A stretch of 64,000 bases of DNA, taken from positions 83,749 through 147,748 of the forward strand of contig JAPOWW010000007.1 of assembly GCA_026707405.1 (NCBI GenBank). Direction: 5' to 3'. This stretch comes from Chloroflexota bacterium. GTDB taxonomy: Bacteria; Chloroflexota; UBA11872; VXNJ01. The notes beneath the pieces are model-generated. The model did no database searches. It was not told the DNA's origin and worked only from the letters and a program-made list of their open reading frames with translations. Each line of letters begins with the position of its first letter. Positions within the stretch are counted from its first letter, which is position 1. Positions 1 to 64,000 of the stretch are shown here, piece after piece. Both the position numbers and the translations under genes were made by a program.

Positions 1-51
1 AAGACCTAAGGACATCCCCACCGGCCGCCTAACCTAACGTGGGCTGCCCCC

Positions 52-107
52 CTGTTCGTCCTGAGCCAGCCTGCCCTGAGATTGCCGAAGGGTCGAAGGG
101 CGAACGG
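52..107. repeat. dispersed palindromic intergenic repeat, copy A (TCGTCCTGAGC...CGAAGGG..CGAACGG family)
   Basis: Sequence ctgttcgtcctgagccagcctgccctgagattgccgaagggtcgaagggcgaacgg. It shares a core with copies at 46076, 54789, 55591 and 57081. Confidence 0.6.
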
Positions 108-108
108 A

Positions 109-954
109 CTACCCGGCCCCCACTTTCTGCTTCTTCAACACCTCATTGAGCGAACCTGACCGGAACCCTTCCAGGTCCAGCGTCACGTACTTGTAGCCCA
201 CGCTCTTGATATTCGCCGCTATGCGTTCGGCCCGGCCCTCCGCGAAGAAGTCCTGAAGCTGGCCCGTCGGGATCTCCACGCGCGCCACGTCCCCGTGGTG
301 CCGCACGCGAAACTCCTTGAACCCTTCCAGACGCACGTAAATCTCTGCCTGCTCGATCTGCGAGAGCTTTTCGACCGTCACGCGCTCGCCGTAGGCGACC
401 CGCGACGCGAGGCAGGGAGCGGCCGGTTTATCCCAGCTAGCGAGACCTAGCTCGCGCGACAGCACCCGCACGTCGTCCTTGCTAAACCCGGCTTCGACCA
501 GCGGCGCCTTCGCGCCCGCCTTCTTGGCGGCAACCATCCCAGGGCGGAAGTCCGACAGGTCGTTCGTTACCGGACCGTAGGCCACGTGGGCGAAACCGGG
601 GTGGGCTTTCCTGAAATCGTCAATCTTGAAGAAAAGCTCTTCCTTGCAGAAATAGCATCGACTGGAATTGTTCTCGGCGTAGGATTCGTTTTCGACTTCT
701 TGGGTGTTCAGAAACTCGTGCCTGATCCCGATCGATTTGGCGAACCGGATAGCGTCATCCCTGTCCGCCGCCGAGTAGCTCGGCGAGATGGCCGTAAGCG
801 CCAGTGTCTTGTCGTCCAGCACGTCGTAGGCGACCTTGGCCAGCAGCGTGCTGTCTACGCCGCCCGAATAAGCGACTATCACGCTTCCGTAGCCCGCCAG
901 GATTTCTCTCAGGCGCTGGTGCTTGGCCTCGACCAGTGGAGCGGCTACCGCCAA
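109..954 (-). CDS. PP-loop ATP pyrophosphatase, LarE-like (ATP-dependent sulfur transferase family)
   Basis: The SGGVDS PP-loop motif lies near the N-terminus (AYSGGVDSTL) and a Cys-containing C-terminal half follows. Length is ~280 aa, typical of the TIGR00268/LarE family. The gene lies directly downstream of a JAMM gene on the same strand. Confidence 0.7.
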   Translation of the reverse strand: MAVAAPLVEAKHQRLREILAGYGSVIVAYSGGVDSTLLAKVAYDVLDDKTLALTAISPSYSAADRDDAIRFAKSIGIRHEFLNTQEVENESYAENNSSRCYFCKEELFFKIDDFRKAHPGFAHVAYGPVTNDLSDFRPGMVAAKKAGAKAPLVEAGFSKDDVRVLSRELGLASWDKPAAPCLASRVAYGERVTVEKLSQIEQAEIYVRLEGFKEFRVRHHGDVARVEIPTGQLQDFFAEGRAERIAANIKSVGYKYVTLDLEGFRSGSLNEVLKKQKVGAG

Positions 955-990
955 TTCGATTCGCCTTTTCCGGTTCTGTCTCGACTGATT

Positions 991-1467
991 CTAACCGCTG
1001 CCGCTTTCTTTTTTGTCAATGATCTCCACTGACTCCTCCTCTATCGTCCCGTCCTCGACGAAGAAGCTGCGCAGCCGCGTCATGTCTTCTCTCAGCGTGA
1101 CGATCACCAGCCGCGCCCGGCCTAGCACCACCCTGCGCACGTCTGTCGCCGAAGGGTACGGCTCCGAAGCCGGATGTGAATGGTAGTACGCCAGGTCGTC
1201 CAGGTCCTGATCGAATATCTCGTTCATGATCCGAAGCTGGTCCCGCGGGTTCATGAAATACTCCACGGGGCTGTGCAGGGTGTTCTCCGCCTCATGGACG
1301 CCCGTCACGGTGTCGTCCTTCCCGGCAAGAATGCCGCACGCCTCCTCGGGCGCGACCGCGCGGGCGTGATCGAAAATCCGTTCCACGGCTTCTCTCGGAA
1401 TGCGCAGCAAGCCGTACCTAGCTCCTGAACCTCGGAAGGAGCGAATCCAATCTCTCAATCCGCCCAA
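991..1467 (-). CDS. JAMM/MPN+ family metalloprotease (Mov34/Mec+-like)
   Basis: Carries the EEACGIL...HSHPASEPYPSATD signature (E-x(n)-HxH-x7-S-x2-D). A more likely TTG start at 1410 would give ~140 aa, beginning LLRIPREAV. Confidence 0.72.
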   Translation of the reverse strand: MGGLRDWIRSFRGSGARYGLLRIPREAVERIFDHARAVAPEEACGILAGKDDTVTGVHEAENTLHSPVEYFMNPRDQLRIMNEIFDQDLDDLAYYHSHPASEPYPSATDVRRVVLGRARLVIVTLREDMTRLRSFFVEDGTIEEESVEIIDKKESGSG

Positions 1468-1685
1468 TTATTAGCACTCGATGCCCTCGACTGCTAATAT
1501 GTCCCGTCAGATTTGTGCTGGTTTTTTGGGTCATAGGCAGATTGCCCATAGGAGTTGTAGAAGTCCGAAGCCGGTAACGATTATGACACCGAACGCGGCC
1601 CACGCGGCGGCGGTGAGGTGCGGATGAGATGCCGTAGGTCGGACATTAGGAAGTTAGGGATAAAAGCGAAAGGCGAGGAGTGTAG

Positions 1686-3323
1686 ATGGCCAAGCAGATT
1701 GTGATGGACGTGGAAGCCCGGAACCACTTGGTCGAGGGAATCGACATAGTGGCGAACTCGGTCCGTACCACTTTGGGGCCCAAGGGTCGAAACGTCGCTC
1801 TCGGCAAGAAGTACGGCGGGCCGACCGTCACCCACGACGGCGTAACGGTCGCCAAGGAAATCGAGCTTGAAGAGCCGTTCGCCAACATGGGCGCCCAGCT
1901 AATCAAGGAAGCCGCCAGCAAGACCAACGACATCGCCGGAGACGGCACCACCACCGCAACTGTCCTTGCTCAGACGATCCTGAAGGAAGGACTCAGAAAC
2001 GTCGCCGCGGGCGCCAATCCCATGATTATCAAGCGCGGGATCCAGAAAGGCGTCGGCGCGCTCGTCGAGAGCCTCAAGGACCAGGCGCTCCAGATCAAGG
2101 GCAAGCAGGAGATCGCCAACATCGCTGCCATCTCCGCCGCCGACCAGGAAATCGGCGACCTCATTGCCGACGTAATGGACAAGGTCGGCAAGGACGGCGC
2201 CATCACCGTCGAGGAGTCGAAGGGACTCGAGTTCGAGATCGAGTACGTCGAGGGGATGAAGTTCGACCGCGGCTACATCTCGCCCTACTTCGTGACCAAC
2301 CAGGAGCAGATGGAAGCCAACATCGAGGAGCCTTACATCCTCATTACCGACAAGAAGATCTCCGCGGTTTCCGATATCCTCCCGACCCTCGAAAAGGTCA
2401 CCCAGGCCGGCACCAAGGAGTTCATCGTCCTCGCCGAAGACATAGAGGGCGAAGCGCTCGCCACTCTGGTCGTCAACAAGCTTCGCGGCGTGTTGAACTG
2501 CCTGGCCCTCAAGGCCCCCGGCTACGGCGACCGGCGCAAGGAAATGCTCCAGGACATCGCCATCATCACCGGCGGCACGGTCGTCTCCGAGGACATGGGA
2601 CGTCGGCTCGACGGCGTGATTTTGGAGGACCTCGGGCGCGCCCGCCGCGTAATCTCCGACAAGGACAACACTACCGTTGTCGAAGGTCAGGGAACCGAGG
2701 CCGCCGTTCAGGGCCGCATCCAGCAGCTCAAGGCGCAGATGGAAGAAGCTTCTTCCGACTACGACCGCGAAAAGCTGCAAGAGCGTCTCGCCAAGCTCTC
2801 CGGCGGGGTAGCGGTCATGCGAGTAGGCGCTGCCACCGAGACCGAGCAGAAGGAAAAGCAGCACCGCGTTGAAGACGCTCTCTCCGCCACCCGCGCCGCC
2901 ATCGAAGAAGGCATCGTCGCCGGTGGCGGCGTCGCCCTCGTCAACGCCGTTCCGGCGCTCGACGGCGTGGAAGTCGAAAACGAGGACGAGGGAGCCGGTA
3001 TACGAGCCCTGCGCAAGGCGCTCGAGTCGCCGCTGCGCTACATCGCCGAGAACGCTGGCCACGACGGCTCCGTTGTCGTCGAGGAAGTCCGCCGCCGCCA
3101 CAACGGCGAGGCCAGCCAGTACATCGGCTTCGACGTAATCGCCGAGGACTACGGCGACATGGTCGAAAAGGGAATCATCGACCCGCTCAAGGTCACGCGC
3201 TCCGCCCTGGAGAACGCGGCCTCCATAGCTTCGATGATCCTCACCACCGAAGCCCTCATAGCCGACATTCCCGAGCCTCCCGCGCCCGCGCCTCCCGGCG
3301 GCATGGGAGGAATGGACTACTAG
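1686..3323 (+). CDS. groL: chaperonin GroEL (Cpn60)
   Basis: 545 aa with the canonical N-terminus [13 protein letters not shown] and an ATP-binding [11 protein letters not shown] motif. The C-terminus ends in the GGMGGMDY Gly-Met tail. Confidence 0.97.
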
Positions 3324-3343
3324 TCCAATTCCCCGCGACCCAA

Positions 3344-3378
3344 AGCGGCCCGGCGCAATCGCCGGGCCGCTTTCATTT
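3344..3378 (+). terminator. rho-independent terminator downstream of groEL
   Basis: A GC-rich inverted repeat AGCGGCCCGGCG-caat-CGCCGGGCCGCT is followed by TTCATTT, ~20 nt after the groEL stop. Confidence 0.55.
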
Positions 3379-3505
3379 ACGGGGTCGAGCCACCCCTAGA
3401 CCACTTCGCGATCACGCTTTATAGACAATCAGGCTGATCCCCTCCGAACTGGCGCTATCCTATGGCCGTCCTTTAGCGAATAATCGCAACGTCTAGGACT
3501 AAGAG

Positions 3506-4885
3506 ATGCGCGAACTAGTCTTGGCGGCCCTCACGGCCGGACTCCTCTCCTTAATGGCCGTCGCCATAGCCACCGCCCACGACGAAGACCACAGCGCCGG
3601 TCAATGGCCGACCACGTGCGTCGATCTCAACGACATCGTCGAGGAGCACCTGGGACGTTTGGGTAACGTCGGCATCTACCAGAGGACATTCGGTGATCAG
3701 GCCGAAGCTGCCTGCCGGAACGATCACCGCAACGACGTCATAGCCGTTTTTGGCTGGGCGATAGCGACCGACGCCGGTCAAGCGGAATCCGCCGACTTGG
3801 AGCTTGACTGGCCTACGTCCTGCGTCGAATTGAACGACATCGTCGAGGAATATCTAGGTCGCACAGGCAACGTCGGCATCTATCAAAACACGTTCGGCGA
3901 TCAGGCCGAGGCCGCCTGCCAAAACGACCACCGCAACGACGTGCGCTCCGTCTTCGGCTGGGCCATCGGAACTACCGGCGCAGCTCCGCCGCCAACACCC
4001 GCACCCGCCGCTCTGCCGGCGGGAACACCCGTGCCCGCCGGTTCGCCGGCGCGCTTCGCGTTCGGGTCGAATCGGGACGGGGATCACGAGATCTACGTCA
4101 TGAACGCCGACGGGACGGGCGTCGTGCAGTTGACCCACAATACCGCCCTGGACGCTGCCCCCGCCTGGTCGCCGGACGGGCGCCGCATAGCGTTCAGGTC
4201 GAATCGGGATGGAAATCCCGAAATCTACGTCATGAATGCCGACGGAACAGGTGTCGTGCAGTTGACTCACAATGCCGCCCTGGATGCTGCCCCCGCCTGG
4301 TCGCCGGACGGACGCCGCATAGCGTTCACGTCGGATCGGGACGGGGATTTCGAGATCTTCGTCATGAATGCCGACGGAACGGACGTCGTGCAGTTGACTC
4401 AGAATACCGCCCTGGATGCCGCCCCCGCCTGGTCGCCGGACGGGCGCCGCATAGCGTTCAGGTCGAATCGGGACGGGAATCCCGAAATCTACGTCATGAA
4501 CGCTAACGGGACGGGCGTGGCGCGCTTGACGAGCCATGGCGGTACGCACATATCCCGCCCCGCCTGGTCGCCGGACGGGCGCCGCATAGCGTTCGCGTCG
4601 AATCGGGACGGGGATCCTAATATCTTCGTCATGAATGCCAACGGAACGGGCTCGGCGCGCTTGACGAGTCATACCGCGGACGATTGGGTACCCGCCTGGT
4701 CACCGGACGGGCTCCGCGTCGCGTTCACATCGGATCGGGACGGGAATCCCGAGATCTACGTCGTGAACACCGACGGATCCGGCGTGGCGCGCTTGACGAG
4801 CCATGACGCTACGCACATATCCCGCCCCGCCTGGTCGCCCGGCGGCGCGAGCAATGACTCCGACGCGACCGTTGCAACCGACTAG
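3506..4885 (+). CDS. membrane-anchored/secreted protein with two N-terminal copies of an uncharacterised Cys-containing domain plus seven TolB-like (PD40) beta-propeller repeats
   Basis: An N-terminal hydrophobic anchor (LVLAALTAGLLSLMAVAIA) is followed by two ~60-aa copies of WPTxCV(D/E)LNDIVEE(H/Y)LGRxGNVGIYQxTFGDQAEAACxNDHRNDV. A Pro/Ala-rich linker leads into 7 repeats of the FxSNRDGxxEIYVMNADGTGxxxLTxxxAxDxxPAWSPDGRRIAF type, typical of the PD40/TolB propeller. Confidence 0.8.
   Translation: MRELVLAALTAGLLSLMAVAIATAHDEDHSAGQWPTTCVDLNDIVEEHLGRLGNVGIYQRTFGDQAEAACRNDHRNDVIAVFGWAIATDAGQAESADLELDWPTSCVELNDIVEEYLGRTGNVGIYQNTFGDQAEAACQNDHRNDVRSVFGWAIGTTGAAPPPTPAPAALPAGTPVPAGSPARFAFGSNRDGDHEIYVMNADGTGVVQLTHNTALDAAPAWSPDGRRIAFRSNRDGNPEIYVMNADGTGVVQLTHNAALDAAPAWSPDGRRIAFTSDRDGDFEIFVMNADGTDVVQLTQNTALDAAPAWSPDGRRIAFRSNRDGNPEIYVMNANGTGVARLTSHGGTHISRPAWSPDGRRIAFASNRDGDPNIFVMNANGTGSARLTSHTADDWVPAWSPDGLRVAFTSDRDGNPEIYVVNTDGSGVARLTSHDATHISRPAWSPGGASNDSDATVATD
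4060..4850 (+). repeat. tandem ~120-bp nucleotide repeats (x7) encoding the PD40 blades
   Basis: Near-identical ~120-nt units are visible directly at the DNA level (e.g. gtcgaatcgggacgg...gcctggtcgccggacgggcgccgcatagcgttc recurring). This also generates the long antisense ORF 3854..4672. Confidence 0.7.
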
Positions 4886-4957
4886 ACAGTGGCGTCTCCG
4901 ACATTGACCCGCTGCTTCATGAAGCGGCCTGGATAGCTCTGCGCATTCCGCCCTCGT

Positions 4958-4981
4958 AGGGGCGGTTCGCAAACCGCCCCT
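4958..4981. repeat. 24-nt perfect palindrome AGGGGCGGTTCGCAAACCGCCCCT (copy 1 of 2)
   Basis: Near-identical to 54723-54744 including the 5' flank tcgtagg. Lies in an intergenic region. Confidence 0.6.
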
Positions 4982-5126
4982 GCGTCCCCGGCCCAACCGT
5001 TACCCATGTGGCCCGGCCGTCAGAATCGGTTTTTGCCCCCTCATCCAACGCAAGCTCAAAGAGTTCGAAACAGCGGTATCCTAGAGCGGTTCAAGAGACC
5101 GTATATCGCAACGGGAGGAATGCGAA

Positions 5127-5726
5127 ATGCGTAAGCTCATATTGGCGGCGGTAGCCGCCGGGATTCTGTCCATTGTGGCCATCGCCATCGCCGCGGCCCA
5201 CGACGACCATAGCACCGGTGAATGGCCTACCTCGTGCGTCGATCTCAACGACATCGTCGAGGAGCATCTGGGCCGTTTAGGCAACGTCGGTATCTACCAG
5301 CGGACATTCGGCGATCAGGCAGAGGCCGCCTGCCAGAACGACCACCGCAACGACGTGCGCTCCGTCTTCGCGTGGGCGATCCACGCACCTAGCCCCGAGC
5401 CGGTAGTGGTATCAGGGCAAGGCAACGCTGTTTCCGACCAATTCACGCTGTCGAAAGCGCGATACGTGGTCACGGCCTCGTGGTCCAACAACTCTCACGA
5501 CTCTGGCATCGGCGACAACTTCATATCGAAGCTGATTGCGGTCAACGGAGAGATTCAGGAGAGCTTCTTTTGCTCCGACAAAGCAACTCTCACGAACGTG
5601 ATTCAGGGTGAAGGTTCGGTTCAAGTAACAATCGACGTTTGCACGGATGTAGCCACTCTCTACACTCAGGTAGAAAACGCTCGTCCGAACGTCCAGTGGA
5701 CGTTCACGATCACCCGGGTTGGCTAG
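5127..5726 (+). CDS. membrane-anchored/secreted protein carrying one copy of the same uncharacterised WPTxC...NDHRNDV domain
   Basis: An N-terminal anchor (KLILAAVAAGILSIVAIAIAAA) is followed by HDDHSTGEWPTSCVDLNDIVEEHLGRLGNVGIYQRTFGDQAEAACQNDHRNDVRSVFAWAI. The domain is ~88% nt identical to 3595-3760. A distinct C-terminal region has no recognisable family. Confidence 0.72.
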   Translation: MRKLILAAVAAGILSIVAIAIAAAHDDHSTGEWPTSCVDLNDIVEEHLGRLGNVGIYQRTFGDQAEAACQNDHRNDVRSVFAWAIHAPSPEPVVVSGQGNAVSDQFTLSKARYVVTASWSNNSHDSGIGDNFISKLIAVNGEIQESFFCSDKATLTNVIQGEGSVQVTIDVCTDVATLYTQVENARPNVQWTFTITRVG

Positions 5727-5853
5727 CCCAAGACACCCCCGGGCATTCAAGCGGGGAGAGGGGCCATCCCCCCTCCCCGCTCGCTTTATCGCGCGGTCAC
5801 ACCCCGCCAGTTGCGGGTCTAGACAGGCGCCTCCATCTGACGGGCGCGCCAAC

Positions 5854-7668
5854 CTAACCCATCACCCCAAATACCAGCACCAGCATCCCGAACAGCGCCG
5901 CCAGGATTAACACCGCCACCGCCGATCCCGCCTTCACGTAATCGCCAAAGCGGTAGTTCCCCGGCCCCATCACCAAAATATTCCCCGGATGCGAATACGG
6001 CGACACGAACCCCGTGGCCGCCGCCAGCGCGATTGAGAGCGCGAACATCCGCGGATCGGCATCCATCCGGATCGCCGCGTCGATGGCGATGGGAGTCATC
6101 AGGACCGCCGTCACGTGGTTGCCCAGGACGTGCGTGAACACGAACGTAAGCAGCATCACCCCGGCCACTACCAGCCACGGGCCGAAAACGTCCAGGTTCG
6201 ACGCCAGACCGGAAGCCGCCAGGCTCGCCGCGCCCGTCTCGCGCATAGCCTCCGCCAGCGCCAGCATCGCGCCGATCAGCACAACCGCCCGCCATTCCAC
6301 GCTCGACCGCGCTTCCGTGATGTTCACGCAGCCCGTCGCCACCATCGCGATCGCCGCCGTCACCGCGACGATAGGCACCGAAGCCCATCCCGCCACCAGC
6401 GCCACCACGAACCCCAGCAATATCGCCACCGCCACCGGCGCCCGCTCCCGGCGGAACGGCCGGCCGCTCTGCTCCGTCAGGACGACGAAATCCGGTGATT
6501 CCCGCAACCCCTCGATGCGGGCGTGCGGTCCGTGCACGAGCAGCGCGTCGCCCTGCTCCAGTGGGATATTTTGCAGGTGCGTCCTGCGCGGCACGCCGTC
6601 GCGCCAGATTCCAAGCACGTTCAGACCGTAGCGGTCGCGGAAGCCCGTCTCGTTCAGCGTCCGTCCATTCAGACCGCTTCGCGGCGTCAGCGCCGCCTCG
6701 ACGATCTCGACTGACTCCGTCTGAAGAGCGCTCGTCCCGTTCTCCATCTCGCTGCGAACGACCAGCGAATGCGCCGCCGCGGCGGCGTCCAGGTCTTCGG
6801 GTCTCGCGCTGACGATCAGAACGTCGCCTGCGATCACCGCCGTCGACGGCATCAGCGAGACTATTGTCTTCCCTCGCCTGCTGATCGCCACCACCCACAC
6901 CCCGAACGACTCGCCCATTGCGGTGTCGCTGAGCGTCCTTCCCGTCAGATCGCTCGCGGGCGGCACGTAAAGCTCGAACAGTCGGTCTTCGAGTTTGTAT
7001 TGGGGATGCTCCCGCCTCCCCGCCGGCAGCATCGCCGCGATCCCGGCTCCAGTCGCCCTAACCGGAAGCAACCGACTCCCGCCCAGCGTCATCACCGCCA
7101 TACCCGCCGCCAGCGCCACGAGCCCGAACGGCGTAAACTCGAACAGGCTGAACCCCGTGTACCCCTCGTCGATCAGCATGCTGTGAACAAGCAGGTTCGC
7201 GGGGGTCCCGACGAGCGTTAGCAGGCTCCCCATCAGCGTCGCGTACGACAGCGGGATCAGTACCCTTGAGATCGGAGTGTTCATCTCCCGCGCGGCCGCC
7301 ACGACCGCCGGTAGCAAAACAGCCGCCGCGGCAATCGCGTTCATGAACCCCGAAAGACCCGCCGCGACCAGCATCGTTATAGCCAGCAGCCGGCGTTCGC
7401 TTCCCCCGGACACACGCCGGATTAGCCGCCCGATCTCGTATGCCACGCCCGTCCGCGCCAGGCCACTGCTCATCACGTACACCGCGCCGATAGTCACCAC
7501 CGCCGGATTCGCAAATCCGCCGATGGCTTGGCCGGCGTCCAGCACCCCCGCCAGCGCGACGACAACCAGAACACCAAGAGCTATGAGATCGGGCGGAAAT
7601 CGCCCCGTCGCGAAAAGCGCCATCGCCACGGCAAGCACCGCCAGCACCAACGCGGTCTCGAAAGTCAC
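5854..7668 (-). CDS. SLC13/DASS-family anion permease with two central TrkA-C (RCK_C) domains
   Basis: 604 aa with polytopic hydrophobic N- and C-halves, a soluble TrkA-C-like insert (aa ~230-400), and a typical CitT/SLC13 permease architecture. Confidence 0.75.
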   Translation of the reverse strand: MTFETALVLAVLAVAMALFATGRFPPDLIALGVLVVVALAGVLDAGQAIGGFANPAVVTIGAVYVMSSGLARTGVAYEIGRLIRRVSGGSERRLLAITMLVAAGLSGFMNAIAAAAVLLPAVVAAAREMNTPISRVLIPLSYATLMGSLLTLVGTPANLLVHSMLIDEGYTGFSLFEFTPFGLVALAAGMAVMTLGGSRLLPVRATGAGIAAMLPAGRREHPQYKLEDRLFELYVPPASDLTGRTLSDTAMGESFGVWVVAISRRGKTIVSLMPSTAVIAGDVLIVSARPEDLDAAAAAHSLVVRSEMENGTSALQTESVEIVEAALTPRSGLNGRTLNETGFRDRYGLNVLGIWRDGVPRRTHLQNIPLEQGDALLVHGPHARIEGLRESPDFVVLTEQSGRPFRRERAPVAVAILLGFVVALVAGWASVPIVAVTAAIAMVATGCVNITEARSSVEWRAVVLIGAMLALAEAMRETGAASLAASGLASNLDVFGPWLVVAGVMLLTFVFTHVLGNHVTAVLMTPIAIDAAIRMDADPRMFALSIALAAATGFVSPYSHPGNILVMGPGNYRFGDYVKAGSAVAVLILAALFGMLVLVFGVMG

Positions 7669-7876
7669 GAAGGCCAGGTCTCACTCAAGGGCGCTATCGC
7701 TCGCCCGTCCCGCGGTGCGCCTGTCGGGATGATGTCCTGAACTCCAAACAAGCGATGCCCAAATATATGCCCGGCTGCCCCTCCGGTAGCCCGTCTAATT
7801 CTCGGCTGCGCCACGTTAACGGCGGCTCCTTCTACACGCACCGGACGACACGTGCGCAACACGAGGACTCCACTGT

Positions 7877-9277
7877 TCAATCCGTTTGGGTGCCGATCTC
7901 CGTCAACCTTCCGGTCCTCACGCCGGTCAGAGTGCCTTGCTCTTTCAGACGTTCGACCACGAACTCGCGTAATCGCACCCCCAAGGCGGCGGGATCCACC
8001 GCGTCGAGCATCCAGCGAAAACCCGCGTTCCCCCCGGCCAGGAACTCCGAAGTCGCCACTGTGTACACGCGATTGGGATCGATTCGCTTGCCGCCAACAG
8101 TCGCGTTCACCACTCGCTTTCCCTTCGGTTGCCGGTAGTCCACCTTCAGTCTGGCTCCCGAAAACGCCAAGTTGTTATACGACCGCTCAAACCCGTATTC
8201 GAGCACTGCTCTCAAGTGTCGGCCCCGCAGGCCGACCACCCAAATCTCCTCGTCATAGACGATCATTTCGTCGACGTCCGACTCGCGTATCGGCCCCGGC
8301 CCAAAAACGTGCTGAATCCCCCATGCCTTCTGTATGGCTAAGTCGGCCTTCGCGTACGACCGCATGGAATCGACCAGCCAGTTGCCGAGCGGGGTATTCG
8401 GCCGTAGATTCACGTTGTTGCCGTTTATGTCTAGCCAATACTGATGCGGGCGGAAGTCGGTCAGCGACTCGGCGATTACTTCCGACGCGCCTCCGTTCTT
8501 CGCGTCCGTGTCCAGCGCCTTGTCCACGTCGTCGGCCGTCAGCGAGTAGCTCTCCGACGGATGAATCAGTCCCGACCACGAGTCCAGCCAGATACCTCGC
8601 AGGCAGACCTCCAGTCTGCCGACCGAACGAATGTTGCTGTGGGCCTGACCGACGATCGTGCCCGCTATTTCGCCGTAACCGGCGGTCAGATGTTCGTGAC
8701 CGCTCAAGACAGCGTCGATTTCCGGAAACCTGTGTACGAGCCGGTCCCTCTCCGGCAGCCATCCGTGAAATAGCACTATCACCACGTCGGCGCTCGACCT
8801 GGCCTTCGGTATCCACTTCCGCGCCGTTTCGATCGGGTCCGAAACGACCACCGCCGGGTCGTACTTCTTGCTCAGCATAAAGCCCTCGTCCCGCATCACC
8901 AGTCCCAGGACCGCCACTTTCAGTCCGGAGCTGCGGATTATGCGGTACGGCCGACACCACCTCGGCCGCCGGGTCATCGAACGGCCGGGGACCTTCAACT
9001 CTAAGTTCGCGCAGACGAACGGCAGCGCGCCGCTGGCGCGCCGTACCGCCTTTAACCCCTCCACCGTCAGGTCTTCGTTGCCGAGCGCCACCGCGTCGTA
9101 ATCGACGAGCTTCATCAAATCGAAGAACTGAAAGCCGTCACCCGCGTCGAGAGTGATCGGTCGGCCCGTTCCGCCGGACCGCAACGCCCGTATCAGCGCC
9201 GTAAGGCGGGAAAAGTCTCTGGCGGGCGCGTCTTGGATGTCGTTTGTGTGAAAGACTACAAGTTTTTTGAACGCCAT
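7877..9277 (-). CDS. bifunctional metallophosphatase / 5'-nucleotidase (UshA-like)
   Basis: Calcineurin-like phosphoesterase motifs (VVFHTND..., GNEDL, VLSGHEHL) are followed by a 5'-nucleotidase C-terminal substrate-binding domain. Confidence 0.7.
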   Translation of the reverse strand: MAFKKLVVFHTNDIQDAPARDFSRLTALIRALRSGGTGRPITLDAGDGFQFFDLMKLVDYDAVALGNEDLTVEGLKAVRRASGALPFVCANLELKVPGRSMTRRPRWCRPYRIIRSSGLKVAVLGLVMRDEGFMLSKKYDPAVVVSDPIETARKWIPKARSSADVVIVLFHGWLPERDRLVHRFPEIDAVLSGHEHLTAGYGEIAGTIVGQAHSNIRSVGRLEVCLRGIWLDSWSGLIHPSESYSLTADDVDKALDTDAKNGGASEVIAESLTDFRPHQYWLDINGNNVNLRPNTPLGNWLVDSMRSYAKADLAIQKAWGIQHVFGPGPIRESDVDEMIVYDEEIWVVGLRGRHLRAVLEYGFERSYNNLAFSGARLKVDYRQPKGKRVVNATVGGKRIDPNRVYTVATSEFLAGGNAGFRWMLDAVDPAALGVRLREFVVERLKEQGTLTGVRTGRLTEIGTQTD

Positions 9278-9648
9278 CAGCGACAGCGCGAAGAACTCGC
9301 GGCGTTAGACCTCCTTAGCTCGCCCCCCAAATACATCGCAGCCGGCTTCAGGTCATTTCCTAAGCCGCACCAGTTGCCCGAAGCCGCACAACAGGCTCGC
9401 GATCCGCAGACTCAGTTGCTGCAAACGATATGTGCCAACTAGTCACGAGATCAGCAGTTGGGTTTGCTCCAGGGATGCTGTCCTGCTCGCGCTCCCGCGC
9501 GACCTGCCTCGAAATCCGGCTTTGTGACTTCCCTTGGACGATTGATCCATGCACGACCCACTCATGCCGTCGCACAATCGCTCGGCGGCGAATTATAACC
9601 AGTGGTCCTCTAGCTGAGACACCGTTTCAATCCCGCGAAACCGGCCGC

Positions 9649-10737
9649 TTATCGGACCGCCAAGCGTTGGACCCCCGCCTCGTTCAAGTCGACTCCGAAG
9701 CCCGGCTTGTCACTGAGCTCCATCACTCCATCCCTTGGCAGCACGACCTCGCCGTACAGGTCCGCGACATCGTCCAATGGACCCGAAAACTCGATTGAGA
9801 ATTCGTGCGGGCGGGTGGCGTTCTGCACTGTCGCGTAGACGTGTAACGACGCTAGCGAGTTTATGCCCGCCTGCGGACTGTGCGGCATTACCGGTTTGTT
9901 TAAAGTGGTCGCCAACTCGTAGATGCGCTTGACTTCGCTGGGACCGCCCGCGTTCAAGATGTCCGGTTGCAGGATGTCCGGGTTTCCGAGCAGGACCAGG
10001 TGTTGAAACCACCAGCGGAACGCGTCCTGCTCTCCCGCCGACACCGCCACGTCCAAAGCGTCGCTCACCTCCTTTAGGCCCGGCAGATCGTAGTGAGGAA
10101 TCGGTTCTTCGAAGTGGTCGATGCCCAGCTCCTCGAAGCGCCTGCCTTGCTGAATCGCCGTCGATACCGAATAGCCGTTATTGGCGTCGAAGCCAAGGTA
10201 CTCGCCCCCTGACAGGTACTCCCGCGCCAGCTTGAACAGCTGGAAGTCCTTCTCTGGATCAACGTCCTGGCGCCAGCCACGCCAATCCATGCGAATCTTG
10301 AACGCGCGAAAACCTCGCTCCCAGCCGTCCTTCACCAGAGCGAGCATCTCCTCCGGTTGCATGCGCCATCCCAAGCCGGTGCTCCAATACAGCGGTATCG
10401 TGGTCCGCCGTGCGCCGCCCATTAGCGTATGCACTGGCAACCCGGTCTCCTTGCCCAGCAGGTCCCAAAGCGCAACGTCGACAACGCCGACGACCCATCC
10501 CGGAAGCCGGTAGACCTGCTCCCCGCGGCCGAGGGCGAGGGTCTCCCAATGCCGGTCGATAAGGCGCGGGTCCTCGCCGATCAGGGCAGGTTTGATCGAG
10601 CCTTCGAGATAGGCGTCGAACACCGCGTTGTTTCGTCCCGGGACTTCCGCCCAGCCCTCGACGCCCGCATCGGTCTCAACGCGCAACAGGTCCTTTCCTA
10701 TCGTGAGCGGGGTGCTTGTTATGTCGATGATCTTCAT
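9649..10737 (-). CDS. enolase-superfamily enzyme (mandelate racemase / muconate lactonizing enzyme family)
   Basis: 362 aa with an MR/MLE N-terminal capping domain (MKIIDITSTPLTIGKDLLRVETDAGVEGWAEV) and C-terminal TIM-barrel metal-ligand regions. Confidence 0.8.
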   Translation of the reverse strand: MKIIDITSTPLTIGKDLLRVETDAGVEGWAEVPGRNNAVFDAYLEGSIKPALIGEDPRLIDRHWETLALGRGEQVYRLPGWVVGVVDVALWDLLGKETGLPVHTLMGGARRTTIPLYWSTGLGWRMQPEEMLALVKDGWERGFRAFKIRMDWRGWRQDVDPEKDFQLFKLAREYLSGGEYLGFDANNGYSVSTAIQQGRRFEELGIDHFEEPIPHYDLPGLKEVSDALDVAVSAGEQDAFRWWFQHLVLLGNPDILQPDILNAGGPSEVKRIYELATTLNKPVMPHSPQAGINSLASLHVYATVQNATRPHEFSIEFSGPLDDVADLYGEVVLPRDGVMELSDKPGFGVDLNEAGVQRLAVR

Positions 10738-10793
10738 GGCGGCGACTTTAGCTCGAATCCCGTCAAAGGGCTCTTGTCAGTTGTCGAGATGCG

Positions 10794-11111
10794 CTATATC
10801 CGCGCGAACCGCGCCACGGGAAGAACGAAGAGCATCGTCGACACGGCCGGACCCTCCGAATCGGGCTGCTCTGCCTTCGGGGCCTTTTCTCGAATGATCT
10901 CTATAACCTCGTCCACCTGATCCGCTGGGACACCCACCAGCAAAGTGACGTTCCCCTTGCGAAAGAAACCGCCAGCCGTGTTAATTCGGGTCACCCGGAA
11001 CTTGTCTTCGACTAGTGCACTCTGAACGTTTCCCGCGTGGGCGTTTTCCACTATCGCCAGCACTAGTCTCTCGGCGCTCCGGCTGTCGTCCAAGTAAGGC
11101 TCCTCTACCAA
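10794..11111 (-). CDS. PII-like c-di-AMP receptor DarA/PstA (DUF970) paralog
   Basis: Aligns along its length with B. subtilis DarA/YaaQ (LAIVENAHAGNV..FRVTRINTAGGFFRKGNVTLLVGV...VLPVARF) and with the second copy at 22560-22919. Confidence 0.62.
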   Translation of the reverse strand: MVEEPYLDDSRSAERLVLAIVENAHAGNVQSALVEDKFRVTRINTAGGFFRKGNVTLLVGVPADQVDEVIEIIREKAPKAEQPDSEGPAVSTMLFVLPVARFARI

Positions 11112-11375
11112 GGGGATCGCGCTCCAAACCGTATCATCGCAAAAAACGGCCGGTCAACACGGGCCCCCCGATTGGGCGTTCCTAGGCCAAACTAGCTCTC
11201 AAGTTAATTCCCAAATACCCGTAAAGATACAATTGCGCGGACGTGCACCAATACAGGATCGACTCGTTGCACCTCAACCAAGAAACAACGTTGGACCGGC
11301 GTCCGACCGGTTTGAGTCTCGATTGGTATCAGCGGGGCGCGGGACACCCTTGGGAGCGCTGCGAAAGATAATGCC

Positions 11376-13244
11376 TTGACGTTTTGGATGAACCGGGCCA
11401 AGAGCCTCGGCTCTCCTCAAAGCCTGCTAACCCTCGCAACCGGTCTCGGCATTCTTGCTGCCTGGCGGATCGGCGACTCGATTGCGGATTCCAGGGATTG
11501 GGTCCAATGGCTGACGTTGGGCCTGGCCTTGCTCGGCGGCGCTCCTATCTTCCTGGGTGCCGCCAAGGGCCTGCTCAAAGGCCGGTCAAACGTTGACGAG
11601 CTCGTGAGCATTGCGATCATCGCAGCGCTGGTCGGCGGCGAGTATCTGGCCGCCGCCGTAGTCGCCTTCATGATGAATTTCGGCAAGATGCTCGAGGACT
11701 TCGTCGAAGAAGTCTCCGGCGACGCGATAACCCGTCTTCTCGAGCTCGCCCCTCAGGTAGCTCGCGTTAAGGTCGACGATGGCTATCGCGAAGTACCCGC
11801 CCGCAGTGTCGCCAGGGGTGACATTGTGCTCGTCCGCGAAGGTGATCGCATCCCCGTCGACGGTGCGGTCCACACCGGCTCGATGACTGTCGACGTTTCG
11901 AGCATCACCGGCGAATCCGTTCCCATGTTCAAATCCCTCGGCGAGGACGTCTTCGCTGGGACGGTCAACGTGGAAGGCGTTGCCGAAATCCGGTCCACCG
12001 GGTCGGGACAGGAGACTGTCTTGAACCGAATCGTCCAAATGGTAGAAACCGCCAAGGCCCGCAAGGCGCCCGTCGAGCGGCTGGCCGAACGCTACGCCCG
12101 GTACTTTACGCCCATGATCCTCGCAATCTCCCTGCTGGTATTCCTGCTAACTCGCGATTGGCACCGGGCCATTGCCGTTTTGATCGTCGCTTGTCCGTGC
12201 AGTCTTGTCCTTGCAACACCAACCGCTGTCGTCGCGGGAATCGCCCGGTCTGCCTTCAGCGGAATCCTGGCCCGGGGCGGAGACGTTATGGAAGCCGTCG
12301 GCCGGGTCACGACCGTCGCCCTCGACAAGACCGGCACCGTGACCACCGGACGATCGACCGTCGAAACGGTCGTCGCCCTCGGCAACGTTTCCGAAACCGA
12401 AATTATCCGCCTCGCGGCAAGCGCCGAAACCGTCTCCTCTCACCCTCTCGGAGCGGCGCTGATCGAACACGCCCGCGGCCTCAAGCTCCATCTCGCCACT
12501 CCGGAGTCGTTCCGCACGCTGCCGGGTAGGGGAGTCGTCGCGAAAGTAGACGGCCGGACCGTCTCCGTCGGCAGCCACTATCTGTTGGAGGATCCAACCA
12601 TTCCGGCTTCCGCCCGGCCGCTGGTTAAGGACTTGCGGGCCGAAGGGTTCACCTGCCTTACCGTTGGCATCGACGGAAGTCCCGCCGGACTGCTCGCAAT
12701 GAGGGACTCCGCCCGGCCTGAGATCAGAGATGTCGTCGCTCGATTGAAGAAGCTGGGCGTTGCGCGAATTACGCTGCTCACCGGCGACAATCGGCAGGTG
12801 GCCCAGGCTATCGCCGCCCAAGCCGGTATCGACGATGTCCGCGCCGGGCTGTTTCCGGCGGACAAGCTTCGGTACGTCGAGAAATGGCAAAAGGACGGCG
12901 AGCGGGTTCTTATGGTCGGCGACGGGGTAAACGACGCTCCCGCGCTGGCTCAAGCAGACGTCGGCGTGGCGATGGGCATCAACGGGACCGACGTAGCGGT
13001 CGAAAGCGCCGACGTGACGCTCTTGGGCGACGATCTCCGCAAGCTCGTTGACATTGTTCGAATGGGCAAGAGGACCTTGTCCGTTATCAGGTTCAACCTC
13101 GTCTTCTCAGTCTTGTTGAACGTCGCGGCGTTTGTCGCGGCGGGTCTCGGCGATCTGTCGCCCGTCGGCGCGGCCATTTTGCATAACGCCGGCTCAGTAT
13201 TCGTAATGGTGAACGCCGGGATTATGGCGGTTAGAAAGCTCTAG
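11376..13244 (+). CDS. heavy-metal translocating P1B-type ATPase
   Basis: Shows a CPC motif in the TM helix (VACPCSLVLATP), the DKTGTVT phosphorylation site, an HP motif (SHPLGAA) and the GDGVNDAPAL hinge. No N-terminal HMA domain is present. Confidence 0.9.
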   Translation: MTFWMNRAKSLGSPQSLLTLATGLGILAAWRIGDSIADSRDWVQWLTLGLALLGGAPIFLGAAKGLLKGRSNVDELVSIAIIAALVGGEYLAAAVVAFMMNFGKMLEDFVEEVSGDAITRLLELAPQVARVKVDDGYREVPARSVARGDIVLVREGDRIPVDGAVHTGSMTVDVSSITGESVPMFKSLGEDVFAGTVNVEGVAEIRSTGSGQETVLNRIVQMVETAKARKAPVERLAERYARYFTPMILAISLLVFLLTRDWHRAIAVLIVACPCSLVLATPTAVVAGIARSAFSGILARGGDVMEAVGRVTTVALDKTGTVTTGRSTVETVVALGNVSETEIIRLAASAETVSSHPLGAALIEHARGLKLHLATPESFRTLPGRGVVAKVDGRTVSVGSHYLLEDPTIPASARPLVKDLRAEGFTCLTVGIDGSPAGLLAMRDSARPEIRDVVARLKKLGVARITLLTGDNRQVAQAIAAQAGIDDVRAGLFPADKLRYVEKWQKDGERVLMVGDGVNDAPALAQADVGVAMGINGTDVAVESADVTLLGDDLRKLVDIVRMGKRTLSVIRFNLVFSVLLNVAAFVAAGLGDLSPVGAAILHNAGSVFVMVNAGIMAVRKL

Positions 13245-13250
13245 AGCATC

Positions 13251-13661
13251 TCAGGCGCTGCTTGCCATATCGCCGTATTGCTCGGCTAGCCGTTCGACTT
13301 GCTCAACGCCGCCTGTGCCTGCATGAGAGGCCACAAGCTCCGTCAGGTGCGCGGCCGTGCGCGGCGCGGGGACGTCCTTCGACAGCGCTCCCAGTTCGCG
13401 CAGCCGCATATAGGCGCTTGGCACTATAGATTGCGCCAGGTGACCGTCACGCAGGTTCTGTTCCTCACTGAACACGATTTCAGGCGAGCCTTCGACGATC
13501 AGAACCCCTTGGCACATCAGGGAAACATGGTCGGCCCACGACAGCGCCAGCTCCCCGTCATGAGTAGAGATGATCACGCTATGCCTGGCGTCGTGTAGGC
13601 GGTCCGACAGTTCGAGCAGCCTCACGCTCGTATAGGAATCCTCGCCCACCGGGGACGCCAT
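13251..13661 (-). pseudogene. C-terminal remnant of an ABC transporter ATP-binding protein
   Basis: 136 aa matching only the H-loop and C-terminal part of an ABC ATPase (IISTHDGELALSWADHVSLMCQGVLIVEGSPEIVF). Walker A/B, Q-loop and signature motif are absent, and the upstream space is occupied by thrC. Confidence 0.45.
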
Positions 13662-13717
13662 CTGCCCCCACCCGTCATTGCGAGCGAAGCGGGGAATCCC
13701 TTGCTGTCGCCACGCGT

Positions 13718-14932
13718 CTAGCTCGGAATTAGCGCCCCGTCAGGCTGAAAGGTGGGAAGCTCGGGCAGCGCGAGCAAATCCACGTATTTCAGAGCGTTGC
13801 CGGTATTCAGCATCACGACTCGGTCAGCGCCGCCGATCCACCCGTCGGCGCGCAGACGCTCGATTGCAGCAATCGACGCCGCGCCCTCCGGACAGACATA
13901 CAGCCCCTCCAGACGCGCAAGCCGGGTCATGGAAGACTTGATTTCCTCTTCCGAAACACCCACCGCCGTCCCGTCGGTTTCACGTAGGATGCGCAGGACC
14001 AGCCGATCAGCAAATGGCTTGGGAACGCGAAGACCCGAGGCGCTTGTGCTGGCGTTCTCCCAAAGCTCGCAGCGCTCGGCGTTTTCCTCGTACGCACGGA
14101 CCACCGGTGCGCAGCCCTCGGCCTGCACCGACACCAGCCGTGGACGCCGCGGTCCGATCCATCCAAGCGCTTCCAGCTCGTTGAAGGCCTTCCACAATCC
14201 GATAAGACCCACCCCGCCCCCCGTCGGGTACAGAATTACGTCCGGCAGGTCCCAGTCGAACTGCTCCGCTATCTCGAATCCCATCGTCTTCTTGCCTTCG
14301 ACCCGGTAAGGCTCCTTTAGAGTCGAAACGTCATACCAGCCATAACGCGCGCAGGCGTCGGCAATCAGACGCCCCGCGTCTGAGATGAGACCGTCCACCA
14401 GGTAGATCTTCGCCCCGTAGGCGACGCATTCGGCGATGTTCGCCCCCGGAGTATCCGCCGGCATTGCCACGTGCAGGTCAGCCCCCGCTCTGGCCGCATA
14501 CGCCGCCCACGCGCTCCCGGCGTTCCCGGCGGTCGGCATCGCCCATTCCTTCAAGCCAAGCTCGCGCGCCTTGGAAGCCCCGGTAGCTGCGCCGCGCGCC
14601 TTGAATGTCCCCGTCGGATTGGCGCCCTCGTCCTTCAGCCAAAGGCCGTCGAGGCCAAACTCAGCCCCAAGCCCGCGCAGACGAAGCTCCAGAGTTCCGC
14701 CCTCACCTAGGTCGATCTCGTTCTCTCGACGCGATATCGGCAAAAGCTCCCGGTACCGCCACAGCCCCGCCGGACGGCGGCTCCATGTCTCTTTCGTTAA
14801 CGATTCGCGGGCGGCTTCCAGGTCATACACCGCCAGCAGCGTCGAACCGCATTCGATGCAGGTATTGGCAACCTCAGCCGGATCCGCCCGCGCGCCGCAC
14901 TCGGCACACTCCAGCGCAATTAGGAAATTCAT
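13718..14932 (-). CDS. thrC: threonine synthase (PLP-dependent, with N-terminal zinc ribbon)
   Basis: An N-terminal CxxC...CxxC ribbon precedes a PLP lysine motif (TGTFKARGA) and a fold-type II PLP enzyme C-terminus. Confidence 0.78.
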   Translation of the reverse strand: MNFLIALECAECGARADPAEVANTCIECGSTLLAVYDLEAARESLTKETWSRRPAGLWRYRELLPISRRENEIDLGEGGTLELRLRGLGAEFGLDGLWLKDEGANPTGTFKARGAATGASKARELGLKEWAMPTAGNAGSAWAAYAARAGADLHVAMPADTPGANIAECVAYGAKIYLVDGLISDAGRLIADACARYGWYDVSTLKEPYRVEGKKTMGFEIAEQFDWDLPDVILYPTGGGVGLIGLWKAFNELEALGWIGPRRPRLVSVQAEGCAPVVRAYEENAERCELWENASTSASGLRVPKPFADRLVLRILRETDGTAVGVSEEEIKSSMTRLARLEGLYVCPEGAASIAAIERLRADGWIGGADRVVMLNTGNALKYVDLLALPELPTFQPDGALIPS

Positions 14933-15224
14933 GTCCTGGCAGATTCCTCCCCTATGGGTTAGTCACTATTCCAGTGCTGAAATACGAGATGCGCAATCAC
15001 GCCTCTGGCGTCTACCGGCGAAACTTCGGCAAGCAGCGATGCGCTACGAATGCTACTTGATTCTCGGACGGTGTGGTTCCGTCAAACTCGTCGCCGGGAA
15101 CGCCAAACCGTCGGCGGCGCGGAATCGTATCTACAATAGAAAGGGAAAGCTCGACTGCGGGGTCGCCACCAATCGGAAATTCTCGGCGAGAGAACCGCAA
15201 ACCAGAGTTCGGCGAGGGAGAGCG

Positions 15225-16106
15225 ATGATTGATCAGGCGCGGCTAAGAAAACAACCGGCAACCGCCTCCGAAGCTCGTGGAGCCGGAGTCGTAGTGCACG
15301 CGCTCGTGTTCGTTCTCGGATTCACGTTGGTGTTTTCGTTCATCGGCGCTTCCGTGGGACTCGTCGGTTATGTGGTGCAGGACGCGCGCAGATGGATAAA
15401 CCTTGTCGCCGGGGTGCTACTGGTGCTGTTCGGAATCCACGTCACCGGCGTGCTGCGCATCACTACCTTCTGGCTGCTCCAGCTCGATCAGGGCGGCCGG
15501 TTGCCCCCGCCTATCCAGCCGGTGTCCAAGGCGATGTTCCGGCTCATGGAGATCCTCTATTCCGAGAAGCGCGTCGACTACAGGCCGACCCGCCGCGGCA
15601 TAGGATCATCGTTCGGCGTGGGCATGGCCTTTGCTCTTGGCTGGACCCCTTGCGTTGGATTTATTCTCGGCGGAATCCTCTCGGCAGCATTCAACGCCTC
15701 AGAGGCCACCACCGCGATGTTCCTCCTCATGGCTTATTCGCTCGGTCTCGGCATTCCGTTCATCCTCGCGGCAGCGTTTCTCGACCGCGCCCGCGGCATG
15801 ATTCGCGCCGTGCAGCGCCATTCCACGACGGTCAACCTCATAAGCGGAGTGGGGCTCATTGCGTTCGGCCTGCTCATCGCCTTCGATCTGGCGTCTAGGA
15901 TGGGCTCGGTGCTCGGTGCCGTGCCGGTCTTCGACGACGCCTTCCTGACCTCCGATCTGGGACGCACTATCGGCGCCGGTTGGGTCATCCCCGCGTTTGT
16001 GGCCGGCGTGCTCTCGTTCCTGTCGCCCTGCGTACTCCCCCTGGTTCCCGTTTACCTAGCGCACCTCGCCGGGGCCGCTTCAACCGCAGGCGTCAAGACC
16101 CGCTGA
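15225..16106 (+). CDS. ccdA: cytochrome c-type biogenesis protein CcdA / DsbD-like thiol-disulfide transporter
   Basis: A polytopic membrane protein with the conserved Cys-containing TM motifs (LGWTPCVGFILGG, SFLSPCVLPLVPVYL). The 14436 ORF start is an antisense-overlap artefact, and a real ATG lies at 15225. Confidence 0.72.
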   Translation: MIDQARLRKQPATASEARGAGVVVHALVFVLGFTLVFSFIGASVGLVGYVVQDARRWINLVAGVLLVLFGIHVTGVLRITTFWLLQLDQGGRLPPPIQPVSKAMFRLMEILYSEKRVDYRPTRRGIGSSFGVGMAFALGWTPCVGFILGGILSAAFNASEATTAMFLLMAYSLGLGIPFILAAAFLDRARGMIRAVQRHSTTVNLISGVGLIAFGLLIAFDLASRMGSVLGAVPVFDDAFLTSDLGRTIGAGWVIPAFVAGVLSFLSPCVLPLVPVYLAHLAGAASTAGVKTR

Positions 16107-16212
16107 CCTAGCGTCAACTAAACATCAGGCGGCTTTGGACGCCCGCGCGCGCCCTGTGAAAAAATAGCCCGCAACCGAAACGCCGGAACCCGCGAGGGGG
16201 CCAAGCTCGCCC

Positions 16213-17310
16213 ATGAACGATCCGATTCAAGAAATCGAACGACTGCGCCGGGAAGTCGACCGACTCGACGTCCGCATTCTCCGAGCCATCAACGAACGCG
16301 CCACGGTAGTAACCGAGATCGGGAAGGTTAAAGGTCTCACCAACATACCCGTGTACCAGCCCACCCGCGAAGCCGAGGTCATCGACAACATGATTACGGC
16401 GAATACCGGTCCCATGCCCGATTCGGCCATCGCGGCAATCTTCGCTCAAATCATGGCCTCCGGACGCCCGCTTGAGCATCCCATACGGGTCGCCTTTCTT
16501 GGACCGGAGCACACTCACACTCATCGCGCTGCCGAAAAGGAGTTCGGCACTGGTGCCGAGTACGAGGCTGTCGCGTCAATACCTCAAGTCTTCTCGCAGG
16601 TCGAGGGCGGCGGCTCGGACTACGGCGTGGTACCGATTGAAAACAGCACCGCCGGGACGGTCGGCGAGACCATCGATATGTTCGTCGAGACTGCCGCCCG
16701 CATAGTCGGCGAAACGACTTTGTCCATAACGCATCATCTGCTTTCCAAGAGTCCGATGGCCGCAATCAAGGTCATCTACTCTCATCCCCAAGCTCTCGAC
16801 CAATGCCGCGGGTGGCTGGCCGAGAATTTGCCGCTCGCGGAGCGGGTAGAAGTAGCCAGCACCGCTGCTGCGGCCAGCCGCGCCGCGTCCGAAACCGGGG
16901 CCGCGGCCTTGGGTCCAAAGGAGGGCGCGGAAGCCTACGGTTTGGCTGCGGTGCGAAGCGACATCCAGGACTTCGCCGACAACACAACCAGGTTCTTCGT
17001 GCTCGGCCGCGCATCCAATCCGTCCACTGGCGATGACAGAACTGCGTTGATAATCGCCGTCGTCGACCGCGTCGGCGCTCTGCACGACGTCCTCGGAGTC
17101 CTGCGTAGTCACGACCTTAATCTCTCGAACATCCAGACCCGTCCAGCCCGGCGGCAAGCGCAGCAGGAATCGGGCGACTACGTGTTCTTCATTGAGTTCG
17201 GCGGGCACCCGGACGACTCCAACGTCCAAGGGGCCGTCGACGGAATCCGCAGCTTGTGCAGGCTGATCAAGGTGCTCGGTGCCTGGCCGGCCAGGAATTA
17301 TGAACACTAG
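16213..17310 (+). CDS. pheA: bifunctional chorismate mutase / prephenate dehydratase (P-protein)
   Basis: An N-terminal CM_2 helix (EIERLRREVDRLDVRILRAINERA) is followed by the PDT domain (RVAFLGPEHTHTH) and a C-terminal ACT domain. Confidence 0.85.
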   Translation: MNDPIQEIERLRREVDRLDVRILRAINERATVVTEIGKVKGLTNIPVYQPTREAEVIDNMITANTGPMPDSAIAAIFAQIMASGRPLEHPIRVAFLGPEHTHTHRAAEKEFGTGAEYEAVASIPQVFSQVEGGGSDYGVVPIENSTAGTVGETIDMFVETAARIVGETTLSITHHLLSKSPMAAIKVIYSHPQALDQCRGWLAENLPLAERVEVASTAAAASRAASETGAAALGPKEGAEAYGLAAVRSDIQDFADNTTRFFVLGRASNPSTGDDRTALIIAVVDRVGALHDVLGVLRSHDLNLSNIQTRPARRQAQQESGDYVFFIEFGGHPDDSNVQGAVDGIRSLCRLIKVLGAWPARNYEH

Positions 17311-17821
17311 TCAGGACGCGGCCGGCACACGAGTCTCCCAGATCTCCCCATCGGCCCGACTTCAGCAGTCCCAAGACACCGCCAACGAGGAATCACGTTT
17401 TCGAAGGCGCATCCTCGCTTCGGTCGGATTCATCACCTTCAACGCCCTCGGCGCTACCATCGCGTATCAGATAGTCGAAGGCTCGTCCCTGCTCGACTCC
17501 CTGTCCATGGTCGCAATCACCCTGACCACGGTTGGCTTCGGCGAGGTCTATCCACTCAGCCTTGCGGGCCGCATACTAACCTTAGGGCTAGTAGTATTCG
17601 GTGTGGGCGGAGCTATCTACGCTCTCGCCGCGATCGCGGAATATGTGGCGGAAGGGCAATTCGCCGCGGGCATTCGGAGACGCCGGTTACGCAGAGTGAT
17701 TTCAAAACTGAGCGGGCACAACATAGTCTGCGGATTCGGCCGCATGGGCCGGCTTGTCGCCGTCGGCTCCCCCCGCGATCTGGACAACTTCGCCGGTGCC
17801 CAACCTGAGACGGCAAATTGA
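17300..17821 (+). CDS. 2-TM potassium channel pore (TVGFGE filter) with a truncated RCK/TrkA-N domain
   Basis: The selectivity filter TLTTVGFGE is flanked by two TM helices. The Rossmann start HNIVCGFGRMGRLVA then terminates after ~25 aa. This is a possible 3' truncation. Confidence 0.55.
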   Translation: MNTSQDAAGTRVSQISPSARLQQSQDTANEESRFRRRILASVGFITFNALGATIAYQIVEGSSLLDSLSMVAITLTTVGFGEVYPLSLAGRILTLGLVVFGVGGAIYALAAIAEYVAEGQFAAGIRRRRLRRVISKLSGHNIVCGFGRMGRLVAVGSPRDLDNFAGAQPETAN

Positions 17822-17853
17822 ACCCTCCCGCGACGGCTAGCCTGGACTAAGCC

Positions 17854-18177
17854 GTGAAAGTCCTATTGATCGCCAGCATTGTCGTCGCCGCCCTCTTCAT
17901 CTTGCAGTCCGCCTTCCGCCGGCGGCTGTTGTGGTCCATCAAGGTAACTCTGGGAATCTACGCCGTGTTCTTCACTCTCCGGATGGTCATCTGGCCGTTC
18001 ATCGATTTCGAGCCACGGATATTTCTGGTTCTCGCCAGCCTGGGGATGGCCTGCGTAGTCATCTGGATGATCGCAAACTGGCTCACCGACCGCTACGTGC
18101 GGTCACGGCCAAAGCAGACCGCCCCCCGGAGCGAAATCGCGCGAGCCTGGCGGGCGCTACTCACCAAACGCCGCTGA
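17854..18177 (+). CDS. small integral membrane protein (3 predicted TM)
   Basis: 107 aa with hydrophobic segments IASIVVAALFIL, IYAVFFTLRMVIW and IFLVLASLGMACVVIWMIANW and a basic C-terminal tail. Confidence 0.45.
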   Translation: MKVLLIASIVVAALFILQSAFRRRLLWSIKVTLGIYAVFFTLRMVIWPFIDFEPRIFLVLASLGMACVVIWMIANWLTDRYVRSRPKQTAPRSEIARAWRALLTKRR

Positions 18178-18179
18178 CC

Positions 18180-18959
18180 CCCTCGGCCTCCGCTAATGAC
18201 GAGCATCCACCCCTGAACCAGTCCCGATCTGAGGGTCACTCCATCGGACGCCCTGCCACCGTCATATTCGACTTCGGCTGGACGCTCGCCGAGCCTGCCG
18301 GTAGCAGCTATTCGGCCTGGGCCGAAACCGTCCGCGCCGCCCTAGCGCGTTTGCGCGGCAACCTCGACAACGTTGCCGCGAGAGGCCGCGCCACCGACTA
18401 CGAGCTGGCCGTGCTCATCGAGGTCGAAGCCGCGCTGACCAGCGAAAAACCGCTCGAAATCGACGGCCTCTGGTCGAAGATCTCGCGGGAAAACGGACCA
18501 TATTCCGCCAACGCCAGATCCCGCCCCATCGAAGACTTCGGCCTGGAGCTGACCACCGGCGATTGGCGGCTATACCGCGAAGCGTTCCCCGTTCTCGACC
18601 TCCTCAGCCGCCGCCGGACCGCCATGGGGCTCGTCTCCGACATTTCGAGTCCCACCATGCATTGGGCCGCGCTCGCCGGGCGCCTCGGACTCGATCACTA
18701 CATTCCGGCGATGGCTTTCTCAGAGGAGCTCGGCGCTATAAAGCCCGACCCGCGAGGCATCCTCTCCGTTGTCGAGCAACTGCAAGCCGACCCCGCCAAC
18801 ACTCTCTACGTGGGCGACACCCCCGCCAAAGACGTCGACTCCGCCGTAGCCGCGAGCGTCATCCCGATATGGCTTCGCCGGCGACCCGAAGCCCAGCCCG
18901 GCCGCCACCAACCCGCTTACACAATCAATTCCCTCCGCGACCTCCTCACTATCCTCTAA
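18180..18959 (+). CDS. HAD-superfamily hydrolase (start uncertain)
   Basis: HAD motif I (VIFDFGWTL) and motif IV (GDTPAKDVDSA) are present. The annotated 17931 start overlaps the preceding gene, and the true start is probably a non-ATG codon near 18180-18255. Confidence 0.55.
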   Translation, partial: PSASANDEHPPLNQSRSEGHSIGRPATVIFDFGWTLAEPAGSSYSAWAETVRAALARLRGNLDNVAARGRATDYELAVLIEVEAALTSEKPLEIDGLWSKISRENGPYSANARSRPIEDFGLELTTGDWRLYREAFPVLDLLSRRRTAMGLVSDISSPTMHWAALAGRLGLDHYIPAMAFSEELGAIKPDPRGILSVVEQLQADPANTLYVGDTPAKDVDSAVAASVIPIWLRRRPEAQPGRHQPAYTINSLRDLLTIL

Positions 18960-19000
18960 CCACCCCACCCCATGACCCGCGCGCAGCAGTCAGACGCTAC

Positions 19001-19945
19001 TCAGAACCCCGCTTTGAGATCGACGACGTTCAGTAGACGTTCGCCCGCCTGATAGCGGCGCAGGTTCTCCACGAACAGCTCGATCATGCGCTCGATCCGC
19101 CGTGGACTCATGCCCCCGACGTGCGGCGTTATCAGCACGTCGTCGCGACTCCAGATCGGATGGTCCGCCTCCAGCGGCTCGCCTTCGATCACGTCCAGAC
19201 CGACCCCGAAGAACTTCCCTGAGTCGATAGCGTCGATCAGAGCTTCGGTATCCACCGGTCCCCCGCGCGAGACGTTTAGGAAAATCGATCCATCCTTCAT
19301 CTGTGCGAACCGCTGGGCGTTCATCATGTGGTGGCTCTTCGGCGTATCCGGAGCCGTCATGCACACCACGTCCGAGCTTGTTAGCAGCCAGCCAAGCTCG
19401 TCGATCCCCCGCAGCTCATCCACGCAATCCGGCTTCGACGCCGGGTTTACATCCACCCCTATGACCCGCATTCCGAGTCCGTGGGCGCGTTCCGCGAAGG
19501 CCCGTCCGATGCCCCCCATCGCGATAACCCCGACCGTCTTTTCGAACAGCTCGAAGATCTCCGGCGGCCTCACCCACTCTCCCTTGACCCGGTTGCGGGT
19601 CGTCGAGTCAACGCGTCTCGCCACCCCCGACAAGAGCGCGATCGCCGTCTCGGCCACCGGGATGGCGTGGATCCCCGCCGCATTCGTTACCGTGCAGCCC
19701 CTCCTCGCAAGCGCCTCTTTCGGCATCCATTCGACGCCCGCCGAAGACACCTGCACCCACTTGAGCCGCTCGGCGGCGTCCACCAGGTCCTCACCGAAGT
19801 GACCGGGGAAAAGCACTTCCGCGTCACCGACCTCACCAAGCAACGCGTTATCGTCCGGCGCCTCGACTATCTCCGCCTCTGGCGCCGCTTCCTGCACCGA
19901 ATCCAAATAGCCTTCGACATGCGTCGTCAACGCGACTATCTTCAT
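19001..19945 (-). CDS. D-isomer-specific 2-hydroxyacid dehydrogenase (NAD-binding)
   Basis: Shows the GxGxxG Rossmann motif (VGVIAMGGIGRAFA) and the catalytic R/E/H arrangement typical of the PGDH/GyaR family. Confidence 0.85.
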   Translation of the reverse strand: MKIVALTTHVEGYLDSVQEAAPEAEIVEAPDDNALLGEVGDAEVLFPGHFGEDLVDAAERLKWVQVSSAGVEWMPKEALARRGCTVTNAAGIHAIPVAETAIALLSGVARRVDSTTRNRVKGEWVRPPEIFELFEKTVGVIAMGGIGRAFAERAHGLGMRVIGVDVNPASKPDCVDELRGIDELGWLLTSSDVVCMTAPDTPKSHHMMNAQRFAQMKDGSIFLNVSRGGPVDTEALIDAIDSGKFFGVGLDVIEGEPLEADHPIWSRDDVLITPHVGGMSPRRIERMIELFVENLRRYQAGERLLNVVDLKAGF

Positions 19946-20401
19946 ACTCCGGTCCCCTAATGTGTGCGATTCAATCTTGCTCGGGAATGAGCAAAGTCTA
20001 ACTCAGCACCCGAGACATAAAGTCCGCTCCACAGATCGATTCGGACATCCAATATCGCCCCCAATCCGTAACGGGCCAAGGTCTCAACCGTTCCTATCAA
20101 CGACACCGCCGGAAGACCCCCAGGTCAGCCAGCAATGAGCGCCAAAGCCCCGTATCGTTTGGCTGCAGTTGGCTTACCGGCCTCGCCTTTGCGGCTTTGG
20201 AGGCATTCGTCATAGCCTTCAAGGGATTCACGGAGCTTCCTGGCGGCGACAGGTTCGACAAGCTACAAAAACAAACTACGCCCTCAGATCCCGGGTTCGG
20301 AAAATGCACGAGGAAACAACACCAATAGTCGCAGTGCAAGACAGGAGCAACCCATTGAACTCCACTCTCGCGCGACACGAACTCGAACGGTATCTCGCCC
20401 C

Positions 20402-21457
20402 ATGACTGACACGGCGCAATCCGCTGAACGCCACCGCACCGACGAGCCGGGTTTGACGATTCTCGTAACCGGCGCCGCCGGTTTCATCGGCTCCAACTTC
20501 GTCCGAGCCGTTCGGCGCGACCGCCCCGAATGGCAGGTGCGCGTGCTCGACTGTCTCACCTACGCCGGTGACCGGCGGCGCTTGGCCGGAGTCGACGTGG
20601 ACTTCATCGAAGGGGATATCGCCGACCCCGAAGCCGCCCGCGGAGCGGTCGACGGCGCAAGCTTGGTCGTCAACTTCGCCGCCGAATCGCACGTGGACCG
20701 GTCCCTGCTCGACGCCTCCGACTTCATGCGCACCAACGTCGCCGGCGCCTACACCATCATGCGGGCCGCCGTTGACGCCGGCGTGGAGAAGTTCGTGCAG
20801 GTGAGCACCGACGAGGTCTACGGCGAGTCACGGGGCCGCGCCTTCACCGAGCGTGACCTGCTCAACCCGCGTAGCCCCTATTCGGCCAGCAAAGCTGGCG
20901 GCGAGATGCAGGCGTTCGCCGTCGGCGTCAGCTTCGGTCTCCCGGTATGCGTCACCCGTGGCGTCAACACCGTAGGCCCGTGGCAGCACCCCGAAAAGGC
21001 CGTCCCGCTGTTCACGATCAACGCCCTTCGCGACCGCCCCCTGCCCGTCTACGGACGCGGTGAGCAGCGGCGCGACCGCCTCCACGTCCAGGACCACTGC
21101 TCCGCCATCTTCACCGTCCTGGAACGCGGCCAACCCGGAGAGGTGTACAACATTTCCGCCGGCAACAATCGCGACAATCTCACCGTCGCCCGCGCCATCT
21201 GCGCCCGCCTCGGCAAGCCCGAGTCGCTCATCCAGTTCGTCCAGGACCGCCCCGGCCACGACTGGGACTACATTCTCGACTCGACCAGGCTGCGCGAGCT
21301 CGGTTGGGCGCCCCGATACGACTTCCAGACCACTCTCGACTCAACCGTCGACTGGTACGCCGCCAACGAGGGCTGGTGGGGACCGCTGGTCGAGGGCGAG
21401 TTCAGGGAGTACTACGCAACCCAGTACGGCGACCGCCTGCGCAAGTCTCCGCCCTAG
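20402..21457 (+). CDS. rfbB: dTDP-glucose 4,6-dehydratase
   Basis: Carries the extended-SDR motifs ILVTGAAGFIGSNF and the catalytic YxxxK (YSASKAGGE). Confidence 0.88.
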   Translation: MTDTAQSAERHRTDEPGLTILVTGAAGFIGSNFVRAVRRDRPEWQVRVLDCLTYAGDRRRLAGVDVDFIEGDIADPEAARGAVDGASLVVNFAAESHVDRSLLDASDFMRTNVAGAYTIMRAAVDAGVEKFVQVSTDEVYGESRGRAFTERDLLNPRSPYSASKAGGEMQAFAVGVSFGLPVCVTRGVNTVGPWQHPEKAVPLFTINALRDRPLPVYGRGEQRRDRLHVQDHCSAIFTVLERGQPGEVYNISAGNNRDNLTVARAICARLGKPESLIQFVQDRPGHDWDYILDSTRLRELGWAPRYDFQTTLDSTVDWYAANEGWWGPLVEGEFREYYATQYGDRLRKSPP

Positions 21458-21516
21458 TCCTCAAAGGGCCGGGGCCATTCACGGACCGCTTCTGACCGCC
21501 CTTTCGGCGGCCCGTC

Positions 21517-22335
21517 TTACATCCCGAATATCAGGTCCAGCGCGTGCGAAGTCGCCCTGATCCCCTCGTCCGGGTCGCCCGGCAGCGGCGAAAGTTCACA
21601 AGTGATCCATCCGTCGTAGCCGATCTCCCGAAACGCGTCCATCACCTGCGCCCAGGGCACGTCGCCGTGAAGCAGGTGCGTAAATCCCTGAATGTTCCCT
21701 ATGCCCGTCTTGAAGTCCTTTACGTGGACCCTGTAGATGCGGTCGCCCAGAATCCGTATCCAGTGCTGCGGATACGTCCATACCAGCACGTTGCCGACGT
21801 CGAAATACGCGCGCACGAACTCGTTGTCGAAAGAGTCGATGAAGTCCCGCAGGCCCAGCGGTTCGATGAACGATCCCCCGAACTTGGGCCACACCGGCTC
21901 TATGCACAAACGCACGCCCGTCCGCTCCGCGATCGGCAGGATTTCCGTCACCACGCTCCGCGCGATGTCGATCGCCTGGTCATGGCGGATCTCTTCCGTA
22001 ACGTGCCCCAGCACCATCAGCACCGCGTCGCTGCCAAGCTCGCTGACCGCGTTAAGAAACCACTCGACCGTTTCGATAGCCTTCGAGCGCACGCCCGAGT
22101 CGGCGCTGCTCAGGTCGGTCCCCGTACCGCCGCCCCGCCCCGCCGAAATGGTCAGTCCGTGCGACTCTACCAGGTTCCGCAGCTTGGCGATATCCGACGA
22201 ACTGCTACCCACGGGCAGCGTGCCGTCGCCGATATTCATCTCGATACCGGTAAATCCCGCCCCAGCCAGCGCCGCCAAACGGCGCTCCAGCGCCCAGTCA
22301 GCCGGAAACAGACCTTCGTCGCTAGATTTCTTCAT
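21517..22335 (-). CDS. sugar phosphate isomerase/epimerase (xylose-isomerase-like TIM barrel)
   Basis: 272 aa of the AP-endonuclease-2/xylose isomerase-like family (FTGIEMNIG..., HVKDF). Confidence 0.72.
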   Translation of the reverse strand: MKKSSDEGLFPADWALERRLAALAGAGFTGIEMNIGDGTLPVGSSSSDIAKLRNLVESHGLTISAGRGGGTGTDLSSADSGVRSKAIETVEWFLNAVSELGSDAVLMVLGHVTEEIRHDQAIDIARSVVTEILPIAERTGVRLCIEPVWPKFGGSFIEPLGLRDFIDSFDNEFVRAYFDVGNVLVWTYPQHWIRILGDRIYRVHVKDFKTGIGNIQGFTHLLHGDVPWAQVMDAFREIGYDGWITCELSPLPGDPDEGIRATSHALDLIFGM

Positions 22336-22559
22336 GCTCCACCTCGAGCTTCCTTTTCGGATTCAGAACGTTCACAGTAGCACCTATCCCACTGTCCCGA
22401 CGAATCGCACAGAGCGCCATCATGTGGCGGCACTTCGTATAAGCGGACACCCGGCCAAGACAGCTGGCGCTGCCTTGGCCTGCGGCGTTTATCGAGAAGC
22501 CGGTTCCAAGGCGACCAGACTGATTGGGCAGCTCGGCAATATACCGAGAGCAAGCCCCC

Positions 22560-22919
22560 CTACAGCCGCTCGAAACGCTCCACGTCGAAGACGAACACCG
22601 TCGCGCCGCCCACCTGGACTTCAACCGGATACGGCATGTAGAACTCCCCCGGCTCCATGATCGGCGGAAGCGGATTCACGTACTGCGTTCGTGTAACGCA
22701 GTTTCTGCGGATGATCGAGAGCAGCTGCCCCAGTCGGTCCTCTTCGACGCCGAGCAGAAACGATACGTTGCCCTGCCTCAAAAGCCCTCCCGCCGTATTG
22801 ATACGGGTAAGCCGGTACTTCTCCGCGATGAGCGATTCCGAAAGCACGTCCGCGTCTTCGTCCTGCACGATCGCGATAACCAGCTTGATCGCGGTGTCCT
22901 CGCCGTTACCGGCGGTCAT
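22560..22919 (-). CDS. darA: PII-like c-di-AMP receptor DarA (YaaQ, DUF970)
   Basis: Strong match to B. subtilis DarA (IAIVQDEDADVLSESLIAEKYRLTRINTAGGLLRQGNVSFLLGV...PYPVEVQVGGATVFVFDVERFERL). It lies directly downstream of tmk, as in Firmicutes. Confidence 0.78.
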   Translation of the reverse strand: MTAGNGEDTAIKLVIAIVQDEDADVLSESLIAEKYRLTRINTAGGLLRQGNVSFLLGVEEDRLGQLLSIIRRNCVTRTQYVNPLPPIMEPGEFYMPYPVEVQVGGATVFVFDVERFERL

Positions 22920-22955
22920 GGGGCAGTCCGTGGTTCGACGCGCATAACCTTCCGT

Positions 22956-23657
22956 TCAGATAAGCCTTCCTGTGCTTGCGCTCGTGGGGACTATGGACCT
23001 CGCCTCAAGCTCTTTAGTTACCCGGCGCGAGATTTCATCCCCGATTTCGTCCGCGCAGCCCGTTCCGTCGATTACCAGCCAACGATCCGGAGACTCGCTA
23101 GCCATCTGCCGAAACTGCTCGCGTGCCCGCTCCTGGTACTCCACGCCGCGAAGCTCCATCTTATTCGTTTCGGATCCTCCGGCGCCGCCGAGCCCTAGTT
23201 TTCTGCACAGCCCCTCGGAGGGATCGATATCCAGCAGTATCACGAGGTCAGCGTCGAGACCGTCGGTCGAAAACTTGTTGAGCCCATTGAGGTCCCCGAC
23301 GTTCAATCCGGAGCCGCCACCCTGATAGGCGACCGTCGAGTATTTGAACCGGTCGCAAACTACCACGCAGCCCGCCTCCAAGGCTGGCCGAATCACCTTC
23401 TCAACATGCTGACTCCGGGCGGCCGAAAGCAGCAGCGCTTCGACACGCGGAGATATCTCGTGAGTCGTATCGTGAAGCACGACCTCTCTTATCAAATCGG
23501 CCAATGCGGTTCCGCCAGGCTCGCGCGTCCATTTGGCTTCGTAATTCAACTTCTCCAGGTGCGCGAACAGCCGGCCACTTTGCGTCGTCTTCCCCCCGCC
23601 GTCCGGCCCTTCGAACACCACGAAGAATCCGGGCTGTGAATTAGCCCCCGGCTTCAA
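22956..23657 (-). CDS. tmk: thymidylate kinase
   Basis: Has the P-loop FVVFEGPDGGGKTTQ, and TREPGGT (DRY-equivalent region) and lid motifs. Confidence 0.85.
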   Translation of the reverse strand: MKPGANSQPGFFVVFEGPDGGGKTTQSGRLFAHLEKLNYEAKWTREPGGTALADLIREVVLHDTTHEISPRVEALLLSAARSQHVEKVIRPALEAGCVVVCDRFKYSTVAYQGGGSGLNVGDLNGLNKFSTDGLDADLVILLDIDPSEGLCRKLGLGGAGGSETNKMELRGVEYQERAREQFRQMASESPDRWLVIDGTGCADEIGDEISRRVTKELEARSIVPTSASTGRLI

Positions 23658-25084
23658 GACCGTCTCCGCCAGGGTAAGCGCTTGGAAAGATGCACTCTGC
23701 GCTTCGGGCCGCTCCCAAAGCTCCTTGAGTTCAGGTTATAGCGCTCGGCGATCTGATGCTGCAAACGGCGCGTAAACGAGTCCGCGGGCCATAGCTCGGC
23801 CGTCTCGGATGTCTCCAGCACTTGCCGCGCCGCCGCCTCGGCCTCGGCTATTGGATCGCTCGGCGCCACCGCTGCGTGCATCTCGAAGACGCTCGCCAGG
23901 CAAGTCTCCAATTGAGCCACCGAGTTGTTGCGCAAAACGTACACCGGCACGTTGCGCTCCTCGGCCTCGCGAAGCTGCGAGGGGCGCTTGCGGTAGTAGC
24001 TGCGTAGCGTGAGCATCACGTCTACGTTGTCCAGCCCGTCGACTATCTCGGCATCGAGCCGCAAAGACTTTAGAGCCTGTAACAGGCGTTTGCGGTTGAT
24101 TCCAAAGGGATATATCCGCATTGGACCTGAGCGCACGTCCGGCGGCGTGGACGGACCGAGCGAGGTGAGCGTTTCCGGCTCCTCGACGTCCGAATACTCC
24201 AGCTCCACCTGTATCTTTCCGTCCTTGTGGGTCCTTACCTCCGTCAGAACGCTTTCACGTCTGAGCAGCGAGTCCACCGAAGCCGCAACGTCCTGATGCA
24301 CAACGATTCGGTCGCGGTCCTTGATTTCAACCAGAACGTCGAACGTCGGCGCCGCTCGGCGCTCGAGAATCGACTTCTGCGTACCCCTGCGCCTGGCCTC
24401 GTCGTCGCCCAGAGTCACCGATTCGACACCCCCGACCAGATCGCACAGAGTCGGATTCGAGAGCAGGTTGTCCAGAGTATTCCCGTGTGCGGTACCCACG
24501 AGCTGGACGCCGCGCTCGGCGATGGTGCGAGCCGCCGCTGCCTCCAGCTCCGTGCCGATTTCGTCGATGATTACCGTCTCCGGCATGTGGTTTTCCACCG
24601 CCTCGATCATCACGCAGTGCTGAAGATGCGGCGACGCGACTTGCATTCGCCGCGACCGGCCAATGCCTTGGTGCGGAATGTCGCCGTCGCCCGCGATTTC
24701 GTTGGACGTATCGACAACGATGACCCGCTTGCTCAGGTCTTCCGCAACCACCCGCGCAACCTCGCGAAGCATTGTCGTCTTGCCGATGCCGGGCCTTCCC
24801 AGAAGCAGGATGCTCTTCTCCGACTCGACCAGGTCGCGAATAATCTCGACGCGGCCATAGATCGCCCGCCCCCGGCGGCAGGTGAGACCGACCACGTTCC
24901 CCGATCTGTTGCGAATAGCCGAGATACGGTGGAGCGTGCGGGCAATGCCGGCGCGGTTGTCGTCGCTGAACTCCCCAACCGCCTCCACGACCATGTCGAG
25001 CGTTTGATAGTCGACCTCCCACATCCCCAGTTCGATCTCGCCCGAGGGGAACCGGGCCACGGGACGACGCCCCAAATCGAGCAC
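23654..25084 (-). CDS. SpoIIIAA/Ycf45-like P-loop ATPase with C-terminal nucleic-acid-binding (R3H-like) region
   Basis: Walker A LLLGRPGIGKTT and Walker B VIIIDEIGT plus TAHGNTLDNLL are typical of the SpoIIIAA/Ycf45 family. The stop overlaps the tmk start by 4 nt. Confidence 0.5.
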   Translation of the reverse strand: MLDLGRRPVARFPSGEIELGMWEVDYQTLDMVVEAVGEFSDDNRAGIARTLHRISAIRNRSGNVVGLTCRRGRAIYGRVEIIRDLVESEKSILLLGRPGIGKTTMLREVARVVAEDLSKRVIVVDTSNEIAGDGDIPHQGIGRSRRMQVASPHLQHCVMIEAVENHMPETVIIDEIGTELEAAAARTIAERGVQLVGTAHGNTLDNLLSNPTLCDLVGGVESVTLGDDEARRRGTQKSILERRAAPTFDVLVEIKDRDRIVVHQDVAASVDSLLRRESVLTEVRTHKDGKIQVELEYSDVEEPETLTSLGPSTPPDVRSGPMRIYPFGINRKRLLQALKSLRLDAEIVDGLDNVDVMLTLRSYYRKRPSQLREAEERNVPVYVLRNNSVAQLETCLASVFEMHAAVAPSDPIAEAEAAARQVLETSETAELWPADSFTRRLQHQIAERYNLNSRSFGSGPKRRVHLSKRLPWRRRS

Positions 25085-25243
25085 GATCTCGATCAGGTCT
25101 TCGCTGTCAGGCTGTCCTCGGATTGACTCGGCGACCGCGTCGGGCAGGACTCCCAGCAGCGCGTCGAGCTCGGCTGCGTCGGTCTCGGCGACGTGGTGGG
25201 TTGATTCGATGGGAGCGGCTTTCAGAGACGGCCTACCTGGCGC

Positions 25244-26236
25244 TCAATTCGGAACCCGCCGCCGTCCCAACGCCGGGGCCTTTACCTTGTCCGCAAAGCG
25301 AATCCCCAGGTTTCGGACCATTAAGATTCTCGCGTATATGGCTTTGAAGCCGCTTTGCTCCAGCGCGGCGATGGCGCCGCTTTCATAATCCCGCACAGAG
25401 GTTACTACGGCCTTGCCGGGATAGTCGCTTAGACAATTCAGCGCGAAGTCCACAAGCCGTGGGACCACGTCTTGTTTCCCCGGCTGCACCATCAGCGAGA
25501 AGCGATACGGCTCGTCATGCCCCCGATCGATTCGCAGCCAGCCAATGATTCCGTGCTTGTCCTCCATAACGAAGCTGTCCGATTCGGGGTCTCCCCGGAC
25601 ACCGGCAAATCGACGGCGCGGCTGCTCCCACGTCCTGCTCGTCAGGTTTTCCGCGGTCTGCACCGAAGCCGGAGTACAAGCCCGGTAAAGCTGCTGCACG
25701 CTCCACGCATCCGGTCCCACCTGGCGGCGAAGATTCGCAAGCCTGTCCGGCTTGGGAGCGTCCGCCGAAGGCCGCGTGTACGTGTGTTCGCGTACGATGA
25801 TCGTGAACCCCAAATTATGAAAAACCTCGAGATGTGCGCACTCTTCGGGAATTCGAGCGAACACGCTCACCATCCCGGACTCAACAGCGTCCCGGCATAT
25901 AACCTGGACCAGGTCCGACACGATTCGCGTTTCGTCTTCAGGTCGCGGAACCTGGCCGTTCAAGCTCGAGCCGTTGCGCGCCCGAACCAGCAACCATGCC
26001 AGATCGAGCTGGTCCGATTCGCGGCGAGGCCGCGCCAGGGCGAGCCCCAGTCTGTCGCTGTCCGCGGCGATGTAAGGCTGATACCTCGCCGATACCACCG
26101 GCAGCGCCGATGCCGCCGCGATCAAACCGGGCATCAGACTTCCGGACGGAGGCACGATCCCGACGACGCTGTTGCGCGAGAGCACGAACGATCTGATTAC
26201 GCTCGGAACATCCCAAATTCGCGACTTTCTAGCCAT
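25244..26236 (-). CDS. tandem GNAT-like acetyltransferase-fold protein (function unknown)
   Basis: Two GNAT-like halves with a weak motif A (VQPGKQDVVPRLV). Assignment is by fold-level resemblance only. Confidence 0.35.
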   Translation of the reverse strand: MARKSRIWDVPSVIRSFVLSRNSVVGIVPPSGSLMPGLIAAASALPVVSARYQPYIAADSDRLGLALARPRRESDQLDLAWLLVRARNGSSLNGQVPRPEDETRIVSDLVQVICRDAVESGMVSVFARIPEECAHLEVFHNLGFTIIVREHTYTRPSADAPKPDRLANLRRQVGPDAWSVQQLYRACTPASVQTAENLTSRTWEQPRRRFAGVRGDPESDSFVMEDKHGIIGWLRIDRGHDEPYRFSLMVQPGKQDVVPRLVDFALNCLSDYPGKAVVTSVRDYESGAIAALEQSGFKAIYARILMVRNLGIRFADKVKAPALGRRRVPN

Positions 26237-26263
26237 GTGACCCGTTGCGAGCGGCGACCGGCA

Positions 26264-26836
26264 TCAACCGATCTTGTCCACGAAATACTCGTGAAAACGG
26301 GGATCGTCGGTCAGTTCCGGGTGAAAGGCGGTAGCCAGCAGATTATCCTGTTCCGCCGCTACGATTCGCCCATCCTTCAGCTTGGACAGTACGTCCACGC
26401 TCGCTCCGACGCTCTCGATTACCGGGGCGCGTATGAACACGGCGTGAAACAGCCCGTCGTCAAACACGCTTATCGGCAAATCGGTCTCGAAACTGTCGAG
26501 CTGCGCGCCGAACGCGTTGCGCTCCACAGTTATATCCATCAATTGCAGCATTGACTGGCGGTGCGCGCCCAGGTCTTTCGCCATGAAAATCATGCCCGCG
26601 CACGTGCCCCACAGAGGCATCCCCGCGAGAGTTCGCTCGCGAATCGCTTCGGTAAGCCCGAATCGATCGGAAAGCTTGCCGATAGTGGTGCTTTCACCGC
26701 CCGGAATGATTAGAGCGTCAACTTTCCCCAAGTCTTCCGGAAGGCGGACCTCGCGACACGGTTGGCCGAGCCGGCGCAATACGTGAACGTGCTCGGTAAA
26801 GTCTCCCTGAACCGCGAGAACGCCCGTTGAACCCAT
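26264..26836 (-). CDS. pdxT: pyridoxal 5'-phosphate synthase glutaminase subunit
   Basis: A class I glutamine amidotransferase with a catalytic Cys (GTCAGMIF). It is adjacent to pdxS. Confidence 0.9.
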   Translation of the reverse strand: MGSTGVLAVQGDFTEHVHVLRRLGQPCREVRLPEDLGKVDALIIPGGESTTIGKLSDRFGLTEAIRERTLAGMPLWGTCAGMIFMAKDLGAHRQSMLQLMDITVERNAFGAQLDSFETDLPISVFDDGLFHAVFIRAPVIESVGASVDVLSKLKDGRIVAAEQDNLLATAFHPELTDDPRFHEYFVDKIG

Positions 26837-26870
26837 AGAGACTACGACCGCTCCTTGAGGACCGGCGGAG

Positions 26871-27767
26871 TTACCAACCTCGCTTTGCCAGCAGCTCCTC
26901 CGCGGCCATCTGCTCGACGGCGATTCCCCGCATTGGCTCCCCCAGCCCGCGTGAAATCTGCGCCAGCATGTCGTCGTTCTGATAGTGAGTGACGGCTTCG
27001 ACGATGGCCTTGCCTCGTATCTCCGGATCGTCCGATTTGAATATCCCCGATCCTACGAAAACGCCCTCCGCTCCCAAGTGCATCATCAGGGCCGCGTCCG
27101 CGGGCGTCGCCACGCCTCCCGCTGCGAAGTTGACGACCGGCAGCCTGCCCAGCCGGTGCACCTCCTTGAGCAGCTCGTATGGCGCCTGTAGCTGCTTGGC
27201 TTCGGCCATGATCTCGTCGTCCGACAACGCCGTCACCCTCCGTATTTGCGACATGATCTTCCGCATGTGGGTGACCGCTTCGACGATGTCGCCCGTGCCG
27301 GCCTCGCCTTTCGTTCGAATCATCGCAGCGCCTTCGCCAATGCGGCGAAGCGCCTCGCCCAGATCGCGCGCCCCGCAAACGAACGGGATCTTGAACTCAT
27401 GCTTGTTGACGTGATTTGCTACGTCCGCCGGCGTCAGTACTTCTGACTCGTCGATGTAGTCGAGACTCAGCGCCTGAATGATGCGCGCCTCGACGAAATG
27501 GCCGATGCGGCACTTGGCCATCACCGGGATGGTGACCGCTTCCTTGATCTCGACCAGCTTTTCGACGGCCGACATTCGCGCCACGCCGCCGTCCTTCCGA
27601 ATATCGGCCGGAACGCGCTCCAGCGCCATCACCGAGCAGGCGCCCGCATCCTCGGCGATCTTGGCCTGTTCGGCGTTGACCACGTCCATTATGACGCCGC
27701 CCTTGAGCATCTGGGCGAGGCCGGCTTTATGCGTGAATGAATACGTGCCGTTTTCCATAGCAGTCAT
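26871..27767 (-). CDS. pdxS: pyridoxal 5'-phosphate synthase lyase subunit
   Basis: Highly conserved PdxS/SNZ sequence ([21 protein letters not shown]...RMSAVEKL...). Confidence 0.93.
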
Positions 27768-27849
27768 GACCCTGCGCGAAATGTTGTACCAGGCTGTTCC
27801 ATTCTACTTCAGCTACGGCGTTACGGCAGACCCTGGCGGCGGGTTGTGT

Positions 27850-28257
27850 CTAGTCATTGGCCCGCGGCCCTCCGCGGATCAGTGTTACAACGCGCCGGAC
27901 CAAGTCGTCCATCTCGAACGGCTTGGTCAGGAAATCGTCCACACCCTCGCGGATCACGTCGGCGGCCTCCTCAAAGTTATACGCCGTCGCCACCAGCACC
28001 GGCGTATCCTCCCAGCCTGGCGTGTGGCGCAGAACCCGCATCACCCGGTATCCCGACACCTCCGGCAGACCCAGATCGAGAATCACGGCATCCGGTGGGG
28101 CGTGATCGAGCCGGGCCAGCGCCGAGACGCCGTCCCGGATTACCTCCACTTCCAGCCCCGCCGACTCCAGGTTCAGGCTCAGCACTTCGGCCATGCCCTC
28201 TTCGTCCTCGATCAGAAGGACGGTGTTTCTTCGATGACAAGAGACGGAACCGGTCAT
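27850..28257 (-). CDS. stand-alone response-regulator receiver domain (CheY-like)
   Basis: The phospho-acceptor Asp context DAVILDLGLP is present with acidic-pocket residues (LLIEDEE). No output domain follows. Confidence 0.8.
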   Translation of the reverse strand: MTGSVSCHRRNTVLLIEDEEGMAEVLSLNLESAGLEVEVIRDGVSALARLDHAPPDAVILDLGLPEVSGYRVMRVLRHTPGWEDTPVLVATAYNFEEAADVIREGVDDFLTKPFEMDDLVRRVVTLIRGGPRAND

Positions 28258-28297
28258 TTATCCAGGCGTCCGCCGCGTTCCACGCGAAATGCACGGC

Positions 28298-29434
28298 TCA
28301 CAAGTCCCTCAACTCACCGTCACGGCGTGGAAGCGTGAACCGAATCTCCGTCCCGGCGCCCGAATCTTCGTTAAGTCCGATATTTCCGCCGTGGGCCTCC
28401 ACCACCTTCTGACAGATATAAAGACCCAGCCCCGATCCCGGCGCGCTGACGCTCTCCGGCCCCCTGTAGAACTTCTCGAAGATCCGCTCTCGAAGCTCGC
28501 TCGGTATACCTATTCCCCGATCCCGGACTGCAATGACAATTTCATTCTTGCGCGCACCTACGGTTATCCGAATCGGCAGGCTCTCGTCGTCCCCGGCGTA
28601 TTTGATGGCGTTTCCCACTAGATTGTTCAGAACGAGTGCTATCTGCTCACCATCTGCGACGATTTCGAAGTTCTTGCCGGTGCAGCGAAATTGGAGCCGC
28701 CCGTGAGCGCTCTCCTCAAGCTCCGATACAACCCGCTCGACAACGGGTCTTATATCGATTTCCTTCAGATGCGGCCTGAATAGACCCGATTCGATTCTCG
28801 ACGCGCTCAGAAAGTTATTGACGATCAGCGTCAGGCGGTCCGCCGCCTCGTTGATCCCTTCACGAAACCGACGCTCCGTACTCGCGTCGAGTTTGACTTC
28901 GGGCTTGAGAAGCGTCGCGATATATCCCTTGATAAGCGCCAGCGGCGTGCGCAACTCGTGCGACACGAGCGAGACGAAGTCGGACTTTACACCCCCGGCC
29001 CCCTTGATTGCGCCGATATCGCGCACGATCGCGGCCGCAAACGGCGGCCCGCCTCCCGGTGACGGCACCAACGAGCAGCTCGCCCCAGCGTCGATCTTCC
29101 TCCCATCGCGATCTAGCAACACCGTCTCCGAGTAAGGGGCGGACTGCCCGTTCTTCATTACGTCTCTGAACGGAACCGCCCCCTCGCTCCCACCGCCGGG
29201 ACGCAGCGCCGGAGCGCGAATGACCTCGTCGCAGTCCTTGCCCACCGCCTCTCCCCGCAGCCATCCGGTGATCTTCTCCATGGCCGGGTTGAAGACGACA
29301 ATCCTCCCCCGAGAATCAACGATCACAATGCCGTCGCTCGCCCCACTGACGAAGTTTTCGAGCGAGACGGCCCGTTCAGCCACCCGCGTTTCGACGCCCG
29401 GTCTAGGCATGATTGGTCCCAATTGCCGCACCAT
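28298..29434 (-). CDS. PAS-domain sensor histidine kinase
   Basis: A PAS region is followed by the HisKA H-box (SHELRTPLALIKGY) and HATPase_c N/G1/G2 boxes. It sits immediately upstream of the receiver gene. Confidence 0.85.
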   Translation of the reverse strand: MVRQLGPIMPRPGVETRVAERAVSLENFVSGASDGIVIVDSRGRIVVFNPAMEKITGWLRGEAVGKDCDEVIRAPALRPGGGSEGAVPFRDVMKNGQSAPYSETVLLDRDGRKIDAGASCSLVPSPGGGPPFAAAIVRDIGAIKGAGGVKSDFVSLVSHELRTPLALIKGYIATLLKPEVKLDASTERRFREGINEAADRLTLIVNNFLSASRIESGLFRPHLKEIDIRPVVERVVSELEESAHGRLQFRCTGKNFEIVADGEQIALVLNNLVGNAIKYAGDDESLPIRITVGARKNEIVIAVRDRGIGIPSELRERIFEKFYRGPESVSAPGSGLGLYICQKVVEAHGGNIGLNEDSGAGTEIRFTLPRRDGELRDL

Positions 29435-29514
29435 GCACGCTACCGGCTCTCCCTGGCATCAGCCCAGCCGCCTTCTCGGAGAACCCGAACCCGCTTGCGC
29501 TTGACCCGACCCCG

Positions 29515-30621
29515 TTACCTTACTTTCACAGGGAGGTTCGTGCGCGCCGACTCATAGGCCGCCTCTGCCATCGCCACCGACTGCCGTCCATCCCAGCCGG
29601 TCACTTCCGGGTCCACGTCCTCCAGCACCCATTTCGCGAAGCTCTGTGCCTGCGAGCGCAGACCGGCCCTGTGATCATCGGGAAACTCGACCGGCGTCGG
29701 CTCGTCATCGTCGAACTTCTGGTAGCGCAGCGCGCGTGCGTCTGCTTCGTCGAATCCCCACCGGTATGTCACGCTCCCTTCGCTGCAAAAGAAAGTCCCA
29801 GTGGTTCTGCCGAACGCGCTGGCGCTCGACCCGTACAGCGTTGCCGACTGTCCCCGTTCAAAGTCCGCCAGCACCAGGTTCGTGTCCTCGTAGTCGTGAT
29901 TCGGGTTAGCGACGTTCACACTCTTGGCATACACCTGCGTCGGTTCCCCAAAGACCGATCGCAGCAGATCCAGTTCATGGGCGTTAATCTCGTACAGTAG
30001 GCCCCCGGTCTTTTCCTTGCTCATCCGCCAGGTATCGGTCTTGGCGAAAGTGAAGAGCCACGCTCCGCTGATACGCTCGATGTTCGCCGACCGCGGCTCC
30101 CCGATTTCGCCCGAGGCGATCAGCTCGCGCATCTCCACGAAAGGATGCATCAGCCGCAGCACCTGACCGGCCATCAGCTTCCTGCCCAGCCTCTGCGCCG
30201 TGCTCCACATTGCGTCGCAGTCTTCGACCGTAAGCGCCATCGGCTTTTCGCACAGAACGTCCTTACCCGCTTGGAGCGCCGCGATAGTCACCTCCGCGTG
30301 CAGAAAATTGGGAGTCGCCACCACAACCCCCTGAACGTCGGGATCTGCGAGCAGCGCGTTGTAGTCGTCGAACTGTGCCGCGCCGCCGTCCACCATCGCC
30401 GCGGCCTCGGCCACGTTTGCCTGCACCGGATCGGAAAGCGCCGCGATTGAAATCGAGTCGATTTCTCTCATTGTTGAGATGTGGCTCTGGCCCATGTTCC
30501 CGCAGCCGATGATCCCCATCTTCAAGGTTTCCAAGTCATCGTCCTCCGTTATCGCCCAAAATCGCCAGTCTAAATTGCCCGGCAGCCGCCGGTTTATCGA
30601 CCCGTGCACACGCATGCCCAA
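29515..30621 (-). CDS. Gfo/Idh/MocA-family NAD(P)-dependent oxidoreductase
   Basis: Rossmann motif MGIIGCGNMGQSH plus the GFO_IDH_MocA C-terminal domain. The true start may be the internal Met at ~30519. Confidence 0.8.
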   Translation of the reverse strand: MGMRVHGSINRRLPGNLDWRFWAITEDDDLETLKMGIIGCGNMGQSHISTMREIDSISIAALSDPVQANVAEAAAMVDGGAAQFDDYNALLADPDVQGVVVATPNFLHAEVTIAALQAGKDVLCEKPMALTVEDCDAMWSTAQRLGRKLMAGQVLRLMHPFVEMRELIASGEIGEPRSANIERISGAWLFTFAKTDTWRMSKEKTGGLLYEINAHELDLLRSVFGEPTQVYAKSVNVANPNHDYEDTNLVLADFERGQSATLYGSSASAFGRTTGTFFCSEGSVTYRWGFDEADARALRYQKFDDDEPTPVEFPDDHRAGLRSQAQSFAKWVLEDVDPEVTGWDGRQSVAMAEAAYESARTNLPVKVR

Positions 30622-30795
30622 CGAAAAAGTCTAACCCGCCCCCAAATAGTTATTCCGAGCGAAGCCGAGGAATCTACATCTCCGACGCCCCTTCCCCGTT
30701 CGACCCTGCCCGCGCGCGGGTGATAGCATGATCGCCGTTCACGAACGGTTCACCCCCGGCGTTTCTCCCTTCACCTGAACACGGGAGGCGGGTGC

Positions 30796-31875
30796 ATGAA
30801 ACAGGAACTAAAAGAAATCTTCCTCAAGCTGGCAGCGGTGCCCGGCGTGTCGGGACATGAAGGGCCGATTGCGGAAGCCCTGAAAGCCATGTTCGAGCCG
30901 AGGGTGGACGACGTGCGGATCGATCCAATGGGTAACGTCATCGCGCGCAAGGACGGCTCCGCTCCAGGCCCCAAGCTAATGCTCGGGTGTCACCTGGACA
31001 CCATCGGCTGCATAGTGCGCAGCATCGACCAAAACGGCTTCCTGCGAATGTTCCGCATGGGAGGCGCGGTCGACGTGCTCCTCATCGGCCGCAAGGTCTG
31101 GGTCAACGACGTGCCTGGAGTGGTAGGAGTTCGCCCCGGACACATCCAGCGGCCGGAAGAGTCGCGGGTAGTAACCCCACTCGCCGATTTATACGTGGAT
31201 GTCGGAGCCGGCTCGGCCCAAGAGGTCGCCGATCTGGGAATCGAGATCGGCAGTCCCGTGCGCTATCACAGTCCAGTCGAGGAAATGTCCGACCCGGACC
31301 TGCTATGCGGAGCCTACATCGACAATCGAATCGGCTGTGCGATTCTGGTCTATCTGATGCGAGAGCTGGAGCCCGACTTCGCCGGGTCCATCTATGCGGT
31401 AGGGACGACTCACGAGGAGACGGGCTGGCGCGGCGGTCAGATGACGGCCTTTACCGTCGATCCCGATCTCGCCGTTGCAGTCGACACCACCCCGGCGGGT
31501 GGCACTCCCGACGTCGACTTCGACAAGGAGCTGCCGATCAAGATCGGCCTCGGCCCTGTCCTTCAGGTAGCCTCCCAGGGCCCCGGCGCGGGCTTTACCG
31601 GCCACCCGGCGGTGATGCGCTGGCTTAGATCGGCCGCCGATGGCGCCAACTTGCCCTACCAGCTCGCCGCCCTGCAAAACGCTAACACCGACGCCGTGCT
31701 GATTCACATGGCCCGCGGCGGAATCCCTACCGCGGCGCTTACGATCCCGCGGCGCTATTCACATTCGCCGGTAGAGCTATTCAACATCAACGACGCCGTG
31801 ACCACTATCCAAATACTCCAAAACGCCATTCCCGCGCTCGGGGCGTTGAAGATTGAGTTCTCGGAGAATGCTTAG
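30796..31875 (+). CDS. M42-family metallo-aminopeptidase (FrvX/glutamyl aminopeptidase-like)
   Basis: Has an N-terminal VSGHEGPI metal-ligand motif. Length and order of the His/Asp/Glu ligands match the M42 family. Confidence 0.78.
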   Translation: MKQELKEIFLKLAAVPGVSGHEGPIAEALKAMFEPRVDDVRIDPMGNVIARKDGSAPGPKLMLGCHLDTIGCIVRSIDQNGFLRMFRMGGAVDVLLIGRKVWVNDVPGVVGVRPGHIQRPEESRVVTPLADLYVDVGAGSAQEVADLGIEIGSPVRYHSPVEEMSDPDLLCGAYIDNRIGCAILVYLMRELEPDFAGSIYAVGTTHEETGWRGGQMTAFTVDPDLAVAVDTTPAGGTPDVDFDKELPIKIGLGPVLQVASQGPGAGFTGHPAVMRWLRSAADGANLPYQLAALQNANTDAVLIHMARGGIPTAALTIPRRYSHSPVELFNINDAVTTIQILQNAIPALGALKIEFSENA

Positions 31876-31900
31876 CCGCGAAGATCGGGTCTGAGCAGAT

Positions 31901-32458
31901 CTACTCCCTGCCCAAATCGTCCAAATCGAGCTGGTTGATGAAATCTCGAAAAGGCTTCAGCTTCTCCTCGGTCACGACTTCGATTTCTTCCGATGTCTCC
32001 GTCTCGCCATCCTCGTCCGGCTCGATACCGGCGGCGTCCAGCACTTCCTCGGCAACGAGTATCGGCACTTCCGCCCGTAATGCCAGCGCAATGGCATCAC
32101 TCGGCCGGGAGTCGATGTCGAGCTCGGCGCCGTTGCGCTGAATCACGATCTTTGCGTAGTAGACCTGATCGACCAGCTCGCTAACAGTAATTCGCACAAC
32201 TTTGGCGCCCATGTTTTCGATGACGTTCTTGATGAGATCGTGCGTCTGCGGGCGGGGCGACTCGCGGTCCTGAAGCTTGATAACGATTGCGTCGGCCTCG
32301 GGCGGGGCTATCAGAATTGCCAGATAGCGCTCCCGCCCCTTTTCTCTCAGCACCACTACGCGGCTGGGGTTGACGAGATTGACCCGCACGCTCTCGACCA
32401 CCATCTCAACCATTTGACCGTTCCCTCTGGTGGCCGCCGGCCGAGAGTTGCGTGCCAC
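31901..32458 (-). CDS. bifunctional nuclease family protein (DUF151)
   Basis: DUF151 core present (MVEMVVESVRV...RVVVLREK..RYLAILIAPPEADAI). The likely true start is the internal Met at ~32413. Confidence 0.68.
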   Translation of the reverse strand: MARNSRPAATRGNGQMVEMVVESVRVNLVNPSRVVVLREKGRERYLAILIAPPEADAIVIKLQDRESPRPQTHDLIKNVIENMGAKVVRITVSELVDQVYYAKIVIQRNGAELDIDSRPSDAIALALRAEVPILVAEEVLDAAGIEPDEDGETETSEEIEVVTEEKLKPFRDFINQLDLDDLGRE

Positions 32459-32509
32459 TCGCCGCCGGCTGCATCTGCGTCAACCGCCCGACAATCGTTA
32501 CAGGCTCTG

Positions 32510-33745
32510 CTACCTACACCCTAATCCGAACGACTCGTGCAGGACGTGGACAGCGTCCTCAAGGCGATTCTCATCTATCAAACAGGTTATACGAATTTCG
32601 CTGGTCGTGATACTCGTTATGTTGATGCCCGCCGATGCCAGCGCACCGAACATCTGCGCCGCCACGCCCGGAGTGCTCTGCATCCCCGTGCCCACGATGC
32701 TGATGGTGCCCAGGTCGCTTGACGAGCTCACGCCGCCCGCCCCCACCTCTTCCGCGACGGGAGTGACGAAGCCAAGGGCCTTCTCCAGGTCGGTCCGCTC
32801 CACCGAGAAGGAAATGTCAGTATTCCCGCCGTGCGCCAGATTCTGGACTATTACGTCTACGTTTACAGCGGCGTCAGCCAGAGGCTGGAAGATGGCCTGC
32901 GCCAGACCCGGCCGGTCGGGCACTCCAAGGACCGTTATTCTTGCTACGTTGGCGTTGTGAACTACCGCTCGTACCTTCGCGCCGATCTCTATGTCTATTT
33001 CGTTGCTAGCCAAAATTTCAGTCCCCGGATTCCTGTTAAAACTAGATCGTACAACGATACGAAGATTATGCCGTTCCGCAACCTCGATCGACCGAGGATG
33101 CATCACCTTGGCCCCCAACGTCGCCATCTCAAGAGTTTCTTCGTAGGTGACCTTGTCGAGCTTTCGGGCGTTCGGTTCGATCCTGGGATCGGCGCTGAAT
33201 ATCCCGTCCACGTCTGTGTTTATCTCGCAATGGTGTGCGCCCAGCGCCACCGCCAGGGAGACCGCCGTGGTGTCCGACGCTCCGCGTCCCAGCGTCGTGA
33301 CCTCTCCAGACTCGGAGATGCCCTGGAAACCGGCTACAACCGGAATTACCCCCTCGTCGACCAGCCCCCGTAGGTACCCGGGATTTATCGTCTTGATCCG
33401 CGCCCTGCCGTAGCGTCCGTCGGTCACGATTCCCGCCGCCGGTCCGGTCACCGCAACCGCGGGAGATCCCATCGAGTTGAGCAGAATCGAAAGCAGCGCC
33501 GAGGACACGACCTCACCGGTCGAAAGCAACAGGTCCAGGTCCCGTTCCCCGGGGCGGGCGGTCAGGTCGAAAGCCATATCGAGAAGGTCGTCGGTGGTGC
33601 TGCCCATCGCCGAAGCCGCCACCACCGGCCGGCGACCGCCTTGTTTTGTCGAAAGCACCAGCTCCGCCGCATTGCGGATTCGGTCGCTGGTCGCCAGCGA
33701 CGTACCTCCGAACTTCTGGACCACAATTGGTTCGGACTCAGCCAT
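32510..33745 (-). CDS. lysC: aspartate kinase (with tandem ACT domains)
   Basis: An amino-acid kinase fold N-terminus (VQKFGGTSL) precedes two C-terminal ACT domains. Confidence 0.9.
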   Translation of the reverse strand: MAESEPIVVQKFGGTSLATSDRIRNAAELVLSTKQGGRRPVVAASAMGSTTDDLLDMAFDLTARPGERDLDLLLSTGEVVSSALLSILLNSMGSPAVAVTGPAAGIVTDGRYGRARIKTINPGYLRGLVDEGVIPVVAGFQGISESGEVTTLGRGASDTTAVSLAVALGAHHCEINTDVDGIFSADPRIEPNARKLDKVTYEETLEMATLGAKVMHPRSIEVAERHNLRIVVRSSFNRNPGTEILASNEIDIEIGAKVRAVVHNANVARITVLGVPDRPGLAQAIFQPLADAAVNVDVIVQNLAHGGNTDISFSVERTDLEKALGFVTPVAEEVGAGGVSSSSDLGTISIVGTGMQSTPGVAAQMFGALASAGINITSITTSEIRITCLIDENRLEDAVHVLHESFGLGCR

Positions 33746-33822
33746 GGATCAACCTCGAGTGATGCGCCGTGCTGCTTATCGACTATCGACCTACGATGGT
33801 AACAGCGGCATCGCTAACCGGC

Positions 33823-34881
33823 TCAAATTCTCATGTCCACCGGCGTCCAGCGCCGCTCCACTCCGGACTGCGCAACCGCGTCGATCACGCATTGCGCCCG
33901 GTGTCCATCTTCGAAACTCGCAAACTTCGCGTCTCCGAGCAAACCGCGCACGGCTTGCCGCATGTGATGCGCCGGAAAGTCCGAATAGCCCACCTGACGG
34001 TAGGCCGGTATTTCAACCTTGCCGAACTCGTTATCGCCCGGTCGGGCCACGGCGATTGTCACTTCCTGGCCCCGCTCGTGAAACAGGCGTACCGCCCCTC
34101 TGCTGCCGACCAGCTTCACGTTGATCTGATTGGTGTGCCCCCACGCCAGCTTCGTCAGGTGAAACGTGAACAGGCGACCGCCGCCCAGGTCGCATACGAA
34201 AGCGGCATTGTCGCTCGCGGTCGGCGCGGTGCTCGCCCCGCCCTTGTCGGGACGCGGCCCCGAAACTATCGAATCGGCGCCCGCGACCTGCTCGATATCG
34301 CCCCCGTACCACAGCAGCAGATCGATCACGTGCGAACCCAGGTCTCCAAGCGCGCCCCCGGCCGAATGCGCCGCGCTCATCCGCCAGTCAAGCGGTGTCG
34401 AAGGATCGGCCCAGTTCGACTGGCTGTAATCGAAGTTCCCCGATATCAGCTCGCCGATCTCCCCGGAATCGATCATCTCCTTAGCCAGAGCGAACGCGGG
34501 CATCGACCTGTACGTGAAGTTGACCGCCGTGCCTATCCCAAGCTCCGCCGCCCGCCGCGCCAGCCGTTTCGTTTCGACCGAGTTCATTCCCAGCGGTTTC
34601 TCGCTCAGCACCGCCCGGCCCGACCTAAGCGCGGCCTCGGCCATCTGCGCGTGCAAAAAGTCGGGAGTGCACACCGCCACCGCGTCCAGCCCTTCGAGCT
34701 TCAGCATCTCCTCGTAGCTCTCGAACCGCTTGGGTATCTGATGCTCGCGGGCCGTATCGGCCACGCGCTCCGGTGTCCGTCCGTACAGCGCCACTACTCT
34801 CGCGACCCCGCTCGCGTTCAGACCCGGAATGATCACGCGGGACGCGAACGACCCTGTTCCGGCAACGGCGAATTTCAGCAA
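33823..34881 (-). CDS. Gfo/Idh/MocA-family oxidoreductase
   Basis: Has an N-terminal Rossmann motif (FAVAGTGSFASRVIIP) and the family C-terminal domain. Confidence 0.8.
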   Translation of the reverse strand: MLKFAVAGTGSFASRVIIPGLNASGVARVVALYGRTPERVADTAREHQIPKRFESYEEMLKLEGLDAVAVCTPDFLHAQMAEAALRSGRAVLSEKPLGMNSVETKRLARRAAELGIGTAVNFTYRSMPAFALAKEMIDSGEIGELISGNFDYSQSNWADPSTPLDWRMSAAHSAGGALGDLGSHVIDLLLWYGGDIEQVAGADSIVSGPRPDKGGASTAPTASDNAAFVCDLGGGRLFTFHLTKLAWGHTNQINVKLVGSRGAVRLFHERGQEVTIAVARPGDNEFGKVEIPAYRQVGYSDFPAHHMRQAVRGLLGDAKFASFEDGHRAQCVIDAVAQSGVERRWTPVDMRI

Positions 34882-35065
34882 GTGTTTCCTCTGCCTGAAT
34901 CAGCACTCCGACCGTTGCCATTCTAAATCGGTTGGCAGGCGCAATAGGGAAACGGACGCCCTGCGACCGCCAAGCATTTAACTCTAACTGTCGCAGGGCA
35001 TCCGCCCCGTCTTTCACTACTCCAACGCGAGCGCCGCGGCTTCCAATCCTGTAGTCAGACCGAGC

Positions 35066-36517
35066 CTAGCTCGCGCCGTTGCCCGGCGTGCCCATGTAGG
35101 ACGATCCGGCCACCGACTCGGGGTATCCCCACATGCCGTGCTCGGAGATGTCGAGTCCGTCGACTTCGTGCATCCGGTCCACCCTCAAGCCAATCGTGTA
35201 CTTGATTCCGTAGAACACGATCAGGCAGGTTGCTCCGACCCAAGCCACCGTGCTGAGCGATCCGAGCGCCTGTACGCCCAGTTGGTTCAGCCCGCCGCCG
35301 TAGAAGAGGCCCGCGCTGCCTAGACCCTCGGTCAGCTCGGCCGTGCCGAAAAGACCGATCGCAAGCGTGCCCCAGATGCCGCAGACCGCGTGCACCGACA
35401 CCGCTCCCACGGGGTCGTCGACTCTCAGCCGGTCGATTCCGACTACCGACAGAACCACGATCATCCCCGCGATGAAGCCGATGACCGCCGCCGCCCACGA
35501 GTCCACGAAAGCGCAGCCGGCCGTGATCGCCACCAGTCCCGCCAGTCCACCGTTGCCCAGCATTCCGACGTCGGGCTTTCGATAGACGATCCGCGAGATC
35601 ACCAGCGCGCCTACCACGCCCGCCGCCGCCGCCAGGTTGGTCGTAAGCACGATCGAGGCGAAGTCCACGCCCGCGGCCTTCAGCGTGCTCCCGGCGTTGA
35701 ATCCCAGCCATCCGAACCACAGCACCAAGACCCCGGCGATAGCCAGCGGCATGCTGTGCCCGGGAATGACTCTGATCCTGCCGTTCGTGTACTTGCCCAC
35801 TCTGGGACCCACGACTATCGCGCCCACCAGCGCGGCCACCCCGCCTACCGTGTGGACAACGGTCGATCCCGCAAAGTCAAGGAATCCGAGGTCCGCCAGC
35901 CAGCCGCCGCCCCACACCCAGTGGCCGACCACCGGATAAATAAAGGCGGTCAGCACGACCACGTACACGAGATACCCTGTGAATCTGGTCCTCTCCGCCA
36001 CCGCGCCCGAGACTATCGTCGCCGCCGTCGCGGCGAAAACGACCTGGAAGAACCACTTTGTCGATATGCTCACCCCGGCCCAGTCGAGCGACGAAAACGA
36101 GCTCGCCGCATCCGCGTCGGTCACCGACAGGAACCATCCGCTGTGGCCCAAAAACGGGTTACCGTCCCCGAACATGAACGGAAACCCGACCGCCCAGTAG
36201 GCGATCATGCCTACGGCGATGTTCATCATGTTCTTGGCGCAGATGTTCGCCGCGTTCTTCATCCGCGTAAACCCGGCCTCCAGCATCGTGAAGCCCAGGT
36301 GCATCAGGAACACGAGCGCCCCCGCGACCACTACCCACAGGGTGTCCACGGCCTGCTCTATGTCGGTCAGCGTCAACTCGCTCGCGCCCGCCGCCGCCGG
36401 CACCAGCAGCCCCGCGATCACCGCGCCCGCCAGCGCGGCCAGCCACCGTTTCGGCGCGATCCGCGGCACGGCCGATAGTCTCATTAGCGGACTCAGGTTG
36501 AATCCGGTCGTTTTCAA
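35066..36517 (-). CDS. amt: ammonium transporter (Amt/MEP family)
   Basis: A signal peptide and 11 TM helices with the Amt signature region (FLMHLGFTMLEAGFTRMKNAANI). Translationally coupled to glnK upstream (4-nt overlap). Confidence 0.9.
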   Translation of the reverse strand: MKTTGFNLSPLMRLSAVPRIAPKRWLAALAGAVIAGLLVPAAAGASELTLTDIEQAVDTLWVVVAGALVFLMHLGFTMLEAGFTRMKNAANICAKNMMNIAVGMIAYWAVGFPFMFGDGNPFLGHSGWFLSVTDADAASSFSSLDWAGVSISTKWFFQVVFAATAATIVSGAVAERTRFTGYLVYVVVLTAFIYPVVGHWVWGGGWLADLGFLDFAGSTVVHTVGGVAALVGAIVVGPRVGKYTNGRIRVIPGHSMPLAIAGVLVLWFGWLGFNAGSTLKAAGVDFASIVLTTNLAAAAGVVGALVISRIVYRKPDVGMLGNGGLAGLVAITAGCAFVDSWAAAVIGFIAGMIVVLSVVGIDRLRVDDPVGAVSVHAVCGIWGTLAIGLFGTAELTEGLGSAGLFYGGGLNQLGVQALGSLSTVAWVGATCLIVFYGIKYTIGLRVDRMHEVDGLDISEHGMWGYPESVAGSSYMGTPGNGAS

Positions 36518-36852
36518 AGTGCGTCCTGTCCTTTTTGCTGAGTTCGAATTCGTACTGCGTCTTCGACGGGGATGACGAATATCTTTCCGTCGCCCACCTC
36601 GCCAGTTACGGCGTTTTCACAGATCACGGAGATGACTTTCTCCACGCTCGCGTCATCTACCACGAGCTCCATCTTGACCTTCGGCCGAAACATGATCGCC
36701 GCTCTCACGCCCCGGTAGCTCTCGGTGTAGCCCCGTTGCGTGCCCGCGCCTCTCACTTCGCTGATCGTCAGTCCGTGGAACCCCGCCTTGTCCAGCGCGT
36801 CCCGAACTCGCTCCAGCATCTCGCGCCTGATAATGGCCTCCACTTTTTTCAT
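36514..36852 (-). CDS. glnK: PII nitrogen regulatory protein
   Basis: 112-aa PII fold (MKKVEAIIRREMLERVRDAL...GDGKIFV). Conserved glnK-amt gene order. Confidence 0.9.
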   Translation of the reverse strand: MKKVEAIIRREMLERVRDALDKAGFHGLTISEVRGAGTQRGYTESYRGVRAAIMFRPKVKMELVVDDASVEKVISVICENAVTGEVGDGKIFVIPVEDAVRIRTQQKGQDAL

Positions 36853-37672
36853 CTACCCGGCAAAATCCTTTCTCCATTTGGCGCGCCGATACACGTCCCG
36901 AAATAGCTGAGTGCGCACCAACATTGAGGGTCTGCTCCGCTGCGGTTGGCTTTGTCGGGCCTGCGAGGCCCGTGTTTCCCCTTCCCGGGGTCTGGGAGGG
37001 CCGGCGTTGGCCCATGTGAATGCGTCAAAGACGCGTGTGGCGCTGGATATTGCGCGCGGCCCGAAGGCCTCCCGGCGGTTTGGAAACTACGCAGTTCCAG
37101 TGCCGGCCGCGCTCACAACGAGGCGTCATAGCTTTCCAGCGACGGCGAAGTCTAGTTCACCCCAAGCCCAACGTCAAAAAGCTTGGCAATCGTTTACCTG
37201 ACACACCAAGGGGTGATTGAAAACGGTGGGACGGGTCGGAGAGGTGGGAAGATTAGATTAGGTCAGGCAGGTTAGAAACGGTGAGACAGCAGGAAAAACG
37301 ATCCTTGCTGAGCGGTTGCAGGCCGATGGGCCGAGTTTAGCTTGGTCAATTTGGTTTTTAGACTAGCTCCGGAAGTCGTCCCCAATCCAATTTCACGGTA
37401 GCAACTCTAAACTCAAAAAATCCAACCAACTCGGTGAAAAGGTCAACCCCCTCAGGCTTAGCGAACTCATGGTGAAGCCGTTGTCATCACCGCGCTGAAT
37501 TGTACTTTCGAGAGCCGCGGCCATAGCTTCAATTGAGATCTGTCGTGGTGCTGCAAGCTTATTTTCGATTCCATTTGTTGCCGTGATTGCAGCAAGAGCC
37601 TCTTCAGCAGGTTCTATGGTGATAGGCTCCGGTGATTGTGGGCGATGGCGTAGAGTGTGAGACAATGCGTGT

Positions 37673-37903
37673 ATGGGAAACGAGTTGCTTGTTATCTCAA
37701 TCCTTGGGCCAATAGCTATCCTCTTTGGCACTCTCTACACATTGCTCCGTAAAGACATCGGCAAGATTGGTGAGAGGGTTGGCGAGGTAGAGAAGGATAT
37801 CGCGCGAGTGCAGGGTGCTAAAGATCAGGAAAAATTGCAGATTGACCGAGAAACCCGAGACGCCCTTAGGGAATCGCGTGGGATATTCAGGCGGCCAGCT
37901 TAG
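37673..37903 (+). CDS. hypothetical small protein with an N-terminal TM helix and a charged coiled-coil tail (low-GC island)
   Basis: 76-aa ORF in an AT-richer tract. It has a hydrophobic N-terminus, LLVISILGPIAILFGTLYTLL. Confidence 0.3.
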   Translation: MGNELLVISILGPIAILFGTLYTLLRKDIGKIGERVGEVEKDIARVQGAKDQEKLQIDRETRDALRESRGIFRRPA

Positions 37904-37906
37904 GTT

Positions 37907-38203
37907 ATGTTAGACAAAGAGCTAATACAAGACCAAGAATTGCGCGAGCGGATTACGAAGTATTTTAATGAAGCAGAGCCGCGAGCGTTTTTCCTCGGCT
38001 TTATCCTCGCGAGGCTTGTAGACAGCACTCATATAGAAGCTCTCAAGAGTGACTTGAGAACGCTTGAGAGGCTGAGTCACAACTGGGCCGAAGGGGGGGA
38101 AGCTGTACACGCTATTCATACTCTCGGAACGATACTTCACTTACGCTTGCCATCAGAAAATTCTGACCAAACCCCACCACCAAAGCCTGTGAAACAAGGG
38201 TAG
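37907..38203 (+). CDS. hypothetical protein (low-GC island)
   Basis: 98-aa ORF starting 4 nt after the previous stop. Its codon usage is distinct from the flanking high-GC genes. Confidence 0.3.
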   Translation: MLDKELIQDQELRERITKYFNEAEPRAFFLGFILARLVDSTHIEALKSDLRTLERLSHNWAEGGEAVHAIHTLGTILHLRLPSENSDQTPPPKPVKQG

Positions 38204-38638
38204 TTCGCGTAGTAGGTGCGGATGACACTGCGTGTCGCGGTGACTTATTACGTGCGTCACCCATCGCGACGCGGTGTATATCTGAAGCATGAATGAGACG
38301 AGTACTGCCCCAAGAGTCGCAAGACTAGAGGGCGTGATGCAAGTGCTTCTCGACAATCACTTGCCACACATTACCCGCGACATCACATAGATTAAGTACA
38401 CCGTCATATCTACCCTGCCTTGCTTGCCGTTATCGGTGGTCTGGCAACGATTGTCTATCACTTGAGTTAATCAAAGGCAATTAGCGTATTAGGTGCCGGA
38501 TTGTCGCCTTTTTCATTTTTCGTAACCATCAATAGGGTCTTACGGTTATAGCTTCGCCGCGCAAAAAACCCGATCTACCGCACCGATCAATGCGACTCAA
38601 TTACGGCGTATCAGTTTGAGGGACGATCTGACCGCTGG

Positions 38639-39133
38639 TTAGTGGCGATCCGCTGTTGCCGCCGTATTTTCCACCACTAGTGCATTGACGTGGCGGCCGT
38701 CCAGCAAATACACGTCAGCCAGCAGCCGCCCGAAGCTATCCCGCCCATTTGCCTTGTCGGTGATCTCTAACCGGACCGTCTGTCCTTCCACCAGGGAGGC
38801 GTTGTAGGCCGTGGCTTCCACCCCGCCTTCTTCGTCCCGCTCTGGCGCCCACACGTCCAGATAGCGGACCTTCTCACGATGCCCGCGATAGGTGACCTCG
38901 ACGGTATCTCCGTCTATGACGCGTGTGACCGGCACGACGTTGCGCTCGTCTTGGACCGCCTGTAGCTCCGACTCGATTGCGTCCAAGCGGGCATGGAATC
39001 GAGCTTCTGAGTTTCGGAGTTCCTGCTCAAGTTCGGCAGCGGTGCAGGCGGTCGCGACAATAAGCAGGATCGCGACTGCCAGAACTGGTAGCCTGATCGG
39101 TTTCCCAAGCGCGTTCAAACAGTGACGCCGCAC
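38639..39133 (-). CDS. secreted thermonuclease (staphylococcal-nuclease/SNase-like)
   Basis: A signal peptide/anchor (LPVLAVAILLIVATA) and a coiled-coil segment are followed by the SNase core (VIDGDTVEVTYRGHREKVRYLDVWAPE...GRLLADVY). Confidence 0.72.
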   Translation of the reverse strand: MRRHCLNALGKPIRLPVLAVAILLIVATACTAAELEQELRNSEARFHARLDAIESELQAVQDERNVVPVTRVIDGDTVEVTYRGHREKVRYLDVWAPERDEEGGVEATAYNASLVEGQTVRLEITDKANGRDSFGRLLADVYLLDGRHVNALVVENTAATADRH

Positions 39134-39894
39134 ATCCGCGCAGCCCTTCTTACTGGATGCTCGCTATCCACGTACGGCGCAAGATGGAAGTCGGCAGACA
39201 GGCCGTGCTCCGGCAAGTTTACGGTCAGTCCCGAAGCGAGCATGAAGGTCTGCGCGTACAGCGTAGCCTTGTGGGTGTCGAGAGGATTGATTATCACGGC
39301 TACGACAGTCTCGCCACGGAATGGTGTCTCACCGCCGAACCACGAGTCGGTGACCAGATCGGCGTGACCGTGGTAACGGAAACGGACCTCCGTAGCTCTG
39401 AATTCGCCCAAAGAGAGTTGAGGCACGTCTGCGCCAGTCCACAACACACCGATAAGGAGCTCACCGTCTGAGCAGAGAACTGCTAAGAATGCTGATCCAT
39501 CTGGTCTGCTTGACTCAACGATAGTGCCGGTATCGTCCTCAATCCACGACTTCGCGTTCGCAGGCTGAACCGGCGTCGAACTGGTCGTATCGAGCGCCCA
39601 CGCGAAAGCGCCGCGCACGTCGTTGCGGTGGTCGTTGCGACAGGCTTCTTCTGCTTCCGGCCCATATCCGAACACCCGCTGGTAAATGCCGACATTGTGG
39701 TCGTTACCGAGCCAGCTTTCGAACGCGTCGTTCGCCCCGACGCACGTAGTAGGCCACTGTGCCTGTACTACTGTGACAGTAGCTGCGGTGACTAATCCAA
39801 CGACTAGCCCAGCTAAAGCAAGACGCTTGATCTGTGACAACAAGGCGACCCTCCCAACGGCGAGGAAATCTCGTTGCCACACAAGACCATGCAA
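39115..39894 (-). CDS. membrane-anchored protein carrying a fourth copy of the uncharacterised WPTxC...NDHRNDV domain
   Basis: An N-terminal anchor (LVVGLVTAATVTVV) is followed by QWPTTCVGANDAFESWLGNDHNVGIYQRVFGYGPEAEEACRNDHRNDVRGAFAWAL. The C-terminal 150 aa have no recognisable family. Confidence 0.6.
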   Translation of the reverse strand: MHGLVWQRDFLAVGRVALLSQIKRLALAGLVVGLVTAATVTVVQAQWPTTCVGANDAFESWLGNDHNVGIYQRVFGYGPEAEEACRNDHRNDVRGAFAWALDTTSSTPVQPANAKSWIEDDTGTIVESSRPDGSAFLAVLCSDGELLIGVLWTGADVPQLSLGEFRATEVRFRYHGHADLVTDSWFGGETPFRGETVVAVIINPLDTHKATLYAQTFMLASGLTVNLPEHGLSADFHLAPYVDSEHPVRRAARMCGVTV

Positions 39895-40107
39895 GCCACG
39901 GGAGGGTCATATAGCCCCGCCAGATGGCTTGCACACCTTGAATTGATGGCGGTCTTGTGTGGCGAACCCAGTCTATCACCGGTTGGGAGCGCCTCCGGTT
40001 GCCAAGCATCAAATTCAGTTCGGTTGACGTTCGGTAATATAATGACCACGGTACCCAAATCGTGTTTTAATTATGTTAATTGGCCTTAAGGCGGAGGGGA
40101 TAAGGTC

Positions 40108-40656
40108 GTGGCGAATGCTAATGATGTTGCGGCGTACATAGTCGAGAATTGCAAATATGACTTAACCGGAGTGAAGCTCCAGAAACTCGTGTACTACAGC
40201 TACGCATGGCATCTTGTTTGGGATGAAGAACGCCTGTTCATGGAGCCGATTGAAGCATGGGCTTTAGGCCCTGTTGTACGTGCGGTTTATCGGAATCACC
40301 GCCAAGAGTCTGACGAAATAGAGGGTTGGCCGCACGGCGATTCCATGAGGTTGACGGAGAACGAACGGGACAGCATTGACGAAGTGCTCGAAGAATACAG
40401 TGAACTAGGGCCTTTCGAGTTAAGCGACATATCTCACGAAGAACCACCTTGGATAAACGCCAGAGGCAATACGCCTGCAGGTAGACCCTCCAACGCGCGA
40501 ATCGCCGACAGAGAGATACAGGATTACTACAGCGGTGTCTATGACGTAGAGGCCCATGACGCCGCTCTAGCACGAGCAAATGAGGAGAGTCTGAAGACAG
40601 GACTGGTCGGTAGGCAGGCAGTAGTGGATACTCTCAATTGCTTGGATGGAAGTTAA
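40108..40656 (+). CDS. Panacea-domain (DUF4065, SocA/GepA-like) putative antitoxin
   Basis: The N-terminal region KLQKLVYYSYAWHLVWDEERLFMEPIEAWALGPVV matches the DUF4065 core. It overlaps the downstream RelE-like ORF by 11 nt. Confidence 0.6.
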   Translation: MANANDVAAYIVENCKYDLTGVKLQKLVYYSYAWHLVWDEERLFMEPIEAWALGPVVRAVYRNHRQESDEIEGWPHGDSMRLTENERDSIDEVLEEYSELGPFELSDISHEEPPWINARGNTPAGRPSNARIADREIQDYYSGVYDVEAHDAALARANEESLKTGLVGRQAVVDTLNCLDGS

Positions 40657-40903
40657 GTTCACGAGCGGCTTTCAAAGTGATCTCAAGAAGCTCCGTGAAC
40701 CAGACATCGCCAATAGCGTGCATGGCGTTATTCAGAGAATTGAATCAGCGCCAACGAGGCGAGAAATGCCTCGCTTCAAAAAGCTAAAGGGCACAGACAA
40801 TGCCTATCGAATTAGAGTGAGTGGGTTTCGGCTGGTTTTTGATCTGACGGATGAAGTAGTCACGTTAACGGCGTTTCGTCCGCGCGACCATGTGTATAGC
40901 TGA
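40646..40903 (+). CDS. RelE/ParE-superfamily toxin-like protein
   Basis: 85 aa with the pattern ...LKKL...KKLKGTDNAYRIRVSGFRLVFDLTDEVVTLTAFRPRDHVY, resembling RelE (R/Y-rich C-terminal catalytic region). Confidence 0.55.
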   Translation: MEVKFTSGFQSDLKKLREPDIANSVHGVIQRIESAPTRREMPRFKKLKGTDNAYRIRVSGFRLVFDLTDEVVTLTAFRPRDHVYS

Positions 40904-40915
40904 ACATTTCTAGGG

Positions 40916-41098
40916 ATGGAAACAGTGAAAAAGTTTGCATATCGTGTCGAAGGTGCATCGGGCTGGTTTCATGTCACTGCGGATAGAGTGGAAAACTACT
41001 CAGCCAACGTCAACACTATTGCCCTGCGGTTCTATCGTGACGATAGAGTAGTTGAAGAAGCTGTGGGCGTAATAGTATGGCGCGAGGTGGACAACTAA
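40916..41098 (+). CDS. hypothetical small protein
   Basis: 60-aa ORF in the island with no recognisable motifs. Confidence 0.2.
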   Translation: METVKKFAYRVEGASGWFHVTADRVENYSANVNTIALRFYRDDRVVEEAVGVIVWREVDN

Positions 41099-41340
41099 CC
41101 TTCTCCCCTATCTGACTCTACTTTTCAACCTCACCTACCTAAAACCGCCCCCTTTCATCCCTTCTTCTCTAACCTCTAGGGTCTGCTAAGAGCATTATTG
41201 CCAAAACGTCGATTCCCCCACCCCATCAAACACCCCAGTCCAACTCCCGCTATCCTTGACCGGCTCCCGAATTCCTACGCTTCGTGACATCCGGATCCGC
41301 CGGATTGACCGGAGCGGCCAGACAACGGACATCGCCGCTA

Positions 41341-42807
41341 ATGCCCGACCCACGCCCCAACATCATCCTCATAATCACCGACCAGCAGCGCTACGACACC
41401 ATAGGCGCGCTCGGCTTCCCCCACGTCGACACGCCCAACCTCGACCGGCTCGTTCGGGAAGGCGTCAGCTTCAGCCATTGCTTCATTAACGCCCCCTCGT
41501 GCGGACCGGCCCGCGCCAGTCTCTTCACCGGGTATTCGCCCCACAACCACGGAGCCCAGCGCAACAACGATCCCTGGCCCCGCACCTGGGTAGAGTCCTT
41601 GCGCGATTCCGGCTATCACTGCGTCAACATCGGCAAGATGCACGCCGACCCCTACGGCGGCAGGCACGGATTCCACGAGCGCCAAGTCGTCGAGAACAAG
41701 CAGCGCCGCGCCGCCGAGGTCCAGTGGGCCGGCAACCGCCACGTATTCAACGACGAGCTCGACAAGGCCCTCTGGGCGAGAGGGCACACCCGCCTCGAAA
41801 AAGACTATTTCCGCACCCTGCCCGAGTTCGAGACCAGTCTCGGCGCCTACGACTGGCACCTCGAAGACGATCTGCATCCCGATTTCTTCGTCGGCGATCT
41901 CGCGCTGCGCTGGCTCGCCCAGGCCCCGCCGATGGACGACGAGCCGCTATTCCTCCAGATCGGATTCCCCGGCCCGCACCCTCCTTACGATCCCATCAGG
42001 CGGTACGTCGAGCCGTATATGGACCGCGATCTGCCGGTACTGCCGGTCACTCAGGAGGAGATGGACGCCCAGCCCGAGGCCGTCAAGGCACTCCGCGACA
42101 CGCACGTGCGGCGCGACGCCGACTCCGTCGCCTTCCGTCCGGACGCCCCCATGAGCCGCCGCCATCGCCAGCGCGCCTACTACCTCGCCAACATGACGAT
42201 GATCGACGAAAAGGTCGGCCAGATTCTCGACGCGCTCGAAGACCGGGGACAGTTGCATAACTCAGTCGTGATCTTCACTTCCGACCACGGCGACTGCCTC
42301 GGCGACCACGGCCTCAGCCAGAAATGGAACATGTACGACGCCTCGGTCCGCGTGCCGCTCATCTTCTGGTCGCCGGGCCGGTTCGAGGGCGGACGCACCA
42401 TCGACAGCCTGCAGCAGCTATTCGACGCCGGCCCCACCATTCTCGAGCTGGCCGGCATCGAGCCCCCCGAGGGCTTCGAAGCCGTGTCGCTGCTCCCCGA
42501 TTTGGAAGGCCGCGAAAACCCGTCCCCACGGGAGTACGTCTACTCCGAGCACGCCCGCGACACCGTCAACGAAGGCGTCGAGTTCGAGATGATGATTCGT
42601 AGTAAGGAATGGAAGCTCGTCGAGTTCTTCGACCCCTCGGGCGGTCAGCTCTTCGATCTCGTCAACGACCCCGACGAGCTGAACGACCTCTGGAACGACC
42701 CCGCGCACGACGCAATCAGGCAGCAGCTTCGCGAAATCATGCATACCTGGTTCGTGACCAGCGCCACCAGGGCCGCCGGCTGGCGCAACGAACCCCGCTA
42801 CGGCTGA
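41341..42807 (+). CDS. sulfatase (formylglycine-dependent arylsulfatase family)
   Basis: Metal-ligand start IILIITDQQRYD and the C-x-P-x-R FGly motif (PSCGPARAS). The C-terminal sulfatase domain is conserved (SDHGD). Confidence 0.85.
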   Translation: MPDPRPNIILIITDQQRYDTIGALGFPHVDTPNLDRLVREGVSFSHCFINAPSCGPARASLFTGYSPHNHGAQRNNDPWPRTWVESLRDSGYHCVNIGKMHADPYGGRHGFHERQVVENKQRRAAEVQWAGNRHVFNDELDKALWARGHTRLEKDYFRTLPEFETSLGAYDWHLEDDLHPDFFVGDLALRWLAQAPPMDDEPLFLQIGFPGPHPPYDPIRRYVEPYMDRDLPVLPVTQEEMDAQPEAVKALRDTHVRRDADSVAFRPDAPMSRRHRQRAYYLANMTMIDEKVGQILDALEDRGQLHNSVVIFTSDHGDCLGDHGLSQKWNMYDASVRVPLIFWSPGRFEGGRTIDSLQQLFDAGPTILELAGIEPPEGFEAVSLLPDLEGRENPSPREYVYSEHARDTVNEGVEFEMMIRSKEWKLVEFFDPSGGQLFDLVNDPDELNDLWNDPAHDAIRQQLREIMHTWFVTSATRAAGWRNEPRYG

Positions 42808-42913
42808 CATCCTACTGCTCCGCCGCCCGGACCGTCCCTCGGTGCGACCGGCCTGAAACACAGCCCGACCTGTCGAAAATCAAGCCCTCGGACGCCGCCT
42901 CGCGGTCTGGGCG

Positions 42914-43345
42914 CTAGACGGTTTGCGGAGGCTCGCTTTCCGGCCGTTCGGTTTCCCGAATTCTCGACTCCTCACGAATGCGCGGTCGCTCGAGGATCGC
43001 GGACGCATGAGCGTCGTGGCGGCTGACCACCGTCGCCTCTAGCAGCAGCGCAACTTCGTCTTCCACGATCTGAGCCTCTACGGGCGTCAGATCGTGCGTC
43101 ATTACCTGGATCCTTGCGCGCTTGGAGTTTCGGTAGATCGTCACTTTGACTGGGGCGAGCGTGCTACCGCGAATCGGAGACTCGAATGGAATCGTCCCGT
43201 CCCATTGGCGAACCGCGCTCGACTCGGCGGTCCGTTGCAAATCGGGCATCCGGGTCTTGAGCTTTTCTTCCATGCGGTCCAGCAACGCGGGAACTATCGT
43301 CGTCGCCGCCACCGCAATCGCCGCAATGCAGAAGATGCAGGGCAT
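42914..43345 (-). CDS. small membrane-anchored partner protein of the upstream tandem-AAA+ ATPase (conserved unknown C-terminal domain)
   Basis: The ATG overlaps the TGA of the 891-aa ATPase gene (TGATG). An N-terminal TM (MPCIFCIAAIAVAATTIVPALL) is present. The C-terminal region (..ARIQV..VSRHD..) is homologous to ORF 59169-59579. Confidence 0.55.
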   Translation of the reverse strand: MPCIFCIAAIAVAATTIVPALLDRMEEKLKTRMPDLQRTAESSAVRQWDGTIPFESPIRGSTLAPVKVTIYRNSKRARIQVMTHDLTPVEAQIVEDEVALLLEATVVSRHDAHASAILERPRIREESRIRETERPESEPPQTV

Positions 43346-46020
43346 CAGACCAGCCTCGGTGAGCGCGCCGCGAACGCGCTCTCGAAGTCGTTCGGCCCCA
43401 CGACCACCTCCCGGCCTTGCGGCGTCCGCATCAGCGCCTGGATCGCCGCCTCCTGGCAAAGCGCCCTGATGTCGGCTCCGCTCAACCCCTCTGTTTCGTC
43501 GGTCAATGTCACGGGATCGAACCCCTCCCTAAGCGGCATCTTCGAAGAAAACATCTCCAGTAGCGCTGCGCGATTGCCCGCGTCCGGCAGGCCGACTTCG
43601 ATCTGCCGCCCCAGCCGGCCGCCGCGAAGCAAAGCCTCATCGATCATGTGCCTGCGGTTGGTCGCTCCCAAAACGAAGATCCCCGGACCGCTCCCTAGTC
43701 CATCGATCTCCTGCAGCAGTTGGTTGACCACTTGATCCATACTTGAGCCAAAGGCGCTCATTCCGCCCCTGCTCGGCGCTATCGCGTCGATTTCGTCCAG
43801 AAAGATTATCGACGGCCGGTGCTCCCGGGCGCGCGAGAATAGCCGCTCGACGTTTCGTTGCGACTGCCCCAGCCACTTCGAGACGATATCCGAACCCGTA
43901 ACCGGATAGAAGCTGCACTTGGCCTCCGCTGCCAGCACGCGCGCGATCATGGTTTTTCCCGTTCCTGGGGGACCGTAGAGCAACGCCCCGCTCGGCGGTG
44001 CGATTCCAAGTTGACGAGCGCGCTCGCTGTCCTCGATGAGCTTTTGAAGCTCCTGGAGTTCCCGCTTCGTGTGTTCCGGGAGAATCAGGCTGTCCCAACT
44101 CCACGATTCAGAGCTTGGACGGTCCTTGCCGCCCCGCCCCCTGGTGGTCGCTTCAAGCAGCTCTTGCGTTATCTCGCTCGTCTCGCTCCCCGCCCGCAAG
44201 TCGGCCAGCACGTTCAGCGCCGAGGTGTTCACGATGTCCGCTATCGCCGCCGCCGACAGCCCTTCCGCGAGTCTCGCCAGCTCGTCCACGTCGATATCTT
44301 CCGCCGTGGGCCGGCCCGATAGCTGCGCCTCGAAAATGGATGCCCGCGCCGCGCTGTCTGGCATATCGACCCTGATTCGCCTGTCGAATCTACCCGGTCG
44401 TATGACCGCGGGATCGAGCTGGTCGAAGTGGTTAGTCGCCGCGACGACGATAACCTCCGGACTGTCCCGCACGCCTTCAAGGCTCCGCAGCAGTTGCGTC
44501 AGCGATCGAAGATCGTCGCTCGACCCGGGCGTGTCGTCCCGGCGAGTCCCTATGGCGTCGAACTCGTCGAAGAACATGATGACCGGGACGTTAGCTCTGG
44601 CTATGTCGAAAGCGCGTGCGATCTTCTTGGCTGACTCACCGCGAAAGGAGCTTGTGAGCTCAACGCTGCCCAGCGACAGGAAGTTGCAGCCGTACTCTCC
44701 CGCCGCGGCCTTGGCCAGGAACGTCTTCCCCGTGCCCGGCGGCCCGAACAGCAGGATGCCGTTGAATGCCACCTTGAGCTCCAGCGCCTCGCCCGGAAAG
44801 GCCAGGACAAGACCCACGGTATCCCGAAGCTGCTGCTTGACCGATTCCATCCCTCCAACGTCGTCGAGCGTCGGACACTCGAAGGGCGGGACGACTTTGA
44901 AGTCTTCGTCAGCGCTGGCCGCGACGGTCGGAGCAGCCATCGTCGGAGCGCCCCCCGTCCGCGCTGGCGCTTGAGTTACGGGCGGGCTGGGCGGCGGCGC
45001 GGTTGGGACACTCGATGCGCGGGGCGGCGGCTCCAACCCAATCGCGGGCTTGGGCGCGCCCGCCGTCGCCGGTTCCGCCGCTGGTGGCATTATCGACGCT
45101 GCCGGCTCTGCCCCGTCCTCGATTTGCGTGAGCCGCGCGCCGCTGGGACGCAGCAGCCGCCATCCGTACAACCACGCCAGCGCCGAACCGCCGCCAATGA
45201 TCATGAGTGCGGCAAATGACGCCGAATCGCCCCCGCCAGCGGCGGCCCCTAAAACGACGAAAAGGCCGATAACCGCAAGATATGCGGCAATACATCGATA
45301 CGTCCAGAGCCACCGTTGGTGGCGATTCCATCCCGGCGCGACCCATATCAACACGCTTCCGATCACGGTTGCGCAGGCGACGCTGACAATCGGTCTGGCC
45401 GCGAAGACAGCTTTTACGCCTCCGCGCGGTTCGCGTCGCGCCAGTTTGCCGCGCACCTGACTACTCGGTGCCCATCGCATCACCGCCAAGAGGATTCCCA
45501 GCAGCGCGAAGAAGCCCGTCGCCCAGTCCTCGAACGCCTTTACAAATCCGATATGAGGCCAGGCACCTAACGGCTTGATCCGGTCGGTATCTCTAACCAT
45601 CCTGAGCGATTGGCCGTCGAGGACTAATACGCCCACAACCATCTCGGAGTCAGTCAATGAATACAGCACCCAAACGGGTCCCCCGACGGCGTCTTGCACG
45701 TCCACCCCCGCCAAAGTCCGCGACTTGTAGGACGGCCTCGCTTCCCAGACCGCGTCCAGGACTCTCTGGGGTATCGCGTCGTCTTTCAAGTTCGCGTGCG
45801 CGAGATCGCCGGGACCTTCCGATGGGAAACCCGGATTGCGCAGAAAATAGACTGCGGCGGCCACGTAGGCCGCAAGCACCACGAGCCCCAACAGCATGTA
45901 GCCGCGCTTCAGGCGGCTATGCCGTTCGACCGGGTTCAGGCTCTCGTCCCCGGCTAGAAGGTTACGAACGGGGAACGATGTCCCGCTGAAACTCTGGCTC
46001 TCCGTTTCCATGTCCCGCAA
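43345..46020 (-). CDS. membrane-anchored tandem-AAA+ ATPase (two classic-clade AAA domains; CDC48/SpoVK-like)
   Basis: An N-terminal ~300 aa with ~5 TM helices and a ~100-aa loop is followed by a Pro/Ala-rich linker. D1 carries Walker A FGPPGTGKT and Walker B FFDEFDA; D2 carries YGPPGTGKT and IFLDEIDA. An SWSWD...LQELQKLIED inter-domain motif is shared with the 59576-61339 paralog. Confidence 0.8.
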   Translation of the reverse strand: MRDMETESQSFSGTSFPVRNLLAGDESLNPVERHSRLKRGYMLLGLVVLAAYVAAAVYFLRNPGFPSEGPGDLAHANLKDDAIPQRVLDAVWEARPSYKSRTLAGVDVQDAVGGPVWVLYSLTDSEMVVGVLVLDGQSLRMVRDTDRIKPLGAWPHIGFVKAFEDWATGFFALLGILLAVMRWAPSSQVRGKLARREPRGGVKAVFAARPIVSVACATVIGSVLIWVAPGWNRHQRWLWTYRCIAAYLAVIGLFVVLGAAAGGGDSASFAALMIIGGGSALAWLYGWRLLRPSGARLTQIEDGAEPAASIMPPAAEPATAGAPKPAIGLEPPPRASSVPTAPPPSPPVTQAPARTGGAPTMAAPTVAASADEDFKVVPPFECPTLDDVGGMESVKQQLRDTVGLVLAFPGEALELKVAFNGILLFGPPGTGKTFLAKAAAGEYGCNFLSLGSVELTSSFRGESAKKIARAFDIARANVPVIMFFDEFDAIGTRRDDTPGSSDDLRSLTQLLRSLEGVRDSPEVIVVAATNHFDQLDPAVIRPGRFDRRIRVDMPDSAARASIFEAQLSGRPTAEDIDVDELARLAEGLSAAAIADIVNTSALNVLADLRAGSETSEITQELLEATTRGRGGKDRPSSESWSWDSLILPEHTKRELQELQKLIEDSERARQLGIAPPSGALLYGPPGTGKTMIARVLAAEAKCSFYPVTGSDIVSKWLGQSQRNVERLFSRAREHRPSIIFLDEIDAIAPSRGGMSAFGSSMDQVVNQLLQEIDGLGSGPGIFVLGATNRRHMIDEALLRGGRLGRQIEVGLPDAGNRAALLEMFSSKMPLREGFDPVTLTDETEGLSGADIRALCQEAAIQALMRTPQGREVVVGPNDFESAFAARSPRLV

Positions 46021-46075
46021 CCATGTCTACGCCGAAAACATACGGCTATAGGTTAGAGCAACCCGCTGCCCTGCG

Positions 46076-46152
46076 CCGTTCTCACTTATTCATCGTGAAC
46101 TTGCCGAAAACCGCTCATCCTGAGCTTGTCGAAGGGTCGAACGATGAACAGC
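46076..46152. repeat. dispersed palindromic intergenic repeat, copy B
   Basis: Contains ...gctcatcctgagcttgtcgaagggtcgaacgatgaac... and generates the spurious ORF 46023-46340. Confidence 0.6.
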
Positions 46153-46231
46153 GCCCAGGTCAGGCGTCTACCGAATCCGACGGAATCCGCCTCGCTCGGC
46201 AAGCGCCGTCATTTCGCCTGAAAAGTCAACC

Positions 46232-46657
46232 TCAGTCGATAACCGCCAGCGCCTCGATTTCCACCAGCAGCGAGGGTAGCACCAGCTCCGCCCTCAGGGT
46301 CGAGCGGGCCGGTGGGGCGTCGCTGAAGAACTCGTTGTAGACGGCGTTCATGCCCTTGTAGAGGCTCATGTCCGAGATGAACACCGTTGTCTTGATCACG
46401 TCCTGCATCGAAGCACCGGCGGCTTCCAGCGCCGTCTTGATGTTCTTCAGCACCGCGCGCGTCTGAGCTTCGATATCACCCTCTCCCACCACGTTGCCCT
46501 CGGTATCCAGCGCCACCACCCCGGCGGTGGCCACCATCGAGCCTTTCTTTACCACCTGGCTGTAGGCGGCGAGCGGCGTGGGCAGTCCGGGCGGGTTGAT
46601 TCGTTCTGCGTCCAATTGGGACCTCCGTCGTGTGCGGGCGGATTTCGTCATCGCCAA
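46232..46657 (-). CDS. RidA/YjgF/TdcF-family reactive-intermediate deaminase
   Basis: YjgF signature region present (..AAYSQVVKKGSMVATAGVVALD...TTVFISDMSLYKGMNAVY...RSTLRAELV). Confidence 0.8.
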   Translation of the reverse strand: MAMTKSARTRRRSQLDAERINPPGLPTPLAAYSQVVKKGSMVATAGVVALDTEGNVVGEGDIEAQTRAVLKNIKTALEAAGASMQDVIKTTVFISDMSLYKGMNAVYNEFFSDAPPARSTLRAELVLPSLLVEIEALAVID

Positions 46658-46916
46658 CCATGCTTGCGGCCCCTAGATTATCCAAGCCGCGCCGCGACTG
46701 GAAAAAGCAGCCCCACCGGAAACAGATCAGCCAAACCCCGCAGTCAAACACCAGCCCGCCTTCGAAAGACCGACTCCCGCGAACCGCCCCTCGGCATCGT
46801 CAGCCGCCGATTCGCAGCAGTCCCGTCGCGCATTTATCATCTTGACGAGCAAGTCCCCGCTATATCCGGCCGGGAACGCAGCCAGGTTCCGGGCCACTTC
46901 GGGAGGATGTCTAACA

Positions 46917-47258
46917 ATGCGCAGCGCTCGGCAAGTATTCGACGATCATTGGGACGCGATTCTCTCCGGCGACATGGACCGCATCCTCGCGGACTACGCG
47001 CCGGATGCCGTTTTCGTTCAGCCCCGCGCGGTCGCCCGCGGACACGCCGGAATACAGGCGGTCTTCGAGGGAATTGGCGAAAACGTCGGCGAGATGGCCG
47101 TTAGTCAGGACTCGGTTACAGTCGGCGACTCGATGGTCCTGTTGGAATGGAGGGGCCAGGGCGCCGGCGGGCGGAGCGCCGGCGGCGTCGACTCGTTCTA
47201 CGTCGAAGACGGGTTCATTCGCTATCAAACGTTGAGCTACTCGGTCAACGAAGGCTGA
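46917..47258 (+). CDS. SnoaL-like / NTF2-fold protein
   Basis: ~113 aa cone-shaped-fold family pattern (MRSARQVFDDHWDAILSGDMDRILADYAPDAVF). The start is taken at the internal Met. Confidence 0.55.
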   Translation: MRSARQVFDDHWDAILSGDMDRILADYAPDAVFVQPRAVARGHAGIQAVFEGIGENVGEMAVSQDSVTVGDSMVLLEWRGQGAGGRSAGGVDSFYVEDGFIRYQTLSYSVNEG

Positions 47259-47309
47259 GCGGCGGGGACCACTCCCGCACACCTGACCAAGCGTAAGGAG
47301 GATTCGATA

Positions 47310-48116
47310 ATGGCGGAGTTTGAAGGCAAGGTAGCCATAGTTACCGGGGCGGCGATGGGCATAGGCCGGGGAATAGCCGAGGCGTTCCTGGCCGAAGGCG
47401 CCTGCACGGTACTCGCCGATATCGACGGCGCGGCGGCCCATGCGACCGCCGGCGAGATTGGGGCCGATGAAGGCAAGCTTCTGGTCGTCGAATGTGACGT
47501 CGCTAAGACTGACGACGTGAAGCGGCTCATCGACGCCACAACCGCAAAATTCGGCGGGCTCGACATCGTCGTCAACAACGCGGGCATTCAGCCGCCCAGT
47601 TCCTACCTGAAAGTCGAGGACATGCCCGAGGAAGCCTGGGACCGCATCATCGACGTCAATCTCAAGGCCCACTACCTCACTTCGCGATTCGGGATTCCGG
47701 AAATCAGAAAACGCGGCGGTGGCAGCATCATCAACATCGCCAGCGTCCAGGGTCTCCAGTCCATGTCGCGCGTCTCGGCGTACGCCGCCAGCAAGGGCGG
47801 TGTGCTGTCGTTGACCCGGCAGCTTGCCCTCGACTACGCCGGCGAGGGCATTCGGGTAACGGCGATCTGTCCAGGGACCATCGATACGCCGCTGGTTGGG
47901 CAAGCGGCCGAGGGAACCGGCGCCGGCCTCGACGAATTGAAAAAGGTCTGGGGGTCCGTGCATCCCATCGGGCGCATAGGCCAGCCGTCCGAAATCGCCA
48001 GCGCCGTGCTTTTCCTCGCCAGCGACCGGGCGTCGTTCATAACCGGCGAATACCTCTGTGTTGACGGAGGCATGATGGCCCTCGGAGCGTGGGCTGGCTC
48101 CCCCGCGGACTTTTAG
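47310..48116 (+). CDS. SDR-family short-chain dehydrogenase/reductase
   Basis: TGAAMGIGRG cofactor motif, NNAG, and the catalytic YAASK. Confidence 0.9.
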   Translation: MAEFEGKVAIVTGAAMGIGRGIAEAFLAEGACTVLADIDGAAAHATAGEIGADEGKLLVVECDVAKTDDVKRLIDATTAKFGGLDIVVNNAGIQPPSSYLKVEDMPEEAWDRIIDVNLKAHYLTSRFGIPEIRKRGGGSIINIASVQGLQSMSRVSAYAASKGGVLSLTRQLALDYAGEGIRVTAICPGTIDTPLVGQAAEGTGAGLDELKKVWGSVHPIGRIGQPSEIASAVLFLASDRASFITGEYLCVDGGMMALGAWAGSPADF

Positions 48117-48229
48117 ACCGATTGGGGCAGGCGTGATCACCCTCGCCCCAGGCGCTCGGCCATGAGCCGCGCGCCGCGTCTCCGCCAACCGGATCCACCG
48201 TCAGCAGCCTCGGAAGCACGGCCCTGACC

Positions 48230-49213
48230 ATGAGGTGCCCACGCTGCAACGGACTCATCGACCGCGGCGATCGATTTTGCCCGCGCTGCGGAGAACCGCT
48301 CGCCGGCGGCCTGTCCGCGCGAGACACGATCGCCAATCCCTTCATGATCCTGAAGACACGATGGGTTATTCCCTGGGCCGTGCTCGGGTTCATACTTGCC
48401 GTGGTCGTTCTTGTGATTGCCTCCGTGGACTCGGACGACCAACCAACCGATCCGGCTCTCTTCCTGATAGTCCTCAACGTCTTGTTTGGCGTCGTCGCGG
48501 TCTGGATGTTCCGGAGCTTCCGCAGCAAGGGAATCGACGTCCGCCGGCTGATCGGGCGGCTGCCGCAAAACTACAACTGGTTTCCGGTGATTGGGATATT
48601 GCTGGTCAACATGGTGTTCTCGCTGGGATCCGTGATAGTCGTAGGCGCCTTGATCGCCTCGGCTTCCGAACCGGTCGCAAGGTCCCTGGAGACCGAACCG
48701 ATCATCCCCAACACTCCCAACCCCGCATTGCTGATCCTGTCGATAACCACGGTTGCAGTGCTGGCGCCGGTGTTCGAGGAGTTGTTTTTCAGGGGGGTTC
48801 TTATCAACCGCTGGGCCGTCAAATGGCGGCTCGACATAGCAATTGTTGCTTCAGCTCTGCTGTTCGGAATTCTGCATCTCATCGCCATTGGCGGAGCGTT
48901 CATGTTCGGGACCATCGCCGCGCTTCTCTATATACGGACCCGCACGCTGCTGGTTCCCACGGCCATGCACGTCGTCAACAACTCGCTGGTTACTTTGGCC
49001 GTACTCGCCAGACCCACCGAAAACGGACAGACGACCGCTAGCACCGCCAGCGCGGTCGAGATGCCGACAATGATCTTAGGCTTGGTGCTGCTGGCTCTAA
49101 CAGCCCCAATCCTCGTCTGGTACCTCCGCAAGAACTGGCCTCGCCGCGATGAGCCGCCCCCCTATGAAGCGTCCGGCGCCGAACCATCGCCGGTACAAGC
49201 CGCTAGCCTCTGA
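48230..49213 (+). CDS. zinc-ribbon-fused CPBP (CAAX protease / Abi) family intramembrane metalloprotease, paralog 1
   Basis: An N-terminal CxxC-x10-CxxC ribbon (MRCPRCNG..FCPRCGEPL) precedes the TM region. The domain then carries CPBP motifs EELFFRGVLINRW (EExxxR), LLFGILH (FxxxH) and HVVNN (HxxxN). Confidence 0.75.
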   Translation: MRCPRCNGLIDRGDRFCPRCGEPLAGGLSARDTIANPFMILKTRWVIPWAVLGFILAVVVLVIASVDSDDQPTDPALFLIVLNVLFGVVAVWMFRSFRSKGIDVRRLIGRLPQNYNWFPVIGILLVNMVFSLGSVIVVGALIASASEPVARSLETEPIIPNTPNPALLILSITTVAVLAPVFEELFFRGVLINRWAVKWRLDIAIVASALLFGILHLIAIGGAFMFGTIAALLYIRTRTLLVPTAMHVVNNSLVTLAVLARPTENGQTTASTASAVEMPTMILGLVLLALTAPILVWYLRKNWPRRDEPPPYEASGAEPSPVQAASL

Positions 49214-49374
49214 CGATGAGTCACTCGACGGCGAGCTCGGACGGGCGCGGCACACTTGTAGACCGTCCCGGACCGGCGCGACCGTCCGTATCGCACAATC
49301 TCTGGGGATCGACCGCAGTTCTGAGCTTGCCTGATCGCGGCGACGCCCCCAGGCGCTTCAAGGACATCGGCTAG

Positions 49375-50376
49375 GTGATCAACTGCGCTAGCTGCGGCAA
49401 TCTGGTCGCCCTCGACGACCGGTACTGCCGGCACTGCGGAGAGCCGCTCACCCGCGGCCCGTCCGCAGGAGAGAAAGTCGGTAATCCCTTCCTTATCCTC
49501 AAGTCGCGTTGGGGCGTTTTCTTGGCCATGCTTGGATTCACACTCGCATGGGGCCTTCTGCGGTTGGGCTTGGAGGACCCGGACGTTCGACGATCCGATC
49601 CCGCTCTCTTCCTGGCTGCCGTCATCGTTCTCTCTGGTCCTATCGCCCTCTGGATTTATTGGAGCTTCCGCAGCAAGCGAATCGACGTGCGCAGATTGAT
49701 CGGGCGGCTGCCGGAGAACTACAACTGGTGTCCGGCGATCGGGATACTGCTGGTCAACATGGTGTTCTCGCTCGGCGCCGCGATCGTCGTATTTTCCGCG
49801 ATCGGTTTGGTAGTCGAACCGGCCGCAAGGCCCTTGGACACCGAATCGATCACTTCCAATTCTCCCAACCCAGTTTTGCTGAATGTGTCAGCAGCCACGG
49901 TTGCAGTGCTGGCGCCGGTCTTCGAAGAGTTGTTTTTCAGGGGGGTCCTCATCAACCGCTGGGCCGTCAAATGGCGGCTTGGGATCGCAATTTTCGCTTC
50001 GGCTCTGCTGTTCGGAATCATGCATTTCATCATCGCTGGAGGAGCATTCACTGGAGCGTTCACATTCGGGGCGATCACCGCGGTTCTCTATATAAGAACC
50101 CGCACACTCCTGGTTCCGATGGCCTTGCACATCGCCAACAACTCGCTGGTGGTGACACTGCTCATACTCACCTCAACCACGGGAATTGCGCGGACTGCCG
50201 CGAGCACCGTCGTCGACGCCACCATGTCGACAATGATCTTCGGACTCGCGCTGCTGGCTCTAACAGCCCCAATTCTCATCTGGTACCTCCGCAAGAACTG
50301 GCCGCGCCGCGATGAACTGCTCCCCTACGAAGCCTCTGGTGACGGACCATTGCCGACAAACACCATGGGCGATTAA
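49375..50376 (+). CDS. zinc-ribbon-fused CPBP family intramembrane metalloprotease, paralog 2
   Basis: ~70% identical to paralog 1, with the same ribbon (CASCGN..YCRHCGEPL) and CPBP motifs. Confidence 0.75.
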   Translation: MINCASCGNLVALDDRYCRHCGEPLTRGPSAGEKVGNPFLILKSRWGVFLAMLGFTLAWGLLRLGLEDPDVRRSDPALFLAAVIVLSGPIALWIYWSFRSKRIDVRRLIGRLPENYNWCPAIGILLVNMVFSLGAAIVVFSAIGLVVEPAARPLDTESITSNSPNPVLLNVSAATVAVLAPVFEELFFRGVLINRWAVKWRLGIAIFASALLFGIMHFIIAGGAFTGAFTFGAITAVLYIRTRTLLVPMALHIANNSLVVTLLILTSTTGIARTAASTVVDATMSTMIFGLALLALTAPILIWYLRKNWPRRDELLPYEASGDGPLPTNTMGD

Positions 50377-50505
50377 GGCTAGACCGAACTAGAGTAAAGG
50401 GCGGCGCACCGGCAAGCCGCCAGGTCGATCCGGACCTATGCAGACGCCCGCATAGCGTGGCTACGGACGACGAGCCGCAGTCCCGGTCTCGCCGGACTTT
50501 CGTAA

Positions 50506-51522
50506 ATGGAGCTGCTCTCGGAGCACATGGACTATTTGATGCACTGCCCGAACTGCAACAGCCCGGTCACTCTGGGCGACCGGTACTGCCAAAACTGTGG
50601 CGCGTCGCTCGACGACACCCCGCCTCCGGCAGCCCCTTCCCCCAACCCCTTCCGGAATCTGAAGGTTCGATGGGTGATTGTCTGGGCTGCGTTCTGCTTT
50701 GCTATGACGATAGTGGTGGTCGCGCTGGGCTCTCTGTACTTAGATGCTGACCCATCCGATCCTATGGCTCGTCTCATAGCCATCAATTTGCTTTACGGTT
50801 CAATGCTCGGCTGGATCATTTGGCAGTTTCGGCGGAAGGGCATCGACATCTGGCAATTGGTGGGAAGGCTCCCGCCGAGATTCAGCTGGTTTCCAGTGAT
50901 CGGACTACTTCTGGTCGGCTATGCATTTTCAACGGGCGCCTTGGAAGTTGTCGGGTCTCTCATTTCTGTCACCATGCCTGAGTTCCTGCAATCCAACACG
51001 ATCATGTCAGACAGCCCTGAGTCCAGTGCGACCTACTTCATAGTGGGGATAGCAACCGCCGCTATCGTGGGCCCACTCTGGGAAGAGGTGTTCATCAGAG
51101 GAGTGCTAATCAACCGGTGGGGGATCAAGTGGGGAATCCGGAACGCGATCATTGCGTCGGCAGCGCTTTTCGGCATCACACATGGCTACGACCTTTTTGG
51201 AGCCTTCATGCACGGCATGGTCGCTGCCGTTCTCTACATACGGACCCGGACGTTACTCGCCCCGATCGCGTTGCACGCGGCCCATAACACGTTGGCCACG
51301 CTCCTCAACTTCGCCTCACTCGCGGCAGGTGAGCCTGACACCGGGAGCATCGCTGGAGACATCGAGTCCTTGGTGCTCGGTCTGGCGTTGCTGACACCCA
51401 CGCTACCCATCTTGGTCTGGTACATCTGCAAGAACTGGCCCAGCCACTACGAGCCGCTCCCTTACCAAGCCTCAGGCGTTGGATCCTTCCCGGCAGACAG
51501 AGCAGCCGACGCCGAAGACTAG
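50506..51522 (+). CDS. zinc-ribbon-fused CPBP family intramembrane metalloprotease, paralog 3 (more divergent)
   Basis: Ribbon MHCPNCNS..YCQNCGASL with motifs EEVFIRGVLINRW, LFGITH and HAAHN. The C-terminal NWP...PYQASG tail is conserved across all three. Confidence 0.75.
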   Translation: MELLSEHMDYLMHCPNCNSPVTLGDRYCQNCGASLDDTPPPAAPSPNPFRNLKVRWVIVWAAFCFAMTIVVVALGSLYLDADPSDPMARLIAINLLYGSMLGWIIWQFRRKGIDIWQLVGRLPPRFSWFPVIGLLLVGYAFSTGALEVVGSLISVTMPEFLQSNTIMSDSPESSATYFIVGIATAAIVGPLWEEVFIRGVLINRWGIKWGIRNAIIASAALFGITHGYDLFGAFMHGMVAAVLYIRTRTLLAPIALHAAHNTLATLLNFASLAAGEPDTGSIAGDIESLVLGLALLTPTLPILVWYICKNWPSHYEPLPYQASGVGSFPADRAADAED

Positions 51523-51544
51523 CCCCCCGCCGGCAACAACGATG

Positions 51545-52690
51545 CTACGAGCGCGTCCGCCCGGCCTGTTCGCGCAGCTCGGTAGACGAGATATCGACCC
51601 GATAGCGGCTCTCCAGTATCGACTCGAACATGTGCCGGTACTCCGCCGGAATCTCCACGTCGCCTAGGCTCGTAAAGACGCCCGGTCCCTGGGACCGGCC
51701 CGCAACCAGAAACCTGCATCCCGCGCGCGACAGCTCATCCAGCGCCGCAAGCATCTCCTGCTGGCTTCCTCCGTAGTATTTGCGGTCGACGACCCGCGGC
51801 GCAGTATCTGCCCCTATTACAAAGGCTCGTTCCGGCAGAATCCGCGCCTTCTCCACGAACGTCGGCGCGCTCGTCACCAGCACCTCGCCCACTCCCGTGA
51901 ACTGCGAGAGTCGCCGCTCGAGTTCGTCCAGGTCGATCACGGGCTTGTCGACGTTGCTCACCGACAGCTCGAACGCGACTTCCGTATCAAGAATGTCAGC
52001 CGCCACCCGCACCAGCTCAATGTGCCCCCTGTGCAGCGGATCGAACGAACCGGGCAGCATTGCCCCGGCTGACACTGGCCTATCGCTAAGCCGGCCCCGC
52101 TCGTCCCGCCGAAACGAAGACGCTCTGGAGTCAACCAGCCGCTCATACCAGTAGGCCGCTCCTAGGTCGAAGTCTTCGACACGTTCGCCAGGCAACAGAC
52201 CAAGCTCCGTCCGCTCAGTCACCCCGAACGCCTCGGCAATGCAGTTGAGCACGAGCTTGTCCACCAATTCTTCCTCATCGATCCGGCTCCGCGCGCCCTT
52301 GCGCATATCGATCCAGCGATTTATGTCAACCGATGCACTAGTGATCGACACGAAGCACCTGTTCCGCCCCCGCCTCGGCCGGTCAGTCGTCAAGGCCGCC
52401 GTTACTCCCACGCCTATCAACGTCGCGGCCTGGTCAGTAATTCGGGACATCCCCATGTCCCGCGCCCGCCGGGCCATGTCGGCCGCAGTCTCTTTCGAGC
52501 AGAGGGATCGCGGTTCGTAACCGAGGTATGCCCGCATCGACTCCTTCGAGTACGGGACCACGGCGTGCAGCAACGTCCGCGAAGCTCCCGGCACGCGGGC
52601 CAGCGCCGCGATGGCGCCCGTCCCGCCTCCCGCGGCCGCGATCACGAGCTCACCGGAAGAGCTATGAATGGATTCGATCAACCCGTCCAC
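51545..52690 (-). CDS. fusion of a CinA-C/PncC-like domain with an HxGH nucleotidyltransferase (NadD/CoaD-like) domain
   Basis: The N-terminal half resembles the CinA C-terminal (NMN deamidase) fold (LVIAAAGGGTGAIAALARVPGASRTLLHAVVPYS). The C-terminal half carries GSFDPLHRGHIELVR, typical of (d)NMP adenylyl/cytidylyltransferases. Confidence 0.5.
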   Translation of the reverse strand: MDGLIESIHSSSGELVIAAAGGGTGAIAALARVPGASRTLLHAVVPYSKESMRAYLGYEPRSLCSKETAADMARRARDMGMSRITDQAATLIGVGVTAALTTDRPRRGRNRCFVSITSASVDINRWIDMRKGARSRIDEEELVDKLVLNCIAEAFGVTERTELGLLPGERVEDFDLGAAYWYERLVDSRASSFRRDERGRLSDRPVSAGAMLPGSFDPLHRGHIELVRVAADILDTEVAFELSVSNVDKPVIDLDELERRLSQFTGVGEVLVTSAPTFVEKARILPERAFVIGADTAPRVVDRKYYGGSQQEMLAALDELSRAGCRFLVAGRSQGPGVFTSLGDVEIPAEYRHMFESILESRYRVDISSTELREQAGRTRS

Positions 52691-52908
52691 TCAGACCTGA
52701 TCCCGTTGCCTCCCTCGCCACAGAAATCTCCCTACGCACGAAGCGGCTCGACTCCGTAAAATCTAAGGTTGCTTAAGGCTTGGTTCACCGGTTGCGGTTC
52801 ATTCTCTCATTTGATCGCGGTTACTGGTGTTACCCTTGTTTGAGTCACAGGCCGAGGCGCCGGGAGAGCGTCTATTTATCGGCATGTTCGAGACCGAAAG
52901 GCGGATGA

Positions 52909-54516
52909 ATGAGTTTGGACGGCAATGCCCTCGCGGCGGGCGAGTTGAGTTCGATTGGGATACAGAATTCGAAATCCGTTTACTGGAACTCCTCCATAGC
53001 GGTGCTCTACGAGGAAGCCGTCAAACGGGGCGAGGGAATTGTGGCCGATCAGGGCCCGCTCGTCGTTGAGACGGGCAAGCACACCGGGCGCTCCCCGAAT
53101 GCGAAGTTCGTCGTGCGTGAGCCGGGTAGCCAGGACTCCATCTGGTGGGGCAACGTAAACAGGCCGTTCGACTCGACGGACTTCGACCGCCTTCAGGATG
53201 AGGTCGGCGCCTACCTCGGCGACCGCGACCTCTTCGTGCAGGACCTCCACGCCGGTGCCGATCCCGAAAACCGCATCGGCGTGCGCGTCATAACCGAGCG
53301 CGCCTGGAACGCCATGTTCGTCAGGCACCTTTTTCTTGACCAGTACGGAAACGGCGCCGACGTAGACGTCTTCGACAACTTCACCGTCATTCACGCGCCA
53401 GGATTCAAAGCCGAGCCCGAGCGCCACAACACGAACTCCGACGCGTTCGTTCTGCTCCACTTCGGCAAGCGCATCGTGCTGATCGGCGGAACCGGCTACG
53501 CCGGCGAAACCAAGAAGTCGATCTTCACCGTCATGAACTACATTCTGCCCGCGCGCGGCGTGCTCTCCATGCACTGCTCCGCCAATTACGGGCCCGCCAA
53601 CGACGTGGCACTCTTCTTCGGACTCTCCGGCACCGGCAAGACAACCCTCTCCGCCGACACCTCGCGCACGCTCATCGGTGACGACGAGCACGGCTGGAGC
53701 GATAACGGGATATTCAACGTCGAGGGCGGCTGCTACGCCAAGATGATCGCCCTTTCGCCCGAAGCCGAGCCGGAGATATTCGCCACGTCGCGGATGTTCG
53801 GAACGGTGCTCGAAAACGTCGTCTACGACGAGAACCTGCGGGCGCTGGACCTCGACGACGACAGCATCACCGAGAACACCCGCGGTGCCTATCCCGTCAG
53901 CTACATACCGAATTCCGATCCCCACGGCGTCGCCGGACACCCGGAGAACATCCTGCTGCTCACCGCCGATGCGTTCGGCGTGATGCCACCCATAGCGCGG
54001 CTCTCGCACGAGCAGGCGATGTACTACTTCGTGTCCGGATACACCTCCAAGCTGGCCGGTACAGAAGTGGGAATAATTGAGCCGGAAGCCACGTTCAGCC
54101 CTTGCTTCGGCGCTCCGTTCCTGCCTCGCCCGCCCGCGGAATATGCCGATCTGCTCGGCGAGCGGCTGCGCAAGCACCAGCCTGACGTCTGGCTCATAAA
54201 CACGGGCTGGACCGGCGGGCCCTACGGAACCGGAAGCCGTATGCCGATTAAGGACACTCGCGCAATGGTCAAGGCCGCGCTCGACGGGCGGCTCAGCCAG
54301 GTCGAGTTCGAAGAGGACCCGGTTTTCGGGCTTCAGATCCCTAAGACGTGCCCCGACATCGACCAGAGCCTGCTCAGGCCTCGCTCGACTTGGGACGACA
54401 CCGACGCCTACGACCGCACCGCCGCCGAGCTGGCACGGTCCTTCGCCGACAATTTCAAGCAGTACGCGTCCGGCGCAGCTGCGGGGCTGGAAGCGGTAGG
54501 TCCTAGACCTTCCTAA
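52909..54516 (+). CDS. pckA: phosphoenolpyruvate carboxykinase (ATP)
   Basis: Kinase-1a P-loop FGLSGTGKTTLS and the PEPCK-ATP family N-terminal (GKHTGRSPNAKF) and metal-site motifs. 535 aa. Confidence 0.92.
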   Translation: MSLDGNALAAGELSSIGIQNSKSVYWNSSIAVLYEEAVKRGEGIVADQGPLVVETGKHTGRSPNAKFVVREPGSQDSIWWGNVNRPFDSTDFDRLQDEVGAYLGDRDLFVQDLHAGADPENRIGVRVITERAWNAMFVRHLFLDQYGNGADVDVFDNFTVIHAPGFKAEPERHNTNSDAFVLLHFGKRIVLIGGTGYAGETKKSIFTVMNYILPARGVLSMHCSANYGPANDVALFFGLSGTGKTTLSADTSRTLIGDDEHGWSDNGIFNVEGGCYAKMIALSPEAEPEIFATSRMFGTVLENVVYDENLRALDLDDDSITENTRGAYPVSYIPNSDPHGVAGHPENILLLTADAFGVMPPIARLSHEQAMYYFVSGYTSKLAGTEVGIIEPEATFSPCFGAPFLPRPPAEYADLLGERLRKHQPDVWLINTGWTGGPYGTGSRMPIKDTRAMVKAALDGRLSQVEFEEDPVFGLQIPKTCPDIDQSLLRPRSTWDDTDAYDRTAAELARSFADNFKQYASGAAAGLEAVGPRPS

Positions 54517-54533
54517 GCGATCTGGAACACTTC

Positions 54534-54575
54534 GGCGGCAGTCTCTGTTAGAGACTGCCGCCCTCGGTTTTTCGT
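54534..54575 (+). terminator. rho-independent terminator downstream of pckA
   Basis: A perfect 12-bp stem GGCGGCAGTCTC / GAGACTGCCGCC with loop TGTTA, followed by CTCGGTTTTTCG, 18 nt after the stop. Confidence 0.75.
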
Positions 54576-54722
54576 GGCGCATAGGTCATTGCAAGAGCCA
54601 CTGAAGCGAAGGAATCTCGCATCCTGTCGCCATCGCCATTCGTCATCCAGACGAAAAGCCGGCCTCGGCCTACCCCGTAGCCGATACGGGGCAGGAATCC
54701 AGACCATCATTCGGACATCGTA

Positions 54723-54744
54723 GGAGCGGTTCGCAAACCGCCCG
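54723..54744. repeat. palindrome GGAGCGGTTCGCAAACCGCCCG (copy 2 of 2)
   Basis: Same core as 4958-4981. It is embedded in a hairpin-rich intergenic tract (54580-54900) that also holds the dispersed-repeat copies C1/C2. Confidence 0.6.
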
Positions 54745-54788
54745 TCTAGGCTATCCATGGCGAGCAGAGCCGTGGTGGTGAGCCGCCG

Positions 54789-54868
54789 CCGTTCGTGGTG
54801 AGCCCGTCGAACCATGAACGGATCCCAGGCCCTCAGCCCGCCTGTCCTCAGTTCGTCGAAGGGACGAG
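54789..54868. repeat. dispersed palindromic intergenic repeat, copies C1/C2 (both sequence variants)
   Basis: Contains ccgttcgtggtgagcccgtcgaaccatgaacgg (VVSxSNHE variant) and cctcagttcgtcgaagggacgagcg. Confidence 0.55.
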
Positions 54869-54941
54869 CGCGACAGACGAATCGCGTCCGGTAAAGCTCT
54901 GCGGCTGACTTGCCCCGGTTGAGGCAGGCGACCTCTTTCCG

Positions 54942-55345
54942 CTACGTCGGCGAAATCAGCGTCCCTGGCGGCGTTGGCCGGGGCGTGTCGCGCCCCGGCT
55001 TCAGCACGTCCTCTATCGGTATCATCTCGCCCCGCATCCTCGTGAACGCGTGCTTGGCAAGCTCGCCCTCCGGCAGCGGCGGATCGTCATCATCGACGAC
55101 GTCCGCTAGGTAGTCCAAAAGCAAGCGTATAGACCGCTTCGTGTTCATCCGCCCGAACCAGAGACTCCTGCCCCTGAGAACCAGCAGGGTCACGTTCGAA
55201 GGCGTGCACAGACCCAGACAGCCATCACCCGAGTCGTCGGTGATGGTCAAGTCTATTTTTTCATCTATCCCGCGGTCTTCCAGACCGGTTTCGTAATCCT
55301 CGACGAGGATTGGCGGGCGAAACAGAGTTGCGCCCGAGCCGCATC
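54942..55345 (-). pseudogene. possible frameshifted thioredoxin-like [2Fe-2S] ferredoxin
   Basis: ORF 54942-55250 carries the C-terminal CLGLC...P.V motif. A different frame just upstream (55346-55438) encodes ...YYQWRTPEGRRLTIEEVRGQLFVCNGC followed by a stop. Together they resemble a single split Trx-like ferredoxin. Confidence 0.3.
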
Positions 55346-55590
55346 AGCAACCGTTGCAGACGAACAGTTGCCCGCGCACCTCCTCGATCGTCAGCCGTCG
55401 GCCCTCCGGCGTTCGCCACTGGTAGTAACCTGCCAATTTGCCTCCTGGTGATCCGCGCGCTGGCGGTCAACTGCCGTACGTCAAACATACCGGCCCGCTC
55501 GGACGTTTAGCAAACCCCTCATCGCCGAGACGGTTCGGTCGCGGTTAATTTGCGAAGCTGGACAATCCGGAAGCCACCACACACCCTCCC

Positions 55591-55624
55591 CCGTTCGTCC
55601 TGAGCCTGTCGAAGGGCGAATGGG
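55591..55624. repeat. dispersed palindromic intergenic repeat, copy D (canonical)
   Basis: Sequence ccgttcgtcctgagcctgtcgaagggcgaatggg, whose stem CCGTTCG/CGAA(T/C)GG encloses the core. Confidence 0.65.
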
Positions 55625-55788
55625 GGAAGCCCCTCGTCGCGCTGTCATGCCTCCTCCTTCACCACGCCGCCGGTCGCGCGATTTCGACGAGTCGTCTAGT
55701 CTCTGATTGATCCGAAATCGTGCTTGACAGGCAGGCAGTGCGCGACCCGCAGCAACTAACCGGCCCGGATTTCAAAAGCGAGGAAGCT

Positions 55789-56952
55789 ATGCTCAGCGAA
55801 ACCACGATCACCAGCGTCGAGATCTTCGAGTTCATCGTCCGGCTCAAGGAGATGGGTACCGACTACAACGGCTTCAACTTCGTCTACTGTCCCGGCGAAA
55901 CGCTTGAGTTGAAACGTCACGCGCTGGCGATCACCACCCACGGTGGGCTGCGCGGCGAATGCATCGCCGGAAGTGCGTCGTCATACGCGCAGATCGCCGG
56001 TTTCACGCATTACCTGCTCGGCAAGGACGCGCTCCAGCGGGAGAAAATCTACAACGACGTCAAGCGCGCCCTCCGTCAGAGCGACAGGACAGGCCTGGGA
56101 CCTGTGGACATCGCCCTGTGGGACATCGCGGGCAAGTATTACGACACACCCATCTACAAGCTCCTCGGCGGAAGCGACAAGCCGCTACCCTGCTACGCCA
56201 GCACCTACCACGGCGACCGCAACGGCGGTCTCGACAGTCCCGAGGCGTTCGCCGATTTCGCCGTCCAATGTCAGGACATGGGCTATCCCGCATTTAAGTG
56301 CCATCCTTGGGGCGACCCCATCACCAAGCAGGAGATAGAGAACGTACTCGCCATTCGCAAGGCAGTCGGCGACGACATGGATCTCATGCTGGACCCCGCC
56401 TGCGAGTACGAGACGTTCGGTCAGGCTCTCAAGGTGGGACGCGCTGTCGACGAGGCCAACTACTTCTGGTACGAGGACCCCTATAAGGACGGCGGAGTGT
56501 CGGCGTTCGCGCATCGAAAGCTGCGCGAAACCCTCAAGACGCCCCTGCTCATGACTGAGCATATCCGTGGATTGGAAGAGCACGTCGATTTCATCGTCAA
56601 CGGCGGCACCGACTTCGTCCGCGTCGACGCTTATATCGACGGTGGGTTGACCGGCGCGCTCAAGATCGCGCACGCCGCCGAAGGCTTTGGACTCGACGGC
56701 GAGACCCACGGCCCCGGCCCGGTCCACCGGCACCTGATGGCGTCGATCCGCAACACCAACTACTACGAGCTGGGGCTGGTGCATCCCAAGGCTCCCGCTC
56801 ACAGCGGCGACATCTACCTCGACTATTCCGACAACCTGGATTCGGTCGACGAGAACGGCTGCGTCTACGTCCCCCAGGGACCCGGCCTCGGCGCACAGAT
56901 CAACTGGGACTTCGTCAAGAAAAACCAGGTCGACGGAGCCGTATTCGACTAG
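55789..56952 (+). CDS. enolase-superfamily dehydratase (mandelate racemase/MLE family, sugar-acid dehydratase-like)
   Basis: MR/MLE N-terminal domain (ITSVEIFEFIV...) and barrel region (DIALWDIAGKYYDTPIYKLLGG; metal ligands D/E/D pattern). Confidence 0.8.
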   Translation: MLSETTITSVEIFEFIVRLKEMGTDYNGFNFVYCPGETLELKRHALAITTHGGLRGECIAGSASSYAQIAGFTHYLLGKDALQREKIYNDVKRALRQSDRTGLGPVDIALWDIAGKYYDTPIYKLLGGSDKPLPCYASTYHGDRNGGLDSPEAFADFAVQCQDMGYPAFKCHPWGDPITKQEIENVLAIRKAVGDDMDLMLDPACEYETFGQALKVGRAVDEANYFWYEDPYKDGGVSAFAHRKLRETLKTPLLMTEHIRGLEEHVDFIVNGGTDFVRVDAYIDGGLTGALKIAHAAEGFGLDGETHGPGPVHRHLMASIRNTNYYELGLVHPKAPAHSGDIYLDYSDNLDSVDENGCVYVPQGPGLGAQINWDFVKKNQVDGAVFD

Positions 56953-57080
56953 CCGCTCCCCGTCATACCCCTCTTCCTTGAGGGAGGGGCCCGTAAGGGT
57001 AGAAGCTCCCCAGCGCCTACGTGCGTATATCCTCCATTGCCACTCCCAGCATCCCCATTCTCTCTAACTCTACCCACCAT

Positions 57081-57110
57081 GACCTTGCCGAAGGGTCGAG
57101 GGATGAGCGG
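57081..57110. repeat. dispersed palindromic intergenic repeat, copy E (partial)
   Basis: Sequence gaccttgccgaagggtcgagggatgagcgg. Confidence 0.45.
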
Positions 57111-57211
57111 AGCATCTACAACGTACTAGAGACATAGCCGCGCGAATCGACGATAATCGACAACGGGCCTGCGCCCGCTATACACATCAATCAGGAACCT
57201 TAACTAAAACC

Positions 57212-58264
57212 GTGGAATCAACTTCGGCGGAGCAGACCGCCTCATCTTCCCGGCGCGGGGGAGCCGCGCTATCCGCAGACCACTCGCCCGAGGTATCGGT
57301 CGTGGTCGACAACATGACCAAGCATTACGGCAAGCTTCGGGCGCTCGACGGCGTGAGCCTTGAGATACGCCGAGGCACGGTACTCGCCCTGCTAGGCCCC
57401 AATGGAGCGGGCAAGACCACGCTCGTGCGGATCCTCGCCGGCCTAATCCGTCCGGACTCCGGATTCGGCTCCGTGGCAGGCTTCGATGTCGTCAGAAACA
57501 GGACCGGCCTGCGCAACGCCATCGGACTCGCAGGACAGTTCGCGGCCGTCGATCAATTGCTTACCGGTCGCGAGAATCTGGAGCTTGTCGGGCGTCTCTA
57601 CCATCTCGGCCGCAAAGTCTCTCGCGAGCGGGCGTCGGCTCTTCTCCAACGCTTCGATTTGTCGGAAGCCGCCGACCGCATGGTCAAGACTTTTTCGGGA
57701 GGGATGCGCCGCCGGCTTGACCTGGCCGCCAGCCTGATCGCCAACCCCAGGGTGCTCTTTCTCGACGAGCCGACCACCGGGCTGGATCCGGCAAGCAGAA
57801 AAGACCTCTGGGACATGATTCGGAGCCTGGTCGAGGACGGAACCACTGTCCTTCTAACCACCCAGTACATGGAGGAGGCCGACCAGCTCGCCGACGACAT
57901 CGTCGTCCTGGATAGAGGCCAAGTCATCGCCCAGGGATCGGCCGCCGAGCTGAAGGCCCGCATAGGCGGCCAGTTCTTGTCTGTCCGGCTGAACGACCGC
58001 GGCGCTTTGAACCAGGCGGCCGAAGCCTTGTCAAGCTACGTGGATGAAACGCCACACGTTGACGAGGCTTCCGTGGAAATATCTGTTGCGATTACCAACG
58101 GTGGCCGGCGGCTGGCCGGAATAATCCGGGACTTCGACGAGGCCGGTATCGAGATCTCCGAGATCGGCATCCGCCAGCCCACGCTGGATGAAGTCTTCTT
58201 GAGCCTCACCGGCCAAACGGCCGAAAGTGCCGCGTCCCCCAACGGGACCGGCGAGGGAGTCTGA
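57212..58264 (+). CDS. ABC transporter ATP-binding protein (ABC-2/DrrA-like exporter)
   Basis: GTG start. Walker A LLGPNGAGKTTL, signature FSGGMRRRLDLA, Walker B VLFLDEPTTGLD and H-loop are all present. Confidence 0.88.
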   Translation: MESTSAEQTASSSRRGGAALSADHSPEVSVVVDNMTKHYGKLRALDGVSLEIRRGTVLALLGPNGAGKTTLVRILAGLIRPDSGFGSVAGFDVVRNRTGLRNAIGLAGQFAAVDQLLTGRENLELVGRLYHLGRKVSRERASALLQRFDLSEAADRMVKTFSGGMRRRLDLAASLIANPRVLFLDEPTTGLDPASRKDLWDMIRSLVEDGTTVLLTTQYMEEADQLADDIVVLDRGQVIAQGSAAELKARIGGQFLSVRLNDRGALNQAAEALSSYVDETPHVDEASVEISVAITNGGRRLAGIIRDFDEAGIEISEIGIRQPTLDEVFLSLTGQTAESAASPNGTGEGV

Positions 58265-58267
58265 ATC

Positions 58268-59083
58268 GTGGCTAGCAACACACTCGTGCAGTCAAGGCTT
58301 CCGAACTTCGTAAAGGGAGAGCTGCGGTGGTTCATCCCGGACGTTGCCGCGATGACCATGCGAAACGTCCTTAGATACCGCAGGTCGCCCGACTTGCTCG
58401 TGTTCGCGACCATCCAGCCGGTTATCTTCGTGCTCCTGTTCACCTTCGTGTTCGGCGGTGCCATACAGACTGTCACCGACAACTACATCGACTACCTGCT
58501 TCCCGGAATTCTCGTGCAGACATCCTTGTTCGGAGCGACCAACACGGGTTTCGGACTCGCCCAGGACATAACTAGCGGACTGGTCGACCGCTACCGCTCC
58601 CTTCCCATGGCGCGCTCAGCGGTGATCGCCGGCCGCATCCTGGCCGACACCCTGCGAAACTTGTTCGTCATAACGTTGATGATCGGCGTCGGCTACGCGC
58701 TGGGATTTCGATTTCACACCGGCATCGGATACGCGATCGGCGTCGTCGCCACCCTCGCACTCTTCAGCCACGCGTTTTCCTGGATTTCGGCTTTCATCGG
58801 CATTTCTCTGAACGACGCCGAGACGGTGCAGGTGGCGGGATTCGTTTGGCTCTTCCCGCTCACGTTTATGAGCTCGGCCTTCGTGCCTGTGGCTACGATG
58901 CCCGATTGGCTTCAGGTGGTGGCGCAGGTCAACCCCGTCACCGTAACCGTCGACGCGTTGCGGGCCATGTCCCTCGGCTTCGGCGAAATATGGGGAAACC
59001 TTTGGCAGACCTTTGCGTGGGCGGTAGGAATCATCGTCGTCTTCGCCAGCCTGGCAATCACTCGCTACCGCCGCCTGACGTAG
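58268..59083 (+). CDS. ABC-2 family transporter permease
   Basis: 6-TM ABC-2 permease immediately downstream of the ATPase (4-nt spacing). Confidence 0.8.
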   Translation: MASNTLVQSRLPNFVKGELRWFIPDVAAMTMRNVLRYRRSPDLLVFATIQPVIFVLLFTFVFGGAIQTVTDNYIDYLLPGILVQTSLFGATNTGFGLAQDITSGLVDRYRSLPMARSAVIAGRILADTLRNLFVITLMIGVGYALGFRFHTGIGYAIGVVATLALFSHAFSWISAFIGISLNDAETVQVAGFVWLFPLTFMSSAFVPVATMPDWLQVVAQVNPVTVTVDALRAMSLGFGEIWGNLWQTFAWAVGIIVVFASLAITRYRRLT

Positions 59084-59168
59084 ACTGCGCCCGGTCCCGA
59101 TCACGCCCCACCTGCCTGCTTGGACCTGCGCGAGTGCCGAATTACAGATCCGCCGGTCGCTGGGACCG

Positions 59169-59579
59169 CTAGATGCCGGACAGCTCTATTTGCTCCTCGA
59201 GCACCTCGAGGCCGGGCTCGGCAGCCGGTGACTCGGAAATCTGAATACGGTCCCCGTCATGACGGCTTACCAGCTTGACGGGCAGCAGTTCGATGACGTG
59301 ATCCTCGATCGTTCTCACAGCCTTCTTATCGAGACCTCTCCCCACCACCTGAATACGCATCCGTCCGGCGTACTTGTAGAGCGTGATGATCACCGGTTCC
59401 ACCTGACTTCCGCCGCCCCCCTGGAACGCGAACCGCCCCTGCCACAACGCCACTGAATCCGAGTCGAGCGCGCGGGCCAGTCCGAACGAATTGAACTTCA
59501 GTTTCTGCTCGATCTCCTCGACCAGCCCTGCGGAAACCTCGCCATCGCCCTCGATCTTGACCAGGCTAAACACGCTCAC
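59169..59579 (-). CDS. small soluble partner protein of the upstream tandem-AAA+ ATPase (paralog of 42914-43345 C-terminal domain)
   Basis: The GTG start overlaps the ATPase TGA (GTGA). It shares ..(R)IQV.....VSRHD.. and surrounding residues with the other partner protein. No TM segment is present. Confidence 0.55.
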   Translation of the reverse strand: MSVFSLVKIEGDGEVSAGLVEEIEQKLKFNSFGLARALDSDSVALWQGRFAFQGGGGSQVEPVIITLYKYAGRMRIQVVGRGLDKKAVRTIEDHVIELLPVKLVSRHDGDRIQISESPAAEPGLEVLEEQIELSGI

Positions 59580-61339
59580 CGCGCACCCCTCCGCTGATTC
59601 CGCACCACCGCCGCTTCAAAGTCGGCGTTGCGGACCTGCGGCTCCTCGTGGTCGGCGGACCGAATCATCGCCTGAATCGCCGCTCGCTGACATAGCTCGG
59701 TAACGTCGCCTCCGCTCAATCCCTCCGTCCGCAGCGCGAGCCTGTTCGTGTCAACGTCGTCGGCCAGCGGCATGTCGCGTGTCTGGAGATCGAACAGCAG
59801 CTTGCGAAGCTCGGCCGTCGGAAGTCCGATCTCTATCTTCCTACCCAGCCGCCCTCCTCTCAGCAGCGCCGCATCGAGGATGTCCAGGCGGTTGGTCGCT
59901 CCCAGCACGAAAACGCCCGGCAGCGACTCCATCCCGTCGATCTCTTGCAAGAGCTGATTGACGACCCTGTTCATCGCTGGGTTGCTCATACCCGAGTCGC
60001 GGCTGGGCGCTATCGCGTCGATCTCATCCAGAAACACGATCGACGGTCTGTTCTCGCGGGCACGCGCAAACAGCTGCGCGATATTCTGTTCGGACTCGCC
60101 GACCCACTTCGAAATAACGTCCGATCCTTTTATAGGATAGAAACTCGCGTTGGCTTCAGCCGCCAGCACCTTGGCGAGCATCGTTTTGCCGGTGCCCGGC
60201 GGCCCGTAGAGGACCGCACCGGCGGGCGCTCTGATCCCAAACGCCCTGGCGCGCTCGGGGTCTTCGATGAGCCTCGTTATCTCTTGCAGCTCCTGCTTCG
60301 TTTCCGCCGGCAGGATCACGTCGTCCCACGACCAGTCGCGCACGCTCGGCCGGTCTTGTCCACCGCTCGACTTGATCGCCCTCTCCAGCGCCGCCTGGGT
60401 TATCAGTCCGTGGTCGAAATACTCGCTCCCAGGCATCAGGGTTTCGAGTGCGCAGCGGTTCACCAATCCGGAAATGCCGCTGGCCGACATACCCTCCGAA
60501 CGTCTCCCTAGTTCATCGAAATCGACCGCTGGACCAAGTCGTCTGCCCTTGAGTTGAGTGCGGAAAATCGCCGCGCGGGCGTCCTCGTCGGGAAAGTTGA
60601 CTCGGATCAAAAGGTCGAAATGACGCGCCCGCACCACCGCCGGGTCAAGCTGGCTCAGGTCATCAGTCGCCGCCATCACTATCACGTCGTGGTCGTCGTT
60701 GACGTTTTCCAGCCCGCTCAGCAAGTGCGAAAGGAATCGGCGGGCATTCTGCCCGCGTGACGGGTTGTCGGACGGACCCGCGACCTGATCGAACTCATCG
60801 AACAGCAGCAACATCGGCGCGTTCCGCCGGGCGTAATCGAACACCTCGGCAAAAAACCGGACTGGATTCGTGAGGGAAATCAGATCGGCGCAGTCGACCT
60901 GGAGGAAGCTGGCTCCAAACTCGCCCGCGGTGGCCTGCGCTAGGAACGTCTTGCCGCTTCCGCGCGGGCCATGCAGAAGCACGCCGTTGAAGACAATCCG
61001 GCGGGCGTGAGCCTCGTCGATGAACGCCAGCAGCATTCCAACGGCGTCCCTGATCTTCTGCTTCTCGTCGGCCATTCCGCCGACGCCTGCAAACGTCGGA
61101 CAGTCCCACGGCGGAGTGGCGACCGGAGTGGGCCGGGCAGGCTCTTTGGGAGCCGCAGACCTCTCTTTGTTTCGGGGCGACCTCACTCTTTCACGGTCGT
61201 CCTTTGACCTTCCGACGCGGGATCTTGACGAGGACTCATGCGTCGGACGCGCGGCGGTTGGCGGCGGACGATCCAATCTGGAGTCGGCAGCCTGACCCTT
61301 ACCCTTACGCTTCCGCGATCGCAACCAGCCCGCCAACAT
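59576..61339 (-). CDS. tandem-AAA+ ATPase, soluble paralog with a basic, disordered N-terminus
   Basis: D1 is Walker-A-variant HGPRGSGKT with Walker B LFDEFDQ. D2 is YGPPGTGKT and VFLDEIDA. It shares the P(W/F)(D/E)CPTxxxVGGM and RDWSWDDVILP...LQEITRLIED motifs with 43345-46020. Confidence 0.8.
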   Translation of the reverse strand: MLAGWLRSRKRKGKGQAADSRLDRPPPTAARPTHESSSRSRVGRSKDDRERVRSPRNKERSAAPKEPARPTPVATPPWDCPTFAGVGGMADEKQKIRDAVGMLLAFIDEAHARRIVFNGVLLHGPRGSGKTFLAQATAGEFGASFLQVDCADLISLTNPVRFFAEVFDYARRNAPMLLLFDEFDQVAGPSDNPSRGQNARRFLSHLLSGLENVNDDHDVIVMAATDDLSQLDPAVVRARHFDLLIRVNFPDEDARAAIFRTQLKGRRLGPAVDFDELGRRSEGMSASGISGLVNRCALETLMPGSEYFDHGLITQAALERAIKSSGGQDRPSVRDWSWDDVILPAETKQELQEITRLIEDPERARAFGIRAPAGAVLYGPPGTGKTMLAKVLAAEANASFYPIKGSDVISKWVGESEQNIAQLFARARENRPSIVFLDEIDAIAPSRDSGMSNPAMNRVVNQLLQEIDGMESLPGVFVLGATNRLDILDAALLRGGRLGRKIEIGLPTAELRKLLFDLQTRDMPLADDVDTNRLALRTEGLSGGDVTELCQRAAIQAMIRSADHEEPQVRNADFEAAVVRNQRRGAR

Positions 61340-61664
61340 TCACCCCCCTGATCACGAACATGGCTCCGCGGGCGGCTAAGCGCCGTAATGCAACCCCGGC
61401 GATTACGCGCAAACGCCTTTAAACAGAATAAACCAGACACATCATAGGCAAGCGGTCAGAGGAACTTCCGCCACTTCCTCGCTCATCAAGCTCCGACACA
61501 ATCTGCCGCCTTCCTCTAGATTGGTGCCTGATTTGACTGAAACATATTGACAGAAAACAGCCCACTCCCTCACGTATACTGGCTCAGCGGAATGCCTCGA
61601 CCGGCCTCGTCTGTTCTCTACTGGGCCGGAGTTTGGGCATACGGCGGATAGAGCGAAGAACCCG

Positions 61665-62444
61665 ATGACCTACCTTCACGCTTTAACGACGATATTCGTC
61701 CTGCATTTTCGGGGCAACGCGAATCTGTGGATCGTCTTTGGCGTTTCCCTCAGCATTGTGCCCCTTATCGCTGTCATCACCTGGATAACCACGCAGAGCC
61801 CGGATTCGCAGCCGATAGCGTACATATCGGTCGGCGTGATTCTCATGGCGATGTGGCAGACCTGCGTCTTTTTTTCAGGCCGGTCGTTGGCGTCGGAATT
61901 CTATGAGGGAACGGTCGACTACACGATGGTTTCGCGCATTCCGCTAAGGGTCGTGATGCTGGTCAAATCGGTAGCGACTCTGGCCATAGCTATTCCCAGT
62001 TCTCTAATCGCCTTTGCCACGGTCCAGATTGTTTCCAGGGAGCTGATCGACGTGGAGCGGCCGCTGTTCCTGCTAGTCTCGATGTTGGTCGCCGCCTGGA
62101 GCATCACCGTGGTCGGCTACTTGTTCGCCCCGCTATTCGTGCTGGTGCAGGGGCGCGGAGGTTTCTTCAATGCCTTCCAACCCCTTGGTATCGTCCTGAG
62201 CGGATTCCTCTATCCAATTTCGCAGCTCTCTGATGAAGTTCAGATCGTCGCGCGCTTGCTGCCTACTTCTTGGGCGATGGACAGTGTTACCCGTTCGATA
62301 GAGCCTGGAGAATCTCTCGTCAGGATTTACGCCGACTGGGGAGCGGCGCTGGGAGTGTCTGTCGTGATGCTGGCGGCAACGCTGTTCATGTTCAGCAAGG
62401 TTGAAAACACGCTGCGGCGGAATGGAAACGTCGGTAGGTTCTGA
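61665..62444 (+). CDS. ABC-2 family transporter permease
   Basis: 259-aa polytopic membrane protein of ABC-2 topology. Part of a permease-permease-ATPase cluster. Confidence 0.68.
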   Translation: MTYLHALTTIFVLHFRGNANLWIVFGVSLSIVPLIAVITWITTQSPDSQPIAYISVGVILMAMWQTCVFFSGRSLASEFYEGTVDYTMVSRIPLRVVMLVKSVATLAIAIPSSLIAFATVQIVSRELIDVERPLFLLVSMLVAAWSITVVGYLFAPLFVLVQGRGGFFNAFQPLGIVLSGFLYPISQLSDEVQIVARLLPTSWAMDSVTRSIEPGESLVRIYADWGAALGVSVVMLAATLFMFSKVENTLRRNGNVGRF

Positions 62445-63240
62445 AGTGGCGGCGGCTCTACACAACATCGCCCTGCAGGCCTACTACTCGTACAAAGGCC
62501 TGTTCCTGTGGCTGAACTGGACGGCATACATCTCCAACGTCTTCATCGCCCCTGTTGTGTTCGTCGTAATTGTCACTCTGACCGGCAGGTTCGCGGGGCA
62601 GTCGGACTCGGCAAATGCCTACATCATCGGAATGGCCGCATATGCGATACCCGCGATTCTCTCCGGGGGCATTCTGCAGTCCTTCTGCTACGAGCGGACA
62701 TTCGGGACCCTCTCGCTCATATACGCCTCTCGGTCGAACCGGTGGGTCACCTACTGGAGTAAGGGGCTCTTGCACTATCCCAACGGTCTGCTCGCCGCCG
62801 CAACGTCGCTGCTCTTCGGGTGGTTGCTGCTCGATCTGGACTTTTCCAGGCTCAACTGGCCCGCTCTTGTCGTCCTGCTCCTGGTGATCTCCTTTTCCTG
62901 CCTGTGTCTCTGCCTGTTCGTGGGCAATTTTTCGATCGCCTTGCGCGAGTGGATCATCCCGGTCGGCATCACCAACGGACTTCTGCTTATCACGTCAGGC
63001 GTGGTGGTCCCCGTCGACCAGTTGCCGGGGTTTCTCGGAGAGATAGGTCGAGTCGTGCCCCTGACGCATGGACTTTCCGCGCTTCGGGAAGCCTTCGAGG
63101 GAGCCAGTTTGGGAGACTTGGTTGACGACATCGTCTACGAGCTGGTGGTTGGCCTCTGCTATCTACTCGCTGGCGGATTTCTGTTTAGCCTGCTAGAGGC
63201 CAACGCGAAGCGGACAGGGACCTACGAAAGCGCGATCTAG
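62401..63240 (+). CDS. ABC-2 family transporter permease
   Basis: 279-aa polytopic membrane protein overlapping the previous permease gene. Confidence 0.68.
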   Translation: MKTRCGGMETSVGSEVAAALHNIALQAYYSYKGLFLWLNWTAYISNVFIAPVVFVVIVTLTGRFAGQSDSANAYIIGMAAYAIPAILSGGILQSFCYERTFGTLSLIYASRSNRWVTYWSKGLLHYPNGLLAAATSLLFGWLLLDLDFSRLNWPALVVLLLVISFSCLCLCLFVGNFSIALREWIIPVGITNGLLLITSGVVVPVDQLPGFLGEIGRVVPLTHGLSALREAFEGASLGDLVDDIVYELVVGLCYLLAGGFLFSLLEANAKRTGTYESAI

Positions 63241-63275
63241 GATGACTTGCTCTCGGCCATGAGAGAAGATTTGCT

Positions 63276-64000
63276 TTGAACAGAGACTTCGCTATCGAAT
63301 GTGAACGCCTCAGCCGCATCTATCGGTCGGGGTCGATACCTGGAAGAGGTCGGGAAACCCCGGCCTTGACCGACTTGACCATGCAAGTGCCTAAAGCCGT
63401 GGTATTCGGGCTCCTTGGTCCCAACGGCGCCGGCAAGACCACGACGATCAGGATTCTCTCCACCCTCCTGGCCCCGACCAGCGGCAGCGCCCGCGTGCTC
63501 GGATACGACGTCGTCAAGCAGGCGAAGCAGGTCAGAGAGCGAATCGGATTCATCCTCGGCGGCGACCGTGGTCTCTATGGCAGGCTGACCGGCAAGCAGA
63601 ACGTCCGATACTTCGGCGCGCTCAACCGCCTCAACCCCAAGACTGCCAAGCGCCGGGGCGACGAGCTTCTGGAGCGGGTCGGACTAGCCGCGGCCGCCGA
63701 CACATTGGTCGAAGAGTATTCCAGGGGTATGAAGCAGCGGCTGCATATCGCGCGTGGGCTTCTGACCGATCCCGAGGTGATATTCATGGACGAGCCGACA
63801 ATCGGTCTCGATCCGATGGGAGCCCAAGAGCTCCGCCAATATATTCCCGAGCTTGTCGGTCAAGGCAAGACAATCCTGCTGACAACGCATTACATGCTCG
63901 AAGCCGACATGCTGTGCGACGAGATTGCCCTCATCGACCATGGCAGACTGGTCGCGTTGGGTACGCCCGACGAAATCAAACGAAACTTCAGCCGGCTGAC
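63276..64000 (+). CDS. ABC transporter ATP-binding protein (partial, continues beyond window end)
   Basis: Walker A LLGPNGAGKTTT, signature YSRGMKQRLHIA, Walker B VIFMDEPTIGLD and H-loop LTTHYM are present. The ORF is open to the window end. Probable TTG start at 63276. Confidence 0.8.
   Translation, partial: MNRDFAIECERLSRIYRSGSIPGRGRETPALTDLTMQVPKAVVFGLLGPNGAGKTTTIRILSTLLAPTSGSARVLGYDVVKQAKQVRERIGFILGGDRGLYGRLTGKQNVRYFGALNRLNPKTAKRRGDELLERVGLAAAADTLVEEYSRGMKQRLHIARGLLTDPEVIFMDEPTIGLDPMGAQELRQYIPELVGQGKTILLTTHYMLEADMLCDEIALIDHGRLVALGTPDEIKRNFSRL

What the first reader, a model, noticed from the sequence alone, without database searches (positions are those of the whole stretch)
3506..5726. 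Unrecognised ~60-aa disulfide-type domain (WPTxCVxLNDIVEE.LGR.GNVGIYQ.TFGDQAEAAC.NDHRNDV) present four times in three anchored proteins
Two tandem copies open the TolB-propeller protein (3506-4885), one copy opens the adjacent 199-aa protein (5127-5726), and a diverged copy opens the island protein at 39115-39894. All follow an N-terminal membrane anchor or signal sequence and keep two invariant Cys. The HxxNDV and EAxC motifs are strictly conserved, suggesting a metal- or ligand-binding extracytoplasmic module. The nucleotide-level identity between 3595-3760, 3805-3970 and 5215-5385 (~85-90%) indicates recent duplication or gene conversion. I do not recognise this domain from any described family.
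Basis: seen in the sequence. Interest (0 to 1): 0.6.

Follow-up and report, generated by a model that had tools for sequence, protein, structure and literature searches.

The report
New secreted-protein handle in sponge symbionts
A roughly 55-residue, two-cysteine helical module of no described family sits just after the export signal on dozens of unrelated exported proteins of one sponge-restricted bacterial lineage, probably as a shared docking or retention handle.

Summary
Four copies of a ~55-aa domain (WPTxCV.LNDIVE.HLG..NVGIYQ..FG..AE.AC..DHR.DV..F.WA) lie in three exported proteins at 3506-4885, 5127-5726 and 39115-39840(-). No Pfam, NCBIfam, PDB, fold-library or literature match exists, and a weak resemblance to P22 Arc proved to be chance.

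The domain is not a genome-local repeat. An exhaustive profile search found 285 cluster representatives. A scan of species genomes found 221 stretches; the 79 loci returned are all from Chloroflexota MAGs. The five I could trace are sponge-derived order UBA11872.

The copies are old and constrained, not recently converted. Nucleotide identity is 76-82%, dS is 0.7-2.1 and dN/dS is 0.05-0.13.

The domain almost always follows a signal peptide (AxA|QWPTTC), in one or two copies. It is fused to unrelated passengers: PD40, RCC1, LRR and ankyrin repeats, trypsin-like and metallo-peptidases, SNase nuclease and a c-type cytochrome. AlphaFold models each copy as a short helix, a loop and a 30-residue helix, and models the tandem pair as one compact unit.

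Best reading (about 0.4): a disulfide-stapled, self-pairing hairpin that docks or retains exported proteins at the symbiont envelope. Metal binding is neither supported nor excluded.

The parts
3506..4885 (+). winA, 459 aa: signal peptide, His-rich spacer, D, D, Pro/Ala linker, PD40 beta-propeller
   Evidence: ORF. PD40 PF07676 E 1.3e-74. TolB TIGR02800 scores 288 bits, below the 343 cut-off.
3506..3577 (+). Predicted Sec signal peptide or leader of winA (aa 1-24, ...AVAIATA|H)
   Evidence: Read from the sequence. The same leader type occurs in 28 of 139 family leaders. Cleavage is inferred.
3578..3604 (+). Acidic, His-rich spacer HDEDHSAGQ, between the leader and the first D copy
   Evidence: Conserved A-H-[DE]-[DE]-H motif in a subfamily. 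pLDDT is below 50 in the model.
3605..3775 (+). D copy 1 of winA (aa 34-90)
   Evidence: tblastn and HMM. AlphaFold helix-loop-helix with block pLDDT 91-98.
3809..3979 (+). D copy 2 of winA (aa 102-158)
4073..4855 (+). PD40 (WD40-like) propeller repeats of winA
   Evidence: Pfam PF07676, five stretches, and TolB-like NCBIfam hits over aa 192-448.
5127..5726 (+). winB, 199 aa: signal peptide, HDDH spacer, D, ~107-aa C-terminal domain of unknown family
   Evidence: ORF. An identical protein is called on public contigs. No Pfam or NCBIfam hit.
5223..5393 (+). D copy of winB (aa 33-89)
5403..5723 (+). C-terminal domain of winB
   Evidence: It recurs at the C-terminus of other D proteins and of a D-D-trypsin protease (P0118, P0151, P0158, P0026), BLASTP E 2e-8 to 3e-5. 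No PDB relative.
39115..39840 (-). winC, 241 aa (the ORF extends to 39894): signal peptide (VQA|QWPTTC), D, ~154-aa domain
   Evidence: ORF. The public gene call is 241 aa, equal to P0144. The C-terminal domain aligns with the beta-rich insert of bracket-type D proteins at 29% overall identity; that insert was modelled in P0039, not in winC.
39580..39756 (-). D copy of winC (diverged, ~60% identity, 2-residue insertion)
38639..39133 (-). SNase-like nuclease gene overlapping the winC stop by 19 nt; it has its own hydrophobic leader (possible lipobox ...VATAC)
   Evidence: PF00565 E 2.2e-6. It is 49% identical over the nuclease core to SP-D-SNase-Excalibur fusions in other genomes.

Best explanation
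The domain (D) is a lineage-specific extracytoplasmic 'handle'.

Shown:
- D lies directly behind a signal peptide, or more rarely elsewhere in an exported region, on proteins whose remaining domains are unrelated to one another.
- D is far more conserved than those passenger domains.

Inferred mechanism:
- After Sec export and signal-peptidase cleavage (AxA|Q), D folds into a two-helix hairpin stapled by a C5-C37 disulfide.
- The long second helix ends in a hydrophobic stretch (V45, F49, W51, A52, F/I53) that has no partner within one copy. Two D copies therefore pack into a four-helix unit. The two copies can be tandem, can bracket an insert, or can come from two chains.
- The invariant polar and acidic surface of that unit (N9, D10, E13, N21, Y25, Q26, E34, D40, H41, D44) binds one common envelope-associated partner, either a receptor protein or a wall polymer.
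- This keeps proteases, nucleases, a cytochrome c and eukaryote-like repeat proteins on or near the symbiont surface.

Functionally this resembles a dockerin or an SLH-type anchor, without homology to either.
For: - No known family matches any of 121 members.
- The family has 285 cluster representatives, 265 of them at E<=1e-10, which is a tight family with no remote tail.
- Of 162 proteins examined, 91 carry two copies, 69 one and 2 three. In 139 the first copy starts 16-69 residues from the N-terminus, and 115 of those have Q at -1, typically after an AxA-type motif (ALAQ, VFAQ, VSAQ...).
- Passengers are heterogeneous and of extracytoplasmic type:
  - Trypsin_2, RCC1, LRR, PD40, Ank, fn3, DUF2927;
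  - M1-like peptidase, GHL15;
  - SNase plus Excalibur;
  - cytochrome c with a C-terminal D-D, conserved in 9 loci within a housekeeping neighbourhood;
  - an FtsK-like ATPase, then a TM helix, then D-D, which places D outside the membrane.
- About 30 of 55 positions are at least 95% identical across paralogues. Median dN/dS is 0.13 with pS 0.61 over 173 unique copies.
- In the AlphaFold tandem model each D is a helix (11 aa), a loop and a helix (30 aa). Mean pLDDT is 85 and pTM 0.75, too high for two independently placed 57-aa domains.
- A bracket protein (D, beta-rich insert, D) models at pTM 0.66.
- Where the SNase lacks D (in the window), it carries its own leader with a possible lipobox. 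This is a non-homologous alternative anchor for the same enzyme.
- There are many paralogues per genome: at least 10 loci each in OZ253578.1 and OZ244593.1.
Against: - No receptor or ligand was identified. Neighbourhoods of D genes are heterogeneous and show no conserved partner gene.
- Pairing rests on a monomer AlphaFold model. I could not inspect its coordinates or PAE, and AlphaFold tends to pack helices together.
- Some D proteins already have a TM segment, so retention alone would be redundant for them. P0078 certainly does, and the cytochrome c possibly does.
- The envelope type of UBA11872 is unknown. If the lineage is diderm, D proteins could simply be periplasmic.
- Signal-peptide cleavage and the disulfide are inferred, not shown.
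- Conserved acidic and His residues fit a metal site equally well.
Confidence: 0.4

Rival explanations
1. Host-directed targeting or adhesion module. D binds a sponge matrix component or cell-surface receptor. It thereby delivers or concentrates ankyrin, LRR and RCC1 'eukaryote-like' proteins and hydrolases at the host interface.
For: - In the 79 loci returned, the family occurs only in Chloroflexota MAGs. The five traced are UBA11872, a lineage detected only in corals and sponges.
- Passengers include the ankyrin and LRR classes enriched in sponge symbionts.
- Robbins et al. (PMC8163846) note that classical secretion systems are mostly missing in these MAGs.
- D-ANK-D proteins are conserved in about 10 species.
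Against: D is also fused to a c-type cytochrome in a housekeeping neighbourhood and to the extracellular tail of a membrane ATPase. That makes little sense for a host-binding tag. No similarity to known adhesin folds was found.
Confidence: 0.2
2. Pure oligomerisation module. D only dimerises its passenger domains and neither anchors nor docks them to anything else.
For: - The tandem pair is predicted to be compact.
- One- and two-copy architectures and bracket architectures exist.
- The end of helix 2 is hydrophobic.
Against: Tandem copies would satisfy each other within one chain and so would not oligomerise the passenger. The near-invariance of exposed polar residues across paralogues suggests a shared external partner.
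Confidence: 0.13
3. Export, sorting or folding tag. D is recognised by a dedicated machinery (secretion across an outer layer, processing, quality control), or acts as an intramolecular chaperone and is later removed.
For: D sits at the very N-terminus of the mature protein in most members, with a conserved Q-W-P start. The tag is highly uniform across many cargo types.
Against: D also occurs internally and at C-termini. No conserved machinery gene lies next to D genes. No cleavage motif follows D.
Confidence: 0.13
4. Metal-binding, redox or sensing domain. The Cys pair together with D40, H41 and D44, or the acidic cluster, coordinates Zn, Cu or Ca as the domain's main function.
For: C5, C37, E34, D40 and H41 are 98-100% conserved, and H15 is 85-93% conserved. 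A subfamily that includes winA and winB adds an H-[DE]-[DE]-H spacer that would leave X-X-His at the mature N-terminus.
Against: No match to any metal-binding family or fold. Extracytoplasmic Cys pairs are usually disulfides. A metal function does not explain why unrelated enzymes and repeat proteins would all need the domain.
Confidence: 0.12
5. Recently expanded repeat, or gene-conversion tract, without selection.
For: Adjacent paralogues winA and winB share both leader and domain.
Against: Synonymous sites are near saturation and dN/dS is 0.05-0.13. The family spans 285 clusters and many species.
Confidence: 0.01

Closest known systems
Type I dockerin (PF00404) of cellulosomes
   Same: It is a small (~60-70 aa) helical extracellular module with an internal duplication. 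It is appended to many unrelated enzymes of one organism and is unusually uniform among paralogues, because all copies bind the same receptor. This is the closest functional analogy.
   Different: There is no sequence or HMM match. D has no DxNxDG-type calcium loops. D is mostly N-terminal and disulfide-containing. No cohesin-like partner was found.
SLH domain (PF00395) and other Gram-positive surface anchors (CWB2, LysM, GW)
   Same: The repeat is ~55 aa and helix-loop-helix, placed after the signal peptide on diverse surface proteins. Copies assemble into a bundle. According to the published Sap structure (my own knowledge), three SLH copies form a pseudo-trimer, and single-copy proteins oligomerise to complete it.
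   Different: No HMM match. D has one or two copies rather than three, no TRAE motif and two invariant Cys. The ligand is unknown.
P22 Arc repressor / ribbon-helix-helix fold
   Same: Thirty-one colinear residues resemble Arc (WP..L..V..G..N..IYQRV), with matching helix-turn-helix positions. hhalign against Arc alone gives Prob 85%.
   Different: The match disappears against an Arc/Mnt family profile (Prob 1.1%, and 0.2% without P22 Arc). D has no N-terminal beta-ribbon and is extracytoplasmic. Fold search does not retrieve RHH proteins. I treat this as a chance resemblance.
   Same: The C-terminal PD40 beta-propeller.
   Different: The score is below the equivalog cut-off (288 against 343). 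The TolB N-terminal alpha/beta domain is replaced by D-D.

Membership tests
Any Pfam-A / NCBIfam family (for the D domain) | HMM match at or near the curated threshold | tested here: not met
   There is no hit covering D in winA, winB or winC at E<=1. No family is shared by the 121 members scanned.
SLH domain (PF00395) | PF00395 HMM match; three tandem ~55-aa motifs with a conserved TRAE-type motif | tested here: not met
   No Pfam hit. Copy number is 1-2. No TRAE motif appears in the consensus.
SLH domain (PF00395) | Binding of pyruvylated secondary cell-wall polymer | not testable with these tools
   This needs biochemistry.
Dockerin (PF00404) | PF00404 match and duplicated EF-hand-like Ca2+ loops | tested here: not met
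   No Pfam hit. The loop sequence LGNxxNVG is not a DxNxDGxxxxxD loop.
Dockerin (PF00404) | Cognate cohesin-bearing scaffold in the same genome | tested here: inconclusive
   Only +/-6-10 kb around D genes could be inspected. No recurrent partner was seen there.
Ribbon-helix-helix (Arc/MetJ) | Family-level sequence or profile similarity | tested here: not met
   PDB profile search gives only P22 Arc, at E 0.3-0.6. hhalign against an 8-sequence Arc/Mnt profile gives Prob 1.1%.
Ribbon-helix-helix (Arc/MetJ) | N-terminal beta-strand forming the DNA-reading ribbon; cytoplasmic location | tested here: not met
   D starts at W1 right after the signal cleavage site. The model has no strand.
TolB (TIGR02800) for winA | Equivalog score of at least 343 bits, with the N-terminal TolB domain | tested here: not met
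   The score is 288 bits, and matches cover only the propeller, aa 192-448.
Disulfide-stabilised extracytoplasmic domain (generic) | Two invariant Cys close in space; exported location | tested here: inconclusive
   Both Cys are 100% conserved, and leaders are present. C5 at the start of helix 1 and C37 in helix 2 are compatible with an antiparallel hairpin.

The most novel reading that the evidence does not exclude
D is the address tag of a previously unrecognised surface-display or docking system specific to sponge-symbiotic Chloroflexota (UBA11872). One receptor or scaffold would collect all D-tagged cargo into an envelope-bound assembly at the host interface. That cargo includes ankyrin, LRR and RCC1 'eukaryote-like' proteins, proteases, nucleases and a cytochrome. 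This would explain how symbionts lacking classical secretion systems present such proteins to the host.
Probability: 0.15. Interest if true: 0.8.

Novelty: new variant of a known kind. Interest (0 to 1): 0.6.

Why it matters
Sponge symbionts carry many eukaryote-like repeat proteins that are thought to manage the host. Robbins et al. (PMC8163846) point out that most of these genomes lack the secretion systems that would deliver them.

A single, very conserved tag turns that question into experiments. It marks ankyrin, LRR, RCC1 and PD40 proteins together with secreted hydrolases and a cytochrome in one sponge-restricted lineage. In practice:
- The tag defines the exported proteome of UBA11872 by sequence alone.
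- It gives an epitope or bait for localisation and pull-downs.
- It provides a compact, well-predicted domain for structure determination.

It is also a clean candidate for a new Pfam family: at least 285 clusters and no homologues.

Tried and rejected
- **RHH/Arc homology.** Suggested by PDB profile hits and by hhalign Prob 85% against Arc alone. I built an Arc/Mnt alignment from phage records. The signal collapsed to Prob 1.1%, and to 0.2% without P22 Arc. Rejected as chance.
- **Phage or viral origin.** No D copy in IMG/VR or INPHARED. A weak phrog_19208 hit (E 1e-4 for winA, 0.03 for winB, none for winC) was not pursued further.
- **Conserved partner gene.** Six-frame ORF clustering of 80 loci was noisy because of high GC and gave no recurrent neighbour. 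Called-gene neighbourhoods are heterogeneous.
- **The search for homologous proteins.** It returned only short fragments. The exhaustive profile search was the informative one.
- **Positional subtypes.** First and second tandem copies differ only weakly (Q38 against R38; G23 100% against 70%).
- **Recent gene conversion.** Rejected by dN/dS.
- **Literature.** No paper contains the motif strings.
Full report
**1. The observation**

The three ORFs exist as described:
- winA, 3506-4885(+), 459 aa.
- winB, 5127-5726(+), 199 aa.
- winC, 39115-39894(-). Public gene calls start winC at 39840, giving 241 aa.

tblastn of each putative domain against the whole window recovers exactly four copies, at 3605-3775, 3809-3979, 5223-5393 and 39580-39756(-). 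Their E-values run from 1e-19 to 1e-44, and the next best match is at E 0.09. Each first copy follows a hydrophobic leader. Two Cys are invariant.

The three similar copies are 76-82% identical, and most differences are synonymous.

**2. Not a known family**

- Pfam-A, NCBIfam and PHROGs give no credible hit to the domain in the window proteins.
- When 121 family members were scanned individually against Pfam, no family was shared by them. Only their differing C-terminal domains were recognised.
- A profile search of all PDB sequences returned only variants of P22 Arc, at E 0.3-0.6.
- The motif strings occur in no paper of the library.

**3. A real, sizeable, lineage-restricted family**

An exhaustive HMMER search of 1.84 billion cluster representatives found 285 proteins at E<=1e-3, 265 at E<=1e-10 and 150 at E<=1e-30. 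The family is therefore compact, with essentially no remote tail.

A scan of one genome per GTDB species found 221 encoding stretches. The 79 loci returned all come from MAGs labelled Chloroflexota or Chloroflexi, and at least 10 loci each come from two complete chromosomes.

Five of these MAGs (COS2_bin_4, RHO1_bin_32, RHO2_bin_72, RHO3_bin_23, SB0662_bin_61) are classified c__UBA2235; o__UBA11872; f__UBA11872. They derive from the sponges Coscinoderma, Rhopaloeides and Ircinia (Robbins et al. 2021, PMC8163846, supplement). An independent survey of more than 5000 Chloroflexota genomes detected UBA11872 only in 'corals and sponges' (PMC10608941).

The window itself is scaffold_142 of a metagenome assembly labelled ROBB21-1 (SAMN13943208). 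No copy exists in IMG/VR or in GenBank phages.

**4. Selection**

Over 173 unique domain copies from 80 loci, median pN is 0.14, pS 0.61, dS about 1.1 and dN/dS 0.13. For the window copies dS is 0.68-2.1 and dN/dS 0.05-0.10. About 30 of 55 positions are at least 95% identical across paralogues whose other domains are unrelated. These are old copies under strong constraint, not a recent conversion tract.

**5. Anatomy and architectures**

Of 162 proteins examined, 91 have two copies, 69 have one and 2 have three. In 139 of them the first copy begins 16-69 residues from the N-terminus. In 115 of those the residue before W1 is Q, typically in an AxA|Q context (ALAQ, VFAQ, VSAQ...). That is a signal-peptidase I site which would leave Q-W-P-T-T-C as the mature N-terminus.

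Three layouts recur:
- SP-D-D-X.
- SP-D-X.
- 'Bracket' SP-D-insert-D, with the second copy at the extreme C-terminus.

The passenger X includes:
- trypsin-like peptidase (11 of 121), RCC1 (9), LRR (4), PD40 (3), ankyrin (3), fn3 and DUF2927;
- M1-like and other HExxH peptidases, and GHL15;
- SNase plus Excalibur, a 263-264-aa orthologue group found in 12 loci.

D-ANK-D proteins are conserved in about 10 species.

Two architectures are especially informative:
- A c-type cytochrome (PF13442) carries D-D at its C-terminus. It is conserved in 9 loci and lies among housekeeping genes (MurD-like ligase, SmpB, NUDIX, PfkB).
- An FtsK/SpoIIIE-like ATPase is followed by a TM helix, a Pro/Thr linker and a C-terminal D-D.

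Both place D outside the membrane, in a cell-associated rather than a host-directed context.

**6. Structure prediction**

The tandem region of winA (aa 25-170, 54-sequence alignment) models with mean pLDDT 85 and pTM 0.75. Each D is an 11-residue helix (C5-H15), an 8-residue loop with a 3-10 turn, and a 30-residue helix (I24-A52). The linkers have low confidence.

A pTM of 0.75 is not attainable if two 57-residue units were placed independently, so the model packs the two copies into one unit. This is an inference, because I had no coordinates or PAE.

C5 at the start of helix 1 and C37 about 13 residues into helix 2 are positioned compatibly with a hairpin-stapling disulfide. This too is inferred. 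The distal half of helix 2 is hydrophobic (V45, V48, F49, W51, A52, F/I53) and has no partner within one hairpin, which argues for obligatory pairing.

A bracket protein (P0039, whose insert aligns with the C-terminal domain of winC) models at pLDDT 83 and pTM 0.66. Both D copies adopt the same hairpin, and the insert is beta-rich.

**7. The Arc lead**

D positions 1-31 align colinearly with Arc residues 14-44 at 42% identity, and hhalign against Arc alone gave Prob 85%. Because Arc was the best of 177,635 sequences, that P-value is not significant after correction.

I then built an Arc/Mnt alignment from eight phage sequences. Against this family profile the probability fell to 1.1%, and to 0.2% once P22 Arc was left out. 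The resemblance therefore rests on residues peculiar to P22 Arc. I reject homology.

**8. Context in the window**

- winA and winB are adjacent, downstream of groEL (1686-3323) and upstream of a CitMHS/TrkA_C transporter. In the closest complete genome (OZ242360.1, winB 99% identical) the same site holds four D genes in tandem.
- winC lies in a stretch of lower GC (55-57% against about 62%), next to SocA_Panacea and ParE-like genes.
- winC overlaps by 19 nt a nuclease gene of the SNase family. That nuclease is 49% identical over its core to the SP-D-SNase-Excalibur fusions of other genomes. It lacks D and has its own leader ending ...VATAC, a possible lipobox. The same enzyme thus appears either with D or with a different putative anchor.
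- Neighbourhoods of D genes elsewhere are heterogeneous and show no recurrent partner.

**9. Interpretation**

The pattern is one very uniform small module on many unrelated exported proteins, in one or two copies, predicted to self-pair. That is the pattern of surface-anchoring and docking modules (dockerin, SLH, CWB2), though without homology to any of them.

I therefore favour a disulfide-stapled, self-pairing hairpin whose conserved polar surface binds a common envelope-associated partner and so retains or organises the exported proteome (confidence about 0.4).

The rivals are:
- a host-binding tag (0.2);
- dimerisation only (0.13);
- an export or folding tag (0.13);
- a metal-binding domain (0.12);
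- a neutral repeat expansion (0.01, refuted).

The receptor, the disulfide, signal-peptide cleavage and pairing all remain to be shown.

**10. Verdict**

The 'recent duplication' claim is refuted. The metal-binding idea is untested.

This is a new, lineage-specific domain family with a plausible but unproven docking or retention role. It is of moderate to high interest because it ties the eukaryote-like proteins of a sponge-restricted symbiont lineage to a single tractable tag.

Noticed in passing
window 3569-3604 and 5190-5222; also 28 of 139 family leaders: In the winA/winB subfamily the leader ends AxA followed by (A/T/S)-A-H-[DE]-[DE]-H-S. Cleavage after AxA would leave X-X-His at the mature N-terminus, plus a second His three residues on. 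That is an ATCUN-like copper/nickel motif. Other members have D-(N/S/I)-H-D-Q-G. This is speculative, because the cleavage site is not established.
   Followed up: partly
window 38639-39133 (-): An SNase-family nuclease gene overlaps the stop of winC by 19 nt and has its own leader with a possible lipobox (...LLIVATAC). In 12 loci from other genomes the homologous nuclease (49% identity) is fused to D and to an Excalibur Ca-binding domain.
   Followed up: yes
window 36000-42000: This stretch has lower GC (55-57% against about 62%) and holds winC, the nuclease, a SocA_Panacea-family gene (40108-40656) and a ParE-like toxin gene (40646-40903). No tRNA gene lies anywhere in the window. It may be a variable island.
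   Followed up: partly
window 39841-39894 (-): The mechanical ORF of winC starts at a TTG 18 codons upstream of the start used in public gene calls. The shorter form begins MSQIKRLALAG..., which is a normal signal peptide.
   Followed up: yes
L001 (OZ242360.1) 2126-6500 compared with window 1686-5726: The closest complete genome has four D genes in tandem, including orthologues of winA and winB. In the window, groEL lies directly upstream of winA. The array size therefore varies between close relatives.
   Followed up: partly
P0078; L023 5317-6225: Two unusual carriers of D-D at the C-terminus were seen. One is an FtsK/SpoIIIE-like ATPase followed by a TM helix and four helical 'APTEFAAW' repeats. 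The other is a class-I c-type cytochrome joined to D-D by a long Pro/Thr linker, conserved in 9 species.
   Followed up: partly
window 5403-5723 (+): The C-terminal ~107-aa domain of winB (G.G..VSD.F.L....Y...A.WS.N...WT...R) recurs at the C-terminus of other D proteins and of a D-D-trypsin protease (P0026). It has no Pfam or PDB relative and looks like a second uncharacterised module.
   Followed up: partly
window 3506-4100 (winA N-terminal region): There is a weak hit to phrog_19208 (unknown function): E 1e-4 over aa 25-63 of winA and E 0.03 for winB. It is not seen for winC and not supported by phage tblastn or BFVD searches. It remains unexplained and is probably chance.
   Followed up: partly

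Follow-up and report, generated by a model that had tools for sequence, protein, structure and literature searches.

The 64-kb window, i.e., the whole stretch of DNA analyzed, carries an island of 4035 bp between the glnK gene and a sulfatase gene. The genes of the island and the features of its flanks are as follows:

36514-36852, minus strand: P-II protein gene glnK (Pfam)
37149-37177, minus strand: promoter-like site of the native glnK-amt genes in the flank of the island, with -35 TTGACG at 37172-37177 and -10 TAGACT at 37149-37154 (promoter scan)
37182-41216: inserted island (blastn breakpoints versus the relatives L005 and L008-L011, junction sequences and GC statistics)
37673-37903, plus strand: p76, 76-aa orphan ORF (ORF list; called in public assemblies)
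37907-38203, plus strand: p98, 98-aa orphan ORF (ORF list)
38204-38638: AT-richer non-coding gap of 435 bp, towards which p98 and the nuclease gene converge
38639-39133, minus strand: SNase-fold nuclease, 164 aa (Pfam SNase)
39115-39840, minus strand: p259/p241, exported WPTxC-domain protein (ORF list and public gene calls; longest ORF to 39894)
40018-40033, plus strand: GTTCGGTTGACGTTCG, upstream element common to the cassette of locus L089 (sequence, alignment)
40108-40656, plus strand: PanA, 182-aa Panacea/DUF4065 antitoxin (Pfam SocA_Panacea, PF13274)
40646-40903, plus strand: toxin of the RelE/ParE superfamily, 85 aa (Pfam ParE_toxin, 27.3 bits versus a cut-off of 23)
40916-41098, plus strand: p60, 60-aa orphan (ORF list; called on one public contig)
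41256-41261, plus strand: TTGACC within GCTATCCTTGACC, a block of the native right flank conserved in the junctions of L005 and L008-L011
from 41284/41341, plus strand: sulfatase gene (Pfam)

The GC content of the island is 52.7% (0.527), versus 62.0% (0.620) in the remaining window (z = -9.3), and it is lower than in all 519 windows of the same size elsewhere in the stretch, the minimum of which is 0.594. In 1-kb windows GC amounts to 0.49-0.58 between positions 37000 and 41500 and to 0.61-0.66 on either side, while GC skew turns positive within the island. Among the island genes, GC3 equals 0.46-0.55 in the low-GC blocks, while the SNase gene has 0.68 and p259 has 0.63; the core genes have 0.71-0.85. 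The drop in composition between glnK and the sulfatase gene and the deviating codon usage (GC3 of 0.46-0.68 within the island), both reported in the initial annotation, were confirmed, as was the gene content that it had listed (a toxin-antitoxin pair, a SNase-like nuclease, a WPTxC protein and orphan ORFs). The edges placed there at 36900 and 41260 had to be moved to 37182 and approximately 41208-41216, as positions 36900-37181 hold the conserved leader and promoter native to glnK and lie outside the island; depending on the reading of a short direct repeat, the right edge may alternatively be set at 41201 or 41208. The island is also not a single uniform unit but a mosaic of three blocks, i.e., orphan genes of 50% GC, a nuclease operon of 59% GC and a toxin-antitoxin cassette of 50% GC. 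Two GC troughs (37182-38638, 0.498; 39895-41216, 0.50) enclose a segment of 0.59 (38639-39894).

In all six relatives compared (L005 and L008-L012, approximately 72-93% DNA identity), glnK adjoins the sulfatase gene and the island is missing. This comparison, which had been suggested in the initial annotation, was performed with junction sequences at the nucleotide level, and its outcome supports a horizontal acquisition; the divergence of L005 is real, with 242 mismatches versus 16 gap positions. Since six related genomes have an empty site, the island is regarded as a lineage-specific gain, which would have occurred after the lineage split from sister lineages with 91-93% identity. An ancestral island lost by deletion in the relatives is a very improbable alternative: deletions do occur nearby (an AAA block present in the window and in L008 is missing from L005), but this reading requires independent, precise losses in six lineages of 72-93% identity whose spacers differ in sequence, the GC, GC3 and GC skew of the island are foreign to the genome, and p98 is without a relative anywhere. 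An assembly or binning chimera is scarcely credible, although the source is a metagenome-assembled genome and the short-read contigs L004 and L006 end inside the island near 37970-38072. Both junctions are present in L001-L003, and separate ENA, NCBI and Logan assemblies span them at 99.98-100% identity; the left junction was also found in L004, L006 and L007, which come from other runs, and is spanned in contigs of two other run accessions. We consider it highly probable that the locus holds an acquired mosaic islet carrying a PanA-type toxin-antitoxin module, a confidence that applies to the acquisition and the content, the mechanism of insertion being weighed separately below. It is also worth mentioning that the relatives differ in the length of the spacer between glnK and the sulfatase gene (11 bp to 1.4 kb), and that beyond the sulfatase gene, on its opposite side, there is a second block of the presence/absence type.

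Both hexamers of the glnK promoter are invariant across the window, L005 and L008-L011, and the island starts only 4 bp upstream of the conserved -35 box. On the right side, TTGACC is presumed to belong to the sulfatase promoter. The insertion is located in the short spacer, free of constraint, that separates the promoters of glnK-amt and of the divergently transcribed sulfatase gene, and it has left both of them intact.

The left block (50% GC) is made up of two orphan genes plus non-coding sequence of approximately 490 bp. The p76 protein combines a hydrophobic N-terminal helix with a charged helical tail, is the sole member of its 90%-identity cluster and was not matched by any Pfam, PHROG or NCBIfam family; its gene shows GC1 higher than GC2, a pattern typical of coding sequence. 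For p98, the family searches gave no match, and a search among 5.8 billion proteins returned p98 alone. The gap that follows gave neither a Pfam remnant in six-frame pieces nor an Rfam match, and its folding z-score is -1.0. The small ORFs of the island, as well as the WPTxC protein, are without Pfam matches.

The middle block (59% GC) is a translationally coupled operon of two genes encoding the WPTxC protein and the SNase-fold nuclease, the reading frame of the former overlapping the start of the latter by 19 nt. The p259/p241 protein has a signal or transmembrane helix and the WPTxC domain, and at its C-terminus an alpha/beta domain that ends with HPVRR..CG; its AF2 model (pLDDT 75) gave no fold match in the PDB. 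This gene family is common in the lineage, and its relatives elsewhere are located beside phage integrases or DDE transposases. Fusions of the WPTxC domain with SNase in a single protein occur in other genomes; unlike in the WPTxC-SNase-Excalibur fusions of sponge MAGs (P0078, P0082), the two are separate, coupled genes in the island.

The nuclease, predicted to be membrane-anchored or lipoprotein-like, matches Pfam SNase (PF00565) with 28.5 bits (cut-off 21), but only at profile positions 1-75 of 107, and phrog_452 endonuclease at 1e-15. With S. aureus nuclease (5e-12) only residues 14-100 are aligned. It shares with the staphylococcal (thermo)nuclease family the OB-fold core and the N-terminal export signal, and retains IDGDT and the equivalents of D21, R35, E43 and R87. 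It differs in ending at approximately SNase residue 105-110 and in an altered calcium-site motif (RYLDVWAPE), in which D40 and T41 are replaced by W and A, respectively. A complete SNase domain with the full set of calcium-binding and catalytic residues is thus not present; as it has neither the last third of the fold nor the calcium ligand D40, the nuclease may be inactive. A PADLOC search for anti-phage defence returned no complete system, only a single-protein match of the SNase to C3a212, and no match for PanA or the toxin.

In the third block, PanA scored 66.5 bits with SocA_Panacea (gathering score 25.7) and 4e-37 with phrog_1281, and 2025 homologues of it were found. The toxin gene is co-directional with the antitoxin gene and overlaps it by 11 nt; its product matches the RelE-like toxin family phrog_1213 (3e-10). 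As to whether the toxin is closer to the RelE-type mRNA interferases or to the ParE gyrase poison, its score of 18.9 bits with TIGR RelE_StbE is below the cut-off, and the best solved relatives, RelE3 (3bpq) and RelE of E. coli, are weak matches (E 0.004-0.08). A C-terminal R..H.Y motif was noticed in the toxin by eye only. On locus L089, in a different neighbourhood and with a GC drop of its own, the cassette recurs with 73% (antitoxin) and 43% (toxin) protein identity, the L089 toxin frame being broken near codon 12, while other PanA relatives have different partners. The upstream element GTTCGGTTGACGTTCG may be a promoter or an operator. The p60 gene has a coding-like GC1/GC2/GC3 pattern and is possibly a third gene of the operon; it is missing from the L089 cassette, and its product had no family match.

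PanA has been described as paired with differing partners, and ParE/RelE-fold toxins are among the listed ones (Kurata et al. 2022, PMC8832971). The pair of the island resembles these PanAT systems in that the Panacea gene lies directly upstream of, and overlaps, a small toxin gene, and in that close relatives of this PanA are paired with unrelated partners. It departs from them in an approximately 35-aa C-terminal extension of the antitoxin, common only to its closest relative P0119, and in the possible third 60-aa gene. PanA and the 85-aa toxin would be expected to form a direct-binding type II module, which may help to retain the islet in the genome through addiction or phage defence. Sponge-associated MAGs are enriched in toxin-antitoxin systems (PMC8163846).

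The ends of the island contain the following features:

37175-37181: CAAAAAG, the 7 bp of native left flank that adjoin the island (junctions versus the empty sites of L005 and L008)
37183-37190, plus strand: TTGGCAAT at the left terminus, one half of a perfect inverted repeat of 8 bp (motif search)
37200-37298, plus strand: purine-rich left arm, approximately 75% purine with G far exceeding C (composition outlier)
39996-40007, minus strand: GCTTGGCAACCG, third copy of the terminal motif, at the boundary of the nuclease and toxin-antitoxin blocks (inverted-repeat listing)
41091-41187, plus strand: pyrimidine-rich right arm, 75% pyrimidine, 35 C versus 6 G
41197-41204, minus strand: TTGGCAAT at the right terminus, the other half of the perfect 8-bp inverted repeat (motif search)
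41202-41208: CAAAACG, right copy of a direct repeat (junction comparison)

The purine and pyrimidine tracts quoted in the initial annotation are present where it had placed them: the left one has 75% purine over 52 nt (top 0.2% of windows), and the right one, with 75% pyrimidine over 85 nt, is the sole such region in the 64 kb. They do not mark the edges of the island, as had been assumed, but lie 20-120 bp inside its ends. The proposal that they are imperfect inverted boundary repeats was sustained in part. In an end-anchored global alignment, the two arms of approximately 110 nt (the left versus the reverse complement of the right) exceeded dinucleotide shuffles (p 0.007-0.03), and the TTGGCAAT octamer occurs in the 64 kb only twice, once per island end (p = 0.012-0.023 for an 8-bp inverted repeat within 40 nt of both ends); on the other side, the local alignment of the arms was not significant (p ~0.15). 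Support for imperfect inverted boundary repeats at the island ends is therefore moderate only. The CAAAAAG and CAAAACG copies form a direct repeat matching at 6 of 7 positions (empirical p = 0.039), which could represent a duplication of the target or a microhomology. All statistics on the ends are post hoc, with p of ~0.01-0.04 each.

Within the left arm there is moreover a direct repeat of 12-13 nt (AAACGGTGGGAC at 37221-37232 and AAACGGTGAGAC at 37276-37287), and the GCTTGGCAACCG copy agrees with the left terminus in 11 of its 12 positions; taken alone, this copy is by our estimate not significant. The window contains five TTGGCAA heptamers, three of them within the island. A search of the window and of 152 fetched loci (1.9 Mb) gave no further copies of the ends or arms, and no clean target duplication could be placed directly beside the 8-bp repeat.

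The islet appears to be without a mobility gene of its own. Searches of the island against Pfam, PHROG and NCBIfam matched no integrase, transposase or other mobility gene and detected no gene remnants, the 64 kb contained no tRNA, and no tmRNA or Rfam family was found, in agreement with the initial annotation, which had noticed no integrase, transposase or tRNA. Arrival as a non-autonomous cassette, with imperfect inverted arms of approximately 110 bp capped by TTGGCAAT and moved in trans, is the most likely mechanism, though a tentative one and somewhat short of an even chance. Neither a second copy of its ends or arms (window and 1.9 Mb of fetched loci) nor a cognate transposase was found, and the non-significant local arm alignment and the missing clean target duplication also speak against it. 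Furthermore, given the unequal GC of the three blocks, the islet may have been put together in more than one step and not have arrived as one cassette.

Two alternatives, an illegitimate insertion through microhomology and an integrative element that has decayed, are jointly of moderate probability. The former by itself, i.e., integration of foreign DNA (e.g., of a phage, a plasmid or transformed DNA) by no machinery encoded in an element and with end repeats due to chance or microhomology, is possible, though on the unlikely side. It agrees with the absence of mobility genes, tRNA and gene remnants, with the 6/7-bp CAAAA[A/C]G as the sole junction repeat, with the lack of further copies of the ends in the window and fetched loci, and with a site lying exactly in the one unconstrained gap between conserved promoters, which fits selection filtering random insertions; from random breakage, however, neither the perfect inverted repeat at both termini (p ~0.01-0.02) nor the collinear similarity of the arms (p 0.007-0.03) would be expected. 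A decayed or satellite integrative element, whose tyrosine or serine recombinase was lost or is encoded elsewhere and whose arm motifs would be recombinase or arm-type binding sites, is doubtful. It could account for the sub-terminal repeats in the left arm and the mosaic, cargo-like content, and other metagenomic contigs have p259 relatives as immediate neighbours of phage-type integrases, but an integrase or its remnant and a tRNA/tmRNA target are absent, and the junctions have no att-like direct repeat of at least 10 bp. Stepwise build-up at a local hotspot through at least two insertions (e.g., of the toxin-antitoxin cassette beside an earlier element) would fit any insertion mechanism, and we give it a limited likelihood. 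The distinct GC and GC3 of the three blocks, the toxin-antitoxin cassette standing alone on L089, the third motif copy exactly at a block boundary, the variable glnK-sulfatase spacer and the block beyond the sulfatase gene all agree with it, whereas none of the contigs was an intermediate carrying a subset of the blocks, and the third motif copy alone is not significant.

Mobile insertion cassettes (MICs) are non-autonomous transposon derivatives in which passenger genes, without a transposase, are enclosed by inverted-repeat ends. The islet is similar to them in having its genes, with no transposase, between such ends; unlike in MICs, the ends are perfect over 8 bp only, the arms are approximately 55-60% alike, and a clean target duplication, a second copy or a matching insertion sequence was not found in the window and the 152 loci. 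Compared with small genomic islands or islets, it is devoid of a tRNA target, an integrase and long direct repeats, but it shares with them the atypical GC and codon usage, the empty sites in close relatives, and a cargo of toxin-antitoxin, nuclease and orphan genes. The islet, which belongs to one lineage of sponge-type Chloroflexota, is genuine, and as a small genomic island it is of an ordinary kind.

The C-rich, G-poor arms would point outward, downstream of the outermost genes, and, judging purely from this arrangement, they may act as Rho-type terminators insulating the host promoters. A comparable pyrimidine-rich tail, whose similarity to the right arm is not significant (p ~0.10), also follows the L089 toxin gene.

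Between glnK and a sulfatase gene, the window carries an islet at 37182-41216 (limits taken from the empty-site comparison), which is very probably a recently acquired mosaic, inserted between two promoters and itself devoid of mobility genes. It comprises 4035 bp with a GC content of 0.527, against 0.620 for the remainder of the window, and none of the 519 equal-sized windows elsewhere fell below 0.594 (z = -9.3 for the islet). In 1-kb windows, the GC content decreases from 0.62-0.66 to 0.49-0.58 at approximately 37000-41500, and at a resolution of 200 nt two troughs of about 0.47-0.52 (37200-38600 and 39900-41200) are visible, with a shoulder of 0.57-0.63 between them. GC3 amounts to 0.46-0.55 in genes of the low-GC blocks, 0.68 in the nuclease gene and 0.63 in p259, encoding the WPTxC-domain protein, compared with 0.71-0.85 in the core genes of the window; moreover, GC skew is positive in both low-GC blocks and negative almost everywhere else. 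The sliding-window GC and codon-use analyses confirmed the lower-GC island proposed in the initial annotation. Three blocks can be distinguished within it.

Blocks and genes of the islet, with the flanking genes
36514-36852, minus strand: glnK (P-II; Pfam)
37182-38638: block 1, GC 0.498, about 490 bp without a convincing gene, plus the orphan ORFs p76 and p98 (76 and 98 aa)
38639-39894, minus strand: block 2, GC 0.59, two-gene operon encoding the WPTxC protein, then the nuclease
38639-39133, minus strand: SNase-fold protein (Pfam; PHROGs endonuclease, 1e-15)
39571-39765, minus strand: WPTxC domain of the islet protein
39895-41216: block 3, GC 0.50, toxin-antitoxin operon
40108-40656, plus strand: SocA/Panacea (DUF4065) protein (Pfam; phrog_1281, 4e-37)
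40646-40903, plus strand: ParE_toxin-fold protein (Pfam; PHROGs RelE-like toxin, 3e-10), overlapping the antitoxin gene by 11 nt
from 41284/41341, plus strand: sulfatase gene (Pfam)

Pfam, PHROGs and ORF data agree with the gene content described previously, i.e., a SNase-like protein, a WPTxC protein, a DUF4065/RelE-like pair and small or orphan ORFs. The ORFs p76, p98 and p60 (60 aa) and the 241/259-aa WPTxC protein gave no matches in Pfam, PHROG or NCBIfam, and the sole PADLOC match among the family-less ORFs was a marginal one of p76 (E 0.005). No relative of p98 was found among 5.8 billion proteins, and at 90% identity neither p76 nor p60 clusters with any other sequence. A 112-aa ORF (37393-37731, minus strand) was judged non-coding, as it has no family match, its GC1 approximates GC2, and it is uncalled in public assemblies. 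A structured RNA at 38204-38638 was not supported (z = -1.0). Short-read assemblies of several runs break inside block 1 (contigs L004, L006 and L153 end at 37970-38072), and either a low coverage of the AT-richer DNA or heterogeneity of the population could be the cause.

The reported lack of an integrase, transposase or tRNA was borne out: there is no tRNA or tmRNA in the whole window, and six-frame pieces of the non-coding stretches contain no integrase or transposase remnants. No Rfam family reached its gathering score anywhere in the window, and 36800-41300 remained without a match even at E<=1. The islet DNA had no match in plasmid and phage collections, and no close relative of the antitoxin, p98 or the toxin was found on viral contigs.

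The acquisition is documented by empty sites. An exact-sequence GlnK look-up retrieved two kinds of contigs, those of the same strain and one 93%-identical relative (L005). The same-strain contigs are 99.98-100% identical; three of them (L001-L003) span both junctions, and three others (L004, L006 and L007), from other run accessions, span the left one. We consider an assembly chimera very improbable. Exact-protein look-ups with RidA and the toxin retrieved the same strain only. In L005, window position 37181 is joined to 41217 via only 11 bp, and its divergence (242 mismatches vs 16 gap positions) is due to substitutions, not long-read errors. Scanning species-representative genomes with the sulfatase protein yielded orthologous loci in five Chloroflexota MAGs, L008-L012 (97, 89, 88, 80 and 76% protein identity, respectively), in all of which glnK-amt adjoins the sulfatase gene and the islet is absent.

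Interval between glnK and the sulfatase gene in the five MAGs
L008: 16 bp of filler
L009-L011: about 180 bp of unrelated spacer
L012: native-GC ADP-ribosylglycohydrolase gene (PF03747, 2e-67)

Apart from the WPTxC domain, these five loci encode no relatives of the islet proteins. A single gain in the lineage of the window explains the pattern of presence and absence; an ancestral origin, which would require six independent precise losses, is highly unlikely. The empty-site comparison thus upholds the earlier interpretation of an acquired island as a real finding. This is a nucleotide-resolved, recent gene gain in an uncultured sponge symbiont, with the insertion point resolved to a few bases and the empty, ancestral state still seen in six relatives, while neither the gene content nor the type of event is unusual for flexible genomes of bacteria. 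As an additional observation, the ADP-ribosylglycohydrolase (DraG-like) gene of L012, the most distant relative, lies at 8876-9847 (minus strand) and has native GC. As in DraG-GlnK-AmtB systems, its product is a plausible functional partner of GlnK/AmtB.

The islet begins 4 bp upstream of the -35 box of a promoter-like site, TTGACG-17-TAGACT (37177-37149, glnK sense strand), and neither hexamer varies among the window, L005 and L008-L011. On the sulfatase side, the block GCTATCCTTGACC (with TTGACC at 41256-41261) is conserved in the relatives and is presumably the sulfatase promoter. The islet therefore fills the sole unconserved stretch between two divergent promoters.

Junctions and empty sites
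left junction: ...AACGTCAAAAAG / CTTGGCAATCG...
right junction: ...ATTATTGCCAAAACG / TCGATTCCCCCACCCC...
empty site of L005: ...GCGTCAAAAAG ATCGATCGTGT CCCACCCC...
reconstructed empty site: ...GTCAAAAAG / TCGATTCC...

The glnK leader (36853-37148, minus strand), which extends for about 290 nt from the promoter to the start codon, is conserved like coding DNA (mean column identity 80% in six genomes, counting the window, L005 and L008-L011). It is predicted to form a long fold (-89.8 kcal/mol, 89 pairs), with compensatory change in only 8 pairs, and no Rfam family matches it; possibly, it is an undescribed RNA leader that regulates glnK-amtB. This conserved leader and the WPTxC domain family may be more original leads than the islet.

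The ends of the islet were also analyzed. The tract sequences quoted in the initial annotation are present where it had placed them: the left tract (52 nt) consists of 75% purines, placing it in the top 0.2% of windows, and the right one (85 nt) of 75% pyrimidines, the sole such stretch in 64 kb. The suggestion that they form imperfect inverted boundary repeats was partly sustained. Local Smith-Waterman alignment of the tracts with each other and with the tail of L089, the contig with the sole close relative of the toxin-antitoxin cassette, gave no significant similarity (p 0.09-0.15; p ~0.15 for the two arms), whereas a global alignment anchored at the ends, in which the first 110-125 nt of the left arm were compared with the reverse complement of the right arm, scored above dinucleotide shuffles, with z = 2.0-2.8 (p = 0.007-0.03) for ends taken from the empty sites and z = 3.2-4.0 for ends placed, post hoc, at a terminal octamer. 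This octamer, TTGGCAAT, occurs in two copies in 64 kb, inverted at both ends of the islet (37183-37190, plus strand; 41197-41204, minus strand), and an inverted repeat of such length within 40 nt of both ends is expected in a random 4-kb segment with p = 0.012-0.023. The best-matching arm segments, TTAGGTCAGGCAGGTTAGAAACGGTGAGACAG and TTAGGTAGGTGAGGTTGAAAAGTAGAGTCAG, lie at a similar offset, both starting about 75 nt in. Furthermore, the left flank ends in the 7-mer CAAAAAG, which resembles CAAAACG at 41202-41208 (p = 0.039), and a third TTGGCAA is located at the boundary of blocks 2 and 3 (39999-40005). These signals are individually weak and point one way.

The left arm contains an internal 12-nt direct repeat, and the repeat GAAACGGTGRGAC was found in the left arm only; the fixed-spacing motif AACCTNNNCTNACCTAA gave no matches. 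As to long terminal or direct repeats, 36850-41300 holds only short, chance-level pairs; a 17-nt pair (36920/41171) was rejected, its left copy lying 260 bp outside the islet. Neither the window nor 1.9 Mb of retrieved loci contained further copies of the ends, and no target duplication adjoining the octamer could be placed cleanly. Both arms, read outward, are C-rich and G-poor, lie downstream of the outermost genes and face the host promoters, and no intrinsic terminators were predicted in them; they may have a Rho-type insulating role.

Several routes of entry were weighed against these data. The route given most weight, tentatively and with less than even confidence, is the mobilization in trans of a non-autonomous cassette bounded by inverted repeats; the islet resembles mobile insertion cassettes through its weak inverted ends only. 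If the inverted arms were functional ends, they would point to an unrecognized mode of cargo movement that requires neither a resident transposase nor a resident integrase. Illegitimate insertion mediated by microhomology is possible, if rather unlikely. A decayed or satellite integrative element appears quite improbable: the islet shares with genomic islands the deviating composition and the empty sites, but an integrase, a tRNA target and att repeats are lacking here. The cassette, illegitimate insertion and the integrative element would each be consistent with a stepwise assembly of the islet at a variable spot; we rate such an assembly on a par with illegitimate insertion, and it is suggested by the three GC classes, the occurrence of the toxin-antitoxin cassette alone on L089 and a second presence/absence block beyond the sulfatase gene (42806-46230). 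Delivery by homologous recombination with imported flanks was rejected: identity to L005 and L008 is not lower beside the islet, and therefore there is no sign of entry with divergent flanks. Returning to the trans-moved cassette, its boldest version is a long shot, namely that the islet would be the first recognized member of a transposase-less mobile cassette family of sponge-symbiont Chloroflexota, with purine-rich inverted arms of about 110 bp and TTGGCAAT caps, shuttling toxin-antitoxin and WPTxC-family exported-protein cargo between symbiont genomes.

The 182-aa antitoxin of block 3 (PanA) has over 2000 homologs. Its closest relative (P0119; 73% identity, equal length) is encoded on L089 in a quite different neighborhood (PhyH, YjbQ, LexA, HD and RidA genes), where GC falls from about 0.62 to 0.47-0.50 in the cassette. 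A relative of the toxin follows (43% identity). This toxin frame (4644-4884 of L089) is interrupted near codon 12 and the antitoxin is intact, so that the toxin may be inactivated, or the assembly may be in error. Both cassettes have a 16-nt upstream element and a pyrimidine-rich tail in common; 15 exact matches of the 16-mer in viral contigs were dismissed as chance, with no islet protein nearby. A PanA-alignment scan revealed 39 further metagenome loci with up to 51% identity over the full Panacea domain; four partial matches reach 55-67% over short N-terminal stretches. Other partner genes are present at the metagenome loci and this toxin at none of them, in line with the exchange of partners reported for Panacea antitoxins, whose listed partners include ParE-type toxins and whose gene more commonly comes first (PMC8832971). 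The best, though weak, matches of the 85-aa toxin among solved structures are RelE proteins (E 0.004-0.08), and the toxin is therefore called RelE/ParE-fold, leaning RelE. On its testable features, the predicted pair is a member of the PanAT family. By analogy, PanA would neutralize the toxin directly, and the module could act in phage defence or in retention of the islet, whose persistence it probably aids.

In block 2, the nuclease gene starts 19 nt before the stop of the WPTxC gene. The N-terminus of the 164-aa nuclease is charged and is followed by a hydrophobic helix and a Cys (..IVATAC), which makes export and anchoring in the membrane probable. It aligns with the S. aureus nuclease (5e-12) over residues 14-100 only, keeping IDGDT and the equivalents of R35, E43 and R87, with RYLDVWAPE in place of RLLLVDTPE (D40 to W, T41 to A). 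The final third of the SNase fold is missing; thus, the protein exceeds the Pfam threshold, yet it is not a complete SNase, and with these alterations its predicted nuclease activity is uncertain.

The WPTxC domain (about 57 aa with two Cys: WPTTCV..ND....LGN..NVGIYQ..FG...E..C.NDHR.DV...F.WA) is absent from Pfam, and its name appears in no paper. It also occurs in two other genes of the window.

Other WPTxC-domain genes of the window
3506-4885, plus strand: WPTxC domain twice, then PD40 repeats
5127-5726, plus strand: WPTxC domain

A full HMMER scan found it in only 266 of 1.84 billion cluster representatives (55-75% identity, often in tandem), located after a signal peptide and fused elsewhere to ankyrin, LRR, RCC1, PD40/DPPIV propellers, trypsin-like proteases, cytochrome c, or SNase plus Excalibur. 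It looks like a niche-specific module of secreted proteins of sponge symbionts, and block 2 therefore looks like cargo from the sponge-symbiont gene pool, while the source of blocks 1 and 3 is lower-GC DNA. Full-length relatives of p259 have a C-terminal HPVRR..CG domain in common; one lies near GroEL in the L008 genome, and others adjoin a phage-type integrase, or a DDE transposase and a restriction-modification gene. In the AlphaFold model of p259 (pLDDT 75), the WPTxC domain is helical and predicted with confidence and the C-terminal domain is alpha/beta; no fold in the PDB matched the model. The islet illustrates the movement of toxin-antitoxin modules, which are enriched in sponge-associated MAGs (PMC8163846), and of lineage-typical exported proteins within the sponge microbiome.

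Two 264-aa WPTxC-SNase-Excalibur proteins (P0078 and P0082) differ by one residue and are labeled as from a Rhodospirillaceae and a Chloroflexota MAG, which means either a very recent cross-phylum transfer or mis-binning. Moreover, in the L008 genome (locus L088, 8001-9819), two additional genes of the WPTxC family (252 and 304 aa) lie between groEL and the gene of the PD40 protein; the window counterpart (3323-3506) is without both, so the family is variable between close relatives.

The block at 42806-46230, which has normal GC, is shared by the window and L008 and missing from L005 and L009-L012. It encodes a double-AAA+ ATPase of 891 aa, the N-terminal part of which contains a membrane region (IetA-like in PADLOC, 7e-83; below the NCBIfam IteA cut-off), and contains a 143/181-aa ORF without a family match. 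Read at the nucleotide level, the stop codons of the sulfatase and RidA genes are 27-270 bp apart in L005 and L009, and the gap is wider in L011-L012. A 587-aa paralog is encoded at 59576-61339. Finally, a milder GC dip (0.56-0.59) with a strongly negative AT skew at 61500-63300 coincides with two ABC-2-type permease genes and is likely caused by membrane-protein composition.
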